From Ostreococcus lucimarinus (lineage: Eukaryota), in the NCBI GenBank assembly GCA_000092065.1, contig CP000582.1: a DNA stretch of 64,000 nt; one strand, 5' to 3'. The notes beneath the pieces were generated by a model. It searched no databases. It saw nothing but the letters and a program-made list of their open reading frames with translations, and was not told where the DNA came from. The position numbers were made by a program, and so were the translations under genes. This document shows positions 1 through 64,000 of the stretch, piece by piece. Numbering within the stretch: position 1 is the first letter of the stretch; every line of letters begins with the position of its first letter.

Positions 1-583
1 TTGCGAACCTTCTGTGAACACAAAGTCCGGTTTCCATGCGGCCTCTTCCAGAGAATCTCTACTAGCACAAAACACTATTTCAGGCAAGTTTTCAGTTTAC
101 GAAATTGGGCCTGCTGAAGGATGAAAGTTGCTGCTGCACAGTGTACGAGTAAGCTAAGTTCGTACTTTGTTCACATGTATCTATCTACACGTAGACTCAC
201 ATAGTAACAACTCTCATTTAGCGGGACTATATTGCTACATTTCGACATTTCGCTCACTGCGATTGCCAAGATTCTATAGCAGTAAGGCAAGTATACGCAA
301 TATTTAGGTTGACAAATAAATGTAAAACGTACATGCCCACAAACAATAGCGCCGCACCTCGACGTGGGTACTAGACATCTCTCTGAAGCGCAGTACAGGA
401 TTGAATCGCACCATCTACAGTACTGATTTGACCGTTCGCAAAAAAAAATAATGTGATATCGTTTACAACACTTCGTTGTTACCGTCGCCTTCCCACAAAA
501 AAATTTGAGGGCTTGACGACTCAATAGTGAGGTGCGCAGTGGTGTTTTCAAAGTCATGGAAACATATATGTGGCAACATAATT

Positions 584-1868
584 TCACATCTTATCACGAT
601 TAAAGCTGTATTTTTTATCTAATTTGCTTACGTCCTCGAATGAAAAGGTGTTCATTTCATCGCCGCTGCCTTCTAAGAGTACTCTGAGTGAGCCTCCTGA
701 CGCATCCACGCTTATTACCGAACCGATACAACCGGCATTCTCTCCTCGTATAACTTTTATAGAAGCGCCAATGGCCTAGCTTACGCGTCAGACAAGATAG
801 AAGGCAGTGAGGACCTCTTACAGGAATTACTGTGCGTAGATGATCAGTCGATACTTTGGCTGAATTGAAAGGACCGATTCCCTCTAGCGTCGCCATCCCT
901 TTGTAAACGTTTGTGACAATGTACTTCTGTTTTGATTGCTCTCCCGGCGCGCAATAAATACGCATGATAGTTCCAACTAAGTGACTCTTGGCGAGTTGTT
1001 AGACACATGCCACCTTTTAAACTCACTTAGTCTCACCTGCTCCATCTGCGAAAGTTTCTAGAAAGAAAGGTAAGGGGAGTGCATTTCACACAATCACGTT
1101 GAAAGTCACCTCTTTGCGAGTTAAATCCATGTTAAAGCCAGTCTGCTGAAGTTTTAAGCCCGTAGGCTCATGCTGCTCAGGTTTTGCCGGTACTGCTCCT
1201 CGTTTCACCTGCCTCTCAATAAGCTGTGTTTGTTTGTGTGTTGGAACGAAAGATAAAATGAATCTTCAATTTGATTTACCTTTTCTTGCTTTCGCGCCGA
1301 TCCGTCATCCTCATGTGTTCGCTTTCGCGCCACAGCTCCTTGAAAAATCTTGCTCTCAGCATGCAAATATGTTATGAAAATCCCCTTATCGGTCTCGTCT
1401 ATCTCACAAACACCTTCTGCGACAAGGTGATGGACAAATTCAGTAAGGCTCGTCCAACGTGTCGCTGACCATGAGCATGTTAGACTGTGTAGATATGATC
1501 TTCAAAGAAGTCACCATTCATATGCACGTGCGTCTTGTTCGCTATCAACTCGTTGTAAACCTTGTTAGCTGCCACGCGTGAGTTGCGGTGGCTTAAATGA
1601 AGTCAGCAGTGAAAAAAGCTTTGGAACGATTGTCTTACTTTAATGAGAGCTCTGAGATGAACGCTGTCTTGAAGCGCGAAGAAAAGCCATCGACAACCTT
1701 TTTTTGATTCTGAGCAAAAACGGCGAGCTGGCGAACGTGCGCTGGTGAAGAGCAGTGGCACTTAAAACCGTTCTCGTCTCGGCACTGTTTCTCACACAGT
1801 TGACAATACCAACGGAGGCGTTGAAGGCCTTTCGACTTCAGTTGGTTTGATAACGATTTGGCGCTCAT
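584..1868 (-). CDS. KIN17: DNA/RNA-binding protein KIN17 homolog; multi-exon gene with at least 6 short introns. Exons resolved: 1639..1868, 1515..1591, 1281..1464, about 822..1223 (contains further introns), 584..775.
   Basis: Exon 1 encodes ...KSKGLQRLRWYCQLCEKQCRDENGFKCHCSSPAHVRQL, the KIN17 C2H2 zinc-finger signature. Spliced exons then give ELSL-NHRNSRVAANKVYNELIANKTHVHMN-ATRWTSLTEFVHHLVAEGVCEIDETDKGIFITYL, then ...EVTFNVI, then ...KYIVTNVYKGMATLEGIGPFNSAKVSTDHLRTVIP, then ...AIGASIKVIRGENAGCIGSVISVDASGGSLRVLLEGSGDEMNTFSFEDVSKL*. These are collinear with the KIN17 winged-helix and tandem SH3-like domains. Introns 1592..1638 (47 nt), 1465..1514 (50 nt), 1224..1280 (57 nt), 776..821 (46 nt) carry GT..AG and branch sites such as TCTAAC. 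Confidence 0.7.
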
Positions 1869-2098
1869 TTTAGCGTTTCATGAAACCATAGTTCAATGAG
1901 CAAACGCCCTCGCCACTTTCGCACTACGTGCTGTGTAGTAGCGACTGACCGGAATTTCCGGACTGGACCCCTCAAAATATCAAACTCACCTCGACAACGT
2001 CATTACGTGAAGACGTCATTACGTGCCGCTACACCGCAGCTTCATTAGTTGAGAAAACACGTTAAGAAAACACTTTAGCGCCTATCCATTGAAGACAG

Positions 2099-3210
2099 AT
2101 GGCGGTTCGAATGTTGCAATACGGCGACGAGCGAGCCTCGCGTGTTGACGACGTCGGCGGCGACGGTGGCGCTTTTCCTGAACGACGGCATATCGAAACC
2201 GGGGGCTCCCCAGCGTCGTTGGCTCAAGATTCGACACGTATAAGCCCGCATGGTGCCGTGTCGACATCGATCATAGATACAAAGGAAATATCCGTCGTTC
2301 AAAGTGATTTGCGGCTCGCTCGGTCTCAGGTAAGTTTTTTGTTGCTGTGAGCTTGTGTCTTCGACTGAGTCTCGTCTCTATCTAGATAATCACACCAGAG
2401 ACCAGGGCAAAACAACAAAAACAGCTCCAAGATGCGATCGACGGCAAGCTATACCCTCAGAAACATCTTACTGATCTGAAGGGAGGGAACACCCACGCCC
2501 AATACATCAAATATGCGCCGGTGGGTGCTCGAGAGCGAGTAATTAAAGTGCAGCAGCTACAACAAGACCCCTTGAGTCCACCAGCATTCCGCCTAAAAAA
2601 GGTTTGAAGCTTGTGGAGTGTTTCTGTTTCACATCTGAGATTTTCGATAGGCTCCTAGTGAAGCAAAGCCCACTGCAGTCGCAGTCGTTCAGAGTCCTCC
2701 ACGCAAAGTAACCGAAGAAGATAAAGAGGCATGGCGGATTCCTCCGTCAATATCGAATTGGAAAGTACGTCGAACTTTGTGTGAAGTTTATACCTTCTCA
2801 ATATTCTACTTAGAATTCGAAGGGCTACACTATACCCTTAGATAAGCGCCTTGCAGCAGATGGCCGAGGGTTAGTCGATGTGAAAATTAATGATAACTTT
2901 GCAAAATTTTCTGAGGTATCTTTACTATTGCATCGTCACTTCGGACGTGTTTGAATTGATTCATAGGCACTGTATGTTGCCGAACAATCTGCACGCGTTT
3001 CAGTTGAGACACGTGCAAATGTGCAAAAACAAGTGGCACTGCAGGAACAGATTTCGAGGGAACAAACTATTCGGCAAGTAGCGGCTCAGGCCCTTCGTGA
3101 TCAAAATGTAGAGAGCGAAGGTCTAGAGGAAAAGGTGAGTGGCATGCGAACACTACAACCTTTTATTTGACATCAAACTACAGTTAAGTCACAAGCGAAT
3201 GAAAAAATGA
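2099..3210 (+). CDS. SNW1: SNW-domain splicing factor (SKIP/Prp45/SNW1 homolog). Six exons: 2099..2329, 2386..2601, 2651..2764, 2814..2915, 2967..3134, 3184..3210. Protein about 285 aa; the C-terminus looks short, so the 3' end may be incomplete.
   Basis: Spliced translation gives ...YIKYAPVGARERVIKVQQLQQDPLSPPAFRLKK / APSEAKP...EAWRIPPSISNWK / NSKGYTIPLDKRLAADGRGLVDVKINDNFAKFSE / ALYVAEQSARVSVETRANVQKQVALQEQ. This is the SNW domain including the eponymous SNWKN motif. Five introns of 56, 49, 49, 51 and 49 nt all have GTAAGT/GTACGT/GTATC donors and AG acceptors, and all are phase-consistent. Confidence 0.75.
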
Positions 3211-3242
3211 GTTGATCATTTTAGAGTTTGAAGCTTTCATGT

Positions 3243-5231
3243 TCAGAGCCTCTCCAGTGGTTCAATCCCTAACAATGAGAAAGTCAATTTCATTGTATAT
3301 AGTGTCCGCTCACACAGATAAATTCTACTTTCTTCATTGTCTCCACCTATTACTTTGCATTCCGCATAGAAGTTGTTGAAGGTACTACAAAGCGTGTAAA
3401 GGTACTCGCAGAGCTTTGAAGGTGCTAAGTCTTGTAGCGTTGTCAGTAGAGCATCTTGAAACTTGATAATCTGAATAGCTAAGAGTCGCTCTTCCTCGTG
3501 ACTGATACTGAATTGATCAGGTCGTCCTGCAAAGGAAGATTTTTGTAATATTGTCGCAACCCGCGCGTGCGAGTACTGCAGATACATAGCCGTGTTTCCC
3601 TTTAGGTCTAGCATTCTATCAAACGAAAATGTGTAGTTCGTCAGCCGATTGTTCTGAAGGTCAGCATATTTCACTGAACTCACACCTAGCACTTTGGATG
3701 CGTGCTTTATTTCGTCAGTAGTGAGATTTGTACCCTTTTCTTCTAAGAACTTAAAACATCGTTCTTCGGCCTCATCTAGTAAAGACTTCAATTTGACTGT
3801 TTCACCAGATCTCGTACGTAGACGTTTTCCATCTTCACCTAAAACAACACCAAAACCAACGTGCTCTAATGCCACTTGTGCGTCCCCCCACCCTGCTTCG
3901 TTCGCAGTTTTAAAAATTGCTTTGAAATGTTTGTGCTGCCCTTGATCTGTTACGTAAATGATTTTATCCGCCTTTTCGCTCATGATTCTGTGACGTACTG
4001 CCGCCAAATCTGTCGATGCATAGTTGAAACCCCCATCACTTTTGCGACAAATTACTGGGGTATCATCAGACTCAGTGAAAATGCAAAGCGCACCAGCATC
4101 TTCCACGATTAACCTTTTAGATTGAAGCTCATCAAGTACCGATGGGATCATATCGTTGTAGAAACTTTCTCCCTTCTCGACTATTCGGATTTTTAATCGG
4201 TCGTAGATCGTCTGAAACTCAGCTCGGCTTGCACTGCAGATTTGCCGCCACATATGTGCTGTTTCTGGATCATACGACTGAAGCTTGACGACCATATCTT
4301 TTGATTTTGCCTTGAAATCATCGTCAACATCGAATTTCTGCTTAGCTTGCTTGTAGCAAGCTTGCAGATCACTTACACTCGAGTCCGGTGATATGCCATT
4401 TTCCTTCATGAACTGAATCAACATTCCAAACTGAGTGCCCCAATCACCAACATGGTTCACGCGAGTGGTGGTATAACCACAGAATTCGAAAACATTGCAG
4501 AGAGTATCACCAATTATAGTGCTACGAAGATGACCGACATGCATTTCCTTTGCAATGTTTGGGGAAGAAAAGTCTACCAAAACGTGCCTTTTGATAGTAG
4601 GACCCAACTCTGCACTTTTGGTTTCTCTAAAAAGTTCCGAACGTATGTAGTTATCGGACAGGCGAAAGTTTATGAACCCAGGTCCGGCAATGGTGATGGA
4701 ATCAAACATTTCCCTTTCAGATATTCCGGCTACGATTTCATCAGCGACGTCACGCGGACTGCGAAAGCTAGTTTCCCCAGCTTTTGCAAGTGCAGAAAAA
4801 ATTTGCATAGCACTACTACTCTGGAAGTCGCCCAGCGAAGTATTAGCGCATTCCGCAACATCTATCGGTTTGTCGTAGTCAGGAAACCGCTCACGCACGG
4901 ACGACTCAACCATCCCTCTAAGCGTGCCGAGGATAGTATGTTCCGTCACACTAGCTTCTGCTGAACACTGTCGCCGCACGGCGCCTGGTCTTCGACGCAC
5001 GCCGCCAGTTCTTCGGCGCACAGCAGTCTGCCTTCCGGATTCAACGTGAATTCTCATATAATTCGATTGAAACGCTACATTTCGTAGCAAGCGGGCTGCG
5101 TAAACCATCGCAGACGACAACCCGGTGTTTCGGCCACGGCGCGGGGTTGACGCCAGGGCTATCCTCCTTGTTTTCTTCGATATATTCTTTTGCGTTTTTG
5201 GTTCAAATTTACAGCTGATGCTCGTAATCAA
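3243..5231 (-). CDS. RARS: Arginyl-tRNA synthetase (class I); single exon as an ORF. The true start codon is uncertain; the N-terminal about 60 aa look like a presequence or extension.
   Basis: A 662-aa ORF with the class I HIGH motif (MHVGHLRSTIIGD), NHVGDWGTQFGMLI, and a DALR anticodon-binding region (...TAMYLQYSHARVATILQKS). An internal MVYAARLLRNVAF.. looks like a mitochondrial-type presequence, so the gene may be dual-targeted or use an alternative start. Confidence 0.9.
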   Translation of the reverse strand: MITSISCKFEPKTQKNISKKTRRIALASTPRRGRNTGLSSAMVYAARLLRNVAFQSNYMRIHVESGRQTAVRRRTGGVRRRPGAVRRQCSAEASVTEHTILGTLRGMVESSVRERFPDYDKPIDVAECANTSLGDFQSSSAMQIFSALAKAGETSFRSPRDVADEIVAGISEREMFDSITIAGPGFINFRLSDNYIRSELFRETKSAELGPTIKRHVLVDFSSPNIAKEMHVGHLRSTIIGDTLCNVFEFCGYTTTRVNHVGDWGTQFGMLIQFMKENGISPDSSVSDLQACYKQAKQKFDVDDDFKAKSKDMVVKLQSYDPETAHMWRQICSASRAEFQTIYDRLKIRIVEKGESFYNDMIPSVLDELQSKRLIVEDAGALCIFTESDDTPVICRKSDGGFNYASTDLAAVRHRIMSEKADKIIYVTDQGQHKHFKAIFKTANEAGWGDAQVALEHVGFGVVLGEDGKRLRTRSGETVKLKSLLDEAEERCFKFLEEKGTNLTTDEIKHASKVLGVSSVKYADLQNNRLTNYTFSFDRMLDLKGNTAMYLQYSHARVATILQKSSFAGRPDQFSISHEEERLLAIQIIKFQDALLTTLQDLAPSKLCEYLYTLCSTFNNFYAECKVIGGDNEESRIYLCERTLYTMKLTFSLLGIEPLERL

Positions 5232-5338
5232 ACTATTTTGTAGAGTATCTTTGATTTATAACGAGCGGCCTCGATTATGTCCAGTAACGCTAAAAAACGT
5301 GCGAGGCGCCAAGGACGAGCATCACTTCGAAGCGCTTC

Positions 5339-5729
5339 ATGGATCCGCTTTCCCCTGCGATTACGTTCTTCGACAAAGATGGCAAAGGCCGAACAAGTTA
5401 CATCGGTAGTCTAGTGCCAGATAAGCTGTTTTCTCCGATCCCAGGCCTTTGGTTCACCAACCAAGGCTCAGAGGTAACTCGTTCCAACGAACAAGCAAAA
5501 AACCTTTCGTTAGACAATAAGTCAGGTGTTGGAGCGACTGATGGATGCATACGAGAAGAATCCATATCCAGTACAAAACGAACTATGCGCACTCGCTAGA
5601 GAACTGAACGCGCCCGATTCACAAAAGGTAGGACTGTTTGGGCAATAGACGATAAGCCTTCTCTCACATTTTCAGATCGAGTCATTCTTCCGAAATATGC
5701 ACATGCGTTCGCAGCTTAGCTCTCAGTAA
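5339..5729 (+). CDS. Small 3-exon gene (100 aa) with a degenerate homeodomain-like C-terminus. Exons 5339..5473, 5514..5627, 5676..5729.
   Basis: Spliced product is ...TISQVLERLMDAYEKNPYPVQNELCALARELNAPDSQK / IESFFRNMHMRSQLSSQ*. The pattern L..L...Y..NPYP...EL..LA.EL......QI..FF.N.R resembles homeodomain helices 1-3 (KNPYP ... IKIWFQNRR), with Trp replaced by Phe. Introns of 40 and 48 nt are GT..AG and phase-consistent. The identity is weak. Confidence 0.3.
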
Positions 5730-5902
5730 GCACTGGTCTAAAGATCCTGAGATGAAATAACTACTCCTGGATTACCATATACTTTTTTTTGTAATCACAG
5801 ATCGTGAAAAATTGTATACCAGCCAACTTCAAGCAGCAGCGCATGGAAATTTCATCTAAAAAGTCTATGCGCCAAAATAACTGTGCTCGTGGTGTGCTGC
5901 TG

Positions 5903-7570
5903 TCATACATTTTGTAGCATTAAATCTTGTATATCTCGAAGGAGCTCTTTCACTACTCCTCTATCCGGCAAGCCGTGAGCAAGTCCATATATAGGCGCCT
6001 TGCCTCCGGGAATCTTATCAAGGGTCCGTGATGTTTGAACAGCTTGTTTCAGATCATCAATCAAAGCATCAACAGACGAAATATTCGCTGGAGTTATACA
6101 AAAGTGAAGTGCGCTTGGATTCTGTAAAACAGCAAGTCTCCAACCTTTTGAAGATAATATATCATTGAGCACATAAACGTTGTTTGTTCGATCAGTTGTA
6201 CGCCACGCAACTACCATGGTTGCGTGTCGCCCAATCAGCTCCAAACCGTCCGTATCTGCCACCGCTTTACGGAGCTTAATCGCACTCTCAATTATTTCGT
6301 GTGCTACTCTTGAATATCCTTCGCGCCCCATATGTAACATGGCAGCCCACGTCTGTGCAATTAAACCTCCAGACCGTGAACCAGCAGGGGTTGGAGAAAT
6401 GTAGAGACCTCCTGTCCAGTCAGCAACTGAAGTATACTGAAACTGACGCAATACAGATGTTGAATACAGCACCACCGATGAACCTTTTTGTGCGTAGCCG
6501 TACTTATGCGTGTCTAAACTCATAGATGTAACACCTGCAAGTGAAAAATCAAATTTTGGGACGTGACTCTCAATCTCGCGCCCACTCAAGAACGGTAGGA
6601 TAAAGCCCCCCAAACAAGCATCAACGTGTAAGCAACACCTTTGACCTAGTGCTATATCAGAGAGCTCCTCGATCGGATCTATCACCCCATGAGGGTAAGT
6701 TGGGGCTGATGCGTATATCAAAATTGTCCGACGACTGAGTGCACGTTTTACAGCAGCCACGTTCATTTGACCATGTTCATCTGTGGGAACGCGCACGATG
6801 TTTATTTTGAAATATTCAGCTGCCTTGTACACTGCAGCGTGCGCAGAAACTGACACGATCCTATAAAAACTGTTTGTCATGATCAGCACTATTTATTTTA
6901 TAACTCAAACGTACATTTCTGGTCGAGAGATATGCTTGCTGTAGCACATAAAATCACGAGAAGCCCTGATTGCCGTAAGAATGCTTTCTGTGCCACCTGA
7001 TGTCACAGCACCACAAATTTCTGAATTGCTATCATTCGACACCAACATGCTGGTCATACTGACAACTTCAGACTCCATTCGTGCGACGCTAGGGAACGCA
7101 TCACCATGAAGTGGATTCGTATGGGCGAAATTACAGTACATCGAATTGCAGAGCTCGCGATGGGTGAGCTCCGTTGCGTATACTGTGCCGGTCATTTTTG
7201 AGGTGTGAAACAAGTGCTTACAGTCGTGTCCTTTGAGTTTATCTGCTTGTTTTAGAATCTCATGAATAGATTGACCCTCGCATGGCAAGTCTTGAGTCCT
7301 GTGTACCGGCAAAACTCCTGACTTCAAACCACTTTCAACTTCTGATAGTATTTTCTCTTTAGAACGCGCCACGAGATTCCGCACACCCGGTAGACTTCGC
7401 GCCAATCGAAAGAGCTTCTCCACATCTTGTCTTTGAGTTCTAAGTAATCCGTCGAGGATCTTGCACACGCCCGTAGCGAGAATATAGATCAGGAGTCCAC
7501 AAACCAACAATATTGGACTGACTCCACGTTCAAGGAGCGGAAACAAAGTTTGAAAAAAGTACCCGCACAC
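5903..7570 (-). CDS. SGPL1: Sphingosine-1-phosphate lyase (PLP-dependent group II decarboxylase family). Two exons, 6915..7570 and 5903..6860, separated by a 54-nt intron (6861..6914).
   Basis: The upstream exon has an N-terminal transmembrane segment and ...GGTESILTAIRASRDFM. The downstream exon has ...SVSAHAAVYKAAEYFKINIVRVP...DTHKYGYAQKGSSVVLY...WTGGLYISPTPAGSRSGGLIA. The THKYG motif carries the PLP-lysine. The spliced junction RPEM|IVSVSAHAA matches the SPL consensus (human TPEIVAPQSAHAA). Donor GTACGT, acceptor TATAG. Confidence 0.85.
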
Positions 7571-7947
7571 GTTGACTGTGACGTAACATTAGATGGCATG
7601 AACAGGACGAAGGAAAACTAGGTGGCTTACGATGCAGAACACTTGCGCGAACTACTAAAACTATCATCGTAGTTGTAGCGGGCCGGCGCCTTCCAGTTAC
7701 ACAGTTACTGTTTCTCAGTTTCAGAGGCGACTGCAAAAGTATGCTTATGTCTACAGCTACATATGATATAGACCCATAGAGTAGTCGTAGGAAAGCTAAA
7801 CCCTCCTTCTCCCACCCCCGAGCGATAGAGGTAGTCGCTATAGGCTAGAGCTAGTACGCCTTCGTTCAGGAAGCTGTATCATTGCACGAAGCAATCAGAC
7901 GCGCAGTTTGTGGAGAGACCTGAAAGCCATCGCGCGCCGTTCTCGAC

Positions 7948-8413
7948 ATGGGCGCCAACCGTTCTGCATCTGAGGTCCGAAAGTTGGCTGAAGCTCCGTT
8001 AAACTTTGGCAAGGGCTCCCGCGCTTGTCTTTATTGCAAGCTAGTTCAGACGTACGAGCAGGTAAGTTGCTCACATACATTCGTTGTCTACTGAGTAACT
8101 GGACAATTTAAGTTCATCGACAACGGGTGCGGAAACTGTGTTACTTTGAACATGAAGGGGGACAAGGATCGTGTATCTGAACTAACAACGTCAAATTATT
8201 CTGGGTACGATGATCAGTCGCTTCTCCATTCTACACATTGAATATTCCTCAGGATGGTGTCACTATTAGATGGACGCGCGTCCTGGGTCGGCAAATGGCT
8301 AAGACTAGGTACTTGTGCTGAATGTTGAGACTCTCCTGGCTGATCACGCAACAGATACCTGTGTTCCTGGTTGTTATGCCCTTAGTTTGCATAGTTCTAC
8401 GTCCATTCGATGA
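7948..8413 (+). CDS. SPT4: Transcription elongation factor SPT4 (DSIF small subunit). Four exons: 7948..8061, 8113..8204, 8253..8308, 8355..8413.
   Basis: Spliced product is MGANRSASEVRKLAEAPLNFGKGSRACLYCKLVQTYEQ / FIDNGCGNCVTLNMKGDKDRVSELTTSNYS / G MVSLLDGRASWVGKWLRL / D TCVPGCYALSL... This is collinear with the SPT4 zinc ribbon (RACLLCSLVKT..FEYDGFENC..LQMKG...DSWVSKWQR..KPGVYAVSV). Introns of 51, 48, 46 and 46 nt (GTAAGT, GTACGA, GTACTT donors) are phase-consistent. The last exon and stop are tentative. Confidence 0.7.
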
Positions 8414-8511
8414 TTTGGATCTTGCTGATTTTGAATCACACTTGTATTCTACATCATCAGCACTCGTATGCGTCACATTTCGATAGCAAGTCTTGGAGAA
8501 CTGCACGAGGA

Positions 8512-8550
8512 CACACACACGCACACACGCACATACACACACGGACTTGT
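8512..8550. repeat. CA-rich simple repeat (imperfect (CA)n / CACACG) in the SPT4 3' region
   Basis: The sequence gacacacacacgcacacacgcacatacacacacgg is visible directly. It gives rise to the spurious C/V-rich ORF 8249..8569 on the minus strand. Confidence 0.6.
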
Positions 8551-8565
8551 AGAACTCAGTACGCA

Positions 8566-9335
8566 TCAAATGAAGCTACGCGCTTGCATTTGCATAAGAT
8601 TGAGCATATTAAGGAGTCCATTAGTCCGAGACGGCGTCAGAGCCGTTTTTAAACCTAGTTCCCCAAGGAATTCCGGTTTCACTTCTGCTATGTCTTGTGG
8701 TGAATTTCCACTCAAGCCTTTAATAAGCAGTGCCGCTAAACCTTTCGTGAGCTGAGAATCTGACTCCGCTTCGTAATAGACCAAACCTCCTCTGAAAGAA
8801 GGCACTATCCAAACCTTCATACGCTTAAAAATAGTCATGAAAAAGTGCGTTTAACGCGTACCTGCGACACACACCCCGGAACCTGCAAAAGTATCAGAGT
8901 TGGCCATTCAGTTGTATGCAGTACATACCTTGTAACGATCATCTAGAGCTTCCTGTTGATACGAATATAATTCCGATCGAGAATATCGAAAACGAACTCA
9001 CGGTGGATAATGGCTTCAGGGCCTTTGCCATGAACAAAAGTTGCCGGTATCTTTGCATGGGGTCAGGAACCTAGACGAGCCTGGAAAGTGAACCTGTGAT
9101 AACGTCGAAAGTAACGTGCCCATACCGCTTGAAATGACTGAACCAGCGCTGATAGGCTCTCCGGCATACTTTCGCGGTCTATTGCCTTAACTCTCGTCAA
9201 GTATGTGCGTAAACGTGCGTGTGCCGTATGTCGACACCTAAAGCGAGCGAAATTCGTGTTCGGAGTGGCTGTGGTTTGGTTCGTGCTCACACGTGTCGTC
9301 AACATGGACATAGACACCCCTAGTCGCCGGAACAA
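8566..9335 (-). CDS. SUFE: SufE-type cysteine desulfuration / Fe-S assembly protein with an N-terminal organellar presequence. Multi-exon: last exon 8566..8817, several small exons up to the start at 9335. Internal exon boundaries are approximate.
   Basis: The terminal exon gives VWIVPSFRGGLVYYEAESDSQLTKGLAALLIKGLSGNSPQDIAEVKPEFLGELGLKTALTPSRTNGLLNMLNLMQ, collinear with E. coli SufE (SQVWIV...GDSDAAIVKGL...MTPQDI...LTPSRSQGLEAMI). Upstream mini-exons encode ...EALDDRYK / VPGCVSQ. VPGCVSQ carries the conserved SufE active-site Cys (E. coli GCQSQ|VWIV). Exon 1 (MFRRLGVSMSMLTTRVSTNQ...) looks like a transit peptide. Introns are 47-55 nt, GT..AG. Confidence 0.65.
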
Positions 9336-9519
9336 GCAACGTGGCTATCCAGCACCCGCGTTCGCGCGTGTGTGTGTGGCTGGAATACGGCAGGGAGTGG
9401 GCAGAAAGAACGTTTTAGAAAAACAGATAGGCATCACTTTTCCACAGTATTACAAAAGCGGAGACAACAAAACATTACATTCGTGCGACGGAACGAAGCT
9501 CGTCGCCAGTCTGATGTGG

Positions 9520-11110
9520 CTAAATTCCTTCTTTTTTATTCGAAACGCTTGGGAACATCGTCATCGCCGTTGCTTCGTCGCTCCGTGGAGTATGTGTTTG
9601 CGGCAGACCTGTGGCCGATATCGGTAAATCATGACTCTTCTCAGAGCTCGGTGTGTTCTCCATAATAGAGATCGTCGAGCTCGGGATATCATCTCGTACA
9701 ACCATACTTTGTTGACGACGCAGAGCCGCGACGTGACGCTCATTCTCGTATTGAGATTTATCAAGGCTGGCTGAGAAGCCCTTTTCGCTCTTTTCGCTAA
9801 TATGCTCGACGTCAACACTGACATTACGAGTATTAGTCGAATCACGTGGTACTTCGTGGAAAGGCACACTGGGTTTGCAGGTCATCTTCGACAGGTTTTC
9901 CAAAAGATGTGCTCGAACCCCTTCAAGATATTCGCGAGTATTTTGATTCTCCATGTTGCTCGGTTGGATATGCAGTGTGTGAGTTGGGCCAAAATATTCT
10001 GAGTAGTCGTTTTGTGGCATAGCATCTACCAGTTCTCGATCAAGTAAGCAACCCGTTTCGTATGCCCAGCATCTGGCTACGTTCCGTATCGTGTAACCAC
10101 CGCCCCCAAGTACAAGTAAAGGTACGTTGAACGTAGTCATGTATTTGAGGCACTCTGCGTGACCTTTGATGGACAGATTGAAACAACCCAAACGGTCTCC
10201 AGAAAGAGAGTCTGCCCCAGATTGAAATACAACTGCATCGGGCTGATAGATCTCCATGACTTTTGACATCAACGGCTTGTAGAGAAGCTCGTAGCTTTCA
10301 TCATCTATTCCATCCTTTAGGGGTACGTTGACACTATAGTACTTGCCAGCATGTTGGCCGATGTCCTGCAAGTGCCCAGTCCCTGGGAAATATTCGCCGA
10401 ATTTGTGAAACGAAACCGTCATTACTCTGTCTGTCGTGTAAAACGCTTCTTCAACCCCGTCACCGTGATGAATATCTATATCAATGTACAAAACCCGCTG
10501 ATGTTGCTTGAGTAACTCCAATATCGCAAGTACAATATCGTTAACATAGCAAAACCCACTTGCTTCACTCTTTTTTGCGTGATGAAGCCCGCCAGACCAA
10601 TTTATGACAGTTTCTGATAGTCCATGATTCAAGCGGACAGCCCCTCCAACAGAGCCGCCTGTGTACAGTTGGCAGAAGCGGAACAGTCCGTCAAATACCG
10701 GGCAGTCCTCAGCAACATTGAACCTCTTCAACTGGCGCATGTGTTCATGCTGATTATCAGGGGTGACAAGGCGTAGAAATTCAATGTATTCGTCGCTATG
10801 AAATTGCGTCATGTCATCGGCTTGCGCGGGCGTGGGTTGAAACACCTACACGTGGAGAGTCAAGATCATGGAACACGTGATTTTCAACGGCTAGTCCACC
10901 GCTATCATCGCAACAACGTACCTCCATGTCTTTGTACAAATCGTAGTGTAAGAGCAGATTATGTGTCATTCTCATACGGTGCGGTTTCATTGGATGTCCC
11001 TACGAACGTAACAATCAGAAGCTGTTGCGTGATCCCTCTTCGTTTCTCACCTGTCCGTAGTAGAAGTTTCCCACTTCTTGGTCATAAAAGTATGCAATTT
11101 TCTTCTTCAT
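9520..11110 (-). CDS. RPD3: Class I histone deacetylase (RPD3/HDAC1-2 type). Three exons: 11051..11110, 10922..10999, 9520..10845; about 488 aa.
   Basis: Spliced product is [20 protein letters not shown] / [26 protein letters not shown] / [31 protein letters not shown]...[29 protein letters not shown]...[32 protein letters not shown]. This is canonical class I HDAC including the catalytic [10 protein letters not shown]. Introns 11000..11050 (51 nt, GTGAGA) and 10846..10921 (76 nt, GTACGT) are phase-consistent. The track ORF 9520..10845 starts at a GTG that is really the exon 3 acceptor boundary. Confidence 0.9.
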
Positions 11111-11385
11111 CGCTGTCCCAGAATGATCCCTACGATATGGCGTTGCGTGTGCGTTCGCTCTCCAGGTTGCGTCCAGTAGTCGCGCGGCTGCGTTTCGCAG
11201 TTCTTCGGGCGAGAACCTTTTCCAGTTTGACTTGCGCGAAGCGCGAAACATAGCTTTCAAATAATCTATATATTGTATCTTTAGAGGCCGCTGACAAATT
11301 CAGCTCCAGTTGGTGTCTACAGTTGCCAGGTCGAGCACGTCGCGCTTCATACGTCGAGTACGCACATTTGTCCTCGTATGGGCCA

Positions 11386-11910
11386 ATGTTGATCGCGCGG
11401 GGTGCATTTTTCGGGTTTGCGGGTGCGACATTTTGTCTAGTACTATCATGTACGTCTACAATCGTGCTTTGATTTGATAACGAAACTTACTAATACTTCT
11501 GACGCCTAGGTTTGGGTGCTGCGTATGGTACGTCGCAAGCTGGGATCGGGCTGTGCAGAGGATCCGCAAAACGTCCGTCCGTCACTATAAAAGCGATAAT
11601 ACCAGTTGCCATGGCTGGTGTTCGAGGGATTTATGGACTAGTTCTGAGCATAATCATCTTAGCAAGTGCTACAAGTGCTGGGGAAAGCTACTCTGAATTC
11701 AGTGGTCTACTGCATCTATGTGCAGGCGTTTGTTGTGGTATGGCGCAGTTCGCGAGCGGAATTACAGTTGGAGTAATCGGTGAGAGCTCAACGCAAGCTA
11801 TTGTCACAAGACCAAGGCTGTTTGCACCCGCCATTTTGATTCTCATTTTCTCCGAAGCTCTTGCACTGTATGGACTGATTTCTGGTATGATTCTTGTGCA
11901 AACTAGCTAG
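11386..11910 (+). CDS. VMA3: V-type H+-ATPase 16-kDa proteolipid subunit c. Two exons, 11386..11434 and 11510..11910, with a 75-nt intron.
   Basis: Spliced product is [32 protein letters not shown]...AIIPVAMAGVRGIYGLVLSIIIL...AGVCCGMAQFASGITVGVIGESSTQAIVTRPRLFAPAILILIFSEALALYGLISGMILV. This is collinear with V-ATPase c ([27 protein letters not shown]...) and includes the essential TM4 Glu in IFSEALALYGLI. The donor GT at 11435 splits the Cys codon (t|gt). Confidence 0.85.
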
Positions 11911-12032
11911 CAAAATGAAATGCAGCAGCGCGGCATTATACGGAAGTGCGAGGAAACGCTTTCAACTAAATCACTGCAGACTAGTCGTCCCCTGATCTTG
12001 CATGCTTAGATTCTGCATACTTGACGGCACGT

Positions 12033-13901
12033 CTATTTGCTACTAGACGAAAGCTCTTCACTCAACTCATCTTTACTTATAAAACGTGCCACGGCTGCAA
12101 ATCTTAACAAGCTTGGCGTTGCCCGAAAAAGTGTAGGTGTAAAAATCAGACTTAGGGCTGTAGTTCCGAGGAGTAGAAGATAGAGCTTTCTCTCAACAAG
12201 GTTTGCACCAGAGGCTCTTGAAAGCAAAACGAAAGACAATTCACCCACTTGTGCGAGAGATACCCCAACTGTAAAACTAGTGTACAAATTATACCCGAAC
12301 GCCCGCACTACTACTGCGATCAAAGTTGTCTTAAATATAATTACGGCGAAAACTGACATGACCAGCACGTCCAAGTGTAACCATAGGAAATATGGGTTCA
12401 TGATAAGTCCAATCGATGTTAGAAAAAGCGCCGTAAAGATGTTACGAAAGGGTTCGAGACTATGGAGCGTCTGATCGGCGTAAGGCGTCGCCGACACCGC
12501 GACGCCAGCGACGAAAGCACCCAGTTCCATGGAAAGTCCTAGACGCTCCGAGGCACAGGCTACGATCAAGCAAAACGCAACACCCGTTAATTGATAACTC
12601 TCGTCACTGTGAGCTGCTACGAATCTGAATATTCGTTTAGTGATAATTCCAGAAAGGAGTGTAAATACTAGCACAAATATTATCATCTTCACAACAACGC
12701 CCGCAAAGCTCCAAAGTGTGGAGCCCTGGCTACTAGCAAGAACTGGTATAAGTGCGAACAACAAGCCTATAGTGCAGTCCTGCAAAATCAATGTCCCCAT
12801 TGTGATTTGTCCACAGAGCGTTCGGAGATTGTCTCTTTCTATCAAACACTTACCGACGACAGCTGTCGAACTCACGGAGAGAAAGGCACCGACAAATATT
12901 CCTTCTTTGGCAGATGCACCGGCAAAGTCACTCACTACACCGCAAACGAGCATCGAAAGAAGCATTTGAAGAAACCCACCATATACGGCCACACTTTGCA
13001 CTTGTCGAAGTTTCGTGATGTCAAACTCTAGACCAAGGCCAAACAGAAGAAAAATTATACCAAATTGGGCAAAGGTCTCAACTTGAACTAGTTCTACTAT
13101 CATGCCAAACCCACCAGGACCAACTAGTGAACCCGCAACAAGATAACCGGTGATTAGCGGCTGTTGTAAAAGGGCAAACAAAGAACCACCAGCAGCAGCT
13201 GAGCAGAGCATAATGACAAGGTCATTTATAAGTCTTAAATCTTGTTGTAGTTCCATCGTTCCCCGCTTTGGATTGGATATCACGAACTCGTTGTCGGCGG
13301 CATCGACTAAGCGGTCAACGTCTTCGGAGTTTTCCTTGTTCGCTCCAAACGCACGATCTATATCGCGTTTAACACCGACGAGCTGCGTCAGCAACGTGGT
13401 TTCTCTTCTGTTTGCCTGTTGACTATCTTCTGCCCCCTCCATACTCAACTGTTCCAGAGCTTTTTCTGCCTGGATATGTGTCTTTGTTTCTCCAACTGTT
13501 GCTTCATTTCGTTGTGTTGATACGCTCTCCACAACTTTATGAGATGCGTCGTCCTTCAGGTCTCTGGTGGCATCGTCAGAAGGTTCCGTAGCTACTTCTC
13601 CTCCGCGTGGCCTGTGAAGTCTAATGACAGTCTCCAGTGTTCCGCCTTCACTTCGAACGGTATTACTGAAACTTCTCCCTGCACCAGTTGCTGTTCCATG
13701 TACCGCCGTCTCCTCGTCTTCGAACTCTTTTTGTAAAAGTGTGTTGAATTGGGCCGCGATAGTCTTGTTGAAGACTCGCTCCTTGTCGGTATCCGCGGCA
13801 GCGAGTTCACTGTCCAGCAACTGACGGGCAAACGTACCACGTCCGTGTGCGCACGCCGGAAGCACTAGTACGACGATGAAACACAAACGCCAACATTGCA
13901 T
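12033..13901 (-). CDS. Cation/H+ antiporter of the CPA2 (Kef/KEA, TMCO3-like) family with signal peptide and N-terminal coiled-coil region
   Basis: A single ORF. The C-terminal two thirds is a Na+/H+-exchanger-type membrane domain (LVAGSLVGPGGFGMIVE...FGLGLEFD...GAFLSVSSTAVVGKCL...). The N-terminal about 300 aa are charged and coiled-coil, as in TMCO3. The best start candidate is ATG at 13901 (MQCWRLCFIVVLVLPACAHG, a signal peptide). The track ORF extends to 14198 through probable 5' leader. Confidence 0.8.
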   Translation of the reverse strand: MQCWRLCFIVVLVLPACAHGRGTFARQLLDSELAAADTDKERVFNKTIAAQFNTLLQKEFEDEETAVHGTATGAGRSFSNTVRSEGGTLETVIRLHRPRGGEVATEPSDDATRDLKDDASHKVVESVSTQRNEATVGETKTHIQAEKALEQLSMEGAEDSQQANRRETTLLTQLVGVKRDIDRAFGANKENSEDVDRLVDAADNEFVISNPKRGTMELQQDLRLINDLVIMLCSAAAGGSLFALLQQPLITGYLVAGSLVGPGGFGMIVELVQVETFAQFGIIFLLFGLGLEFDITKLRQVQSVAVYGGFLQMLLSMLVCGVVSDFAGASAKEGIFVGAFLSVSSTAVVGKCLIERDNLRTLCGQITMGTLILQDCTIGLLFALIPVLASSQGSTLWSFAGVVVKMIIFVLVFTLLSGIITKRIFRFVAAHSDESYQLTGVAFCLIVACASERLGLSMELGAFVAGVAVSATPYADQTLHSLEPFRNIFTALFLTSIGLIMNPYFLWLHLDVLVMSVFAVIIFKTTLIAVVVRAFGYNLYTSFTVGVSLAQVGELSFVLLSRASGANLVERKLYLLLLGTTALSLIFTPTLFRATPSLLRFAAVARFISKDELSEELSSSSK

Positions 13902-14231
13902 GCTGCAAGCACGACTGTGCGCAGCGCTCGAGCGTGCAATTATTCCGCGGAAACCTGAACGACACAAGCGATCGTCGAAATTTTCGACTCGGAGACGAAA
14001 GTAGATTTTCCACAGAGAAAAATATAGAGACAAGTGAGCCATTAACATTATACTAGTATAAAATCCGCGAAATATAGCATAATTCCGCGTAATATATGAA
14101 AATCTATATCTACGTGAACCATGATCGCACCCTTTCCTTTCGCAAGAAAACCTTGGTACATTTAGATCATGATATACATCGGCGGCCTTCACACCCACGC
14201 CTTGTGTGAAACATAGGTAATTCTTTTACAC

Positions 14232-15197
14232 ATGATCGTACGCTGCCACGGTCCGCCAGCGTCACGTGTATTCTCACGACTTGGACGTATTCGTACGGCT
14301 CGAACGAGGACGGCTTTGAAGGGAGTAAGAGCCTTAGACGCGGCGCAGCCTTTTGACGGCGAGAACAAGCAACGGATGAGGGAACATAAAATAAAGTTGA
14401 AAATTGGCATTATAGGCTTCGGCAACTTCGGGCAATTTCTTTCGAAGCACTTCGTCGATCAAGGACATACAGTGATAGCTACATCGCGAGGCAACTATTC
14501 AGACATAGCCAAAGATCTGCGAGTTAGATTCTACCGAGATGCCGATGACTTTTGTGAGGAGCATCCAGACGTTGTGGTTGTCTGCACGAGTATACTGTCT
14601 ACTGACGCGACTCTGAGGAACTTCCCTCTACAGAGACTCAAAAGAAGTACTCTTTTTTGTGATGTGCTATCAGTGAAACAGTTTCCAAAGCAACTTTTCC
14701 AGCAACTCTTACCACCTGATTTTGATATATTGTGCTTGCACCCGATGTTTGGTCCGGATAGCGGCAAGCACGGTTGGAGAGACTTGCCTCTCGTTTTCGA
14801 TAAGGTTCGAATTGGGACCGAACCTTGCAGAGAAGAACGCTGCGCGAGACTCCTTGGAATTTTTGAGGCTGCTGGCTGTCGAATGGTGGAGATGTCGTGT
14901 GAAGAACATGATCGCCAAGCGGCCTCTTCTCAGTTCATAACCCATACAGTGGGCCGAATGCTCGGTACGATGGAGCTTACAGAAACAACGATTAGCACGA
15001 AGGGTTTTGAATCACTCCTATCACTTGTCGACAATACCTACAACGATTCGTTTGAACTCTATTATGGGTTATTCATGTATAACAAAAATGCAACTGCTGA
15101 GCTTTCTCGACTTGAGCTTGCATTTACAAAAGTGAAGGGTGAGTTATTCGATCGTCTGCATGAACGCATACGAAACGATATATTTGAGGAAAGTTGA
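14232..15197 (+). CDS. TYRA: Arogenate/prephenate dehydrogenase (TyrA family), NAD(P)-dependent, with a possible N-terminal targeting extension
   Basis: A 321-aa ORF with a Rossmann motif (KIGIIGFGNFGQFL) and TyrA catalytic-region motifs (HPMFGPDSG, SQFITHTVGRMLG). An alternative internal start is at MREHKIKL (about 14376). Its stop at 15197 lies 17 bp from the convergent IleRS stop at 15215. Confidence 0.8.
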   Translation: MIVRCHGPPASRVFSRLGRIRTARTRTALKGVRALDAAQPFDGENKQRMREHKIKLKIGIIGFGNFGQFLSKHFVDQGHTVIATSRGNYSDIAKDLRVRFYRDADDFCEEHPDVVVVCTSILSTDATLRNFPLQRLKRSTLFCDVLSVKQFPKQLFQQLLPPDFDILCLHPMFGPDSGKHGWRDLPLVFDKVRIGTEPCREERCARLLGIFEAAGCRMVEMSCEEHDRQAASSQFITHTVGRMLGTMELTETTISTKGFESLLSLVDNTYNDSFELYYGLFMYNKNATAELSRLELAFTKVKGELFDRLHERIRNDIFEES

Positions 15198-15214
15198 GAG
15201 GATTTGCATATTAT

Positions 15215-18200
15215 TTAACACTGGCGATCGCTCCAAGAGAGACAAACCGTTGCTCCATTGAGGGAAATGTCTTTCATTTCACCGCGAAATAATTCGCCAG
15301 CGACAGTGCAGTATTCACGTGCACTTAAAATAGCCTCGATCTCGTCCACTTTCGAAGAACCTTGCACACTGACACTATCCATTTTGATCTTTGGTCGAAC
15401 AACGCTTATATTCATACAAAGTGCCGATGATATCTCAAAATTGTCCCGGCCAAACACAACGTGTCCGTCATCTTTCTCTATGGTTGGTATGCAACCTAGA
15501 GACTTAGAAATATAGTCACCTTGAGAGTCCAGCATTTGGTGGATGAATTCTTCGTCGCCGTCTCCCGTAATAGTGTAAAGCACTTGAACTTGATCGTTTG
15601 TACGAAGTCCAGCACTTTTACGTAGCTTTTGGACACGGTTCACAAGCAGGCGAGCAGATGCTGAGAACAAAATAGAACTGTCGACGCTTAGATCCAGTAT
15701 GACCATACCTCCATCGTCCACTGTAGCATAAGCTACGTTAGCATCCTCTTGATGATTGAAATGATACTTAACGATGATATCCGAAGAAGTAAGTTCATGA
15801 CCTGCAATTACGGTTGACTTGCCACTCTGAAAAGTCGCAATTTTGAACGGATCCCATGATTTGATTTCTTGTGAAATTTCTTTCATGGACTTGCCTACTC
15901 GTTTACCCAACGCGGCAAAATTAGGTTCGGCTTTTAGCGTCGCAAACTTTGCCGGGTCGGAGCTCACCTCCACACGTCTCACATTCAGCTCATCTCTCAA
16001 GTATGATAGAAGTGCGTTCTGCGAGTCCTCAAGAAACTCAGTGTCAGAGTCGACAATCGTTATTGCTGATAAAGGCATTTTCAGTGGCTTTCCGGTACGT
16101 TCGCGTACAGCTCGAACGGTCTCTATCACAGCCTGCATCTTTGAGACGGAGCTCTCGATGCGAGGGGAGGAGCTTTGATTGAACCGAGGGAATTCACAGA
16201 GGTGAATACTTTCCTCTGATTCTGGCAGACAACGGCGTAAGTTCTGGTACATATTTTCCACAAAGAAAGGTGTGAACGGAGCCATTGTCTTGCATATAGT
16301 GAGAAGGACGTTGAACAACACGTCCAGGGCACATCTTGACTCGTCCCCGCCGTCTTTTCCTTTCAACCTACCCCGGTTGTAACGAACGTATACATTAGTC
16401 AACTGACTTATAAAAGAAATCAGCCTTGGCACAACGGTGTACAACCTGTAGCTATGCATCTCTTCGGTGACAAATTGTACGAGCGAGTTGGTTGAAGACA
16501 GTATCCATATATCGAGCACGTTTTTTGACGTCGGCTCTCCTTCACTCGGTGTAAAAGGGATCGATGCGGTTTCCTCAAGAAGACGAACGTTTTGCACGAG
16601 AAAGCGATACGCATTGTACCAAGGTAAGAAGACATCCTTCAAGACTCCAAAAACACCCTCCTCTTTGAACCTGAGAGGTTCAGCTCGCACAACAGGACTA
16701 TCAATCAGATATAAGCGAAGAGCATCTGCTCCGTACTTGTCTAAGATGGTGTTCGGATCAGGATAATTCTTCAGTGACTTGGACATCTTCTTCCCGTCTG
16801 AAGCCAGTACCAGACCATTGCAAATCAAATTTTTAAACGCAGGTTTGTCGAACAAAGCAGTTGAAAGCACCATCAGAGTATAGAACCAACCTCGGGTCTG
16901 ATCTAGACCCTCTGCTACAAAGTCTGCTGGAAAAGCGCTTTCAAACCTTTCTTTATTCTCAAACGGATAGTGTTGTTGGGCATATGGCATACTTCCACTT
17001 TCGAACCAACAATCAAAAACATCTTCGACGCGACGAAGTGGTGGGAACTCTGGACCGCGACTCGATGGTATTTCAAGATGGTCAATGAAATGACGATGTA
17101 AGTCGGTCACAACTTTCCCAGTTAGTTTCTCAAGCTCTGCAATTGAACCCACCACAATAGTCTCATCACCAGATGGAGAGGACCACACAGGTATGGGTGT
17201 CCCCCAATATCGATTTCTAGATATTGACCAATCATGTGCACTTTCAAGCCAGTTGTGGAAACGTTTTTCTTTCACGTATGTCGGCACCCACTCAGTTTGC
17301 AAATTGTTTGCGACAAGTCGCTCTTTGATCTCCTCTACTTTCACAAAAAACGAGGCCACTGCCCTGTAGATGAGAGGCGTTCTTGAACGCCAGCAGAAAG
17401 GGTAAGAGTGCACAATTCTCGCATTATCAATCAGACGACCACATTCTTTCGCCTGCTGAATTAGTAGTTTATCAGCATCTTTGATGTACATGCCTATGTA
17501 CGGTTGGGCCGCTGGTTCCATAAAACACCCATTCGCATCCACCGGGTCAGGAAGCGCGTCATCTTTTTGGAGAACATTATTTTCAATGCACACACGATAA
17601 TCATCTTCACCATACGCGGGAGCTTGATGCACAACACCCGTCCCTGAGTCATCTGTCACATAAGAATCACAACACACAGTGAACGCTTTTGGTCCCAAAG
17701 AACCCTCAAACCAGTCAAATATCGGTTTATACTTCAAACCTGAAAGTGAACGACCACTGACTGATTTTAAAATGCACCACTCATCGTTTAGAACCTTAGT
17801 AATTCCCTTGCTTTTTTTTGTTGCATGAGGTAAGCTTTCCATGCGAGCCTCGGCCACGATATAAACATTGCCTTCTGGGTCCTTAAGGTAAACGTATTGT
17901 AATTCTGGATTGACACATAGCGCTGTGTTTGACGGAAGCGTCCATGGAGTTGTTGTCCACGCTACAAGCGACGCTCCAAGTTCACAGCCAACGACTGGAA
18001 ACGCAATCTGCGCAGAATATGATTTCACAATACCAAGCTGAAATAGACGAGCTTACCATAACCGCTGGGTCAGACACATCTCTGTAGTCCAGGCCAGCCT
18101 CAAAGTTTGATAGGGGGGTGTTACAGGCAGTAGAATATGGCATAACTTTAAATCCCTTGTAAATCTACCGAAGCGTTTTAAAAATGGGCTACATCATCAC

Positions 18201-18992
18201 GTGAAGGAAGTTAATACCAGTTTTTTATCGTCCAATGACTTGAAAACCCACCATATGCTTTCCTGCGCAACGCAATAAGAACATGCTACTTGTACTACCA
18301 GAAGACGTACCATGAAGTTTGGATCCATCGTTTTGTAATCATTTTCGAAGTCGATCCATCGGCCTATTCTTTTAACTGTTTTCTCCCACTCTGCAGAATA
18401 CCGAAGGACAATACTTCTACACTCTTCGTTGTAGTTTCCGATACCCATTTTAAGAACGTCTTCTCTCCCACCAATTTCTGAAATTTGACAGTGTGAATAC
18501 GATGTTCGTATTTTCAGAAACAAACGCACTTAATTTTTTGTCTATCTCATGCTCCACCGGTAGGCCGTGGCAGTCCCAGCCGAAGCGTCTCACGACGTGC
18601 TTCCCAGTTGTAGATGCAAATCGGGTCACGATATCCTATAATCGGATGAAACTGCTGTCGAACACGTCCCAAGCAACACAAACCTTGATGGTACCCGCCA
18701 AAAGGTGGCCATAGTGAGGAAGACCAGTCGCAAACGGAGGACCATCGTAGAAGACAAACCTGTAGAAATCAGTCAAGCAGTTGAAGTTTGAGAGGAGAAC
18801 GAGACTTACTCGGGTTTGCCCTCAGTGCGGCGTAGCTGTTCGCCAAACGCATCAATGTCGTCCCATAGTTTCAAGATGCGTAGCTCCTACGTCGAGTGCG
18901 TGAATTTGGCGCAGTTTACAGCGTTTCGTTGGGTCTCGCACTTCGTCGGGAAAAGAGTATTGCTGCCCTTCGACGACCTCATATAACGTCAT
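15215..18992 (-). CDS. IARS1: Isoleucyl-tRNA synthetase (cytoplasmic type), 8 exons: 18942..18992, 18810..18886, 18684..18759, 18530..18635, 18311..18477, 18218..18262, 18057..18164, 15215..18007. About 1140 aa.
   Basis: Spliced N-terminus is [17 protein letters not shown] / [26 protein letters not shown] / [25 protein letters not shown] (the HIGH motif) / [36 protein letters not shown] / [55 protein letters not shown] / [15 protein letters not shown] / [36 protein letters not shown] / [11 protein letters not shown]... followed by the KMSKS motif (KMSKSLKN) in the 2.8-kb terminal exon. Seven introns of 48-55 nt (GTGCGA, GTAAGT, GTTTGT, GTGCGT, GTACGT, GTATTA, GTAAGC donors) are all phase-consistent. 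Confidence 0.9.
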
Positions 18993-19347
18993 TCTGGGCG
19001 ATGACGCAGAAAGCTCCTTTGAAAGCTGCTGTCGAAGTTTTCGTCGTCTTGAAGCCGTGCCGCTTCGTGAGGAGGGCTTTGTGTACACCGCGTTGAGGTT
19101 TTGGCCCTTCCGAGGTATTTATTACTGTTCGTATTTTTCGACTTGTAGCCACAAATCTACATGGTATAGCCTGAAAACGCCATCATGAAAAAACAACATC
19201 CTTCGTACTTACACAGAAAATCCATCTTCTTCACCCACACACCGCGAACTAACTATAGTAACTAGTACAGTACAGATCTACCTGTTCTGTGCCTGTAACA
19301 CGCGCGCGCCCGCCGCCACACCTGTCGTCAGCGAGGGACGACGAGCT

Positions 19348-20532
19348 ATGGGCGATACGAGCATGGTGCTGGAGCGCGCATCGCAAGATTTGATGAAACT
19401 AGAACTCGCTGGTATCATCACACCGCAGGAACGTAAGCATATATTTTCAACGCGCTCCAAACATGAGAATTCGCTGGCACGGCAGCGTGGTTCCAGTGAA
19501 CGCGCTTTTCTTGCATACAGTTCGTATGAGCTCGCTCTTGAGACTACGCTGCGGCTACGAATGAGAAAGAGCCGACATCACGCTCTCGCATCGACAGTCC
19601 AACAGCACGTACGCCGAGTCCTGGGTCGCGCTGTTCGTCAAAATACTTCGAGCCTTCATCTCTGGTACGTATTTGTACAGTACTGCGAGAAGCATGGTAG
19701 CAACAAATTATTATCTCGTGTGCTTGCGAAAGCGCTGAGATATCACACCGACAGCGTTGGACTTTGGTTGTATGCCGCAACCTTCGAGTTTCAGAAAAAC
19801 CTCAATGTGAATGCTGCTCGAGCTATCTTGCAACGTGCGCTGCGAAACTGCGCCGAAAAAGGCGACATCTGGTTAGCTTACTTCAAGATGGAAATTATGT
19901 ATGCGAACGTCATCAAGTCTCGGAAAGCGGCGCTACTATCCCAAAGTTTGACCGAAGCGACTGAGAGTAGCAAGGGTGGGATCCAACTGAAGGTTGAAGA
20001 TGGCGCGATTGCATTTCTGGTCTTTCACAAGGGCGCGTCTCAACAAGAACGAGATTCAAACTTGTGCCTGAGGATGCTCTGTGCTGCCATGGGCCTACAT
20101 CACGCTAGTACACTAATCGAGCGCATGCTCGCATCACGCATAGCATACGAGCAAGAGACAGCTACGGTAGCAAATTTTATTCTTCATAAGAAACGAACTC
20201 GTGCTACTTATCGCAGCTTGCATAAGTTGCTTAGTACGCGCGACGTATCAGCGCACATGGTGAACCAACTTCATGCCCTCCGGCGGACCCTGGAAGAATC
20301 TGAACTCAGCACCAGTACCTGGAGTAAATTATCTTTCCTATTAAAACGTGTCCATTATTCGGTGGAAGAAAAAGCCTTGCAAATGTTGAACAAGGCGCTC
20401 GTACTGCATTCGCTTGGTGTGGACACAAGATTTTCAAAGAGGCAGGGCGCACACGCAATGATAACATGTTTCAACTTTGAAGAACACGAATTTCTACAAA
20501 AAGGGCACTTTTTCAGTGCCCGAATGTATTGA
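19348..20532 (+). CDS. UTP6: U3 snoRNP / SSU-processome protein UTP6 (HAT-repeat protein)
   Basis: A 394-aa ORF. Its N-terminus LERASQDLMKLELAGIITPQERKHIFSTRSKHENSLARQRGSSERAFLAYSSYELALETTLRLR is collinear with yeast Utp6 ([47 protein letters not shown]). It is followed by HAT repeats (LWYVFVQYCEKHG, LWLYAATFEF, DIWLAYFKMEIMY). Confidence 0.7.
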   Translation: MGDTSMVLERASQDLMKLELAGIITPQERKHIFSTRSKHENSLARQRGSSERAFLAYSSYELALETTLRLRMRKSRHHALASTVQQHVRRVLGRAVRQNTSSLHLWYVFVQYCEKHGSNKLLSRVLAKALRYHTDSVGLWLYAATFEFQKNLNVNAARAILQRALRNCAEKGDIWLAYFKMEIMYANVIKSRKAALLSQSLTEATESSKGGIQLKVEDGAIAFLVFHKGASQQERDSNLCLRMLCAAMGLHHASTLIERMLASRIAYEQETATVANFILHKKRTRATYRSLHKLLSTRDVSAHMVNQLHALRRTLEESELSTSTWSKLSFLLKRVHYSVEEKALQMLNKALVLHSLGVDTRFSKRQGAHAMITCFNFEEHEFLQKGHFFSARMY

Positions 20533-20625
20533 CTCATAAATAACCACCGCTTATACCTACCATCTGAAACAGAATCACATTGCAGAAGTTGGAAAATAAG
20601 AGTCGTGCAGTCACGTGTTACCAGT

Positions 20626-23600
20626 TCAACATCGGTACTTCAGTTCCTGTGTTCGACATATCGATGTGGGTACTCCGTAAATTATGGGTGCCGCTCCAAC
20701 AAGGTACTTTAGCTGACACGCGTATCGTGCAACTCGTACAGCATCACTCGCACATTGGAACTCCGGAGATTCGTTCATAGAGTACGATAACCACTGCTCT
20801 AGCAATCGCGAAGAGAACCTATCAATGTCGCGATCAGTGACGTCCCACATATTAGCTATCACGATGGGAGCGCCAGCAAGTAGATATAGCATAGAGATAC
20901 TAGATAGTGATGAACACTCCATAATATCATATACACCACTCGAACAGCCCATTAATACCGTTGCAGTACAAATTGAAGCATCCTGGAAGGAGCCCGTCTT
21001 CAAAATATCTTGTCCTCCACCATGACCGAAATAAAGGTAGAAATCAAAGCTCTGGAGTGATTGGATCAATTCACTTGCGGTAGGCGACGTTCCGCTGACA
21101 CCATCCCACCCTGCTTTTGTCAGCAAAGGTTCAAGCTGTTGCTGTGTGCCGAGTAGATCGCCAGTCGGATTCAAAACAAAAAAAGTACTACTAATATTCT
21201 TTGCATGTCTTGTGTTGCTCTGGAAATCAGCGATACTTTGAGCGATAGCAACTGAGGGCGTTCTATATATGCGCTGATTATTTAAAGAATCAAGAGATTC
21301 CCAGGTGAAATGTCGCGTGACATCGTCAAGTGAAACAATGACAGCACTCCGCTGCAAAAAGCAACCAGCATTTGTCAGAGAAGTAGTTCTCTTCAGTTCA
21401 GCCAGATATTTCCGCGCAAAAGTGACCATGTCAGCAACATGTTCGCACGTGGATATTTTCTGTAACACGCTTTGTTTATCAGAAGATAAAACTAGGCACA
21501 CTGGAGCTGATTTATGTTCGCATGGATTCAACAGAAGAGACGAAAGTGCGAGCCTGAACTCGTCGTCTGTCATGCAATCTAAGCCATGGATAAGTAGCCG
21601 GAGCAGCTGCGAAGCTGATGCAACAAGCTGTAAATCTAGCTTTGATGCAAGAATCCGAAGTCTAGACATGAGTTCATCGTATAAATCTCGAAGTTGTTGT
21701 TGTTGCTGCAGCACTAAATCACCAAGTAATAGAACCCTCCACGCACCAAGTACGTCTATGTCAAGTTGAGAAAGTATCTTGCGGAGGCTAGCATCAAGTT
21801 GAAGTCGCTTTTCCCACCAGACAATTTTTGAACTTCTGCTGTCCACCGAAGTAGGTAGATTTTTCTGTTCTTTGATGATCCGTGAAAAGTTATGAAATAT
21901 TTCGCTAAGAAATGGGTTGGCGATTTGAACACAAAGCGCAGATCCGTCGACGCCACTTACTCTGGAGATGATCAGTTTGTCGCGGCGATTATCGTTGTCG
22001 GTGTGAGTGCACTTCACTATCCCTATTGTCAGCACCGGTGAACCCGTGATCGCTGTCTGTCGACATTTTTCTCCCAAGGCATTGTCTACACCAGCAAGTT
22101 CAGCGATTTCTTCACGAGATACTTGAAGACACTGGACTGCAGACGCAAACTGAGGAAATTGATCGCATTTCATCTTTCTCATCTTCCGAACGAAAGCCTC
22201 GTCGCACTGTAGCCACTTGACGGTTTTGAGCGTCAGTAAAGCTAGATACTGACTCCTTGTGACTGCTCCGTAGCAAGTTTGTAATCCGCTTGCTACTTTA
22301 CAGGGACTTTGTGTGTGATCAGAAATCATCAACGACAGAAGTCTCGACTGTAGTTCCCAAAGGATGATAGGAGTGTCACGACATCGCCATAACAGCTCCA
22401 TTACTTTGTTTCTCATTTCTATGGACATGCACACTGCGGGAGAGCGTGAATCCAAGCCCGGGCGAGGCATATCAAGTGGAAGGACTATTGAAAAGTCAAG
22501 CTTCAGTTCACATGAAAGTGAGAGAGCAACCAAAATTGGCTCATAATTCCGACAATCTTTCAACAGAGCCCCCAGGAGTGAAAATGATGTATCTGTATCT
22601 GGATCGTCCGAAGGTGTTAGAACTCCAAGATATAATAGCCTCGCATAAATTGAGCGAAAAGGACCCAACAACGAGGCACAAAGTGAGTGTTGTAAATGGT
22701 CAACATGCGCATTCACCTGACACCCACGTGACTCTGCCCTTCTATGCACAACGGCAGATATTTCGGCTATGGTTTCTCTAACTCGTGATATGTTCGTACC
22801 ACGAAACTCGGACTTATGCTCGTTTTCACAACACGAGCACTCTATGATTGAAGATAAAACCTTCGCATACACGTCCATCCTGGTATCGAAGATACTTTCT
22901 TGCGTTCTTCGGAAAAGGGCTCCATCGATAACCTCATGATAAGTCAAAAGCTCATCTCTAGCTTCTGTCAACCTTCCAAGTCGTTGATAAGTACCCGCCT
23001 TGCGTAAGTGTACAGCTCCTTGCAACGCATGCGAGCATACTCGGCGAGATAATTTCAAAGCTTCATCAAATGCGTGCAGGCTGGAAGACACCATGCCTAT
23101 CTCAGCGCAGATAGTTGCTTTCGTGCAGAGCGCTGATATGTAAGTCCCGACCACAAAAAAGTAGGAAACTTTTGGATCACATATACTTGCTTCTCCAGTT
23201 ACCTCTTTCACCGAGTCATGGTAGGAGCTGAGGCAATTTCGCAGGGAAGAAAGAGCAATTTCCACATAAGAGAATGCCTCGCTAATATGTCCTCTTTCTG
23301 CAGCAACACCTGCTAGAAGAAGTTTGGATCTCCCCTGATGAGCGCTACACGTTTTGGATATGCGTCTCTGCCACGGACGATGTCTATGAAGCGATAGTAG
23401 TAGACATGGCGCCGGAATTGGTGCCAGAAGAATAGCAGCAACATGGCTTGTTGTCTCCGGACAAATGAAATGTCTTAGCCTGTTTGATAAATGAGTAGAA
23501 CCTAAGGTATTCAACTTCTCGCAAATGTCTTGTATAGCTTCGAACATGCGTCGAACACCGTCTGAACTTTTTGCATTCAAGTGCTCTTCAAACACGCGAC

Positions 23601-25878
23601 AAAATTTTTCCAACTCGTGCAAACTGATTTCTTCCTGGATAAACATTTGTGCATGTTTAAAAGCTCCGCTTTCGTTGATGCTGATCAAAGCTAACGCAGT
23701 ACGACATGCGAACTCAATTGAAACCGCTAGGCGCAAGTATTCAGCATCAATTGCGCGCGCAACTTTCAGTAAGACATCATGATACACTTGTATTATTCCC
23801 GACTGTCCACACACCGCACATGCGCGGGTACGACACTGTCCAGATCCATGCGACACAGGAGGGAACATAACTTGGAGAAGATCAGAAACAGCTGCGATAT
23901 GCGCTGAGCTATAATTAATTCGCAACTTTTGCCAATCACTGAGCACTTCGATTGCGAATGTGAACAATGCGCTTTTCAACTGATGCCTCAAACACATGGA
24001 AATATTTGAACTGTCCCAAAATAGACATTCCTCAATAATTCTGATCAATATCTCGACAGTTTTCTCACGCTCTACTAATTGGGGAATGAAAGGTTTGAAT
24101 GTTTCCTTGTTTCCTGCAAAGCTGGTTGAGATTTCGGCATAAAGTACCAATATTGCTTTGAAAGGCATTTCAGACGTTCCGTAGTGATGCGATTCACTTA
24201 ACAAGAGTTTGACAGCATTTTCTTTTGACGTTTTGTGCAAGTGGTGGAATAGAGTTTTGATTCGACCATGTCTTTCGCCGCTTGTGTTGACTTCATTTGC
24301 TTCGAAACCACCCAAATGATCGCAACACCGCAAAGTTGTCCTGTAAAGTGCCTCTGCGGCTTCTTGGTGTCCTGTCTCGGCGCACTTCTGTGCAAGCGTG
24401 TGGATAGATCTACGTGTGGCTAAAGTATTGAAGCCATTCAAAAGCACGAGTTGACTCAAGGTGTGCATCGCAATCGAATCGTGTGTGAACTTGTGTTCCA
24501 AGTTATTCGTCTCGAGCTGAATGGCAAGCAGAGCGTTTGATAAGCATAGACTTGGCAATGCAGCACAGAAAGCATGGGGTGTTGTATCAATTTTCAGGCT
24601 ATACTCTGCAAGCTGCGCTCCGATTATAGCGAACTGTCGTATTTGGCATAAGAAGTCTGCGGTGCAATTCAAGTCTGCAGCACCTGCATCATATGCAAAG
24701 CGTTGGACTTCTCGTGCAAGTAAACAAAATGTGTGAAACAAATACTGAGGGTGGTCCAATTCTAATGCTCGTGAAAGCTCAACATTTGCGCACGCCAGTT
24801 CGCGCGACAAAACATTCTGATTGGACCGCAGAGTAAAATGAAGTGCAGTTTTTAGGGTCACAAGAAGCCAAGGTTCAACAGCACTTGGCAACATCGTATC
24901 AAGAAGTCGGAGGGCCTCAGCTTGAGTATCTGTTTTAACCGCTTGCTGCATAAGCTGCTTATAAATTGAAAAGAGCATGTCTTGCGTCATAAGCGCTTGC
25001 ATACGCGTCAAAGTTTCTCTTGAGATATCCTTGGCGCTACTATAGCATACAAGTTTCGTCGAAACTTGGAGCAAATATTCTTTGTTAAAGGTAGAGTTTT
25101 CCAGACAAAAGAGTATGACTTGAACAAATTTCTGCCGCGTATACATGGCCTCAGAAGAATTAGTCAAGCCTGATATCACGATGAAAGCTTTCAAGGCACT
25201 GTTTGTAAAACTGCGAACATATTTATCGGCGAAATCCCCAGACTGAGCAAGAACAAGTTTGAGGACAGGCTGCATGATGTTTGATACCTGTAGATAACCG
25301 TCCACCAGAATTTCCCTTCTATCTGGACTTGCTATCAGCGCGCTGATCAAATTCAAAACCAATCCAATAACCATCGTCACAAAAAGTTTATCTCCTCGTC
25401 GTTCGCCACAAATTTTCTCTACTTGAGATAGATCAAAGTTCTCAGTGCGCAACTGTTGAAAAAGATCTTTGAGTAACGCCCAGCAGTTGTGGATTGTCTT
25501 GTCATTTTCATGTAACGCGGCTAATCTTCGGATCAAAGTATATCGCAGACCAGAAATATTATCATCGTCGCCAGGTTTTCTCAACACCCAGAGCACATCA
25601 CACAGTTTTTCAGCAGCTGCCAAAAAACGTTGACGCTGTGACTTTGATTGTAGCGAAGTGCCAGCCAATAGCTTCAACGTGTCTTGTACTGCAGTAAACA
25701 TGTCTTGCATAAGATGATCTGATAGTGTCTGCAACTGCGATCGGTCTACTCTGATGAGTAAGTTGCAAGCTTCTGTAGTGAGAGCCTCAAAGTTCAGACA
25801 AGCTTTTCCGTATTCTGCTTGAGTGTGCGCGGCGGAATACTGACGGACAAGCCTTGCTATCTGTGCGTGCGAGTCCAT
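20626..25878 (-). CDS. ESP1: Separase (Esp1/ESPL1, peptidase C50), single 5.25-kb exon
   Basis: A 1750-aa ORF. It has a long helical (ARM/TPR-like) N-terminal region and a C-terminal caspase-like C50 domain with the catalytic His (FYLYFGHGGGQD) and Cys (LMGCSSGVYD) dyad. Confidence 0.8.
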   Translation of the reverse strand: MDSHAQIARLVRQYSAAHTQAEYGKACLNFEALTTEACNLLIRVDRSQLQTLSDHLMQDMFTAVQDTLKLLAGTSLQSKSQRQRFLAAAEKLCDVLWVLRKPGDDDNISGLRYTLIRRLAALHENDKTIHNCWALLKDLFQQLRTENFDLSQVEKICGERRGDKLFVTMVIGLVLNLISALIASPDRREILVDGYLQVSNIMQPVLKLVLAQSGDFADKYVRSFTNSALKAFIVISGLTNSSEAMYTRQKFVQVILFCLENSTFNKEYLLQVSTKLVCYSSAKDISRETLTRMQALMTQDMLFSIYKQLMQQAVKTDTQAEALRLLDTMLPSAVEPWLLVTLKTALHFTLRSNQNVLSRELACANVELSRALELDHPQYLFHTFCLLAREVQRFAYDAGAADLNCTADFLCQIRQFAIIGAQLAEYSLKIDTTPHAFCAALPSLCLSNALLAIQLETNNLEHKFTHDSIAMHTLSQLVLLNGFNTLATRRSIHTLAQKCAETGHQEAAEALYRTTLRCCDHLGGFEANEVNTSGERHGRIKTLFHHLHKTSKENAVKLLLSESHHYGTSEMPFKAILVLYAEISTSFAGNKETFKPFIPQLVEREKTVEILIRIIEECLFWDSSNISMCLRHQLKSALFTFAIEVLSDWQKLRINYSSAHIAAVSDLLQVMFPPVSHGSGQCRTRACAVCGQSGIIQVYHDVLLKVARAIDAEYLRLAVSIEFACRTALALISINESGAFKHAQMFIQEEISLHELEKFCRVFEEHLNAKSSDGVRRMFEAIQDICEKLNTLGSTHLSNRLRHFICPETTSHVAAILLAPIPAPCLLLSLHRHRPWQRRISKTCSAHQGRSKLLLAGVAAERGHISEAFSYVEIALSSLRNCLSSYHDSVKEVTGEASICDPKVSYFFVVGTYISALCTKATICAEIGMVSSSLHAFDEALKLSRRVCSHALQGAVHLRKAGTYQRLGRLTEARDELLTYHEVIDGALFRRTQESIFDTRMDVYAKVLSSIIECSCCENEHKSEFRGTNISRVRETIAEISAVVHRRAESRGCQVNAHVDHLQHSLCASLLGPFRSIYARLLYLGVLTPSDDPDTDTSFSLLGALLKDCRNYEPILVALSLSCELKLDFSIVLPLDMPRPGLDSRSPAVCMSIEMRNKVMELLWRCRDTPIILWELQSRLLSLMISDHTQSPCKVASGLQTCYGAVTRSQYLALLTLKTVKWLQCDEAFVRKMRKMKCDQFPQFASAVQCLQVSREEIAELAGVDNALGEKCRQTAITGSPVLTIGIVKCTHTDNDNRRDKLIISRVSGVDGSALCVQIANPFLSEIFHNFSRIIKEQKNLPTSVDSRSSKIVWWEKRLQLDASLRKILSQLDIDVLGAWRVLLLGDLVLQQQQQLRDLYDELMSRLRILASKLDLQLVASASQLLRLLIHGLDCMTDDEFRLALSSLLLNPCEHKSAPVCLVLSSDKQSVLQKISTCEHVADMVTFARKYLAELKRTTSLTNAGCFLQRSAVIVSLDDVTRHFTWESLDSLNNQRIYRTPSVAIAQSIADFQSNTRHAKNISSTFFVLNPTGDLLGTQQQLEPLLTKAGWDGVSGTSPTASELIQSLQSFDFYLYFGHGGGQDILKTGSFQDASICTATVLMGCSSGVYDIMECSSLSSISMLYLLAGAPIVIANMWDVTDRDIDRFSSRLLEQWLSYSMNESPEFQCASDAVRVARYACQLKYLVGAAPIIYGVPTSICRTQELKYRC

Positions 25879-26247
25879 CCCGACTGTGGTACTCTACTCG
25901 CGCATATCTAACTCCATTCTTTTCTCTTTTTCGCTGCTTCCTTTCAGCAGTGACGGCGTTGCCCGAGAGCTGTTTTTTTGAATTCCCTCGCTTGCTCTGG
26001 TGCGCGCTCTCGGCGGTTATCTCTCTCGTTCGAGAGCCGGTGCTTACTGGCGTGAGAACATATATTAACAATCTCTAGTACTATATATTGTATATTTCCA
26101 CTTTTTCGGGTAAATCATGTTATCTCCGCTTTAGTAAAAAAGAGGAGCACATCCACCTGCCATACATATAATGTGGCAAGATATGTCAAACTTTGCCTTT
26201 CTACGTTGGGATTTTGAATCGCCTGTTTTCGAGTAAATTGAACGATA

Positions 26248-26879
26248 TCAAACGGTGTACCGATCCTTTGCCCTACGCTCCAGTCGAATGGCATCATCGT
26301 GTACCATGTACCCGATTTTCTCACTTTCAGGGATGTCCAAAATGTCTTTCAAATGTCGACCAATAGCTACCTGTTCAGGTTCGCTTGACGCTGTCTTTGT
26401 CCACAAGGCGATTCGATGCTGCTTCTGCCGCACACTGATGACGGCTCCGCAAACTTCGGTGGTTTCACTGAATTGCTCGCCAATCATACACAAAAGAAGA
26501 TTCAACCAACTTTCGTCAAGCTCTTCCCCATCTTTCTGCTTTGGGACATAATATGTCCATTTGCCACCTTTTGCGCATGTCTCATCTTCCCACTTTGGCT
26601 CGATGCCCTCCTTGAACAAATGAAAATCCGTACCCATGATTAATTTGGAAGGTGTAAGGATGTTGTTGTACAGACACCAAAAGTCTTCCACAGTGTTGAA
26701 AGTATATACACTCCGAAGTGTTTGTCCCCATGTGGTCTGCTTCTGGCGACTGTGTGCTTCATCATCAATTCGGAATAACTAATTTGATGGAATGTGACTC
26801 ACCCGTTTGGATTATCAAACCACAAAGTCCACGTGTGTTCGAGGGGGTGCTTCGTCATTTGTTTGAAACCCTCGCTCAT
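26248..26879 (-). CDS. EIF4E: Translation initiation factor eIF4E (cap-binding protein). Two exons, 26803..26879 and 26248..26749, with a 53-nt intron.
   Basis: Spliced product is [57 protein letters not shown]...GGKWTYYVP...WLNLLLCMIGEQF...CGAVISVRQKQHRIALWT. This gives the canonical cap-binding Trp residues (HPLQ..WxLWF, EDFW). Donor GTGAGT at 26802, acceptor CACACAG at 26750. The track ORF 26799..27089 over-extends the 5' end. Confidence 0.9.
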
Positions 26880-27220
26880 GTTCGCTCTCGGGTTCGCACG
26901 AGCCCGGGATATTTGACGATATATGTGTACGCGCGCGTGGCGTAGCGGTCTACGTAGCTGTAGAGCGTTCCTGAGCAAACACGGGGTGCGGCGAGCGCAA
27001 GTGTCGGATCTTCCCGAGAAGGGACATACACGACCTGCGTTGCCAACTCTTTTTACACCACACTCTGTACTCAAACGTGAACTCCTCACAACTGATTAGG
27101 GTTTCATCGAAGTGTTTATTTTACACAAATAATAAAAATAAATAAACGAAGAGAGACGCGTCGCGAACCCACGCACGGTTCGCTCGTAGTTCTGCATCGC
27201 CGTGCAAACACACGCGCGAG

Positions 27221-30200
27221 ATGTCGCCGGGCGACGAGGAGTTCGTGCCGCTGGGTGAAGTCGAGGATGACTTGGTCACTTTCGACGAGGAGGTGAGCTT
27301 TCGCTGTACATCAAACAATTCCAGCAATGACGGTCGTTCACTAACAGGCGGCAATGGTGACTCAAGATGAGCAGAAAGCAGAGCTATTGGAATTAAAAGC
27401 GGAGGGAGAACTTCCACTAGATCAGCTACTTCTTCGATACGGAATTCAGCACGCGATTGATAAAGGGGGCAACACGAAGCAAGAGTCGAGGGAAACAGGG
27501 GCAGCTCGACAACCAACAGTTTCCTTGCGCTCCTTAAAAGTGGAGCCCCAGGCAGTAGCTGACAATACTGTTGCGTACAACGAAGCGGTATCCATCGCAG
27601 CTGAAATCACCAGTGAAGAGAACATAATACGTAGCTTCGAAAAGTTGTTGCACAAGACGGAATCGACAAAACCACTCCCACATTTTCCAGAGCCAACGAA
27701 AACGAAAAGTCACTGGCTTCACACGTTGGAGGAAATGTCTTGGCTTTCAGGCGACTTTTCGCGAGAGCGAAAATGGAGGTAAGGAATTCTAAAACCCGAC
27801 AATCTCACGTTTTAAATAAATAATTGACGCTAGGAAACGTTCGGCTTTGAAGGTGGCAACAACACTTTCAAAAATTCGTAAACGAGAAGTTCAAACCGAC
27901 ATGAAAAAGGCACACGAAGAATTAGTACTAGCCCGTAAGACGGCAAAAGCAATCGCAGGGTCTATTCTCACATTTTGGAACAAGGCTAACAAGGTATGCT
28001 TCGAAATTTGCCGCTTTTTTATCAACTCAGATGGCGTTTAGGTATTGTCGTTGCAACGCCAAGCAGCCGACGCACAAGCGCAGAAGATGAAGCTCGACGC
28101 ACAGTTAGGTATAAAACTTACACCTGTCAGAAATTTCACGCCTTACATATCAGTAGATGAGCTCGTCAAGGTCACAGAAGCCTACTCAGCGCGACTCGCC
28201 GCAAAGTTGAATACAAATCAGCCTTTTCCTTGCTACGGTGGAAACGTACGCACAGAGCAAAAACATAACATTGAACCTTCTATTGGCAGTGGATCAAACC
28301 TTTCTGTTCAGACTAGGAGTAACTGTTCTTCTACTGATATACTAGACTTTTCATTGCTCAAACATAGTTTACGTGACTATCAGCTGGAGGGTGTCAGGTG
28401 GTTAAGAAATTGCTATATCAATAATTTGAACGTACTATTGGCAGATGAAATGGGCTTGGGTAAAACTATTCAGACTATCGCTCTTCTTTCTATGCTCGCG
28501 ACCGAGTTTGGAAACTGGGGACCACACTTGATTGTTGTACCCACATCTGTTATGCTCAACTGGGAGGTTGAATTTAAGAAGTGGTGCCCAGCTTTGAAAG
28601 TGTTCACCTATTTTGGTTCTGTTCGCGAGAGGCGTTTGAAGCGGCATGGGTGGAGTAAGCCGAATAGTTTCCACGTTTGCATAACTTCTTATCGCATTGT
28701 TACTCAGGATCAGAGTATCTTTCGACGTAAAAATTGGGAGTATCTAATACTGGATGAGGCCCACATGATAAAGAATTGGCGATCACAGCGTTGGCAAGTA
28801 CTCTTAAATTTTAGTACGAAGCGTAGGCTCTTGATCACTGGCACTCCACTGCAGAATGAATTGATGGAACTGTGGGCGCTGATGCACTTTCTGATGCCAG
28901 ACTTATTTGGATCTCACTCTGAATTCAAAGACTGGTTTGCGAATCCAATGAGTGCTATGGTGGACGGCACTCAGTCGGTAAATGAGTTGATAGTTACCCG
29001 TCTACATTCTATCCTCCGACCATTTATTTTGCGTAGGTTGAAAATGGACGTCGAAAAGACGCTTCCAGAGAAACACGAACACATCGTGAAATGCGTCCTA
29101 TCCCGCCGGCAAAGGCGCCTGTACGAGGAGTACATATCCTCTAACAACACACTCAGGACACTAGCAAGCGGGAACGTCATGGGTGTGATGAACTGTCTCA
29201 TGCAGCTTAGAAAGGTTTGCAATCACCCAGACTTGTTCGCCGGAAGGCAGATATGTAGTCCATTTGATGTGAAACATGTATGTTGGCTATCATATTTCGT
29301 GTTGCTCACGAGTGCGCGCCTCAAATCGGCAAGATGCGGGATTAATCTTCGACTCAGTGGACCAAATGTGGCCGGCAATGGAAAAGAATTGAACCGCTAT
29401 AGATCGCGAGATCGAATTGAAGAACAGCATAATGTCGGCACTTCTTTCATGGAAAATATCGTGCTTCCATTATCAGAAGTACGAGCCGAACGCACAACAT
29501 TTCAAGCGACAAGTCTATCATTTTATGCCGCTCAAGCTCTACTGTCCAATATCACGGCACATACACGTTACGCAACAACTATATTCCCCAAAACAAAACA
29601 TCTATCACAGTTCGGTAGAATTGGCCAATTAGCTTGGTTTGAAGACTCAGCTGTCATAGATAATTTGATTCGCTTCACATTTATTATCCCAAATGTGAGA
29701 TCAACAACGCCATCCGTATGGTCTCTCAATGAATCAACACACTCTAGTGGTGGTCGATTTGAAGAATGCGCTCTCGGTCTTATGGCCCCAATCAGGAAAT
29801 TCGTCGCCAGGCAAAGTATGTTCGTTCCAGATAAACGCTTAGTACAGTTCGATTGCGGTAAATTGCAGATTTTGGCAACACTACTCCGAAAGCTGAAACA
29901 GGACGGTCACAAAGCATTGATATTCACCCAAATGACAAAAATGCTGGATGTATTAGAAGCATTTCTGAACTTGCACGGCTACACATATTGTCGCCTTGAT
30001 GGTAGCACCGGTGCTGAGCAGCGCCAGTTACTCATGCAACGGTTCAATAGCGATAAAAGACTTTTTGTCTTTATTTTGTCAACACGTTCCGGCGGATTTG
30101 GTATCAACTTAACAGGAGCAGACACCGTTATTTTTTATGATTCTGATTGGAATCCGGCGATGGACCAGCAAGCTCAAGATCGCTGCCATCGTATCGGTCA

Positions 30201-30588
30201 GACGCGGGAAGTGCATATTTACCGTTTGATAAGCGAAGGGACAATTGAAGAGAGTATACTTCAGAAAGCGGTCCAGAAACGTGAATTAGACAACATGGCG
30301 ATCCAATTGGGCAATTTCAATACGACGTCATTCAGTACACAGCAGGCACATTCGCAACAACATGCTGTCTCTGGTGAGACTTTGGAAAATGAGGCTATGT
30401 TTGAGCAAAAAAGATTTGAACGAATACATGATGTTGCAGCGCTAGGGGAGAGCGCTGCCGCCCACACGACTGAAAATACTGTAGACGAACACTACAAATC
30501 ACAACTACAGAGTGAAGATACGTTTGACCTGCAAGCACTCTTACCAGTTGAAAAGTATGCGCTCCTCAAGTGCGCTGCACAAAGTTGA
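27221..30588 (+). CDS. SWR1: SWR1/SRCAP-type SNF2 ATPase (H2A.Z exchange). Four exons: 27221..27292, 27348..about 27778, about 27833..27993, 28042..30588 (the middle boundaries are +/-1 nt). About 1070 aa.
   Basis: Exons 2-3 encode an HSA domain (KSHWLHTLEEMSWLSGDFSRERKW-R-KRSALKVATTLSKIRKREVQ...TFWNKANK). Exon 4 has the SRCAP/Swr1 helicase core (LRDYQLEGVRWLRNCYINNLNVLLADEMGLGKTIQTIALLSMLATEFGNWGPHLIVVPTSVMLNWEVEFKKWCPALKV...DEAHMIKNWRSQRWQVLLNF), split by the long insertion typical of the Ino80/Swr1 subfamily before the C-lobe (HKALIFTQMTKMLDVLE...RLDGST...QDRCHRIGQTREVHIYRL). Intron 1 has a perfect CACTAACAG branch/acceptor. Confidence 0.85.
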
Positions 30589-30699
30589 GTGTGAGAAACC
30601 GATGCGAGAGTGTGAGAAACTCTCAGAGTGATGCTTCGATCCATGTCACTTTGAGAGCTCGAAGCTCGAGTTTTATCTCTCAGAGTTTTCAAGATATGC

Positions 30700-31850
30700 T
30701 TTGAATTACATATAACTATAAATGGTTTCTATATGTACCCAAAGATGTTCACTGTTCTACTGAGGTTCTGGACAAAAGTAAAATATATATCTCCATGGAA
30801 AATACCAGTAATCACTTACCTGATCTGTTCATATTCAATCTCCCGTTGTAGACGGCGCTGGCGGATTTTCCGCGGAGTTTTGGTTTCTGGACTTCCCATT
30901 TTCCTTGTTCCCTGTCGCAGAGAGAAGCGTTAGATACAATCCAATATTTTTGCGAGTCTGGCCTACCTCTAAAGCATGTGAGTATCTAGCCGTAGAAAAT
31001 TGGTAGCTAGATTCGTAGACGCCAGCGTTCAATCGTTCCTACATATCGTTTCTCAAATTCGCGCCGTCATAACCTGGAGTAAGGCATACCAGCAACTCAT
31101 TTTCAATACTCGAGTCCAAACGCGCCGCCACTTGAGCCTTGTTTTCACGAAAGTTAATATTCGTATGCAAATTGTGTGCGCGAGAGACTTTACCTTACTT
31201 TCCGCTCTCGCATCGCGCTGTGTATGTCGTGCTGGCATTGTTTGGATTTTTTCCCTAAAGTCAGAGTAAATGAACTCGTCACGAACCAGTTGCACCTGAC
31301 TCACCTCCCAACTTTTTCTAATTTCCTTGAACGTATGAGTAGCTGAGTCAACTTTGTCAGACGTTGCTTGCTCTTGTGAACTAGAAACTTTGGCCTAATC
31401 CGCTTATCACGATCCTGTTCAAACGTTTCGGAATTTACTCACCAATGTCTCAGAGAAGAGTTTATCTGTTCCAGAGCTTCCGCATATTTGGGACTGAGTT
31501 CCGTCTTCTCCCACAACTTTGAAGGCATATGTGAACGCTCTACAGTCTTTGTGTATAGGTTGAGGATGCCTAGTTGAGTAAGTGAATTTCAGAACTTCAC
31601 AGTTCGCTAAGAGTAGCTCACCACACTCTTCTCGAATCGTCGCGTACTGACTGTTTGAAAGTGGACAAGAACTTCGGTTGCACATTCCAGTCAAGCTAAA
31701 TTCATTCCGACAAAAATTGGACGTCTCTGATGTAGCCCTATAGCTACATTGTCCATGGTTAATGATCTGTGTTATAGTATGGATGACGGGAAGAGTAGGA
31801 TCAAAAGTATCGTGCGGGCGCACCTGCCAAACTACTTCGTCACTTTGCAT
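30700..31850 (-). CDS. MAK16: MAK16 (60S pre-ribosome / nucleolar protein, L28e-Mak16 family). Multi-exon with at least 6 short introns. First exons are 31824..31850 and about 31610..31766. The 3' end (about 30700..30840) is approximate.
   Basis: Spliced product is MQSDEVVWQ / [49 protein letters not shown] / [42 protein letters not shown] / [29 protein letters not shown]... / ...[14 protein letters not shown]... This is collinear with yeast Mak16 ([109 protein letters not shown]...LERLKSGVYGD). Introns are 48-58 nt with GTGCGC/GTGAGC/GTGAGT donors. Confidence 0.7.
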
Positions 31851-32029
31851 GGCTTTCGCCAAAGAGGAGAGAGAAGCGCGCGCAGCGGTAGGCTTATATA
31901 TATTCGACGGTATCGACCGATCGGCCAGCGAGCTTCGCTTGTCGTCGAAGATTGACTCGCCAGTACAACCTGCACTCAAAAGACGAGAACGTGCGCGGCG
32001 GCGGAACTAGGAAAAGTATTTTGTCCTTG

Positions 32030-32160
32030 TCATCTGATTGGACTAGGCACTTTAGTGATCGTAACCTAGGCACTAAAGTGCCTAGGTTACGATTCAAATA
32101 GCTTTATATTATATTGTTATATGTATGATATGATATGATATCATATCATACATATCGTGG
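32030..32160. promoter_or_regulatory. Divergent promoter between MAK16 (-) and glutathione reductase (+), containing two nested palindromes
   Basis: At 32042..32100 the sequence ctaggcactttagtgatcgtaacctaggcactaaagtgcctaggttacgat forms a perfect 13-bp stem (gtaacctaggcac / gtgcctaggttac) around a taaa loop. It also forms an overlapping alternative hairpin (ctaggcactttagtg / cactaaagtgcctag). It is followed at about 32120..32152 by the AT-rich palindrome tatgatatgatatgatatcatatcatacata, centred on GATATC. Confidence 0.4.
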
Positions 32161-32253
32161 TACCACGTGTATGTTTTGTGGAGCCTCGACGGCGCGGTGT
32201 GGCCGACCAGGTATGTTCTTTGTCTTTCACGCGGCCGAACTTGACGCATTCGA

Positions 32254-33914
32254 ATGTTAGTCGCTAAACTATCATCACAAGGATTTAATCTCGTTCGTTT
32301 TCAAAAACGGACGGCGCTCCGGGTCGTCGCTTCTGCGAAAAATACGGAGGGTGCCCGCGTGATGCGTACAGCGGCCGTGAGGGGAGCTTCCTCAGAACAT
32401 GGTTTCGACTACGATATTTTCGTCATCGGTAAGTCATACTTTCACATCGCGCGTTTCTAAATCGAATGAATATTGGTAGGTGGGGGATCTGGCGGAGTTC
32501 GCGCGTCGCGAATGGCTTCAAGCGCGGGTGCAAAAGTTGGACTCTGTGAAATGCCTTACGACCCAATAAGTTCAGATAGGACTGGTGGGCTCGGCGGCAC
32601 TTGTGTAATTCGAGGTTGCGTTCCGAAGAAACTATTCGTCTTTGGAAGCGGATTTTCTGCCGATTTCGAAGACGCAAGTGGATTCGGATGGGTGTTGAGT
32701 GAACCCAAGCTAGACTGGAAGAGGCTACTCGACGCAAAATTGAAGGAAACAGAGCGTTTAAATGGGATTTATGAAAGGTTACTTGATGGTTCAGGTGTCA
32801 CATCCTACGTAGGCGCTGGGAAATTATTGGACAATCACACAGTCGAGATAACTGGACAAGAGGTACGAGAAGTTTTTTTCTCTAAACGTGTGCGTGTTGA
32901 AAATGAATATAGGGCTCAAAGGAAAGCGTGACTGCGAGAGATATCCTCATCGCCACCGGGGGGAGAGCTTATGTGCCCGACATCCCTGGTGCAGAGCTTG
33001 GCATAACGTCGGATGAAGCCCTAAACTTGACCGAGCTACCGAAGAAAATGGTGATAGTGGGTAGTGGTTACATTGCAGTCGAGTTTGCTGGTATTTTCGC
33101 TGGACTTGGCGTGGAAGTCGACTTGGTTTATCGTCAAGCCCTTCCTCTTAGAGGCTTTGACGATGATATACGCAGCACAGTCTACTCTAACTTGAAAGAG
33201 AGAGGAATTAATCAAATTTCTAGCTGTCAACTCGTCAGTTTGGACAAACAGTCGGATGGTCGGTTGTTGTTAAGAACGTCTACTGAAGAATTAGAAACGG
33301 ATGTAGTTATCTTTGCGACAGGAAGGATACCAAATACAACTAGACCGAAACTTGGGCTAGAAAGTGTGGGGGTCGAACTTTCTGCAACGGGTGCCATAAA
33401 AGTGGATGAATACAGTAGAACTACGGTGAGCAATATATGGGCTGTTGGTGATGTTACCGATAGAGTCAATTTGACACCGGTTGCGCTTATGGAAGGGATG
33501 GCCTTTGTAGACACAGTCGTAAGGGGTAATCCGACTAAACCGGATTATGAGAATATACCATGTGCAGTATTCTCTCAACCGCCCGTTGCGACCGTCGGTT
33601 TATCAGAAAACGATGCGATTATGAGGGGGGTTCGATGCGATGTTTTCATGTCTTCTTTCACTCCGATGAAATATTCTCTCTCTGGGCGTAAAGAGAAAGC
33701 TCTGATGAAACTGGTAGTTGATTCAGTCAGTCAAAGGGTATTAGGTGTGCACATGGTAGGCCCCGATGCGGCAGAAATACTTCAAGGTTTCGCAACAGCT
33801 CTGAAATGTGGAGCTACCAAGCAGCACTTCGATCAGACTGTTGGTATCCATCCCTCTAGTGCTGAAGAGTTCGTGACAATGCGTTCGTTGACGCGGACAG
33901 TGGGGGGCGAATAG
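32254..33914 (+). CDS. GSR: Glutathione reductase (FAD/NADPH disulfide oxidoreductase) with N-terminal presequence. Three exons: 32254..32428, 32480..32862, 32913..33914.
   Basis: Spliced product is [25 protein letters not shown]... (a presequence) ...[32 protein letters not shown]...[14 protein letters not shown] (the redox-active CxxxxC) ...EITGQE / [60 protein letters not shown]... then the C-terminal dimerisation-domain His region. Introns 32429..32479 (GTAAGT) and 32863..32912 (GTACGA). Confidence 0.9.
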
Positions 33915-34151
33915 GATGTAGGTAAGAATCATGGGCAGCGTTCTCAAGCATCAGGCAAGTACGCACGTTAGTCACACGCGAATTCATCATGAACAACCAA
34001 AGGAAAATCATTTGTCGCTTTGGCTCCATAGTCATGTATCGGCTCTACACTCATATTTAGTTTTAATACGACAACGAATCTAAATACCAGTCAAGCCTAC
34101 TCTCGCTGAACGAGAAAATCATCTGTTTTCGCACAGCATACTCGTAATATA

Positions 34152-35066
34152 TTAGCCAAACAGCACATTCAACGGATCAACTCTAGGAACAATCGACGTA
34201 ACCTGAGCATATTTATGTTCAGAATACTTTTCATGAATTGCTTGAAACTGATCTGGCTCATAAGCCATCATATCGGCATGAAGGATGTCGATGCACTGTC
34301 GCAATTTTGGTGTGTCTAAATCTACCAAGAACGGTATAATTTGTGGCTTTTCTCTACACAAGTAAAATTCTGCAAGGACAGTAGCTGCGGCGGCAATAAC
34401 CGCGGGAGGAAATTGCAGAAAAACACTTCGCATCAGCGTTACTTCAGACAAAAATGATGCCAAATGTGAGCACAACTGATCCGCTTTGATTTTCGATAGA
34501 TAAATTGTGAGAAATGTTTTCGTCGTCGTCAGCGTGACAGAGAAATCCAAACATTTTAATATGATTCGTTCCATCTCGATAATCTGAGATCGATCGTACG
34601 AGTTATCTGTTATAAAGCACAACTCTTCGATCTGTGGTGCATAGATTTCCTCATATTTTGCGGCTATGAATACGCATGTTATCCCCAACAACTGAAGTTT
34701 TGAACGACTTATTGGTAGCTGTTGCAAACACATATCCGTGTACGCCACGCTTAAAAATAGTGTTTCGGGTACGAGCTTATACTCTTCTGCAACTTCTATC
34801 ATCCAATCGACTAAAATACGTCTCATACTCATACTGATATCTGGGGAAGAAAGCCCAAGTTTGCTGGGAGGTTCCCGCTGCGACTTCAGAAGGTTGATGT
34901 AAATATCGTCTACAGTTGAGAACTTGTTAGACATTCTAACGTTATTCCCAGTCAGAGATGCCGCGGATACATCTTTGGCGTATCCCTGGCTCGCGCTCTT
35001 GTGAACCTGGTCTTCGGACGCAGAAGTTGATGGTGCTGAACCTGCTAATTTTGAGCTCTCTTTCAA
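34152..35066 (-). CDS. A/B-type cyclin (cyclin box plus C-terminal fold). The 5' end is probably incomplete; one or more upstream exons are expected.
   Basis: The ORF has the cyclin-box signature MRRILVDWMIEVAEEYKLVPETLFLSVAYTDMCL...LQLLGITCVFIAAKYEEIYAPQIEEL. The track start at 35066 is a TTG, not ATG, and no destruction box is seen. The initiator Met therefore probably lies in an unmodelled upstream exon. Confidence 0.75.
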   Translation of the reverse strand: MKESSKLAGSAPSTSASEDQVHKSASQGYAKDVSAASLTGNNVRMSNKFSTVDDIYINLLKSQREPPSKLGLSSPDISMSMRRILVDWMIEVAEEYKLVPETLFLSVAYTDMCLQQLPISRSKLQLLGITCVFIAAKYEEIYAPQIEELCFITDNSYDRSQIIEMERIILKCLDFSVTLTTTKTFLTIYLSKIKADQLCSHLASFLSEVTLMRSVFLQFPPAVIAAAATVLAEFYLCREKPQIIPFLVDLDTPKLRQCIDILHADMMAYEPDQFQAIHEKYSEHKYAQVTSIVPRVDPLNVLFG

Positions 35067-35519
35067 AAGAAAGCGGTTTGTGCTCGAGTTCGTGACATCG
35101 CGTAGTATTGTCAGGTGTCCCTAATTGAGAGCAAAACATGAGAAGATGCGGTTTTGCGTTGTTTTAACATCCGTACCGATTCGTCCACTACACCAGGAAC
35201 CATGTCGCGCCACGAGACTCCGTTTTTTTGAATTTGCCGACTTTCACTGCGACTGGCGAACGGTAGAGGGACCGCAGAGCGACGAAGGAGCGACGAAGGA
35301 GCGATCGTAGATCGTAGATTGCGTCCTCTGCAAGACCGCAAATGTCTTAAGGAATCGAGCTTGTGTAACGTGTTGCGATGTGAGTCGTCTGCGATTTTGA
35401 ACGGCGGGGTTCGTTTCGTTCCCAGCACGGAAAAATTTATATATCGCCCCTTTAGAGAGTACCTACACACATGACGAGTCATGAACCGTGGATATATACG
35501 TATTTTACACCGTTTAGTT

Positions 35520-36086
35520 CTAAAAGTTTGATTCTACAACATCTACGAGGTACTTACTAATGCTAATTTGCTCGCCTTTGCTTGCCTTGCGTTTGTGTTC
35601 ATCGACCATCTTCTCGTGCCAGCCCCTCTTCCTGCTCAACGCCGTATCACCCGCCGCGCCTCTCATAGGAATCGCAACCAGGTTCGACATACCGAGCACA
35701 CCATCGCCGTCCATTTTGCTATTCTTGGACATGTTTTGAGACATCTCTCTGTGTGTCTTCAAGTTGTGCATGAAACGTTGAAGTTTGTCGAGCGCGTCTG
35801 TGATGTGTGCGGCTTCATCAGGCTCGAACGTAAACTCCGGATCGAGTGCGAGTTGTATCATCTCGGTACACGATTGAACCCAGCGTGACTTTACACTCAC
35901 GTTGTCGAAAGCTGCTCCAAGGCTTCTCCGATGAGTTGGTAGAGAGGCTTCAACATTATCTGGAATCGCTGGAGTCACGTGTCTCCTGGAATCGCTGGAG
36001 TCACGTGTCTCCTGGAGCCCGGACGATACGTGAAGAGCATCACCGAACGGATCGTCGAAGGGATCATCGTCGCACTCGTCTTCCAT
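35520..36086 (-). CDS. Hypothetical acidic 188-aa protein encoded inside the TIR element. No recognisable domain.
   Basis: The ORF exactly fills the space between the two TIRs. Its reading frame passes through a 26-bp tandem duplication (35960..36011), which is read in two different frames (ETRDSSDS | RRHVTPAIP). The ORF is therefore either recently frameshifted or fortuitous. Confidence 0.3.
   Translation of the reverse strand: MEDECDDDPFDDPFGDALHVSSGLQETRDSSDSRRHVTPAIPDNVEASLPTHRRSLGAAFDNVSVKSRWVQSCTEMIQLALDPEFTFEPDEAAHITDALDKLQRFMHNLKTHREMSQNMSKNSKMDGDGVLGMSNLVAIPMRGAAGDTALSRKRGWHEKMVDEHKRKASKGEQISISKYLVDVVESNF
35960..36019. repeat. 26-bp direct tandem duplication (ctggaatcgctggagtcacgtgtctc x2 plus a partial third copy)
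   Basis: Two perfect copies at 35960..35985 and 35986..36011 are followed by ctggagcc. The unit length is not a multiple of three, so the duplication shifts the frame of the enclosing ORF. Confidence 0.8.
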
Positions 36087-36445
36087 CCGACCATCGCCCG
36101 CACGCGCGACGACAACTGGCGCGACAGGCGTGGAAAAGACACGAGGCGAACGTGTTTTTCACCAAGGTAGGAATACTCTATTGTAGATGGCACTAAACGG
36201 TGTAAAATACGTATATATCCACGGTTCATGACTCGTCATGTGTGTAGGTACTCTCTAAAGGGGCGATATAAATTTTTCCCCCCGAACGCGTTTTTTGAAC
36301 GCGCCGGGGTTTAGCGAAACGCGATGGCGCAACCGTCGCGTTCGCGCGCCCGCCAGTGCGCGGTGCGGCCGCGGCCGCCCGCGGGTGCGCGTGAGTAGTT
36401 CGAGGTGATTCCGACGCGTCGCGTCCGCACGTCGTCGCGCGCCGA

Positions 36446-38239
36446 ATGCCTCGCACGTGCGTGTGCACGAACCCGAACTGCGACAAAGATGTCGAGCGAT
36501 TCGCGTTCCAACTCGGCAAGCACTGGAAAGACGACGTGCTCAAATCGATTCTATCGAGTCTCAGACCCGGAGCGGATGCTGATGACGTAGAAAAATACTT
36601 TTTGCGCGCGATGACGAAGCCCGATGGTGTTCGAGTGTCCTCGCAGCACTTCTTCTGGTACCATTTAGCATGGTCTCGAGGAGACCGCCCGAAGCTGGTC
36701 TTCAAAGATGGCGCGCACGTCCGGCCGACGTACATGCTCCATTCGAATCGGCCGACGTACGCGGGCGAACGAATCGTCGATCCGGCTCGTGTAGAATGTT
36801 TATCACCGCGCGAGACGCGTCTGCGCGTGAAGGCGCCGGCACGGGCGCCCCTTTCAGAGATTTCAAATTTGAATGAGGACGACGTGCATGCGACACAAGC
36901 TGGTGTCAGAGTTGGGATTAAACGGCGACGATCTGCTCCTGCGGCAATTTGCTCGCACAATCGCGCGCAAAACATGTCTTTGAACTCGTTTGAACGGGGA
37001 AGGCCGGGGGAAGAGACGTGCCGCGTGCAAGAAGGGACTATCCACAAGTTACGCTGTGATGAGTTGAAGTTGAGCGAGGCGCTGCGGGAAGAGCGTCAGC
37101 ACGCAGACGACGCGCGCGAGGACGTTCGTTTGCTCACGGAAGAACTTGAACGTATTCAAGAAGAAATGCACGACCAGGATCGAAAATCCTCGTTCGTAAC
37201 TATGCGATACTTGCGGGCGACGAGAGCTAGTGATAAGCAAATCAAAGCGCTTACTGGGTGGCCAACTTTGAAAACATTCGATGCTTTGTGGCGTTTCGTC
37301 AACGCGGGCGACCGCAATGCGACGCAAAACTTGTCGATTGTCAAACGAAAATGGAGGGGCGATTCGACGAGCGCGACGGGTTCGCATGGAACGGTCGTTC
37401 CGCGGAAAAAGAGCTTCAAATGGGAAGATGTATTTTTGGCGTGGTGGATGAGAGCGAAGATGGACTTGACCGCGGATCAACTTGCATACTTCGTCGGAAT
37501 ACACAAATCGACGCTTACACGTGCGCTACATCAAATGACATCATTTTTAACGGTTTTTATACGTGCTTACGGTGGCGACCCGATCGATCCCGAATGGATC
37601 CAGATGACAACAGGGGAGGATTGGAAAGAAGCATACGGGCAGAAACCTTATGAGATTATCGACGTGACTGAAGTGCCCATGGAGACTCCAGATGACCCAT
37701 ATATGCAGCGTTTGTTTTACAGTCATTATAAGAAGCGCTACGTGTGCAAATTTCTTGGCGCCTGTCACTCAAATTGTCTTGCCGCTTTCTGTTCAGTTGG
37801 GTTCCCTGGATCCATTTTTGACAATGAAATTTGCTTTGCTGGAAAGGATCATCCGATGCTTAATCATGCGGTACACCGAGCCAGCATCCGCCGGAGGACG
37901 TTCACAGACGAGAACGACGAAAATGTAGTCGTTCCCGAAACAATTGCAGCTGATCGTGGCTTTTGCGAAGGGTTGAATAGACAGTTTGAACGGGATGCGT
38001 TCAGGCTTGTGCACCCTGCGTTTTCAAGAGGCAAGAATGTGGCCTTCTCCAAGGAGGACATTCTCGACACCAGGGCGCAAGCATGTCGCCGAGTGCTAAT
38101 TGAAAATGCTTTCGGTCGCGTCAAGACGATTTGGAAGCGTATGCGCGGTCCAATAGCTATCTCCAAGCTGAAATCGGTGCATCAGGAGTGGCCAATAATA
38201 TTTTTCCTAGCGCTAGATTTACAAGCTTCGCTAAGGTAG
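36446..38239 (+). CDS. PIF/Harbinger-type DDE transposase (DDE_Tnp_4) with a long Cys-rich/coiled-coil N-terminal extension. GC about 60%.
   Basis: A 597-aa ORF, real ATG at 36446. The C-terminal half has an HTH plus the Harbinger catalytic triad context: YEIIDVTEVPMETP (D1), IAADRGFCEGL (D2), VLIENAFGRVKTIWKRM (E, the VENxFGxLK motif). The N-terminus has CVCTNPNCDKD and a charged coiled coil (ELKLSEALREERQHADDAREDVRLLTEELERIQEEM). It is strongly GC-enriched relative to flanking host genes. Confidence 0.75.
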   Translation: MPRTCVCTNPNCDKDVERFAFQLGKHWKDDVLKSILSSLRPGADADDVEKYFLRAMTKPDGVRVSSQHFFWYHLAWSRGDRPKLVFKDGAHVRPTYMLHSNRPTYAGERIVDPARVECLSPRETRLRVKAPARAPLSEISNLNEDDVHATQAGVRVGIKRRRSAPAAICSHNRAQNMSLNSFERGRPGEETCRVQEGTIHKLRCDELKLSEALREERQHADDAREDVRLLTEELERIQEEMHDQDRKSSFVTMRYLRATRASDKQIKALTGWPTLKTFDALWRFVNAGDRNATQNLSIVKRKWRGDSTSATGSHGTVVPRKKSFKWEDVFLAWWMRAKMDLTADQLAYFVGIHKSTLTRALHQMTSFLTVFIRAYGGDPIDPEWIQMTTGEDWKEAYGQKPYEIIDVTEVPMETPDDPYMQRLFYSHYKKRYVCKFLGACHSNCLAAFCSVGFPGSIFDNEICFAGKDHPMLNHAVHRASIRRRTFTDENDENVVVPETIAADRGFCEGLNRQFERDAFRLVHPAFSRGKNVAFSKEDILDTRAQACRRVLIENAFGRVKTIWKRMRGPIAISKLKSVHQEWPIIFFLALDLQASLR

Positions 38240-40336
38240 ATTCCGCGTCTCGCACGCGTCTGTAACCCTGTGTAAAGTACATTTGTGATTGTTCTCTTTT
38301 TCATATACGTCGAAATACTCCCTGAGAAGTGTTGATGGCTTGTTTCGCGACCACATCGCGCTTACATCAGGTGCAACTTCAGGGAGCTCCAAATCACCGT
38401 CACCGCGAGTGTCCACAGTGCATCGTCGCTTTGCGCGCCCAGCTTCGAATCGATTAAAGTCAATGTTGCTAAGAGGATTTTTGCGATTCATCGGATCCCC
38501 TTCGCCACTCGTGCCGAACCACTCACTTTCGAGCGACGTGCATGGATCAGCTGGTCGTTGCAACTTGGCAAAATACCAGAGCGCTGCGATGACATGGATG
38601 CACCCTCCGAAGTCTCCGCCCGCTCCCGCCTTGCACGCGCACGTCCCACGCTCGACACTGACGACATGGTCATGGACATGTTCATTCGTTTCTTCGTCGA
38701 TGCACCCATACTTGCATAACAAGCATACAGCGACGGCATAACGCTCTGCTTTGAGTGATGCCGGAATACCAACTCGGAACCACACGCGGAAGTGAGTTTG
38801 CATCCACGGATGCCCCACGTGCGCAAAACGAATCGGAAGGGGCGTCCGGGCGTGTATTCGTGCGTATCCTTGTCGATACGCTTTGGATCGAACCGGGTCG
38901 CCGTAAACGGACATCCCCGCGAGCCACGTCGTGATGATGTCCTCACCCATAAGCGGTGACGTCTCGCGGAAAAGCTCAACGTCAGTGCTCCACACTTCAG
39001 CATCCATTGGTGCGTCCAGATCGGGATCTAGCTCAGGGAATTGCGTCACCGGAAGATGAAAATGATGAACCAAATATGTATGAAGACTTTTCCCTTCTGG
39101 ATCCTGGACGTCGCCGTCGACGTCGATATCTAGCTCCTCGTACCGACGCTCAAGCTCCATCCTCTGTATGACCTCTGAGATGATGACATCTTTGTCCCGA
39201 ATATCCTGACATCCGCGGCGGCGATCGTTCCTACGCACGTTCAGCCAACGTATTAAATCCGATTTGGAGTTGTCCTCGACTCTCTTTTCCGGTAAAACGG
39301 CGCCTTTGATGAGATACTTGGGGATTCGTCTCGCCCGTGTTTCACCATGTCTAAAAAGGGCAGCCACTGCAACCAATTCAACGGGTTCGTGAGTATCCGC
39401 ATCGCGCAAACCTAAAGCGAATTCTTCGTTTTCTGAGTGATTTGCGTTGAATATGGTTGCGTCATTGAGCCAGCGTCTCTCTTTCGTCCGCATATCGTAC
39501 ACGATTGCTCGCTCAAAGCCCGCCAGGCTTTCCTCAAGTTTGAGAATTTGCGTGTCCTCATCACTCGCGTCGACGACGTCCTTCTTGACGAGGTATTTCA
39601 CAAAAGAGCGGATACTGAGAGTCTCTGCACTCTGTATGCACGCTACAATGGCTTTCAGAGCCGTTTGGGGTCCAAGTCCGGGAACTTTCCCCTCCCTGTA
39701 ATCACACCCGCTCGCCGCCGCCCACAAGCGCATGGCGGCGTCGCCGTGCATGCACATGAGCTCCGCAACTGTGTTCACCTCGTTCGTGTCTACCGGCATC
39801 CTCAGGTTGTTTCTGTTAAAAACGTTGCACTTTAACGTCGAAACGCTCCAAGACACCTTGTGGACGACCTTGGCGCACCCGAGCACCACTGCATCTGTGT
39901 CATCCGTCAACACGAAATCAACGAGACCACTCGACTCCATGTACTTCAACTGGTGATCTGATTCGTTTGGCGCCACGACGTACACGAATCCACGCTTCCG
40001 CACTTCATTCAGTATCCGAGGCAAATAACATCGTTCGAATTTTTCACCTATCGTACCTGCTCGCTTCGCGTGCGTCTCCTTCTTGTGTGCAGTCCTCGCA
40101 CCGTCGAAAACAAGGACTGGGAAGACACCTGCATTCACGAGCTTCGTAGCGCGCGAAATGACCGTTTCTACAGACGAATCCAGTTTATCCTGAACAGAAC
40201 CAGTTTTTCGCATCGCCCACCCCTGGTGTATCCAGATGTTTGCGTCTACCCCCGCTTTCGCGTTGGCGAACTCGCCGCCGATGGACGTGCGGACGACCGC
40301 ATCGTCGAACGCTTTCCACCCTGCGTCGACGCCCAT
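38231..40336 (-). CDS. XPG/FEN1-family structure-specific nuclease (XPG-N, XPG-I, H3TH) fused to a C-terminal SWIM-type zinc finger. GC-rich, convergent with and overlapping the transposase 3' end by 9 bp.
   Basis: Product is MGVDAGWKAF...AGVDANIWIHQ (XPG-N), VFDGARTAHKKETHAKR, VVAPNESDHQLKYMESSGLVDFVLTDDTDAVVLG (XPG-I with acidic catalytic residues), GCDYREGKVPGLGPQTALKAIV (helix-3-turn-helix), ... CLLCKYGCIDEETNEHVHDHVVSVERGTCACKAGAGGDFGGCIHVIAALW (a CxC-x9-CxH SWIM pattern). The ATG at 40336 gives the canonical MGV start of XPG-family proteins. The track start at 40354 is a TTG. Confidence 0.7.
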   Translation of the reverse strand: MGVDAGWKAFDDAVVRTSIGGEFANAKAGVDANIWIHQGWAMRKTGSVQDKLDSSVETVISRATKLVNAGVFPVLVFDGARTAHKKETHAKRAGTIGEKFERCYLPRILNEVRKRGFVYVVAPNESDHQLKYMESSGLVDFVLTDDTDAVVLGCAKVVHKVSWSVSTLKCNVFNRNNLRMPVDTNEVNTVAELMCMHGDAAMRLWAAASGCDYREGKVPGLGPQTALKAIVACIQSAETLSIRSFVKYLVKKDVVDASDEDTQILKLEESLAGFERAIVYDMRTKERRWLNDATIFNANHSENEEFALGLRDADTHEPVELVAVAALFRHGETRARRIPKYLIKGAVLPEKRVEDNSKSDLIRWLNVRRNDRRRGCQDIRDKDVIISEVIQRMELERRYEELDIDVDGDVQDPEGKSLHTYLVHHFHLPVTQFPELDPDLDAPMDAEVWSTDVELFRETSPLMGEDIITTWLAGMSVYGDPVRSKAYRQGYARIHARTPLPIRFAHVGHPWMQTHFRVWFRVGIPASLKAERYAVAVCLLCKYGCIDEETNEHVHDHVVSVERGTCACKAGAGGDFGGCIHVIAALWYFAKLQRPADPCTSLESEWFGTSGEGDPMNRKNPLSNIDFNRFEAGRAKRRCTVDTRGDGDLELPEVAPDVSAMWSRNKPSTLLREYFDVYEKENNHKCTLHRVTDACETRNLP

Positions 40337-40672
40337 ACGCACCAGAATTTGCAAACACGGCTACAACTCGATCAGAAATACATTTTGTCACCTGTTCATG
40401 TGCCTCCGCGATGCCCGACGCGCGTGCGCGCCACGACAGCAGCGTGAAAGTGACGGGGATGCGCGACGGGCCGAGCGAGTTCAAAAAAAGGACGAAAGGG
40501 CACCGGATTCGAGGTTTTCGTCGACAGTGGGTCATGACGAGTCACAAACGTTCGACTTAAATATGTAAAATGATAGGAAAACCTTAATGCAATGGGTCAT
40601 AATAGCTGAATATATATGGTTTCTCGTCGTAATGGACAAAAGTTGCTTTCATAAAAATAAGGATGTAGTTGT

Positions 40673-40789
40673 TACTGAGAGTGGGGTTCGAACCCACGCA
40701 GTCAATGACTACCAGAAATCTCACCAGTTTTTTCGGTGAAGCTTATTCGCACTTGAGTCTGGCCCCTTAGACCACTCGGGCATCCCAGC
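40673..40789 (-). tRNA. tRNA-Leu (anticodon CAA) with a 33-nt intron in the canonical position 37/38
   Basis: Minus-strand read is GCTGGGA-TG-CCC-GAGTGGTCTAAG-GGG-G-CCAGA-CTCAAG-[tgcgaataagcttcaccgaaaaaactggtgagat]-T-TCTGG-TAGTCATTGACTGC (long type-II variable arm) -GTGGG-TTCGAAC-CCCAC-TCTCAGT-A. The acceptor stem pairs with two G-U wobbles. D-loop GAGTGGTCTAAG is typical of Leu/Ser tRNAs. The T-loop is TTCGAAC. There is no encoded CCA. Confidence 0.85.
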
Positions 40790-40993
40790 ATGCGCAAAGT
40801 GTACAGCTCGCCGAACAAGTACTGTTGTCCCCCCCCATACTGCAGAAAAAAAGTATGGACTCTCATACATCCATGTGACTGACGCGCACGTTCTTACTCG
40901 TTCTTACTGAGTTCATCTTCGCAATGTATGGAGGCCGAAGAGTAATTATATTTTGTAGTTGAGCGCGGTTTTCTGTTCCATCAACGAATATCG

Positions 40994-42454
40994 CTAATCA
41001 AAAAAGCTATGGCTGATTGCGTCTAGTGCACTGATACGATCTTCTCGTTTGGGTGTGAGTAGCGCTGTCGCAAGCGCCCATCCCGCACCTTGTGCTGCGT
41101 CAAGTAAAGCCTCTCCCCTACAGCTTGAGCTCACGACCACACGATCATGTGTTCGCCACTCACTCAGATCATAACGATGGCGAGCAACTTCGTTCTTGAA
41201 TGTTAGTAAGCGTTCAGAATCACGGAGATACGGGAAACATAGCTGTAGCATGACGATACCCACGCTGAACATGTCGAATTTTCCAGGTTGATATATTTCC
41301 CAAAGTTCACTTAAATTGTCTGCAGTTGGTTGTGGTGCAGTCGAAGGAAGCAAATATATATCATCTGCAGAGCAGTATCTAGGGTCGGCTGGTCCTTCAC
41401 CGGGAACATAGTTTTTAGGAACTCCCAAGCACTGAGCAGCGGCACCCAGGTCGATGAACACAACTCCACCTTCTTCTGAGAAAACTATATTATCTGGCTT
41501 GATGTCTCGATGTACAATACCCACCGAATGTAAACTCTCCAAATTCTTCAGAATCGAACGCAGAACGAGTTTTATCATCTCACACTCAGTTGTACTTTGT
41601 GAAAGATTGTAAGCTTTGCGAGTAATTGTTTCGAGTGTTTCAGGTTTACGCAATGCTTCCCCAAGAGTAACCGAGCCACAGTATTCCCACATTAGCCAAA
41701 GGCCAGCTGGTAGCGTACCGTTGTAGATCTGACCTTCTTGACGCTGATCTATTTCGCAACAGCCGAAGAATCGAGCACACGATCCCTTCGCCAACTTGTG
41801 AACTGCCTCGTTCAGCTCAAGCTCTGCGTCTAAGAGCTCAGTCGCACCATACACATTTCTTTTTGCACATTTTAACACGACATCTCTTTCCTTCCACGTA
41901 CCACGGAACACAGTGCCAAAACTACCTTCACCAAGTGGTCCTGATTTTGATATTCGTATATCCTCGGGCTGCACGCCAACCGTTCGACGCAAGACAGCTG
42001 GACTATTCAACCTTTCATTTCGCTTCTTTTCCCAATAAGAGGCCATGTCTTCAGATTCTATCGAAAAAGTCTCAGGTCGTGAAAACGTGAGCTTGACTTG
42101 CACACTTTTTTGAGTAGATATGAAGGAGATGATGTCGTCGAAGTACACACCACTACAACCCGTCAAAGCGACGTTGTTTATTTCAATCGCATCAATAATA
42201 TCACCCACCGAAATAATACCACAATCAGCCGCGTGACTTCTTGGAGAGATGTCGGCAACATAAGCACCCTTATCGTCGTTCTGTGGCTGCAAAATTAAGC
42301 CCAAAGGCCTCTTCAGCGTCGTTTGAAATGACTCTTGTCTTGAGGAACCGCACGTTACACGTTTTCTACCACTGGACAACTTTTTGTTTTTCAACTGTAC
42401 TTTTTTCGATGTCGCCGCATTTACAATAGCGACTAGTGCTAAGCTGCGATTCAT
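40994..42454 (-). CDS. Ser/Thr protein kinase with N-terminal presequence-like region and a PDZ domain. Divergently transcribed from the PKS gene.
   Basis: A 486-aa ORF. The N-terminus is basic and Ser-rich (MNRSLALVAIVNAATSKKVQLKNKKLSSGRKR...). A PDZ-like segment follows (LGLILQPQNDDKGAYVADISPRSHAADCGIISVGDIIDAIEINNVALTG). The kinase domain has GEGSFGTVFRG (the Gly loop), VLKCAK (VAIK Lys), HRDIKPDNIVF (catalytic loop) and DLGAA (DFG variant). Confidence 0.85.
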   Translation of the reverse strand: MNRSLALVAIVNAATSKKVQLKNKKLSSGRKRVTCGSSRQESFQTTLKRPLGLILQPQNDDKGAYVADISPRSHAADCGIISVGDIIDAIEINNVALTGCSGVYFDDIISFISTQKSVQVKLTFSRPETFSIESEDMASYWEKKRNERLNSPAVLRRTVGVQPEDIRISKSGPLGEGSFGTVFRGTWKERDVVLKCAKRNVYGATELLDAELELNEAVHKLAKGSCARFFGCCEIDQRQEGQIYNGTLPAGLWLMWEYCGSVTLGEALRKPETLETITRKAYNLSQSTTECEMIKLVLRSILKNLESLHSVGIVHRDIKPDNIVFSEEGGVVFIDLGAAAQCLGVPKNYVPGEGPADPRYCSADDIYLLPSTAPQPTADNLSELWEIYQPGKFDMFSVGIVMLQLCFPYLRDSERLLTFKNEVARHRYDLSEWRTHDRVVVSSSCRGEALLDAAQGAGWALATALLTPKREDRISALDAISHSFFD

Positions 42455-42646
42455 CTGCGACCGGGTGCACGCGTGGATCGAAAAGCGAGCAACTGTTCAG
42501 CTGTTTTTTGCATCTTACGTTGAGGAAGGGAGGTTTCGCGGGTTCGCTTAGTTTCTTAGTCGTCTTTTCCGTCTTGTCGAAGTGCTCGACGTTAAGTAAT
42601 TTAATATATTTGACATCAGAAATAAATATTTATTTCTTGTGATATA

Positions 42647-45600
42647 GTGACATATGACATCGTATTACAACGTTTTACCCCCACTTCGCAAGGACCGACC
42701 ACCCCATATCCATGTGCTATAAAAGCTAACTCAAAATGGAAGCTCGTACGTCTGAAACGCTTGGCGCTCGAGCGTTTCCGATGTCCGATGTTAACGCGCC
42801 ACAAACCGGAGAGCGTTCAGAATGGTACGCCCCGAAATGAATCACGAATGAGCAATCTAGACACACGCGCTATGTCGAACCCTTACTTTCAGGTCGGGCG
42901 ATGGGACTGCACGGACGAGCTCGAGGGGTGTCAATTCTCCGCGCCACATACGTCGGTGTCAGTTCCTAATTTCGAAGAGATTCAGACCCTTCACTACACC
43001 TGCGTGTATGAAGTGGCGATCACGTGTACACAGCGGCATGATATGCATAACGATGAGTTCGCGCATGTACTTAGTTCTGTCATCGAGCTCGCAAATCGCG
43101 TTGACCTGACACGACTTAGGCAACATCACTCCATAGATAACTTTGCCACACACGTTCTCACTTTTCGGTTCATTCTGGACCTGTTGAGGCAAACTTATCA
43201 GGAATACATCAAAGGAAGCATAGAAAATAATTCGTTTGAGCATGTCGAATTTACTTTCAACAATTGCATGGATGGTACGCACGGAATGGCAACATGCTTT
43301 AAACCGAATAAAAAGCATAGTCACCTTTGTTACATTTTGGATATTTCGCAGGCAGAAAGAAGTTGCAATGGTCGTACTGATGACACAAAATGCGTGCACG
43401 ACAAAATTACTATGAACGATCGCGTTCTTTCCGCGGCTAAGATCCCAGACAACGCAGTGAATAAACAATTCAGTGCTAGTATACTCAATGATGTGTATGG
43501 TTTCGATTCAAGTCTGTTCCATATTTCTCAGTCGGAAACCCTCTGCATGGACCCACAACAACGACTATTACTTCTTGCAGCAGCAGACTTATACCTGAGT
43601 AACACACGTGTTTGTCAACACGACGACTCCTTCTGCGTGCACGTCGGTGTATCGTGGAATGACTTTGAGGAAATTCGCAGAAAGTATAGTGCAGACTTTT
43701 TCTCCACTTATGATTCGACGGGAACATCAATAAGTGTCGCATCGGGTAGAATTGCGTATTATTTTGATTTCAAAGGGTGTGCTGTGACGATTGATACGGC
43801 TTGTTCATCATCTTTGGTTGCGTTGCATCAATCCATGTACGCAGCTGGCTCGCTCCGTGAATCAAGTGCACTTGTATGTGGCATCAACTTGATTTTGACA
43901 ACCACGATGACACATCGATTTCAGCTTGCTGGAATGATGTCTTCAGAGCATCGATGTATGACATTTGATGCACGCGCGGATGGCTACGTCCGGAGTGAGG
44001 CATGCAACATCGTACTCTTACACTTCAATGGCTTCACAAAAACTCATAGGAATGTACTGCGGCATGACGTTCATATGTCATGCGTCGTCAATCAAGATGG
44101 AACATCAACTGGACTTACGGCACCTAATGGAACAGCTCAGCGGAACCTGATGAATGAGTTACTATCGGACGTTTATAACCCTTCAAAACACGTTGGTGCT
44201 AAAATACATGCCCACGGCACAGGTACGCCTCTTGGGGATCCGATAGAGGTGTTTGCTATCAATTCTGCCCTCTCGTTTTCGTCACTGTGCAGGCTGTATG
44301 TGTCAGAAAAGTCGATGCGAGGGCACACAGAACCTGCTTCAGGTCTATGCAGCACCATACTTGCTTTCGTATCAGGTGCACAGTGCAAGCTACATGGTCA
44401 ACCACATTTACAGCAGTTAAACAATCATATACTAACATCGGTTGATGAAAGTATTTTTCAGCGTTCACTGCATTCCAGTTTTCCCTTAACTTCTATGGCG
44501 AGTGTCACCACAGTAAGCTCCTTCGCGTTCCAAGGGACGAACGCAATGGCTTCACTGACATATATCGACAAATGCAGTATTAGAGTGATTCGCAACACGT
44601 CAGGTCTGAGATCTTTGGTCAAGTTGGAGACTGAATCCCCTGTAAGACTCCCGTACACATTTTCTTGCCTTAGCATCGTCAATGGGAAAATGATACAGCT
44701 AACTTCAATGATTCACGACAAAACATTGAAGCGACTTTTGGATCATCGTGTAGCTGATATGCATCTTATGCCAGCCACAGGCCATCTTGAACTTGAAAGA
44801 GAGCTCACGAAGTGCGCTCTCGTAAGGAATGAACCATATCTTCTGACAAAGATCGCATTTATGCTGCCTCTCAAGCTTGATGAAAGCAATCAACTTATCA
44901 CAGAGATGAACACACATGGTCGCTTACGCGTTGGATGTGGCTCTGGCATATCCAATTACTGGTGTAGTACTGCACGACTTCAAATACCAGTAGGACGTGC
45001 CTGGTGCACGGACCGTACTTTTTATCTGACTAGTAAACTCGTTTCTCGGCGTTTCAAAGGTGCGACCGCAACAATAGCAGGGACGACGCCAATTCTCGAT
45101 TCACAAAATGTCGTGAATCCGTGTATCCAGGATGCGAGTCTACAATGCTCTGCATACGTCTTGAACACGTCAGCTTTCGCATCTGATACAACCTACATGG
45201 ACTGCGTATCGTTACTTAAGCTACCAACAACAATTCAAGACGTCATAGTTGTTAATCAGACAGGAAAAATACTTGTTAGATCGACGCATGTTGACATGTT
45301 GCAGAAGACGCAGCATGTGACTGAAAGTAATAACTCTGTCACAAGTAACTCTTCGAGTAACAATAAAACGCAGACATGGATACATCGTTTACTGTGTAAA
45401 GTATCAACCGTACGGATGAAAGCTGGCTTACGCACTCGCACATGCTTGGAACTCGCGAGATTGTTGTACCACGCGAGACAACAAAGAGTGCTGATATCAA
45501 ATATGCAAAACTTGCGTGAAGTAGGCAGTTTACATGCTCCAGAACTGATGCCCATCATGCGCGAAATGGGTCGTAAGTCAATGCAAGATATTAATTCGGC

Positions 45601-48600
45601 TAGTGCCTCTCTTTGCGCGGTTGCGCTGCTGCAGGCTTGCGGCGCTCGTGCGCGCGTTTCCGGCGCCCACGTGCGTGCAAACGACATCGTCCACGAGGAC
45701 GCTTCGGCCGCGCCCGCAGTCTGTGGATCGTGCGTGCGCGCCACCGTGCAATCTTCCGCGCAGGAACGCAGCGAGCCATTGGTGCTGAGTGTCGCGAGCG
45801 CCCCGCACACCGCGCCAGCCCGAGCGTTGCGATCGATCGCCGCCGGGGCGTCGATCGCCGGGGCGCTGTGCGTTGAGCGGCTGCTTCCGGCGTTCGGTCG
45901 CCGGACGCCCGCCGCGTCGCGCGACGGCGCGGCGACGACCACGGCGTCGCCGGCACCGAAAGTCTCGAGCGTGTTCGTGACTGGCGGTCTGGGCGCGTTG
46001 GGTCAGACTTCGGCGGCGTGGTACGCGCATCGAGGCGTTCGCCACGCCTACTTGACTGGTCGCCGCGGGCGCGGAGAGTCCCTTCTGCTGCGATGGTCGT
46101 CGCGCGGCGGTACCGACGTGAGCGCATTGCACGTGCTTCGCGTCGACGCGTGTGCGACCGACGAGGCGTCGTACGGCGGTGCGCGCGCGCACGCGCGCGT
46201 GCGCGCACACGGCGTGCTGCACGCGGGCGGCGTGCTACGCGACTCTTTGACTGCTCGCCAATCCGCGTCGGCCCATCGATACGTGTGGTCGTCCAAAGTA
46301 GTGTCCGCGCACGCATTGCTCCGCCAGTGCGTCGGCGTCGAGCGCGGCGCGCGTCACATCGCGCTGTTCTCGTCGGTGGCGGCGCTGCTGGGGAGTCCAG
46401 GGCAATGCAACTACAGCGCGGCCAACGCCGCGCTGGACGCGCGAGCCGCACACGAGTGGTGCCGCGGGTACGCGGTGCAATCCGTGCAGTGGGGCGCGTG
46501 GGACGGCGCGGGAATGGCGCTGACAAACGCGTCTGTACTCAGGAACGCGCGCACGACAGGCATCGGCGTGCTCGATCCGCAAGCCGGGCTCGGGGCCGTA
46601 CACGTCGCGCTTCAGGGCGCATCAGTGACGGGTCGCTGGCGGGCAATCCAAGGCGTCCTGGCCGTCGTCCCGTTCCAGTGGTCCGTGCTCGCGCGCGCGC
46701 AGCGCTCGCGCGCGCTGATTGCGGAGTACCGCGCGGAGTCGGCGCGGTCGAGCGCTCCAGTCGCCGTCCATCCGGGCGCCGAGGAAGACGCGGCGCGCGA
46801 TGTGTCAGATGAGAGCGTGCGGCAGATCGTGGCCTCCGCCGTGACGCGCGCGCTCGGCAGAGACGTGTCGGTGGACGCGTCGCTCATGGAAGAGGGCCTA
46901 GACTCGCTCGCGGCGGTCGAGCTCGGAGGGGCGTTACAAAAGGAAACGGGCGTGAACATGCCGGCCACGCTGGCATTTGACTACCCGACGATCACCGCGA
47001 TATCTGGGTACCTGAAGGGTGCGATGCTGGCGCGATCGCGTGCGCGCCAATCGAGCGGCGCGGCGTCCAGCGCCGCTCGCACGCGCGCCGCGAGCGGCGC
47101 GGTCGCGCATTCGCGCGACTCGATGCCAGGTATTGCATCCAACGCGCGCGAAATCTTGGGTCTTGCGCCCGTTGTTATGGCCATCAGACGGAGCGTGCGA
47201 CGACTCGACGCGGATGATCGAGAGCCAAAGCCTGCTCGACATGGCGGCTCGGCGTTGTTTTCATCGTTCGTGAGGTGCGTCATGGCAGAGCGAGCCTCTG
47301 AAGATCGCTTCGACACGCCATCGTTGGGCAGGCAGCCGAGCGCGACAGCGCGCGTGGTCTCCTTGACGAAAGCCAGAGATTTCACTACACAAGCTCTCGA
47401 CAGCATGCCGAAATGCAACGAGATTGAGCTGAGCGTCGTCAGCGCTGTGTCGAGTAAGGCATCAGGCGCGCACGATGCCGTGCGTGTGAACAACATGCGA
47501 CATGCGTGCGGCGAAGTGTGTGATCCACAAAGCTCAAAATCGCACGAGTTCGTCGCTCGGCGTCTTGTGCAGTTTGGGTACTTCATCGAGCGCAGCTTGT
47601 TTGACGGGGAGCAGTTCTCCGTAACGGCGCACGAGGCGCGGTTGATGGACCCGCAGCAGCGCGTGCTCCTGGAGAACGCGCTCGCCGCGACGAGTGCGAC
47701 GCCGCACAGCGCGCCGAAGCCAGCCACAGCCGTGTCCGTCGGCGCTTGGACGTCTCAGTACGCAGACATGTGCCGCGTGTACGAGCCAACGCCGGGGCCG
47801 TACTCTGGCGTTGCTTCCGCCTTGAGCGTGCTGTGCGGTCGCGTATCGTACACGTTTGGTATGCGTGGCCCGTCCGTGTGTGTCGACACCGCGTGCTCCT
47901 CCTCGCTCGTGGCCGCGCATGTTGCGAGCTCTCACTTGCGCGATGGATCGTGCGAGGACGCCCTCGTCGCCGGCGTGAGCGTGAACGTCGGCATCGGCAC
48001 CTTCCTCGTGGCCACCGCCGCGAGCATGCTATCGTTCGATGGTCGGTGCAAAACCTTGGATGCCAGCGCCGACGGTTACGCCAAGGGCGAGTGCTGCGTG
48101 GTCCTGCGCGTGTCGGTGGACGGGGCGAGCGCTGGAGCGCCCAAAGCGCCCGATCTTCCAAACGCCGAGTCTCCCTCTCTCGCTCTTCTCGAACAGACCG
48201 GTGTGAACCAGGATGGACGGTCGAGCTCGCTCACCGCACCAAACGGGCCGTCGCAGCAGGCACTCGTGGCCGATGCGCTTCTCCGCTCGGGGCTGCACGG
48301 CGACGCGCTCGGCAGGCTGGAGATGCACGGCACGGGTACTTCGCTGGGAGATCCGATAGAGGTCGGCGCCGCGCTTGAGGTTCTCGCGCCGCCGACGCGC
48401 GCGGACCGGGCGCCGTCCAGGGGCCCCGCGCTCACGCTTGAGGGCGTGAAGCCACGCGCTGGCCACTGCGAACCAGGGGCTGGCGCGGTTGGGTTGCTGT
48501 TTGCGATGGCAAACTTGACGGAGCGAGCCGTCGCGTCCCTCGTCCACCTGCGCCAGCTCAACCCTCACGTCGAGGCCGCGACGCGCCGAAACGCACCGTC

Positions 48601-51600
48601 GCCGCATGCGCGCGCGCCGGTGCTCGCGCGACAAGGCATGCCGCGACCGGATGACGGCGCGTCTGAGGCTGGAGCAGCGGACGCTGCTCGAGCGCGCGTG
48701 CGGCGATCCGGCGTGAGCGGCTTCGCGTTCCAGGGCACAAACGCGCACGCAATCATGGCCCGGGGACCCGGACAGGCGACTGCGCCCGGGTACACGGGAA
48801 GCACGCACACGGCGGCGCGTGCGTGGGAGCGTCAGCGCCACTGGTGCGCGCCAGAACGGCACTGCCTCATCGAGTCCGTGCGCGCTCTGCATCCTCGCGA
48901 GGGAGACTCGAGCGCGTTGGCGCGGTCGTGCGTGCGCCTGTGTCGGTCCGCGTCGCTCGCTGGCATGCTTGATCACGCCGTCGGGCTCCGGACGCTGCTA
49001 CCAGGCACAGCGCACGTCGAGATATGTCGAGCCATGGCGGGCGCGCTGGCAGACCAGCCGCTCGCCGACATCTCGCTGTCGCACGTATCTTTTGCAGCGC
49101 CCCTCGAGCTTCGAGCGCCGACGACCGACGTGCTGTGCGACGTCACGCCGCAAGGCGTGGCCCGCGTGGGCGTGCGCGTGTCGTCGTCCTCTGCCGCCGC
49201 GCCGTTCCTCGCGGGCGCGCTCAGCCGCAGAAGCGCCTCAAGAATTACTGCGTCTCCGGCGCACCTCTCGCGAGGACCGGCGATGCCCGCGCTGGACGTG
49301 CAGCCTTGTGTTCACGGCGCGAGCTGGCTGCGCTCGTCGCAGCGACGAGGCCCGGGCGCGGAGCACCGCGTGTACGGCGACATACGCGCGCGTCAGATGT
49401 CCACGCTGTCGGCTGCGGCGTATCACTCGCCGCCCGCAGTGCTCGATGCCGCGCTGCACGCGCTCAGCGCGTGCGCGCCGCCGCCGGGTAGCGATGCGAC
49501 AGAAGAGAGCCCGCACGTCCCGGCCACGATCGGCGGCGTCCGCACGCGAGGCGGGCACTCGGACATATACCGCGCCCGGTTCGCGCTCGCGACGGCTCCG
49601 CCTGAGCGCGGGGAGCGGAACGCGTCCACGCGCAGATCTCGTCACCACCTGTGGGACTGGTCGAGTCTTTCGGCGGCGCATCGAGGGTGCGTGGTGCACG
49701 CGCTGGAGTCTCGACGACTCGGTGGCGCCGCGGTCGTGCGCTCGCGAGCACAACAGCGCTCGAGGGCACCGCCGCCGCGTCGCGCGGCCGCGCCGCGTGT
49801 GCTTTATGGAGTCGGGCAACAGCGCGCGTGCGGCGCGGCGGATGGCCAGGGCGCGCGTCGACGCTCAACCCTCAACTCGCAGTGCTTTGTGGACGACGCG
49901 TCGCACCGCCGCGAGCTGATGGAGACCCACGCGTCACCATCGATCGCGCAAGGCAGCACGCGAAGCAGCACGCGCGCCTCTCTTTGCGCGGTTGCGCTGC
50001 TGCAGGCTTGCGGCGCTCGTGCGCGCGTTTCCGGCGCCCACGTGCGTGCAAACGACATCGTCCACGAGGACGCTTCGGCCGCGCCCGCAGTCTGTGGATC
50101 GTGCGTGCGCGCCACCGTGCAGTCTTCCGCGCAGGAACGCAGCGAGCCATTGGTGCTGAGTGTCGCGAGCGCCCCGCACACCGCGCCAGCCCGAGCGTTG
50201 CGATCGATCGCCGCCGGGGCGTCGATCGCCGGGGCGCTGTGCGTTGAGCGTCTGCTTCCGACGTTCGGTCGCCGGACGCCCGCCGCGTCGCGCGACGGCG
50301 CGGCGACGACCACGGCGTCGCCGGCACCGAAAGTCTCGAGCGTGTTCGTGACTGGCGGTCTGGGCGCGTTGGGTCAGACTTCGGCGGCGTGGTACGCGCA
50401 TCGAGGCGTTCGCCACGCCTACTTGACTGGTCGCCGCGGGCGCGGAGAGTCCCTTCTGCTGCGATGGTCGTCGCGCGGCGGTACCGACGTGAGCGCATTG
50501 CACGTGCTTCGCGTCGACGCGTGTGCGACCGACGAGGCGTCGTACGGCGGTGCGCGCGCGCACGCGCGCGTGCGCGCACACGGCGTGCTGCACGCGGGCG
50601 GCGTGCTACGCGACTCTTTGACTGCTCGCCAATCCGCGTCGGCCCATCGATACGTGTGGTCGTCCAAAGTAGTGTCCGCGCACGCATTGCTCCGCCAGTG
50701 CGTCGGCGTCGAGCGCGGCGCGCGTCACATCGCGCTGTTCTCGTCGGTGGCGGCGCTGCTGGGGAGTCCAGGGCAATGCAACTACAGCGCGGCCAACGCC
50801 GCGCTGGACGCGCGAGCCGCACACGAGTGGTGCCGCGGGTACGCGGTGCAATCCGTGCAGTGGGGCGCGTGGGACGGCGCGGGAATGGCGCTGACAAACG
50901 CGTCTGTACTCAGGAACGCGCGCACGACAGGCATCGGCGTGCTCGATCCGCAAGCCGGGCTCGGGGCCGTACACGTCGCGCTTCAGGGCGCATCAGTGAC
51001 GGGTCGCTGGCGGGCAATCCAAGGCGTCCTGGCCGTCGTCCCGTTCCAGTGGTCCGTGCTCGCGCGCGCGCAGCGCTCGCGCGCGCTGATTGCGGAGTAC
51101 CGCGCGGAGTCGGCGCGGTCGAGCGCTCCAGTCGCCGTCCATCCGGGCGCCGAGGAAGACGCGGCGCGCGATGTGTCAGATGAGAGCGTGCGGCAGATCG
51201 TGGCCTCCGCCGTGACGCGCGCGCTCGGCAGAGACGTGTCGGTGGACGCGTCGCTCATGGAAGAGGGCCTAGACTCGCTCGCGGCGGTCGAGCTCGGAGG
51301 GGCGTTACAAAAGGAAACGGGCGTGAACATGCCGGCCACGCTGGCATTTGACTACCCGACGATCACCGCGATATCTGGGTACCTGAAGGGTGCGATGCTG
51401 GCGCGATCGCGTGCGCGCCAATCGAGCGGCGCGGCGTCCAGCGCCGCTCGCACGCGCGCCGCGAGCGGCGCGGTCGCGCATTCGCGACGTACAACCATTA
51501 CTCAGCTCCCTCGTCTACGTCTATCATACGTTCCGCATGAAGTCAGCCGACGAACGACTCTTGGCATTAGCGGTCAATATTCTCACGAGCTTAGACACTT

Positions 51601-54600
51601 TAGCTCTGCGGGACCTTCGACCAGTAACTTTGAGGGAGTCCTCTTTGTTCGCATTCATAACTCCACCAAGCCCTTACCCGTGCATCCATATTTCATTGGC
51701 AACTTTTTGCGTTGTGACGAACTCGAGTTCGGCTTGTTTGGCGCACCGCACAGCGAATGGACTACTCTGGACGCGCGGCAGATTCTCTTGATTGAGAGTG
51801 TACACACTATCCAGCTGAACAACAGTTCAGACGTTTCATTGCGCACTCTAGAGACGACGGCTGTTCTTGTTGGAGCACAAGCGGTAGATTCAACTGACGA
51901 GCATAGCGTTGAGATACAGTACAACGCCTACTCTGGCGTTGCTTCCGCCTTGAGCGTGCTGTGCGGTCGCGTATCGTACACGTTTGGTATGCGTGGCCCG
52001 TCCGTGTGTGTCGACACCGCGTGCTCCTCCTCGCTCGTGGCCGCGCATGTTGCGAGCTCTCACTTGCGCGATGGATCGTGCGAGGACGCCCTCGTCGCCG
52101 GCGTGAGCGTGAACGTCGGCATCGGCACCTTCCTCGTGGCCACCGCCGCGAGCATGCTATCGTTCGATGGTCGGTGCAAAACCTTGGATGCCAGCGCCGA
52201 CGGTTACGCCAAGGGCGAGTGCTGCGTGGTCCTGCGCGTGTCGGTGGACGGGGCGAGCGCTGGAGCGCCCAAAGCGCCCGATCTTCCAAACGCCGAGTCT
52301 CCCTCTCTCGCTCTTCTCGAACAGACCGGTGTGAACCAGGATGGACGGTCGAGCTCGCTCACCGCACCAAACGGGCCGTCGCAGCAGGCACTCGTGGCCG
52401 ATGCGCTTCTCCGCTCGGGGCTGCACGGCGACGCGCTCGGCAGGCTGGAGATGCACGGCACGGGTACTTCGCTGGGAGATCCGATAGAGGTCGGCGCCGC
52501 GCTTGAGGTTCTCGCGCCGCCGACGCGCGCGGACCGGGCGCCGTCCAGGGGCCCCGCGCTCACGCTTGAGGGCGTGAAGCCACGCGCTGGCCACTGCGAA
52601 CCAGGGGCTGGCGCGGTTGGGTTGCTGTTTGCGATGGCAAACTTGACGGAGCGAGCCGTCGCGTCCCTCGTCCACCTGCGCCAGCTCAACCCTCACGTCG
52701 AGGCCGCGACGCGCCGAAACGCACCGTCGCCGCATGCGCGCGCGCCGGTGCTCGCGCGACAAGGCATGCCGCGACCGGATGACGGCGCGTCTGAGGCTGG
52801 AGCAGCGGACGCTGCTCGAGCGCGCGTGCGGCGATCCGGCGTGAGCGGCTTCGCGTTCCAGGGCACAAACGCGCACGCAATCATGGCCCGGGGACCCGGA
52901 CAGGCGACTGCGCCCGGGTACACGGGAAGCACGCACACGGCGGCGCGTGCGTGGGAGCGTCAGCGCCACTGGTGCGCGCCAGAACGGCACTGCCTCATCG
53001 AGTCCGTGCGCGCTCTTCATCCTCGCGAGGGAGACTCGAGCGCGTTGGCGCGGTCGTGCGTGCGCCTGTGTCGGTCCGCGTCGCTCGCTGGCATGCTTGA
53101 TCACGCCATCGGGCTCCGGACGCTACTACCAGGCACAGCGCACGTCGAGATATGTCGAGCCATGGCGGGCGCGCTGGCAGACCAGCCGCTCGCCGACATC
53201 TCGCTGTCGCACGTATCTTTTGCAGCGCCCCTCGAGCTTCGAGCGCCGACGACCGACGTGCTGTGCGACGTCACGCCGCAAGGCGTGGCCCGCGTGGGCG
53301 TGCGCGTGTCGTCGTCCTCTGCCGCCGCGCCGTTCCTCGCGGGCGCGCTCAGCCGCAGAAGCGCCTCAAGAATTACTGCGTCTCCGGCGCACCTCTCGCG
53401 AGGACCGGCGATGCCCGCGCTGGACGTGCAGCCTTGTGTTCACGGCGCCATCAGACGGAGCGTGCGACGACTCGACGCGGATGATCGAGAGCCAAAGCCT
53501 GCTCGACATGGCGGCTCGGCGTTGTTTTCATCGTTCGTGAGGTGCGTCATGGCAGAGCGAGCCTCTGAAGATCGCTTCGACACGCCATCGTTGGGCAGGC
53601 AGCCGAGCGCGACAGCGCGCGTGGTCTCCTTGACGAAAGCCAGAGATTTCACTACACAAGCTCTCGACAGCATGCCGAAATGCAACGAGATTGAGCTGAG
53701 CGTCGTCAGCGCTGTGTCGAGTAAGGCATCAGGCGCGCACGATGCTGTGCGTGTGAACAACATGCGACATGCGTGCGGCGAAGTGTGTGATCCACAAAGC
53801 TCAAAATCGCACGAGTTCGTCGCTCGGCATCTTGTGCAGTTTGGGTACTTCATCGAGCGCAGCTTGTTTGACGGGGAGCAGTTCTCCGTAACGGCGCACG
53901 AGGCGCGGTTGATGGACCCGCAGCAGCGCGTGCTCCTGGAGAACGCGCTCGCCGCGACGAGCGCGACGCCGCACAGCGCGCCGAAGCCAGCCACAGCCGT
54001 GTCCGTCGGCGCTTGGACGTCTCAGTACGCAGACATGTGCCGCGTGTACGAGCCAACGCCGGGGCCGTACTCTGGCGTTGCTTCCGCCTTGAGCGTGCTG
54101 TGCGGTCGCGTATCGTACACGTTTGGTATGCGTGGCCCGTCCGTGTGTGTCGACACCGCGTGCTCCTCCTCGCTCGTGGCCGCGCATGTTGCGAGCTCTC
54201 ACTTGCGCGATGGATCGTGCGAGGACGCCCTCGTCGCCGGCGTGAGCGTGAACGTCGGCATCGGCACCTTCCTCGTGGCCACCGCCGCGAGCATGCTATC
54301 GTTCGATGGTCGGTGCAAAACCTTGGATGCCAGCGCCGACGGTTACGCCAAGGGCGAGTGCTGCGTGGTCCTGCGCGTGTCGGTGGACGGGGCGAGCGCT
54401 GGAGCGCCCAAAGCGCCCGATCTTCCAAACGCCGAGTCTCCCTCTCTCGCTCTTCTCGAACAGACCGGTGTGAACCAGGATGGACGGTCGAGCTCGCTCA
54501 CCGCACCAAACGGGCCGTCGCAGCAGGCACTCGTGGCCGATGCGCTTCTCCGCTCGGGGCTGCACGGCGACGCGCTCGGCAGGCTGGAGATGCACGGCAC

Positions 54601-56623
54601 AGGTACTTCGCTGGGAGATCCGATAGAGGTCGGCGCCGCGCTTGAGGTTCTCGCGCCGCCGACGCGCGCGGACCGGGCGCCGTCCAGGCCCCCCGCGCTC
54701 ACGCTTGAGGGCGTGAAGCCACGCGCTGGCCACTGCGAACCAGGGGCTGGCGCGGTTGGGTTGCTGTTTGCGATGGCAAACTTGACGGAGCGAGCCGTCG
54801 CGTCCCTCGTCCACCTGCGCCAGCTCAACCCTCACGTCGAGGCCGCGACGCGCCGAAACGCACCGTCGCCGCATGCGCGCGCGCCGGTGCTCGCGCGACA
54901 AGGCATGCCGCGACCGGATGACGGCGCGTCTGAGGCTGGAGCAGCGGACGCTGCTCGAGCGCGCGTGCGGCGATCCGGCGTGAGCGGCTTCGCGTTCCAG
55001 GGCACAAACGCGCACGCAATCATGGCCCGGGGACCCGGACAGGCGACTGCGCCCGGGTACACGGGAAGCACGCACACGGCGGCGCGTGCGTGGGAGCGTC
55101 AGCGCCACTGGTGCGCGCCAGAACGGCACTGCCTCATCGAGTCCGTGCGCGCTCTTCATCCTCGCGAGGGAGACTCGAGCGCGTTGGCGCGGTCGTGCGT
55201 GCGCCTGTGTCGGTCCGCGTCGCTCGCTGGCATGCTTGATCACGCCATCGGGCTCCGGACGCTACTACCAGGCACAGCGCACGTCGAGATATGTCGAGCC
55301 ATGGCGGGCGCGCTGGCAGACCAGCCGCTCGCCGACATCTCGCTGTCGCACGTATCTTTTGCAGCGCCCCTCGAGCTTCGAGCGCCGACGACCGACGTGC
55401 TGTGCGACGTCACGCCGCAAGGCGTGGCCCGCGTGGGCGTGCGCGTGTCGTCGTCCTCTGCCGCCGCGCCGTTCCTCGCGGGCGCGCTCAGCCGCAGAAG
55501 CGCCTCAAGAATTACTGCGTCTCCGGCGCACCTCTCGCGAGGACCGGCGATGCCCGCGCTGGACGTGCAGCCTTGTGTTCACGGCGCGAGCTGGCTGCGC
55601 TCGTCGCAGCGACGAGGCCCGGGCGCGGAGCACCGCGTGTACGGCGACATACGCGCGCGTCAGATGTCCACGCTGTCGGCTGCGGCGTATCACTCGCCGC
55701 CCGCAGTGCTCGATGCCGCGCTGCACGCGCTCAGCGCGTGCGCGCCGCCGCCGGGTAGCGATGCGACAGAAGAGAGCCCGCACGTCCCGGCCACGATCGG
55801 CGGCGTCCGCACGCGAGGCGGGCACTCGGACATGTACCGCGCCCGGTTCGCGCTCGCGACGGCTCCGCCTGAGCGCGGGGAGCGGAACGCGTCCACGCGC
55901 AGATCTCGTCACCACCTGTGGGACTGGTCGAGTCTTTCGGCGGCGCATCGAGGGTGCGTGGTGCACGCGCTGGAGTCTCGACGACTCGGTGGCCTCACGA
56001 CGAATTCATTTTATCATAGCTTTACGTCTACGCAGGCATATAAGTTGGCTCATATTCCACGGCCAGACATCCTATCGCAGTCTTTCACTTCAATGAAGAC
56101 TATAAATGCTGTCGACAAAGCTAGCAGCACATTTACAGAACGCAGTAGTGATGCGATGGAAATTGTTAACGCCGTGCAACGCGAGATTTTGGAAATTTTA
56201 TCAACATTAACGACCAGTCCTGTAAGTTTAGATGATACACTTGCGAGCCACGGATTGGACTCACTGGGCATTGCATATTTTTTTATTCAAGTTGGCAAAC
56301 GGTTCAATGTTGAAGTGACTGTTGACAGTCTTGGCACGAACACCACAGTCAGTAGTATAGTGCATCAGATATCACAGATGCTTAGTGCAAGGGTGATTTT
56401 CCTACACACCAAGGACCTGGTGCGCGAGCGAAAAGCCGACAGCTCCTCAAGAAGAGGAAGGAGCACTGCGATCACATCGATGGTGTCTGCATACCGTCGA
56501 CACTTGCAGTCAACTGAATTCGAGCCCAAAGCCTGTTTTGCAAGAGGCGTACTTGCTTGCGCAATATTTACTATATTTATCATTGCGTACGGATATCACG
56601 CACACAGATTCGACATGTTTTAG
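42647..56623 (+). CDS. Giant type I modular polyketide synthase, 4658 aa, lacking acyltransferase in every module and lacking a terminal thioesterase. Domain order: N-terminal unknown domain, KS0, DH-like, KR, ACP, KS, DH-like, KR, ACP, KS (N-terminally diverged), KS, DH-like, ACP.
   Basis: A continuous reading frame with four ketosynthase domains. Each has the Cys active site (DTACSSSLVA), the first His (AHGTGT / MHGTGT) and the second His (RGHTEPASG / AGHCEPGAG). Two ketoreductases have Rossmann FVTGGLGALG and the catalytic motif GQCNYSAANAALD. Three carrier domains carry the phosphopantetheine Ser (EEGLDSLAAVEL x2, SHGLDSLGIAYF). There are DH-like segments (LDHRVADMHLMPATGHLE; LDHAVGLRTLLPGTAHVE). 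No GHSxG acyltransferase motif and no TE domain are present. The first ATG in frame is about 42786; the track start is GTG 42647. Internal composition is about 70% GC versus about 45% for the N- and C-terminal parts. Confidence 0.85.
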   Translation: MTYDIVLQRFTPTSQGPTTPYPCAIKANSKWKLVRLKRLALERFRCPMLTRHKPESVQNGTPRNESRMSNLDTRAMSNPYFQVGRWDCTDELEGCQFSAPHTSVSVPNFEEIQTLHYTCVYEVAITCTQRHDMHNDEFAHVLSSVIELANRVDLTRLRQHHSIDNFATHVLTFRFILDLLRQTYQEYIKGSIENNSFEHVEFTFNNCMDGTHGMATCFKPNKKHSHLCYILDISQAERSCNGRTDDTKCVHDKITMNDRVLSAAKIPDNAVNKQFSASILNDVYGFDSSLFHISQSETLCMDPQQRLLLLAAADLYLSNTRVCQHDDSFCVHVGVSWNDFEEIRRKYSADFFSTYDSTGTSISVASGRIAYYFDFKGCAVTIDTACSSSLVALHQSMYAAGSLRESSALVCGINLILTTTMTHRFQLAGMMSSEHRCMTFDARADGYVRSEACNIVLLHFNGFTKTHRNVLRHDVHMSCVVNQDGTSTGLTAPNGTAQRNLMNELLSDVYNPSKHVGAKIHAHGTGTPLGDPIEVFAINSALSFSSLCRLYVSEKSMRGHTEPASGLCSTILAFVSGAQCKLHGQPHLQQLNNHILTSVDESIFQRSLHSSFPLTSMASVTTVSSFAFQGTNAMASLTYIDKCSIRVIRNTSGLRSLVKLETESPVRLPYTFSCLSIVNGKMIQLTSMIHDKTLKRLLDHRVADMHLMPATGHLELERELTKCALVRNEPYLLTKIAFMLPLKLDESNQLITEMNTHGRLRVGCGSGISNYWCSTARLQIPVGRAWCTDRTFYLTSKLVSRRFKGATATIAGTTPILDSQNVVNPCIQDASLQCSAYVLNTSAFASDTTYMDCVSLLKLPTTIQDVIVVNQTGKILVRSTHVDMLQKTQHVTESNNSVTSNSSSNNKTQTWIHRLLCKVSTVRMKAGLRTRTCLELARLLYHARQQRVLISNMQNLREVGSLHAPELMPIMREMGRKSMQDINSASASLCAVALLQACGARARVSGAHVRANDIVHEDASAAPAVCGSCVRATVQSSAQERSEPLVLSVASAPHTAPARALRSIAAGASIAGALCVERLLPAFGRRTPAASRDGAATTTASPAPKVSSVFVTGGLGALGQTSAAWYAHRGVRHAYLTGRRGRGESLLLRWSSRGGTDVSALHVLRVDACATDEASYGGARAHARVRAHGVLHAGGVLRDSLTARQSASAHRYVWSSKVVSAHALLRQCVGVERGARHIALFSSVAALLGSPGQCNYSAANAALDARAAHEWCRGYAVQSVQWGAWDGAGMALTNASVLRNARTTGIGVLDPQAGLGAVHVALQGASVTGRWRAIQGVLAVVPFQWSVLARAQRSRALIAEYRAESARSSAPVAVHPGAEEDAARDVSDESVRQIVASAVTRALGRDVSVDASLMEEGLDSLAAVELGGALQKETGVNMPATLAFDYPTITAISGYLKGAMLARSRARQSSGAASSAARTRAASGAVAHSRDSMPGIASNAREILGLAPVVMAIRRSVRRLDADDREPKPARHGGSALFSSFVRCVMAERASEDRFDTPSLGRQPSATARVVSLTKARDFTTQALDSMPKCNEIELSVVSAVSSKASGAHDAVRVNNMRHACGEVCDPQSSKSHEFVARRLVQFGYFIERSLFDGEQFSVTAHEARLMDPQQRVLLENALAATSATPHSAPKPATAVSVGAWTSQYADMCRVYEPTPGPYSGVASALSVLCGRVSYTFGMRGPSVCVDTACSSSLVAAHVASSHLRDGSCEDALVAGVSVNVGIGTFLVATAASMLSFDGRCKTLDASADGYAKGECCVVLRVSVDGASAGAPKAPDLPNAESPSLALLEQTGVNQDGRSSSLTAPNGPSQQALVADALLRSGLHGDALGRLEMHGTGTSLGDPIEVGAALEVLAPPTRADRAPSRGPALTLEGVKPRAGHCEPGAGAVGLLFAMANLTERAVASLVHLRQLNPHVEAATRRNAPSPHARAPVLARQGMPRPDDGASEAGAADAARARVRRSGVSGFAFQGTNAHAIMARGPGQATAPGYTGSTHTAARAWERQRHWCAPERHCLIESVRALHPREGDSSALARSCVRLCRSASLAGMLDHAVGLRTLLPGTAHVEICRAMAGALADQPLADISLSHVSFAAPLELRAPTTDVLCDVTPQGVARVGVRVSSSSAAAPFLAGALSRRSASRITASPAHLSRGPAMPALDVQPCVHGASWLRSSQRRGPGAEHRVYGDIRARQMSTLSAAAYHSPPAVLDAALHALSACAPPPGSDATEESPHVPATIGGVRTRGGHSDIYRARFALATAPPERGERNASTRRSRHHLWDWSSLSAAHRGCVVHALESRRLGGAAVVRSRAQQRSRAPPPRRAAAPRVLYGVGQQRACGAADGQGARRRSTLNSQCFVDDASHRRELMETHASPSIAQGSTRSSTRASLCAVALLQACGARARVSGAHVRANDIVHEDASAAPAVCGSCVRATVQSSAQERSEPLVLSVASAPHTAPARALRSIAAGASIAGALCVERLLPTFGRRTPAASRDGAATTTASPAPKVSSVFVTGGLGALGQTSAAWYAHRGVRHAYLTGRRGRGESLLLRWSSRGGTDVSALHVLRVDACATDEASYGGARAHARVRAHGVLHAGGVLRDSLTARQSASAHRYVWSSKVVSAHALLRQCVGVERGARHIALFSSVAALLGSPGQCNYSAANAALDARAAHEWCRGYAVQSVQWGAWDGAGMALTNASVLRNARTTGIGVLDPQAGLGAVHVALQGASVTGRWRAIQGVLAVVPFQWSVLARAQRSRALIAEYRAESARSSAPVAVHPGAEEDAARDVSDESVRQIVASAVTRALGRDVSVDASLMEEGLDSLAAVELGGALQKETGVNMPATLAFDYPTITAISGYLKGAMLARSRARQSSGAASSAARTRAASGAVAHSRRTTITQLPRLRLSYVPHEVSRRTTLGISGQYSHELRHFSSAGPSTSNFEGVLFVRIHNSTKPLPVHPYFIGNFLRCDELEFGLFGAPHSEWTTLDARQILLIESVHTIQLNNSSDVSLRTLETTAVLVGAQAVDSTDEHSVEIQYNAYSGVASALSVLCGRVSYTFGMRGPSVCVDTACSSSLVAAHVASSHLRDGSCEDALVAGVSVNVGIGTFLVATAASMLSFDGRCKTLDASADGYAKGECCVVLRVSVDGASAGAPKAPDLPNAESPSLALLEQTGVNQDGRSSSLTAPNGPSQQALVADALLRSGLHGDALGRLEMHGTGTSLGDPIEVGAALEVLAPPTRADRAPSRGPALTLEGVKPRAGHCEPGAGAVGLLFAMANLTERAVASLVHLRQLNPHVEAATRRNAPSPHARAPVLARQGMPRPDDGASEAGAADAARARVRRSGVSGFAFQGTNAHAIMARGPGQATAPGYTGSTHTAARAWERQRHWCAPERHCLIESVRALHPREGDSSALARSCVRLCRSASLAGMLDHAIGLRTLLPGTAHVEICRAMAGALADQPLADISLSHVSFAAPLELRAPTTDVLCDVTPQGVARVGVRVSSSSAAAPFLAGALSRRSASRITASPAHLSRGPAMPALDVQPCVHGAIRRSVRRLDADDREPKPARHGGSALFSSFVRCVMAERASEDRFDTPSLGRQPSATARVVSLTKARDFTTQALDSMPKCNEIELSVVSAVSSKASGAHDAVRVNNMRHACGEVCDPQSSKSHEFVARHLVQFGYFIERSLFDGEQFSVTAHEARLMDPQQRVLLENALAATSATPHSAPKPATAVSVGAWTSQYADMCRVYEPTPGPYSGVASALSVLCGRVSYTFGMRGPSVCVDTACSSSLVAAHVASSHLRDGSCEDALVAGVSVNVGIGTFLVATAASMLSFDGRCKTLDASADGYAKGECCVVLRVSVDGASAGAPKAPDLPNAESPSLALLEQTGVNQDGRSSSLTAPNGPSQQALVADALLRSGLHGDALGRLEMHGTGTSLGDPIEVGAALEVLAPPTRADRAPSRPPALTLEGVKPRAGHCEPGAGAVGLLFAMANLTERAVASLVHLRQLNPHVEAATRRNAPSPHARAPVLARQGMPRPDDGASEAGAADAARARVRRSGVSGFAFQGTNAHAIMARGPGQATAPGYTGSTHTAARAWERQRHWCAPERHCLIESVRALHPREGDSSALARSCVRLCRSASLAGMLDHAIGLRTLLPGTAHVEICRAMAGALADQPLADISLSHVSFAAPLELRAPTTDVLCDVTPQGVARVGVRVSSSSAAAPFLAGALSRRSASRITASPAHLSRGPAMPALDVQPCVHGASWLRSSQRRGPGAEHRVYGDIRARQMSTLSAAAYHSPPAVLDAALHALSACAPPPGSDATEESPHVPATIGGVRTRGGHSDMYRARFALATAPPERGERNASTRRSRHHLWDWSSLSAAHRGCVVHALESRRLGGLTTNSFYHSFTSTQAYKLAHIPRPDILSQSFTSMKTINAVDKASSTFTERSSDAMEIVNAVQREILEILSTLTTSPVSLDDTLASHGLDSLGIAYFFIQVGKRFNVEVTVDSLGTNTTVSSIVHQISQMLSARVIFLHTKDLVRERKADSSSRRGRSTAITSMVSAYRRHLQSTEFEPKACFARGVLACAIFTIFIIAYGYHAHRFDMF
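43500..44570 (+). other. PKS domain: KS0 (ketosynthase, host-like 45% GC codon usage)
   Basis: Product is MDPQQRLLLLAAADLY...AVTIDTACSSSLVALHQSMYAAG...HAHGTGTPLGDPIEV...MRGHTEPASG...SFAFQGTNAMASL. Confidence 0.8.
45607..47119 (+). repeat. PKS repeat unit R1 copy 1 (KR-ACP coding unit, about 1.51 kb, about 72% GC)
   Basis: Begins ctctttgcgcggttgcgctgctgcaggcttgc. It is more than 99% identical to 49980..51486. It contains the KR (FVTGGLGALG ... NYSAANAALDA) and the ACP (GLDSLAAVEL). Confidence 0.85.
47183..49321 (+). repeat. PKS repeat unit R2 copy a (KS + DH-like coding unit, 2139 bp)
   Basis: Runs from catcagacggagcgtgcgacg... to ...gccttgtgttcacggcgc. It encodes IRRSVRRLDADD...MDPQQRVLLENAL...VDTACSSSLVAAHVASSHL...EMHGTGTSLGDPIEV...RAGHCEPGAG...GFAFQGTNAHAIM...LDHAVGLRTLLPGTAHVE...PALDVQPCVHGA. 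It is followed by a 658-bp tail (49322..49979) before R1 copy 2. Confidence 0.85.
49980..51486 (+). repeat. PKS repeat unit R1 copy 2 (KR-ACP)
   Basis: The same sequence as 45607..47119, displaced by 4373 bp. It carries a handful of substitutions (for example PAFGRRTP becomes PTFGRRTP). The many spurious overlapping long ORFs on both strands here (for example 46018..46812 equals 50389..51183) are GC-richness artefacts. Confidence 0.85.
51487..51928 (+). other. Diverged, host-like (about 48% GC) segment inside the PKS repeat array. It encodes an alternative version of the KS N-terminal subdomain.
   Basis: In frame it gives ...CDELEFGLFGAPHSEWTTLDARQILLIESVHTIQL...TAVLVGAQAVDSTDEHSVEIQYNA. This parallels the GC-rich copies (...EARLMDPQQRVLLENAL...TAVSVGAWTSQYADMCRVYEPTPGP) at protein level, but shows no nucleotide identity. 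Confidence 0.6.
51929..53448 (+). repeat. PKS repeat unit R2 copy b (5'-truncated; corresponds to 47801..49321)
   Basis: Identity starts at tactctggcgttgcttccgccttgagc. The first about 620 bp of the unit are replaced by the diverged 45%-GC segment 51487..51928. Confidence 0.85.
53449..55587 (+). repeat. PKS repeat unit R2 copy c (full 2139-bp KS + DH-like unit) fused head-to-tail to copy b
   Basis: The junction ...gtgttcacggcgcc|atcagacggagcg joins the end of copy b directly to the start of the unit. It is followed by a partial tail 55588..55990, which matches 49322..49722. It differs from copy a by a few substitutions (RRLVQFGY becomes RHLVQFGY, SRGPALT becomes SRPPALT, GGHSDIY becomes GGHSDMY). 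Confidence 0.85.
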
Positions 56624-56726
56624 TTACCAACGTCACGGCGGTAGGCTCATTGCCCTTGTAATTCAACTCCGTTCTCAAAAAGTTGTCTGTTAAGTACTTT
56701 GAGCACTGTTCAGCTCTCACCGCTGA

Positions 56727-56792
56727 CTCCCGACAGGAGTTAGCTAAAACTCCTGACAGGAGTTAGCTAAAACTCCTGACAGGAGTTAGCGA
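56727..56792. repeat. Three tandem 22-bp units, each containing a short hairpin (ctcc[c/t]g-a-caggag), between the PKS stop and the next gene
   Basis: The sequence is gactcccgacaggagttagctaaaa ctcctgacaggagttagctaaaa ctcctgacaggagttagcgaaagg. The arms ctcctg/caggag pair across a 1-nt loop. It lies 104 bp after the PKS stop and ends 4 bp before the downstream GTG/ATG. Confidence 0.6.
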
Positions 56793-56798
56793 AAGGTG

Positions 56799-57677
56799 AT
56801 GCCGAGGCGCACATCATTAGCCAACGGCAGCTCGCTGTACGACGGGTTGCGATTTAAGTCGAGCGGGTTCAAGCGTTCGGGCAGGAAAGTGAACTTTTAC
56901 ACGTGTAGTACGATCGACGACTCGGACAGAAACGCGTCCTCGACGGGGAGATGCACGTTCGAGGCGGAGATCCGGCACAGAGCCGCGACGGACGAGTACT
57001 TCATCACCAAGTACGTCGGCCATTCGTTCGGTTGCACCGCGCTCTCGCCCCACATCGACGGGGAAACGCGAGCCGAGCTCGTCGATGACGTGCAAATGCA
57101 AGCCATATCCCTGCAACGAGGTCGCGTCGCTGTACAATCGTGTATCGATTACGTGTTCCGGCGCTACTCGTACGTCGTCGACGAAGCGCCGGCTGCGTCG
57201 TTACTTCAGTGCGTGCGGCGACGAAGTTCGGTGGCCACTCGCAGAGAGGCTCTTAAGCGCTTCGCTCAGACGAAAGTGCGATCGAAATTACAGGGCGAAC
57301 TCATGACCTGCATCGCGCACTCGCGCCAAGTCATAACCTCGTTGAGCCTGACCGAACGCCCGACGTCACGCGACATTCGAAAGTATTATCATGTGTTCGG
57401 ATTGCTGCACACGCACTGCAGTCGTCTTCCGGAGTTCGACTCGCTCGCAACCGTATGGATGGCCGCAGATACGACTAGCAGCGCCGCGCTCATTCATGCG
57501 CTCGAGCTCGGCATCAAAAAATTCGACAACGCACTGCGCACCGTTCGCCCCGCGACTGCCTCACAAACTGAAGCCTTGCACAACGCTCACGGCCATCTTC
57601 CTCCTTACGATCTCAGTGAAGCCGAGGCGTTGACGGCTCTTCGTAGTATAGCGCGTTCTGCCCAAACACGTTCGTAG
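56799..57677 (+). CDS. Hypothetical 292-aa protein with a GHSFG (GxSxG) nucleophile-elbow motif. Candidate alpha/beta-hydrolase or discrete thioesterase immediately downstream of the TE-less PKS.
   Basis: YFITKYVGHSFGCTALSP gives a hydrophobic strand followed by G-H-S-F-G, as in type II thioesterases and lipases. The rest has no recognisable similarity by eye. GC is about 56%, intermediate. The real ATG is at 56799; the track start at 56796 is GTG. Confidence 0.4.
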   Translation: MPRRTSLANGSSLYDGLRFKSSGFKRSGRKVNFYTCSTIDDSDRNASSTGRCTFEAEIRHRAATDEYFITKYVGHSFGCTALSPHIDGETRAELVDDVQMQAISLQRGRVAVQSCIDYVFRRYSYVVDEAPAASLLQCVRRRSSVATRREALKRFAQTKVRSKLQGELMTCIAHSRQVITSLSLTERPTSRDIRKYYHVFGLLHTHCSRLPEFDSLATVWMAADTTSSAALIHALELGIKKFDNALRTVRPATASQTEALHNAHGHLPPYDLSEAEALTALRSIARSAQTRS

Positions 57678-58074
57678 CGAAGCTTCTTTGTTAAAGATGT
57701 CAAACATCGTTAACTATGTCATCTTTCCATAGTTTAAACCTCGTTTGCCTTTTTCACCATCAAGCGAAGCGAACCTATTGGATTTCACAACCCTCGTTGA
57801 CGTGTCACTTGAGGTCCAGCTCAGCTCGCCGTCATCGTCAGGACGCGGAAGAATCACACTGCGTTGCGCGCTGACCGGACTTCAAGAGCAAGAACAAAAT
57901 TGGTCGCTAATCCACAGCCAGTGCAACGATAGCAGTACAGTTCCTCTCTTCCGACAGCTCTGGTGTGTTTCCCAGCTCATGCCTGGCTCAGAGCCGCCGC
58001 CCACCATGGACCGGACGGACATAGCCACGTCTAGAAAACTCAGCCCGGAAGGCACGAGTCAAGGCGACCGTGAA

Positions 58075-61000
58075 ATGATGAGCTGGAGCCTTGCTTACGC
58101 GAGCAGGATACTACATACTCGAAAAAAATCGAAAGGGAAGCGCAAGTTCACATTTCAAGTGCGTGCTTTTATTACTTCATATTTTTTTCCTTAAATGTGC
58201 CGACAGCCAGTTGCCGACCAGCTTACAGCGATCAATATCGCCCCGTATCCTGACAGTGCGTTTGATCTCAATGTGCGACAACAGGCATTCGGTACTTGTC
58301 TACAACACGCCTTGCTTCACTGGCAGGAATTATGTTGCTCAAACGACTTCAACAGTTTCGCAGCAAAGGCTTCTATCAGGTGCCTCAGTCTACCTCAGCT
58401 CATTTTACACAAAAAGGAAGTAATGGGAGCTCTTTTGAATGGCATTAGATCAGGAAAATGCTATTCTCTTGAAGCGCTCTTTCATTGTCTCGTTGCCATA
58501 GCGAAAGATCTTGGTGCTAGCTTTGTCACATATTTTCCACTTTCAGTTGAGGCAATCACTTGCTGTCTGGAAGGAACTATGGAATTGGACGCGAACCACG
58601 TGGAGTCGGCGTTTCGGTGCCTCGCTACGCTCTGCACATTACTATGGCGGTCAGGCAAAGTTACAATGCTGCATATTTTAGAGTGTACGCGGCATATTAG
58701 AAACCATCCAAAGCAACATGTGCGCAAACTAGCAGCCCAAGCGGTTGCTCCGGCTGTACGAAGTTCGACTAATGAAATCATCTTAGCTAGTGTCAGAAAT
58801 CTCATCATGGAACACTCTATACTGTGTGAGTCAAGTCAGCAGGAACACAGGATAGAAGCAACGACATTCATGTTACACTACATTGCTGTTGGTCATGCGA
58901 GCGCGCTTCACTCAAAGTCGGACAGCGTGCTGAGAGCAGTTTTCGATCCAGACTTCGTACCTGAGGTACGGGGAACTGTCCGTCTAGTCATAGTTCAGAA
59001 CTTACTTGTTTCACTTGATGCATCTCTACCCAAGAGCGCCTTCAAAGAACTATGGAATTCATTTTTACATGTTATCAGTTCTTGTGCTGCTCAAGTGGGT
59101 AACAAGAACATATCAGAAGTCATGTACTTATCTGAGATAGCTATATCCATATGTTCTACAAGGTTCGAATTGTGTACAGATAGCTACAATAAGCTTTCTG
59201 ATTTCGTACACGCTTACTTCTTGTTTTGTACAACCAGTGCAAAACCAGTTGAGCAATCAAGTGTCACTACTTTTGTGCGGCTGCTGGCGGCACTTTCTTC
59301 ACGTAACGAGTTCAAAGCAATGCCAGTGTTAACATCTTTTCCTTGGTGTGATCTGATACGGACTATTGACAACTCTTCGATTACGCTGATACTAAGGGTG
59401 CTGATACAAAACATTGAACTGGGATGCGTCACAGCTCATTACATGAGTGAAGCCTTACTGATAGATTCGTCGCACTTGATTTTTCTTAGAGGATTCGAAA
59501 ACTCTTTAATGTTGGGCAAGATTATTCAAAAGGTGGCAGAATTTTCGAAGGATTTACACTCGAAGTTGATGCGAATCGACGATGCACTCTTGAAGTGGCA
59601 CTTCGAGTGTAAGCTGACATCGCTTGATTTTAGTGAAATATGGTCAACTCTCCAAATTTTACCGTATTTTGCCGACACTCGACTGGTGCAGAGCGTCATT
59701 ACTACCATGGTCTCATATGTCAAGCGTTCAAAAGAGGCAAGTGTGGATCAAAATGCCCTTTCCAGTGGTGCATCGGCTCTTCTCATGTCTTCACTTGAAG
59801 CTGATATACTTTGTCGAGAACTTGATACATCTTCAAATTGCAAGTTCTCGTTTGAACTTATTCGTTTCACTCTCTCATGTCGTATTTCTTCGCCGGCTGT
59901 GTGGTCTTCGTTAGCACGTCTAACTTCTTTGATTATACGGCGAGCCGATGAAATACCAGCCGAACTTATGCCAAGTGATCTGACAGAATGCATACGATCC
60001 CAAAATCGTCTTTTAAGGGTTTCTGTTCTTGAGTATTTAGCGATTATTGCAAACAATCATATGGGCATGTCACCCAAGTCGACTGAGTGTGTTACAGCCT
60101 TTTTGTATATGAACAGGTTGTCTCGTGATAGTGGAAGTATACTCGAATATTCCAGGAAGAGTATCAATTTGATCAGATCCTTGACTCGGAAACTCAGCGA
60201 CTTTGATGCCTCTGATCACGTTGCGGTGTTGAATATGGCTCTGGGAGCGTTGTATCTTCGTTTCAATCCACTATGGGATCCACTTGTAGAACTGATTGGT
60301 GTCTTGAGTGGATCCGATTCTACAGCGCTTCAGTTATTACAGGCAGAAATCCTTCGAACCAAGCAGGAAGTAATTGCTGACCACGATGTCCAAGAAACGA
60401 TTATTTTGTTCCCCACCGACAGCGATCAGACACGTGATGAAGTTTGTGAAGCTCTCAATCCTCAAGAGCGGAGTGTAGAACAGTCTCAACGTTTACAGCT
60501 GTTGATTACGTCTCTGCAGTACTGCACACTTATGGACCAAACTTTTGTACTTGATCTCTTTTTGGATGTTTATTCAGTCTGCCGTAGAAATGAATATAGA
60601 TATGTTGCTACACGGTATTCAGGCATAATTTTAGCTCTCTTAAAGCTTATGCAGAGTAAAGATGAGGTTCGTTCTCTCCTTCTTCGGACAAAATTAGATG
60701 CGCATCAGTTATACGAAGGCGTTTTCACAGCTTTGAAAGCTTTAGTGGGTGATGACAACGCGAACTTGGCATCAGAAGCGCTGAAGTGTATGGGCCTTTT
60801 GAAGTTAGATTATCTCCCTAATATTAGAGTTTCGCAACTATGCTTGCTGACGGATGTTCAGTCAGTGAAGCGCGCGTTAACTTCAATACAATTCGAAGAA
60901 GGTTCAGAGGATTCTGAAGTTTCACATGAGTTTCCTAAGATCCAAGAACGGCACCGGGAGGATGTCATCAGTATCATAGTAAGCATCCTGTCAAAATATA

Positions 61001-64000
61001 TTCTCTCAGGGAAAACTTCATTTAGCTCACTAAAGTCGATCATTTTGAGATGGTTCAGCTGTTTGAGATGTGCTGAAATGGAACCATTTATACATGGGCT
61101 GTTTGTACCCTTGATGAGACCTCATGAAATCAGACTACGTCATGGTACTACTGTATTCTCTACTCAAGCGATAAACTCAGCGATATCAGAAGCTTCACAT
61201 GGTACCTTGATCGCATTGATGTCACAGCTGCGAGAAGTGCATAAAGCGGTACCAATGCATTTGAGAAACTCCACGGATCTTATTCTTTCGGTGATGTTCC
61301 AAATTTTCATGAGAGCATGCAAGCGTCAAGATATCCAAAATGATGAGTTGCTTCGACTTAAAATCTTGCGGTCAAATTCGCTTCGGATGATTGCGCGCAT
61401 TATACCGATTGTGAAGTTCGAAGGTATAGAGCGCCATTGGCTCGATGCGAGTGAATGTTTGATAAATACTGTTAAGGGCTTGGAAAACGAATGCTCCGGC
61501 TCACAAGAACCCGCAGTGCTGTGCCTGCTTTCTTCAATCACACAACGTGTAGATCTCATCAAACTCCTCGAAACTCCCACCGGTCACAAACTTCTCGAAT
61601 ATGTTTTCGCTGTATTGAGCAGCCCAAAGACATCTGAACCATGTAGAAGAACAATTTTGAGCATGATCACCATGCTCCTCAACTCCGTAAATTCTGAGTT
61701 GGGTAATGATTGCACTGTCGCAAATCTGTCCGAAAAAATCGCTGCAGGCGTTCGTATGTCACTTATAAACGAGCTAAAACGCGGAAGAATACCGACATCA
61801 AAGCAATTTGGCGAAGATATGCTCTCTGAAATTCAGATTCTTGAACAATTAAGCAAATTTGAACGCTGCAGTCCGTGGAATATTTGTATGTTCAAAGATG
61901 TGTTAGAGATGGCGTGTACGAAACGTCTGAACAGTGGAAAACGTACTGAGTTGCTCGTTATGTTAAACTCTATACTTTCAGCACTATCTTTGGATGAGCA
62001 ACTCAGACGTGAGTCAGTTGAGAGGTTAGCATTTTTATATGCGACATTGAGAGCACCGTGCTCTAGGAGAGCATTGTTAGATCTCTTCAAAGCACTCGAT
62101 TATTCGCAAGACGGATATAGAGTTCGCATACTTCATGATTTGAATGCTTACTTGGATGGGCGCATTGGCGAAGTGGATCACGGTAGAAGAATTCGGGCAT
62201 ACGCCAAGTTGCAATCACGCTGGGGTGGAGAAGATGAAACATCAATGCAACTGTGGATTTATAACTCGCTGCATGATATATGTTCAAATGACAGCATTCT
62301 TCGTAATTCTGCAAAACTATTGATATATCGGTGTTTGGAAGTTGGTTCAACAGCGTCCTACAACTTCCAGCATGGGCCAAGTTCACGGCTAGTGGTGAAC
62401 ACTGTGTTGCCCTGGGTCGCAGAGCTACTCGGTAGACGGGACCCTCTTATTCGCAATTGTGGTATAGAACTATTAAGATATGCGGTGGTCCGAGGGCATA
62501 TTCTTGATTTTTGCTGTTTGTGTGATCAGAATGAAGAAGTCGATGTATTTCTGAACCTGTGCCACATCCAATCTCACAGGAGAGCCCGGGCAATACGACA
62601 ACTGCATGCGCCTGAAGTTTTAAGCTCTGTGGAGCCCAGACTATATTGGACGTATGTGATTCCTCTTTTCATGGTGTTTTTGGGCGATCCAAGTGCAGAT
62701 GTCGCAGCTACGGCCGTAGATGCTTTGGGTCACACGGTAAAAATACTCGAGTCTGCGGAATATGTCAAGGTTATTTGCCGCCTGTTGCACCTTGCGCACA
62801 GGGCCTCAGAATTACAGAAATTTCATCTGCGCGGTGCGACTTGCATGCTAGAAAATTTGAGAACACACTATGAACCTTACGGCGATTTTGATGATCGGTT
62901 AGTTCGCCGTGGTGAAGCGGCAGATTTGGGGGCTTTATATTCCACTGCACTTCCACTGGCACAGGCATGTATTACTTTGAGACGTGACGCTCAAAGTAGC
63001 GAACAAGGCTCAAGTCAATATCTACAGACAAGTGCAATTTCATGTGTTTCGAGTATGTTGGCACTTTTTGATCATGAAAAATCCGAAGCAGGGACACTTT
63101 GTATGCTCAAGTTCATCATCGAAAACATGAGCAGTCGGTCAGAGAAGTTGCGCGATAATGCAATGACAGCTCTCAAGTTCATTTCAATCAAATTGGGCGA
63201 AAGGCACTTGCCGTTGATCATTCGTGTTCTGCGAAATGGACGGACAACAGGCTTCCATCTCCATGTTCTCGGCAAAGCGATTCATGTGTTAGTGAGTAAC
63301 TGTGTGAACATGTCTCCAGAAATCGCCACAGTCGTTTTTGTGGAAATTGTTCCTACCCTGCAAGCAAATCTCTTCGGAAGCGCGCGAGATCGTATGGATT
63401 CAAAATCTACCAAACCCGTTGTTGAGGCTAAACCAAGTTATTCCTTGAAAACCATAAGCTTAATTGCCGCACTTTTGAAGGACGGAGATTCTTTGATCAA
63501 GTTTGTTCGTACATTTGTTAGGATGCTACCAGAGTCACCAGACAGCAGAAGTCAAAAGAATTTCGAGCTAATTTTACACGCTTTACATGAAGGATTGTTG
63601 CGAAATGCAAGTCTAGGGGTTCAAAATCTTACTTATCTTGCTGGTTCGCTCGTTGAAGAATACATCACTTCCTCCACCGTGGATACCGATTGTGATACGG
63701 ACACAAGTTTGCTTGCGTCAGAGTATTGTGTGAAAATTCATCAATTCGCAATCAGTTTACTATATGATGCACTCAAGTGTGCGGAAAAATTGCGTGATGA
63801 AAGACTTCCATGTGAAAGCGACCTCGAGGCTTTGAAAACGACGATCGCTTTGATGATGCGATGCTTGCTGAGCACGTCATATGAAGTACAGGTCGGGGCA
63901 ACGCGCATCTTAGCAAAACTTTTACGCTCCGGCTTGCTCGCGAAAGAAATTTCCGCAGAAAACTTAACTAAACGGATTATTCGTACACTTAAGTCGTGCA
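58075..64000 (+). CDS. UTP20: UTP20 (DRIM; SSU processome HEAT-repeat protein), partial. Exon 1 58075..58158, 48-nt intron, exon 2 58207..>64000. It continues beyond the window end and is not in the ORF track because it has no stop in the window.
   Basis: Spliced N-terminus is MMSWSLAYASRILHTRKKSKGKRKFTFQ / PVADQLTAINIAPYPDSAFDL...LLHWQELCCSNDFNSFAAKASIRCLSLPQLILHKKEVMGALLNGIRS..SLEALFHCLVAIAKDLGASFVTYFP. This is collinear with yeast Utp20 (SSFKARIDDLKIEPARNL...FDQWKEINLSAKFTEFAAEIEHDVQTLPQILYHDKKIFNSLVSFI..SLQPLLDLLAQFCHDLGPDFLKFY). The conserved DVFLNLCHIQSHRRARAIRQL block (yeast DFFTNVNHIQLHRRQRAIKRL) is also present. More than 1930 codons are read by eye without an in-frame stop. Confidence 0.8.

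Follow-up and report, generated by a model that had tools for sequence, protein, structure and literature searches.

The window analyzed here, a 64,000-nucleotide stretch of Ostreococcus lucimarinus DNA, contains a complete, stop-free open reading frame (42647..56623, plus strand) whose 4658-residue product is predicted to be a modular type I polyketide synthase (PKS) of the AT-less kind. The gene itself is already annotated: from residue 133 onward the product is the protein XP_001416177.1, whose coding sequence starts at 43043. Pfam finds four KS, two KR, three ACP and four DH domains in the 4658 residues, and no AT or TE domain. PF00109 plus PF02801 (KS) match four times, PF00550 three times and PF08659 twice, PF21089/PF14765 are also found, and PF00698 (acyltransferase) has no match at E = 0.01 or better. 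In translation, the first KS (KS0) contains DTACSSS, HGTGT and KSMRGH, keeping the catalytic Cys and both His, and the repeated KS contains DTACSSS, HGTGT and RAGHCEPG, again with the catalytic Cys and two His. LDSLAAVEL and LDSLGIAYF, motifs of the phosphopantetheine-serine DSL type, and HAVGLRTLLP are also present. Judged from its sequence, the gene would be classed as a modular AT-less type I PKS of the trans-AT-like algal type.

The window belongs to chromosome 2 of O. lucimarinus CCE9901 and lies within BOC1, the outlier region of low GC that is the candidate mating-type locus and in which the PKS gene resides. Flanking genes for a kinase, separase and Utp6 match CCE9901 proteins exactly (895,087-bp record), and the window carries ArgRS (3243-5231), a gene named as trapped in the mating-type region (PMC5498103). 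GC content is 0.42-0.49 in the window, and neighboring genes have a GC3 of 0.41-0.45. The genome has a GC content of ~0.60 and a mutational equilibrium of 0.36, and the GC content of the mating-type region is 9-17% lower, which has been attributed to lost GC-biased gene conversion (PMC8557840). Evidence for GC-biased gene conversion (gBGC) has been reported in O. tauri (PMC5498103). Because the window lies inside low-GC BOC1 in a genome of ~60% GC, the 45%-GC flanks of the gene's core, which a preliminary description of this DNA took to be host-like, are the atypical part. Two GC-richer patches outside the gene, at 35430-40598 (GC 0.526) and 56745-57778 (GC 0.553), are indel polymorphisms, missing from contigs L004 and L010, respectively.

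Giant type I PKS genes are a conserved feature of BOC1 (bioRxiv 10.1101/2025.04.21.649811). The Mamiellales BOC1 genes share family and compartment with the present gene; their modules are AT-less and near-identical within a gene, and their alleles are structurally variable. A 2015 survey counted three PKSs in O. lucimarinus, having 14, 4 and 4 modules (Shelest et al. 2015, PMC4661987). Gene conversion and a within-gene GC mosaic are unmentioned in both of these reports (bioRxiv 10.1101/2025.04.21.649811 and PMC4661987). CpG methylation and MNase coverage are raised over the PKS regions (bioRxiv 10.1101/2025.04.21.649811), signals to which the GC-rich composition described below might contribute.

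Repeat units and base composition of the gene

All parts of the gene lie on the plus strand. The unique N-terminal part (42647..45604; GC 0.453, GC3 0.44) encodes KS0 (Pfam ~43442-44374) followed by a degenerate DH0. The core opens with repeat A1 (45605..47115; GC 0.71), in which Pfam places a KR (~45968-46504) and an ACP (~46829-47014), and which is 72% identical to O. tauri XP_022840662.1. A 64-bp connector (47116..47179), single-copy in the window and found twice in each of contigs L009 and L002, joins A1 to repeat B1 (47180..49726; GC 0.68), which comprises an inter-module linker, a KS (~47549-48550) and a DH (~48965-49594; both Pfam). A DH-to-KR joining segment (49727..49975; GC 0.73), likewise single-copy in the window, leads to A2 (49976..51486), a KR-ACP copy that is 99.8% identical to A1. 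After a low-GC segment (51487..51925, discussed below) comes repeat B'2 (51926..53448), which has the KS core from 'YSGVASAL' on and the N-terminal part of the DH, without a downstream KR-ACP. Repeat B3 (53447..55993), a linker-KS-DH copy of B1 at 99.6% identity, closes the core. The B' portion of B (47797-49320, 51926-53448 and 54064-55587) is mutually 99.7% identical across its three copies. The unique C-terminal part (55994..56623; GC 0.444) encodes an ACP (Pfam ~56186-56365) and a hydrophobic tail.

Base composition changes abruptly along this single frame. In 200-bp intervals, GC stays at 0.39-0.48 through 45599, is 0.68-0.76 from 45600 on, and at the 3' end drops from 0.72 (55800-55999) to 0.415 (56000-56199). 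The core (45605..55993) has a GC content of 0.69, with GC1/GC2/GC3 of 0.72/0.60/0.78, compared to 0.49/0.43/0.44 in the N-terminal part and 0.44/0.44/0.45 in the C-terminal part. Plotted in 300-bp steps, GC3 is a step function, 0.74-0.84 in the core and 0.37-0.54 outside it. The preliminary description had portrayed the gene as a compositional chimera, a ~70%-GC core between ~45%-GC ends with the frame continuous across both boundaries, and had called for GC3 by gene part; the composition (0.69 against 0.45), the stop-free frame over 42647..56623 and the GC3 contrast (0.78 in the core versus 0.44 in the ends) all bear this out.

Both composition steps fall on the outer repeat boundaries, 45605 and 55993/55994, and the rise in GC tracks the limits of the repeats to the base pair. 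Within the gene, repeated DNA has a GC content of 0.694 versus 0.474 for unique DNA. The linker in the repeat (47180-47560), its least constrained part, has a GC3 of 0.65, below that of the domains. GC skew stays within ~0.13 in magnitude along the profile and is small in the core, and the AT skew goes down to -0.42 at 47800-47999 and to -0.43 at 54000-54199.

Misassembly of the outer junctions can be ruled out because independent metagenome contigs reproduce both of them: four (L003, L004, L008 and L009) carry the junction at 45605, and two (L008 and L009) carry that at 55993/55994. The junction between the end of A2 and the low-GC segment is also present in ENA contig L013, and the two that follow, into B'2 and from B'2 into B3, are seen in the reference sequence alone. 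L008 and L009 could be read as one- and two-module alleles. However, both run across repeats of 99.7% identity, where short-read assembly may have collapsed copies, and we therefore do not count either as an established allele. L002, which comes from a 360-kb contig and was followed over part of its length, is more credible as a variant allele.

Native ancestry of the modules and the low-GC segment

The closest relatives of the GC-rich modules are algal. The KS core is 78% identical to that of O. tauri, 75% to P0054 and 59-61% to the repeated KS of Bathycoccus, whereas bacterial matches to the GC-rich KS reach at most 39% identity, with actinobacterial PKSs among them at 33-39%. In the KS tree, the GC-rich KS falls within a clade of Ostreococcus and Bathycoccus (bootstrap 100/91/99). 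In the protein database we found no relative outside the same locus nearer than 78% in the KS core, although that database seems to represent few or no proteins longer than ~1500 aa, so that a long paralogue could escape the search. A scan of 185,579 prokaryotic genomes gave a single match, a contig labelled as an archaeal MAG that carries the orthologous algal gene (L014). Homology search, tree and scan together rule out a bacterial origin. The GC-rich KS copies are thus not nested in a bacterial clade, the outcome that the preliminary description had named as fatal to gene conversion, but in a Mamiellales one with 91-100% bootstrap. Its other option, a native scaffold that received foreign modules, is also rejected, as the relatives are O. 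tauri and Bathycoccus modules at 59-78% identity. By these comparisons, the modules are native to Ostreococcus.

The arrangement of the gene is also old. L014, from a related Ostreococcus with 59% amino acid identity, has the same KR-ACP-linker-KS-DH order followed by the C-terminal ACP, with the same boundary between DH and C-terminus; its GC3 is ~0.55 in the module and 0.39 in the C-terminus. The O. tauri orthologue has conserved cores (72-78%) around a divergent linker rich in AT-coded residues. In Bathycoccus, the PKS loci L006, L007 and L011 are set in 36%-GC DNA, with orthologues of KS0 and of the repeated KS. No sampled relative reaches the array GC3 of 0.78 (~0.60 in L005 and L012, ~0.55 in L014). 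KS0 is most similar, itself excluded, to the first KS of the Bathycoccus BOC1 PKS (40% identity). It has a long branch in the KS tree. At 29% identity, KS0 and the GC-rich KS are old paralogues and not converted and unconverted copies of one recent KS.

The low-GC segment within the core (51487..51925; 439 bp, GC 0.494, GC3 ~0.5) is in frame with its flanks and encodes an ACP-KS linker and a divergent KS N-terminal subdomain. In the hybrid KS, PF00109 aligns from residue 77 of a segment starting at 51485 (profile positions 68-244). The alignment starts within the low-GC segment, and therefore ~70 of its residues are predicted to encode the KS N-terminal subdomain. Taken alone, the segment has no Pfam match, and its BLASTP comparison with the GC-rich version falls short of significance (E = 0.26); its homology to KS lies at the level of motif and profile. 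We found no DNA similarity to it elsewhere in the window, no contig containing it in the JGI metagenome scan and no match in a protein search; it is present in XP_001416177.1 and in one ENA contig (L013). A conversion boundary that seemed shifted in L013 is an assembly chimera, as the join crosses an Illumina adapter (GTGCTCTTCCGATCT).

Over 64 aa, the low-GC segment and the corresponding region of the O. tauri orthologue share 34% identity (E = 5e-8), and the same O. tauri segment is 30% identical to the GC-rich KS N-terminal version (E = 3e-7). Because the two fit about equally, orthology of the low-GC segment with the O. tauri subdomain is not established. The preliminary description had called it a 440-bp relic encoding the same KS subdomain; the frame and the PF00109 alignment agree with this, and the sameness is limited to motif and profile. 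The related proposal, that a divergent subdomain was left out of the homogenized tract, fits the position of 51487-51925 between near-identical repeats.

Concerted evolution of the copies and direction of change

Copies within a genome are 99.6-99.8% identical. At unit positions 1626 and 3447, for example, variants are common to the copies of one genome and differ between genomes, and further copy-shared, genome-specific variants occur at 3285, 3376 and 3393. Near-identity together with variants shared within a genome indicates concerted evolution, and by this signature recombination or conversion among the copies is ongoing. Relative to neighbors that are taken to be non-recombining, GC appears to be raised most at synonymous sites (0.78 versus 0.44).

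The direction of change is less decisive. Among the copies, majority-rule polarization gives 10 GC-to-AT and 5 AT-to-GC variants, which is less skewed than the mutation-only expectation of ~4:1 at 70% GC that we back-calculated here, although 15 variants are too few for significance. In the domain cores, lineage-specific replacements number 31 in O. lucimarinus (8 towards GC, 14 towards AT), 60 in O. tauri (17 and 27) and 75 in L014 (18 and 42). The O. lucimarinus changes are AT-ward or balanced and merely fewer than in its relatives, which fits retained ancestral GC-richness. The GC 'inflation' of the preliminary description therefore goes beyond what these replacements demonstrate. As for the GC-biased conversion that it proposed within the array, near-identity and concerted evolution support the conversion, and the bias is what we infer, along with its role as the cause of the composition.

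The BOC1 PKS arrays of Bathycoccus are equally homogenized (99.3-99.9% identical), but their GC3 is 0.338 in repeats versus 0.309 in unique parts. Codon-position analysis confines their contrast to GC1 and GC2, that is, to non-synonymous change, so that Bathycoccus is not an exact replicate of the GC pattern. Thus, the GC3 effect does not recur in these comparable arrays of a related genome, and repetition alone is insufficient for synonymous GC.

Explanations for the GC-rich array

Copying between repeats probably keeps the GC content of the modules high. We propose that the KR-ACP-KS-DH modules behave as a tandem array in which frequent unequal exchange and gene conversion would hold the copies near-identical. 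Because the surrounding region has no homologue with which to recombine, the repeats would be its only DNA that regularly forms heteroduplex. If repair of this heteroduplex is GC-biased, it would clear the common GC-to-AT mutations and may also spread AT-to-GC changes across the array, and the array would therefore stay GC-rich (GC3 ~0.78). The single-copy parts, namely KS0-DH0, the C-terminal ACP and the low-GC segment, would have drifted to the region's own AT-biased composition (GC3 ~0.44). In this form, AT-ward decay in otherwise non-recombining DNA is slowed, and GC retained, through GC-biased conversion between repeats, a reading to which we give slightly less than an even chance. The stronger statement, that GC-biased conversion within the array is the sole recombination in an ancient, never-recombining region and shields the modules from AT-ward degeneration, we hold somewhat more tentatively. 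Several observations count against GC-biased conversion: the Bathycoccus BOC1 arrays are homogenized, yet their synonymous GC is not raised; the polarized variants among the copies number 10 GC-to-AT and 5 AT-to-GC, too few for significance; the segment 49727-49975 has a GC content of 0.73 like the repeats, but no second copy in the other contigs examined; and the linker 47180-47560 has a lower GC3 (0.65) than the domains, where simple gBGC predicts the reverse.

Two of these would also suit a recent arrival of the modules. In that case, ectopic conversion or transposition would have brought copies of a paralogous PKS from a standard 60%-GC chromosome into an older PKS scaffold in BOC1, where they were amplified and have not yet decayed. 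Single-copy GC-rich DNA at 49727-49975 and the unraised GC3 of Bathycoccus are as such an arrival would have it, O. lucimarinus possesses two further type I PKS genes and O. tauri carries PKS genes on its standard chromosomes (PMC4661987, PMC5498103), and the other GC-rich patches of the window (35430-40598 and 56745-57778) are insertion/deletion polymorphisms. However, outside this locus the search found nothing closer than 78% in the KS core (a long paralogue could be missed), L014 has the same module/C-terminus junction at 59% amino acid identity, the O. tauri orthologue has the same pattern of conserved cores (72-78%) and divergent linker, and the architecture of KS0 plus repeated KS is common to Bathycoccus. 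In addition, the array GC3 of 0.78 lies above both the sampled relatives and the young insertions (0.56-0.68). We regard a recent arrival as unlikely, but as deserving of attention. It is improbable that the array converts with the opposite mating-type allele as a pseudo-autosomal-like patch under meiotic GC-biased conversion: some families of the mating-type region do group by species and not by mating type (PMC8557840), and the GC3 of the array equals or exceeds the genome norm, but exchange within the array explains more simply the sharp coincidence of composition with intragenic repeats.

Selection has a similarly small chance, whether it acts on the codon usage, mRNA properties or protein composition of the modules, with constraint relaxed on the unique parts. 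The Bathycoccus contrast lies wholly in GC1 and GC2 and thus in amino acid content, KS0 has a long branch, and the O. lucimarinus modules evolve about twofold slower than their orthologues, all of which selection would accommodate. The largest contrast in O. lucimarinus, however, is at synonymous sites (0.78 versus 0.44), KS0 is low-GC despite keeping its catalytic Cys and both His, and BOC1 genes are reported to be highly expressed despite low GC3. A foreign origin by transfer of an actinobacterial-like PKS, or an artefact of misassembly or contamination, was refuted by the tests we ran and is very improbable. The 70% GC and the Ala/Arg-rich protein do recall actinobacterial PKSs, which match at 33-39% identity. 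But actinobacteria of 70% GC are expected to have a GC3 near 0.9, and here a GC2 of 0.60 is accompanied by a GC3 of just 0.78; moreover, the closest relatives are Mamiellales PKSs, the sole match in the prokaryotic collection is the algal orthologue contig labelled as an archaeal MAG, and independent assemblies reproduce both outer junctions.

GC-biased conversion between repeats in non-recombining DNA is familiar from exchange between the arms of Y-chromosome palindromes and from ampliconic W-linked genes, rDNA arrays and histone gene families. The PKS array resembles the Y-palindrome type in that repeats in a crossover-free region are homogenized, GC-richer and slower to decay than their single-copy surroundings. 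It differs in that the repeats are modules of one reading frame in the candidate mating-type locus of a haploid alga, that the GC bias would be deduced from composition, and that the sister genus Bathycoccus has homogenized arrays without a rise in synonymous GC. Conversion between modules also occurs in bacterial assembly-line PKSs, including at GRINS elements (PMC8256042), where paralogous modules are likewise homogenized within one synthase and tract ends inside domains yield a hybrid KS. GRINS, however, are bacterial and have intense nucleotide skews, whereas the core of the present gene has a small GC skew (as judged from a generic profile only).

One lesson of this locus is that local composition misleads as a guide to 'foreign' DNA in genomes with outlier compartments. 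If GC-biased conversion does maintain the array, the gene would parallel Y-chromosome palindromes in a unicellular organism and inside one gene, and would be a natural gauge of conversion bias in the absence of crossing-over. One frame would supply its own internal control, with decayed single-copy parts a few base pairs from repeats at or above the GC content of the recombining genome, so that the strength of conversion bias could be measured in Mamiellales without crosses, which have yet to be achieved in this group in the laboratory. The same process would provide a mechanism for the persistence and diversification of large secondary-metabolite genes inside an outlier region, and it may help account for the prominence of PKS regions in published methylation and nucleosome maps of BOC1.

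The reading frame and its repeated core

The polyketide synthase (PKS) gene is one open reading frame on the plus strand (42647..56623, 4658 codons) that spans both composition boundaries, and the annotated 'polyketide synthase' XP_001416177.1 corresponds to this frame from residue 133 on. Pfam matches four KS, two KR, three ACP and four DH domains, with neither an AT nor a TE domain found by Pfam in the 4658 codons; the protein is thus a modular type I polyketide synthase of the AT-less kind. Outside a block of about 70% GC at 45.6-56.0 kb, the window averages about 45% GC. GC3 along the gene is a step function (300-bp steps), with GC1/GC2/GC3 of 0.72/0.60/0.78 in the core versus 0.49/0.43/0.44 in the N-terminal part; genes adjoining the PKS have a GC3 of 0.41-0.45. 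Within the gene, GC is 0.694 in repeated DNA versus 0.474 in unique DNA.

Self-comparison of the sequence delimits the units of the core, all on the plus strand. KR-ACP repeat A1 (45605-47115) is followed by a 64-bp connector (47116-47179), linker-KS-DH repeat B1 (47180-49726), a single-copy GC-rich segment of 249 bp (49727-49975), A2 (49976-51486, 99.8% identity to A1), an in-frame low-GC relic (51487-51925), the partial copy B'2 (51926-53448), which covers B from the YSGVASAL motif of the KS to a point within DH, and B3 (53447-55993, 99.6% identity to B1). The outer repeat boundaries are the sites of both composition steps. The preliminary description of a compositional chimera in one reading frame holds. 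Its claim that the low-GC segment encodes part of a KS also stands, because the Pfam KS profile alignment of the hybrid KS begins inside the relic, which codes for a KS N-terminal subdomain, albeit a very divergent one.

Two further features lie in this frame. At the B'2/B3 junction (53447), the third KS-DH copy is broken off within DH and fused directly to the next linker-KS with no intervening KR-ACP, leaving one KS without its own carrier protein, an arrangement seen in the reference sequence only. Residues 78-102 (42880-42955), which lie ahead of the annotated start codon at 43043, resemble the relic's KS N-terminal motif (48% over 25 aa, E = 8e-4) and may be another KS fragment in decay.

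Junctions and ancestry of the modules

Misassembly of the outer junctions, raised as a concern in the preliminary description, is ruled out by independent metagenome assemblies that match the locus at an identity of at least 99.8%. The low-to-high GC junction at 45605 is reproduced in four contigs (L003, L004, L008 and L009), and the high-to-low junction at 55993/55994 in two (L008 and L009). The junction between the end of A and the relic is found in ENA contig L013, and the relic/B'2 and B'2/B3 junctions in the reference sequence only. An apparently new relic-to-B join in L013 (k141_662492, ~395-425) is an artefact, a chimera joined via Illumina adapter sequence (AGACGTGTGCTCTTCCGATCT). L009 and L002 have a simple two-module layout without the relic. 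L002 (JGI 3300047157, a 360-kb contig) continues past the second KR-ACP into an ordinary linker-KS and lacks 44837-45604; the missing 768 bp belong to the low-GC DH0 region and end precisely where repeat A starts, L002 also has one extra base, and the PKS is divided into two called genes as a result. Some of the two-module, relic-free contigs may be collapsed assemblies, and true structural polymorphism of the array is plausible because such variation is reported for O. tauri.

The best matches of the GC-rich KS-DH unit are Mamiellales PKSs (O. tauri 62%, an Ostreococcus-like metagenome protein 67%, Bathycoccus 50%), and bacterial matches reach only 33-39% identity. For the KS core, identity is 78% to O. 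tauri, 75% to the metagenome protein and 59-61% to Bathycoccus. By neighbour joining, the GC-rich KS belongs to an Ostreococcus clade (bootstrap 100%), which joins the repeated KS of Bathycoccus (91%), and not inside a bacterial clade. A scan of prokaryotic genomes gave one match; the contig, which bears an archaeal MAG label, encodes the end of the orthologous algal gene (KR-ACP-linker-KS-DH, then a C-terminal ACP and a hydrophobic tail). This ancestry rules out both horizontal transfer of the core and foreign modules grafted onto a native scaffold. The matching contig, L014 (PBDU01000024.1, 29.9 kb), was deposited in a Methanobacteriota MAG, carries an Ostreococcus-type PKS gene end and is very likely eukaryotic DNA that was binned in error. 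The low-GC N-terminal KS0 shares only 29% identity with the GC-rich KS; it matches best the KS that comes first in these Bathycoccus proteins (40%), and the two cluster together with weak support, KS0 being on a long branch. A layout in which KS0 precedes repeated modules is older than the Ostreococcus/Bathycoccus split.

A low-GC genomic compartment

Three proteins encoded near the PKS are identical to O. lucimarinus CCE9901 proteins from a record of 895,087 bp, presumably chromosome 2. The 'big outlier chromosome' of Mamiellales contains a low-GC sub-region, BOC1, where recombination is suppressed and which is a candidate mating-type locus, and in Ostreococcus the genome GC is 0.60, the mutational equilibrium 0.36 and the mating-type region 9-17% lower, a drop attributed to missing GC-biased gene conversion (PMC8557840; PMC5498103). 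BOC1 is reported to harbour giant type I PKS genes as a feature that is conserved yet varies in structure (bioRxiv 10.1101/2025.04.21.649811), and near-identical modules of Ostreococcus PKS have been reported as module duplications (PMC4661987); a GC mosaic or gene conversion in these PKS genes is absent from all four sources. The assignment to chromosome 2 has independent support in the low GC of the window, the presence of ArgRS and the literature siting PKS in BOC1. The flanks of 45% GC, previously taken as host-like, are therefore the atypical compartment, and the 70% GC core is closer to, and above, the genome norm.

Two other parts of the window are GC-rich. A 5.2-kb block (35430-40598, GC 0.526 versus 0.45 in its flanks) contains a DDE_Tnp_4 transposase ORF (36446-38239) and an XPG-like nuclease ORF (38231-40354), with an 86-nt inverted repeat pair (35433-35518 and 36192-36277) at its left edge. 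It is missing from L004, which has an unrelated 62-bp filler instead, and L003 differs again from the window around 36959-37218. A patch at 56745-57778 (GC 0.553) holds an ORF without a Pfam match (56796-57677, GC3 0.68), has three copies of a 23-bp tandem repeat at its left edge (56726-56794), and is missing from a related-lineage contig, L010, that is ~90% identical on either side.

Conversion and the origin of the GC contrast

A comparison of nine module copies, drawn from four sources, shows several variants that are common to the copies of one genome and differ between genomes, as is characteristic of conversion or unequal exchange within an array. The relic, low in GC, divergent and set between near-identical repeats, lies outside the homogenised tract, as had been proposed. 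Bathycoccus PKSs show the same partial-domain homogenisation, with KS cores 95-100% identical, N-terminal subdomains only 30% identical and a boundary that coincides with the one in Ostreococcus. The pattern suggests either that conversion tracts stop at a conserved point or that selection favours distinct N-termini of the KS.

GC-biased conversion among repeats would counter AT-ward decay in non-recombining DNA, and the exact coincidence of composition and repetition favours it. Counting against it are the single-copy segment within the array, as GC-rich as the repeats, and the linker within the repeat, whose GC3 is below that of the domains. Also against it, the Bathycoccus BOC1 arrays are as homogenised as the O. 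lucimarinus array without a comparable rise in GC3 (0.338 in repeats versus 0.309 in unique DNA), their GC excess being limited to codon positions 1 and 2. Polarised variants among the copies (10 GC-to-AT and 5 AT-to-GC) are too few to settle the matter. In favour of biased conversion, the cores of the O. tauri orthologue are conserved (72-78%) around a divergent linker rich in AT-coded residues. Also in favour, domain cores drift AT-ward in O. lucimarinus, O. tauri and L014 (31, 60 and 75 lineage-specific replacements, respectively), most slowly in O. lucimarinus, whose array has the highest GC3 among the sampled relatives. On the other side, the amino-acid data point to an ancestral GC-rich state that was retained and do not show inflation.

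An unbiased homogenised array should decay at the rate of single-copy DNA, and a long-standing GC difference therefore needs either bias or recent arrival. Recent import of modules from a paralogue on a standard chromosome is a possible source, and the window's additional GC-rich patches do prove to be insertion polymorphisms; the hypothesis is weakened because no relative above 78% was found and orthologous junctions are shared. L014, from a related Ostreococcus, has the same DH/C-terminus boundary with a module GC3 of only ~0.55, so this arrangement is old, another point for biased conversion. Codon-level selection is unlikely because adjoining BOC1 genes, reported to be highly expressed, have low GC3. 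A further candidate reading is a recombining island, in which the array converts with the opposite mating-type haplotype.

Taken together, these observations uphold the gene-conversion reading in its link between high GC and repeats and in the segment left outside the homogenised tract; its view of native composition is reversed, and 'inflation' was an overstatement. The compositional observation itself is correct and well delimited. The gene was already annotated and its compartment is well studied; what it shows is a sharp compositional contrast within one gene, of which the searchable literature yielded no description. The best reading is one more instance of a phenomenon already known, in which conversion between repeats counters decay in non-recombining DNA, with the bias being putative.

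What the first reader, a model, noticed from the sequence alone, without database searches (positions are those of the whole stretch)
45607..55990. PKS internal modules are >99%-identical tandem duplications (1.5-kb KR-ACP unit x2; 2.14-kb KS-DH unit x3, one 5'-truncated)
The periods are 4373 bp (R1-linker-R2-tail) and 2139 bp (R2 copy b to copy c, fused head to tail at ...cacggcgcc|atcagacgg). The copies differ by only a few substitutions. This implies very recent module duplication or ongoing concerted evolution by unequal crossing-over or gene conversion. Module number is probably polymorphic, so product chain length could vary between strains. It is also exactly the type of structure that short-read assemblers collapse or expand, so the true copy number is uncertain.
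Basis: seen in the sequence. Interest (0 to 1): 0.8.

Follow-up and report, generated by a model that had tools for sequence, protein, structure and literature searches.

The report
Near-identical repeated modules in algal PKS
The repeats are real: one polyketide synthase gene of the tiny marine alga Ostreococcus lucimarinus contains almost identical copies of its internal modules, different assemblies of this alga carry different numbers of them, and this kind of module duplication in algal PKS genes has already been published.

Summary
Window 45605-55993 is built from near-identical blocks inside one 4658-codon ORF:
- R1 (KR-ACP): 1511 bp, two copies, 3 differences.
- R2 (linker-KS-DH): 2547 bp, two copies, 10 differences.
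- A third R2 fragment of 1523 bp.

Flanking proteins match Ostreococcus lucimarinus CCE9901 exactly. From the literature, this is the low-GC mating-type region of chromosome 2. The gene matches the catalogued AT-less (trans-AT) PKS OluPKS1, listed as 'KS-KR-ACP-KS-KR-ACP-KS2-ACP'.

Independent metagenome assemblies that are about 99-99.9% identical over the shared DNA carry one internal module (six, one apparently from long reads) or two (three). None has the reference's extra KS plus half-DH, which joins the next copy at a 2-bp microhomology. The exact copy number in CCE9901 rests on one assembly.

Near-identical modules in Ostreococcus PKS genes are already published.

What I did not find discussed in the papers I consulted: the repeat block is exactly a 70% GC island (GC3 0.80) in 45% GC DNA. 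The one unique insert inside it falls back to 49%. A second picoeukaryote PKS locus also has higher GC in its repeats. This suggests, but does not prove, GC-biased gene conversion among modules.

The parts
42647..56623 (+). Single open reading frame of the AT-less type I PKS (OluPKS1). The probable ATG is at 42788, giving 4611 aa.
   Evidence: ORF list. Pfam finds 4 KS, 2 KR, 3 ACP, 3-4 DH and no AT. The metagenome gene call P0001 starts MLTRHK, which is window 42788. The architecture matches 'KS-KR-ACP-KS-KR-ACP-KS2-ACP' given for OluPKS1, JGI 119561, in Shelest 2015 Table S2.
43442..44902 (+). KS1 plus a weak DH1. Unique, low GC (0.45).
   Evidence: Pfam hits at aa 266-576 and 683-752. DTACSSS, HGTGT and DPQQR motifs are present. 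GC3 is 0.44.
45605..47115 (+). R1a: KR1 (45968-46504) and ACP1 (46829-47014). It starts exactly at the GC jump.
   Evidence: KR motifs TGGLGALG and NYSAAN; ACP motif GLDSL.
47116..47179 (+). L64: the 64-bp spacer between R1 and R2 in module A. In the two-module metagenome alleles it is also present after the second R1.
47180..49726 (+). R2a: ACP-KS linker, KS2 (47549-48550) and complete DH2 (48965-49585).
   Evidence: Motifs present: DPQQR, DTACSSS, HGTGT, GH; DH His motif and DAALH.
49727..49975 (+). tail249: a GC-rich (0.73) bridge from DH2 to KR2. It is single-copy in the window and marks alleles with two or more modules.
   Evidence: It is present in 6 of 15 environmental cluster members and absent from the one-module contigs.
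49976..51486 (+). R1b: KR2 (50339-50875) and ACP2 (51200-51385). It has 3 differences from R1a.
51487..51925 (+). U439: a unique, low-GC (0.49) segment coding a divergent linker and KS N-terminus for KS3. It lacks DPQQR, is colinear with the O. tauri homologue, and is found only in this reference.
   Evidence: No hit in the protein collection, in the cluster members or in the exact-pattern scans.
51926..53446 (+). R2b: the KS3 core and only the N-terminal half of a DH, cut at aa 3601 before the DAALH motif. Its variant pattern is a mosaic, a-type at the 5' end and c-type at the 3' end.
53445..53448 (+). Head-to-tail junction R2b|R2c, in frame, with a 2-bp (GC) microhomology.
   Evidence: CACGGCGC (core end) + GCCATCAG (R2 start) gives CACGGCGCCATCAG. 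The junction peptide is absent from all 15 cluster members.
53447..55993 (+). R2c: linker, KS4 (53807-54817) and complete DH4 (55232-55849). It carries 8 private variants and ends exactly at the GC drop.
55994..56620 (+). Unique low-GC (0.445) 3' end holding the terminal ACP3 (56186-56365). No thioesterase domain was found.

Best explanation
The window is from Ostreococcus lucimarinus CCE9901, on an 895-kb record. From the literature this is chromosome 2, inside the low-GC, recombination-suppressed candidate MT- mating-type region (BOC1). The ORF 42647-56623 is the AT-less (trans-AT type) modular type I PKS catalogued as OluPKS1.

Its basic form is KS-DH-[KR-ACP-KS-DH]-ACP. The bracketed 4.1-kb block is a tandemly amplifiable unit.
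- One-block alleles exist in nature.
- Two-block alleles have the blocks separated by a 249-bp bridge, giving a 4371-bp period.
- The reference strain has two blocks plus an extra KS and half-DH. That extra piece arose when a module with an older, O. tauri-like KS N-terminus (U439) was joined, through a 2-bp microhomology, to the start of another R2 copy.

Shown here: the copies are kept 99.6-99.8% identical, the borders of identity are sharp, one KS is chimeric, and assemblies differ in module number.

Inferred: the mechanism. Because the region is thought not to recombine with a homologue, gain and loss most likely occur by unequal sister-chromatid exchange, intrachromatid recombination or replication slippage. 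Homogenisation most likely occurs by non-allelic gene conversion.

Functional consequence (inferred from standard PKS logic):
- Each added KR-ACP-KS-DH block should add one extension, reduction and dehydration cycle, so one-block and two-block alleles should make products that differ by one C2 unit.
- The reference's third KS has an intact Cys-His-His set, but it has no ACP of its own and its DH is truncated and dead. It is probably redundant, skipped or mildly disruptive.
For: Organism: the separase, STN7-like kinase, Utp6, arogenate dehydrogenase and DDE-Tnp4 ORFs are exact matches to XP_001416421.1, XP_001416427.1, XP_001416173.1, XP_001416172.1 and XP_001416176.1 of O. lucimarinus CCE9901, on an 895,087-bp record. 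The flanking genes are eukaryotic.

Gene identity: Shelest 2015 Table S2 lists OluPKS1 (JGI 119561) as trans-AT with 'KS-KR-ACP-KS-KR-ACP-KS2-ACP'. The neighbouring gene is OSTLU_119558.

Repeats. Domains and motifs.

Alleles:
- L001 equals window 42419-49726 joined directly to 55994-57246, which is one block and 2522 aa.
- L007, a 53-kb indel-rich contig named 'contig_16714', has the same one-block structure.
- L004, L005 and L006 have two blocks.
- Protein lengths 2522, 3979 and 4611 aa differ by exactly 4371 bp and 1896 bp.

Recombination:
- KS3 is chimeric.
- R2b is a-type at 48334 and 48422-3 and c-type at 48889, 48980 and 48997.
- The junction has a 2-bp microhomology.

Ancestry: an orthologue with the same kinase and UTP20 neighbours is single-block, 2347 aa.

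Not bacterial: the best relatives of the GC-rich block are Ostreococcus or unnamed Ostreococcus-like proteins (54-62% identity) and then green algae. Bacterial PKSs reach 40% at most.

Literature: near-identical modules in OluPKS3 and other algal PKSs; strain-to-strain PKS restructuring in O. tauri BOC1 seen with long reads; CCE9901 is MT- and the region has suppressed recombination.
Against: - The reference-specific part (U439, R2b and its junction) was seen in no other assembly, protein or contig. The exact structure in CCE9901 therefore rests on one assembly that I could not check against reads.
- The short-read two-block contigs have 100% identical copies, typical of an assembler traversing a loop, so their true copy number could be higher.
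- One-block short-read contigs could in principle be collapses. Only L007 looks long-read, and I infer that from its name and error pattern, not from metadata.
- The mosaic pattern of R2b rests on five mutational events. One switch has a chance probability of about 0.2, so it is weak on its own.
- Recent duplication alone and ongoing conversion cannot be cleanly separated with this few differences.
- No expression, product or trans-acting AT was examined.
Confidence: 0.8

Rival explanations
1. The reference arrangement is an assembly artefact. Under this view CCE9901 really has one or two clean modules, and the extra U439-R2b segment or the order of the copies was produced by mis-joining reads inside 99.7%-identical repeats.
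For: U439 and the R2b|R2c junction occur in no other data set. The mixed a/c variant pattern of R2b is what mis-assigned reads in a consensus could produce. Repeats of 1.5-2.5 kb exceed the length of a Sanger read (background knowledge).
Against: An assembler cannot invent 439 bp of in-frame coding sequence that aligns colinearly with the O. tauri homologue, nor a novel in-frame junction.

The unique links in the data are: 5' end to R1; R1-L64-R2; R1-U439-core; core to 3' part; core to R2 start; 3' part-tail-R1; 3' part to 3' end. The shortest path that uses each link once has the copy numbers of the window (inference). Only the order of the two modules could differ.

One frame stays open over all 14 kb.
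Confidence: 0.1
2. There was a single very recent duplication and nothing more. Under this view there is no ongoing gene conversion and no real polymorphism, and all differences between assemblies are collapses or expansions made by short-read assemblers.
For: The copies within L004 and within L005 are 100.000% identical, which is a loop-traversal signature. The low divergence (0.2-0.4%) fits a young duplication.
Against: In a population with only two-block alleles, the 5'-unique, block, 3'-unique path should break at the repeat borders. Yet six independent assemblies run straight through, including one long-read-like contig.

The chimeric KS3, with its abrupt switch from unalignable to 99.8% identical sequence at 51926, needs recombination between diverged modules, not simple duplication.

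Long-read work on O. tauri shows real PKS restructuring between cultures.
Confidence: 0.12
3. The 70% GC block is foreign DNA. Under this view it is either a recent transfer of modules from a GC-rich bacterium or a chimeric join with contaminant DNA.
For: The GC steps are very sharp, 0.44 to 0.71 at 45605 and back at 55993. A megablast search of the plasmid collection gave only short, roughly 50-bp Streptomyces matches.
Against: The closest relatives of the block are an O. tauri PKS fragment (60-62%; 72% in KR-ACP) and an Ostreococcus-like orthologue (54%). Bacteria reach 40% at most.

The orthologue in a deeply diverged lineage has a GC-rich block with the same borders, and the O. tauri protein shows the same GARP-rich / poor / rich pattern. 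The mosaic is therefore old and native.

The frame and domain order are continuous across both borders. Independent metagenome contigs contain the same borders.
Confidence: 0.02

Closest known systems
Module duplications in chlorophyte trans-AT PKSs, e.g. OluPKS3 modules 1-3 of the same species (Shelest et al. 2015, BMC Genomics 16:1015, PMC4661987)
   Same: Same organism and the same enzyme class: an AT-less, non-iterative type I PKS. Modules within one protein are 89-100% identical, and the authors read this as recent module duplication. OluPKS1 itself is listed there with four KS domains.
   Different: The paper discusses OluPKS3, not OluPKS1. It works at the protein level and on one genome. 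It does not report allele-level differences in module number, the truncated extra KS-DH, the chimeric KS, or the GC island.
Structural variation of giant PKS genes in the BOC1 low-GC region of Mamiellales (Valiadi et al., bioRxiv 10.1101/2025.04.21.649811)
   Same: PKS genes sit in the low-GC outlier region. Long reads showed extra modules and rearrangements between O. tauri cultures. PKS stretches stand out from the rest of BOC1 in CpG methylation and MNase coverage, in O. lucimarinus too.
   Different: That work concerns the largest PKS loci and differences between strains and species in O. tauri. It has no nucleotide-level repeat anatomy for OluPKS1. The text does not mention gene conversion.
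Mycolactone PKS (MLSA1/2, MLSB) of Mycobacterium ulcerans plasmid pMUM001 (from memory, not checked here)
   Same: Modules and domains of one assembly line are more than 97% identical at the nucleotide level. This is attributed to very recent duplication and recombination, and the loci are unstable and prone to deletion.
   Different: That system is bacterial, cis-AT and plasmid-borne, with uniform GC. There is no embedding in a non-recombining eukaryotic mating-type region.
Arm-to-arm gene conversion in Y-chromosome palindromes and ampliconic genes (from memory, not checked here)
   Same: Repeats inside a non-recombining sex-linked region are kept more than 99.9% identical by intrachromosomal gene conversion, reportedly with a GC bias.
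   Different: Those repeats are inverted and span whole genes in animals. Here they are direct repeats inside one coding sequence, and GC-biased conversion is not demonstrated.

Membership tests
AT-less (trans-AT type) modular type I PKS | KS domains with the catalytic Cys-His-His set | tested here: met
   DTACSSS, HGTGT and a downstream GH are present in all four KS domains. Pfam PF00109/PF02801 hits at E 1e-84 to 1e-154.
AT-less (trans-AT type) modular type I PKS | Carrier-protein domains with the phosphopantetheine serine (DSL) | tested here: met
   GLDSL at aa 1418, 2875 and 4537, inside PF00550 hits.
AT-less (trans-AT type) modular type I PKS | No integrated acyltransferase domain in any module | tested here: met
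   No PF00698 hit in the whole protein or in ten overlapping segments. Shelest 2015 lists OluPKS1 as trans-AT.
AT-less (trans-AT type) modular type I PKS | A free-standing AT that loads the ACPs | not tested
   None of the window ORFs I scanned is an AT. The rest of the genome was not available.
Concerted-evolution / tandem module array | Two or more modules with more than 98% nucleotide identity in tandem | tested here: met
   99.6-99.8% identity over 1.5-2.5 kb, with periods of 4371 and 2139 bp.
Concerted-evolution / tandem module array | Evidence of exchange between copies (mosaic copies, sharp identity borders that ignore domain limits) | tested here: met
   KS3 is the divergent U439 fused to a 99.8%-identical core, with the switch inside the KS domain at 51926. 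The a/c mosaic of R2b is only weak support.
Concerted-evolution / tandem module array | Copy number varies between individuals | tested here: inconclusive
   Assemblies show one-block, two-block and two-plus-partial forms. Collapse or loop traversal in short-read assemblies cannot be excluded without reads.
GC-biased gene conversion among repeats in a non-recombining region | Repeated segments are GC-richer than unique segments coding the same kind of domain in the same gene | tested here: met
   Window: KS1 and ACP3 (unique) have GC 0.45, against 0.70-0.71 for repeated KS2-4 and ACP1-2; U439 has 0.49. Independent locus L009: repeats 0.46 against 0.36-0.38 for unique PKS parts, with inside at or above outside at all 8 borders. 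Exception: tail249 is unique but has GC 0.73.
GC-biased gene conversion among repeats in a non-recombining region | Excess of AT-to-GC changes being fixed or spread between copies | tested here: inconclusive
   The private variants are 10 GC-to-AT against 2 AT-to-GC. That is what mutation bias alone predicts for new mutations in 70% GC DNA. There are too few sites and no outgroup nucleotides.
GC-biased gene conversion among repeats in a non-recombining region | The surrounding region lacks meiotic recombination | not testable with these tools
   Taken from the literature: Blanc-Mathieu 2017 and Benites 2021.
Horizontally acquired bacterial PKS segment | The nearest relatives of the GC-rich block are bacterial | tested here: not met
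   The top hits are Ostreococcus or green-algal proteins at 54-62% identity; bacterial hits reach 40% at most.

The most novel reading that the evidence does not exclude
The GC-rich island may not be a historical accident. It may be produced and maintained by GC-biased, non-allelic gene conversion among PKS modules inside a mating-type region that otherwise never recombines and is decaying towards AT.

On this reading, repeated PKS modules act as small 'recombination refuges', much like Y-chromosome palindromes. The segments that still convert (KR-ACP and KS core-DH) stay GC-rich and near-identical. Segments that have dropped out of conversion (U439, KS1, the terminal ACP) fall to the background GC.

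The same process would keep generating one-, two- and three-KS-block alleles, and so natural chain-length variants of an unknown algal polyketide linked to one mating type.
Probability: 0.3. Interest if true: 0.6.

Novelty: already known. Interest (0 to 1): 0.4.

Why it matters
For the finding as written, the value is confirmation and context. The repeats are real. They sit in a catalogued algal PKS (OluPKS1), and they fit the published picture that chlorophyte trans-AT PKSs grow by module duplication.

Three points go slightly further:
- Environmental assemblies suggest natural alleles with one or two internal modules. That gives a ready-made natural experiment linking module number to product length in a genetically tractable group of picoalgae.
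- The reference allele contains a dead-end KS and half-DH that should be checked before anyone models the assembly line from the reference annotation.
- Repeat borders coincide with a 25-point GC step inside a non-recombining mating-type region, and a second locus shows a similar pattern. This offers a compact test case for GC-biased gene conversion acting without meiotic crossing-over.

Tried and rejected
- Bacterial origin or engineered chimera. This was my first thought on seeing the GC step and a GAATTC near the 3' border. I rejected it once the flanks proved to be exact O. lucimarinus genes, the block's relatives proved algal, and independent metagenome contigs carried the same borders.
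- U439 as an intron. I rejected this. It is read through in frame, its length (439 bp; 431 bp between the nearest GT and AG) is not a multiple of three, and its translation aligns colinearly with the O. tauri protein.
- U439 as a copy of the KS1 region. Only a 25-residue weak motif match was found.
- Plasmid collection search. It gave only trivial 50-bp KS-motif hits.
- Retrieving the O. tauri locus for P0003. It is not on record, so I could only use amino-acid composition.
- Exact-pattern scans for U439 in JGI metagenome contigs and in prokaryotic genomes. All were negative.
- Third homologue search, with the low-GC N-terminus. Generic KS hits swamped the candidate list and it did not even return the identical P0001, so it was uninformative. 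It also shows that absence from these lists is not proof of absence.
- Direction-of-substitution test for biased conversion. There were too few sites, and the result is compatible with plain mutation bias.
- Generality check on further PKS loci. L010/L012 have flat GC and no long repeats. L011 and L013 have uniformly high GC and were not informative.
Full report
**1. The observation**

A self-comparison of 42-58 kb confirms the repeats:
- R1a 45605-47115 and R1b 49976-51486: 1511 bp, 3 mismatches, offset 4371.
- R2a 47180-49726 and R2c 53447-55993: 2547 bp, 10 mismatches, offset 6267.
- A third, shorter copy, R2b 51926-53448, matches the internal 1523 bp of R2a and of R2c, with 3 mismatches each.

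R2b runs straight into the first base of R2c. The junction reads CACGGCG|CCATCAGACGG and shares two bases (GC) between the partners.

Everything lies in one open frame, 42647-56623, 4658 codons. The one real correction is that the largest R2 unit is 2547 bp, and the third copy is truncated at both ends relative to it.

**2. Domain content**

Pfam on the whole protein and on ten overlapping pieces gives this order:

KS1-(weak DH1) | KR1-ACP1 | KS2-DH2 | KR2-ACP2 | KS3-DH3(N-terminal half only) | KS4-DH4 | ACP3

- No AT domain and no thioesterase domain were found.
- All four KS domains have DTACSSS, HGTGT and the second His.
- Both KR domains have TGGLGALG and NYSAAN.
- The ACPs have GLDSL.
- DH2 and DH4 have the His motif and DAALH.
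- DH3 is cut at residue 3601, before DAALH, and so should be inactive.

**3. Where the window comes from**

The flanks encode eukaryotic housekeeping proteins: separase, an SNF2 ATPase, cyclin, an XPG-like nuclease, a kinase, ArgRS and HDAC.

Five ORFs are exact matches to O. lucimarinus CCE9901 proteins on an 895,087-bp record.

From the literature, this is chromosome 2, the 'big outlier chromosome'. Its low-GC part is the candidate MT- mating-type locus, where recombination is suppressed. The low GC there is attributed to the absence of GC-biased gene conversion.

Shelest et al. 2015 list three O. lucimarinus PKSs with 14, 4 and 4 KS domains. Their Table S2 gives OluPKS1 (JGI 119561) as trans-AT with 'KS-KR-ACP-KS-KR-ACP-KS2-ACP'. 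That is the domain order found here, with the DH domains omitted. The neighbouring gene is OSTLU_119558.

**4. The unexpected feature: a GC island**

GC jumps from 0.44 to 0.71 exactly at the first base of R1a (45605). It falls back to 0.42-0.45 exactly after the last base of R2c (55993).

- Inside the island GC3 is 0.77-0.80 and GC2 is 0.60.
- In the unique 5' and 3' parts of the same ORF, GC3 is 0.44.
- The only low-GC stretch inside the island is U439 (51487-51925; GC 0.49), which is also the only long non-repeated insert.
- The 249-bp bridge (49727-49975) is unique but GC-rich, so it is an exception.

**5. The island is not foreign DNA**

A protein search with one R1-R2 period returned the following:
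- an identical 2522-aa metagenome protein;
- a 54%-identical 2347-aa orthologue;
- an O. tauri PKS fragment at 60-62% identity (72% in KR-ACP);
- other green-algal PKSs;
- bacterial PKSs at 40% identity or less.

The 2347-aa orthologue (L002, L003, L008) has the same kinase upstream and UTP20 downstream, although those neighbours are only 58% and 36% identical. It shows a milder GC island, 0.57-0.59 against 0.42-0.43, with the same borders.

At the amino-acid level, the pattern is GARP-rich KR-ACP, then a GARP-poor linker and KS N-terminus, then a GARP-rich KS core. O. lucimarinus module B, O. tauri and the diverged orthologue all share it. The compositional mosaic is therefore old and native.

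**6. Independent assemblies**

The 90%-identity cluster of the identical protein has 15 members from ENA, JGI and Logan. I aligned them, and five retrieved contigs, to the window.

(a) Six assemblies run from the unique 5' part through one R1-L64-R2 block straight into the unique 3' part (2522-aa products, with some contigs truncated). Among them is L007, a 53-kb contig. Its name and its many single-base indels suggest a long-read assembly.

(b) Three contigs (L004, L005, L006) carry two blocks joined by the 249-bp bridge (3979 aa). Three more fragments contain the bridge. In L004 and L005 the two 4122-bp copies are 100% identical, which is what an assembler gives when it walks a loop twice.

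(c) None contains U439 or the R2b|R2c junction peptide.
- The U439 peptide has no hit among the clustered proteins.
- Exact-pattern scans of JGI metagenome contigs and of prokaryotic genomes were negative. I had no positive control for those scans.

The lengths fit exactly: 2522 + 1457 aa (4371 bp) = 3979, and 3979 + 632 aa (1896 bp) = 4611, the reference product counted from the ATG at 42788.

**7. What the reference-specific part is**

Compared with the two-block allele, the reference replaces the second 64-bp spacer with U439 plus a KS core and half a DH.

U439 is genuine coding sequence. It aligns colinearly with the O. tauri fragment: GNFLRCDELEFGLFGAPHSEWTTLDARQILLIESV against GHFIQQVDFELRLFQIPFNEWRELNVQQLMLIETV. 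Both lack the DPQQR motif. The A-type KS N-terminus (47180-47796) and the diverged orthologue both keep that motif.

KS3 is therefore a chimera of an O. tauri-like N-terminus and a core 99.8% identical to KS2 and KS4. The switch lies inside the KS domain, which needs recombination or conversion between diverged modules.

R2b also carries a-type variants in its 5' half and c-type variants in its 3' half. With five events this is only suggestive (about 0.2 by chance).

An assembler cannot invent U439, the bridge or the junction. The shortest path that uses every unique link once has the copy numbers of the window (inference). I therefore consider the reference essentially right, but this is untested against reads.

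**8. Mechanism (inferred)**

The block KR-ACP-KS-DH is a tandemly amplifiable unit. Because this region is thought not to pair with a recombining homologue, the likely processes are:
- gain and loss by unequal sister-chromatid or intrachromatid recombination, or by replication slippage;
- homogenisation by non-allelic gene conversion;
- the 2-bp junction by microhomology-mediated joining.

Standard PKS logic predicts one more extension, ketoreduction and dehydration cycle per added block. The extra KS3 in the reference has no ACP of its own and a dead DH. Its effect cannot be predicted.

**9. The GC question**

Within one gene, the same domain types differ in GC according to whether they are repeated:
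- KS1 0.45 against KS2-4 0.70.
- ACP3 0.445 against ACP1-2 0.71.

An unrelated picoeukaryote locus, L009 (background GC 0.36), has the architecture KS-DH-KR-ACP-KS-DH-KR-ACP-KS-DH-ACP. It contains 99.6-99.9% repeats whose GC is 0.46, against 0.36-0.38 in its unique KS1 and ACP parts. GC steps of +0.12 occur at both borders of one repeat.

A multi-module PKS without long near-identical repeats (L010/L012) has flat GC.

This fits GC-biased conversion among modules, but it is not proof:
- The single-block orthologue also has an island.
- tail249 is an exception.
- The private variants (10 GC-to-AT against 2 AT-to-GC) are what mutation bias alone predicts.

**10. Comparison with what is known, and verdict**

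Near-identical modules in Ostreococcus PKSs, read as recent module duplication, are published. So is OluPKS1's four-KS architecture. A recent preprint reports long-read evidence of PKS restructuring in the same chromosomal compartment of O. tauri.

The finding as written is therefore correct but already known in kind.

The additions here are:
- the nucleotide-level anatomy;
- the apparent one-block and two-block alleles in nature;
- the reference-only truncated module;
- the coincidence of the repeat borders with the GC step.

The text of the preprint does not mention gene conversion.

Interest is moderate.

Noticed in passing
window 35430-40669: A 5.2-kb stretch with GC about 0.53 is replaced by about 177 bp in metagenome contig L007 but is present in L006, so it looks like an insertion polymorphism. 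It carries a Harbinger-type DDE_Tnp_4 ORF (36446-38239, = OSTLU_119558; its 90% cluster has 144 members) and a convergent XPG-like nuclease ORF (38231-40354).
   Followed up: partly
window 35433-35518 and 36192-36277: An 86-nt inverted repeat (97% complementary) brackets a 673-bp segment. That segment holds an ORF with no Pfam hit (35520-36086) and an exact 26-nt tandem duplication (35960-36011). It may be a foldback or MITE-like element next to the Harbinger copy.
   Followed up: no
L006 (JGI 3300047157, 360-kb contig), 9870/9871 and 17813: This two-block allele lacks window 44837-45604, and that junction causes a +1 frameshift. It also lacks 55443-56237, an in-frame loss that cuts into the terminal ACP. 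Both losses abut the GC island. It is either a degenerate allele or an assembly error at the repeat borders.
   Followed up: partly
L009 7582-8645 = 12361-13425; 10436-12111 = 14977-16652: A PKS from a different picoeukaryote (background GC 0.36, 38% identical) has its own 99.6-99.9% module repeats. GC is raised only in the repeated parts (0.46 against 0.36-0.38).
   Followed up: partly
L002 / L003 / L008 (orthologous locus): This is a single-block orthologue (2347-2501 aa) with conserved gene order: kinase, PKS, UTP20. The divergence is very deep (kinase 58%, UTP20 36% amino-acid identity). One copy is deposited as a 'Euryarchaeota archaeon' MAG protein (MBI20461.1), which is evidently mis-binned eukaryotic DNA. 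It could be the opposite mating-type haplotype or another Ostreococcus species.
   Followed up: partly
window 51489-51495 and 51919-51925: The 7-bp direct repeat GTACAAC occurs at both ends of the unique U439 segment, 430 bp apart. It may be chance or a trace of how the segment was joined.
   Followed up: no
window 56796-57677: A 293-codon ORF just downstream of the PKS has raised GC (0.56-0.59) and no Pfam hit. It is called as a 189-292-aa gene in the metagenome contigs.
   Followed up: no
L011 3327-3534, 9287-9483, 10805-11012, 14478-14669, 18548-18733: Five copies of a roughly 200-bp repeat, 84-91% identical, lie between the called exons of a GC-rich (0.70) PKS. They resemble the introner elements described in Micromonas.
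   Followed up: no
window 56560-56620 (C-terminus of the PKS): The protein ends with a hydrophobic stretch (GVLACAIFTIFIIAYGY) after ACP3, and Pfam found no thioesterase domain. It may be a membrane anchor, and how the chain is released is unclear.
   Followed up: no
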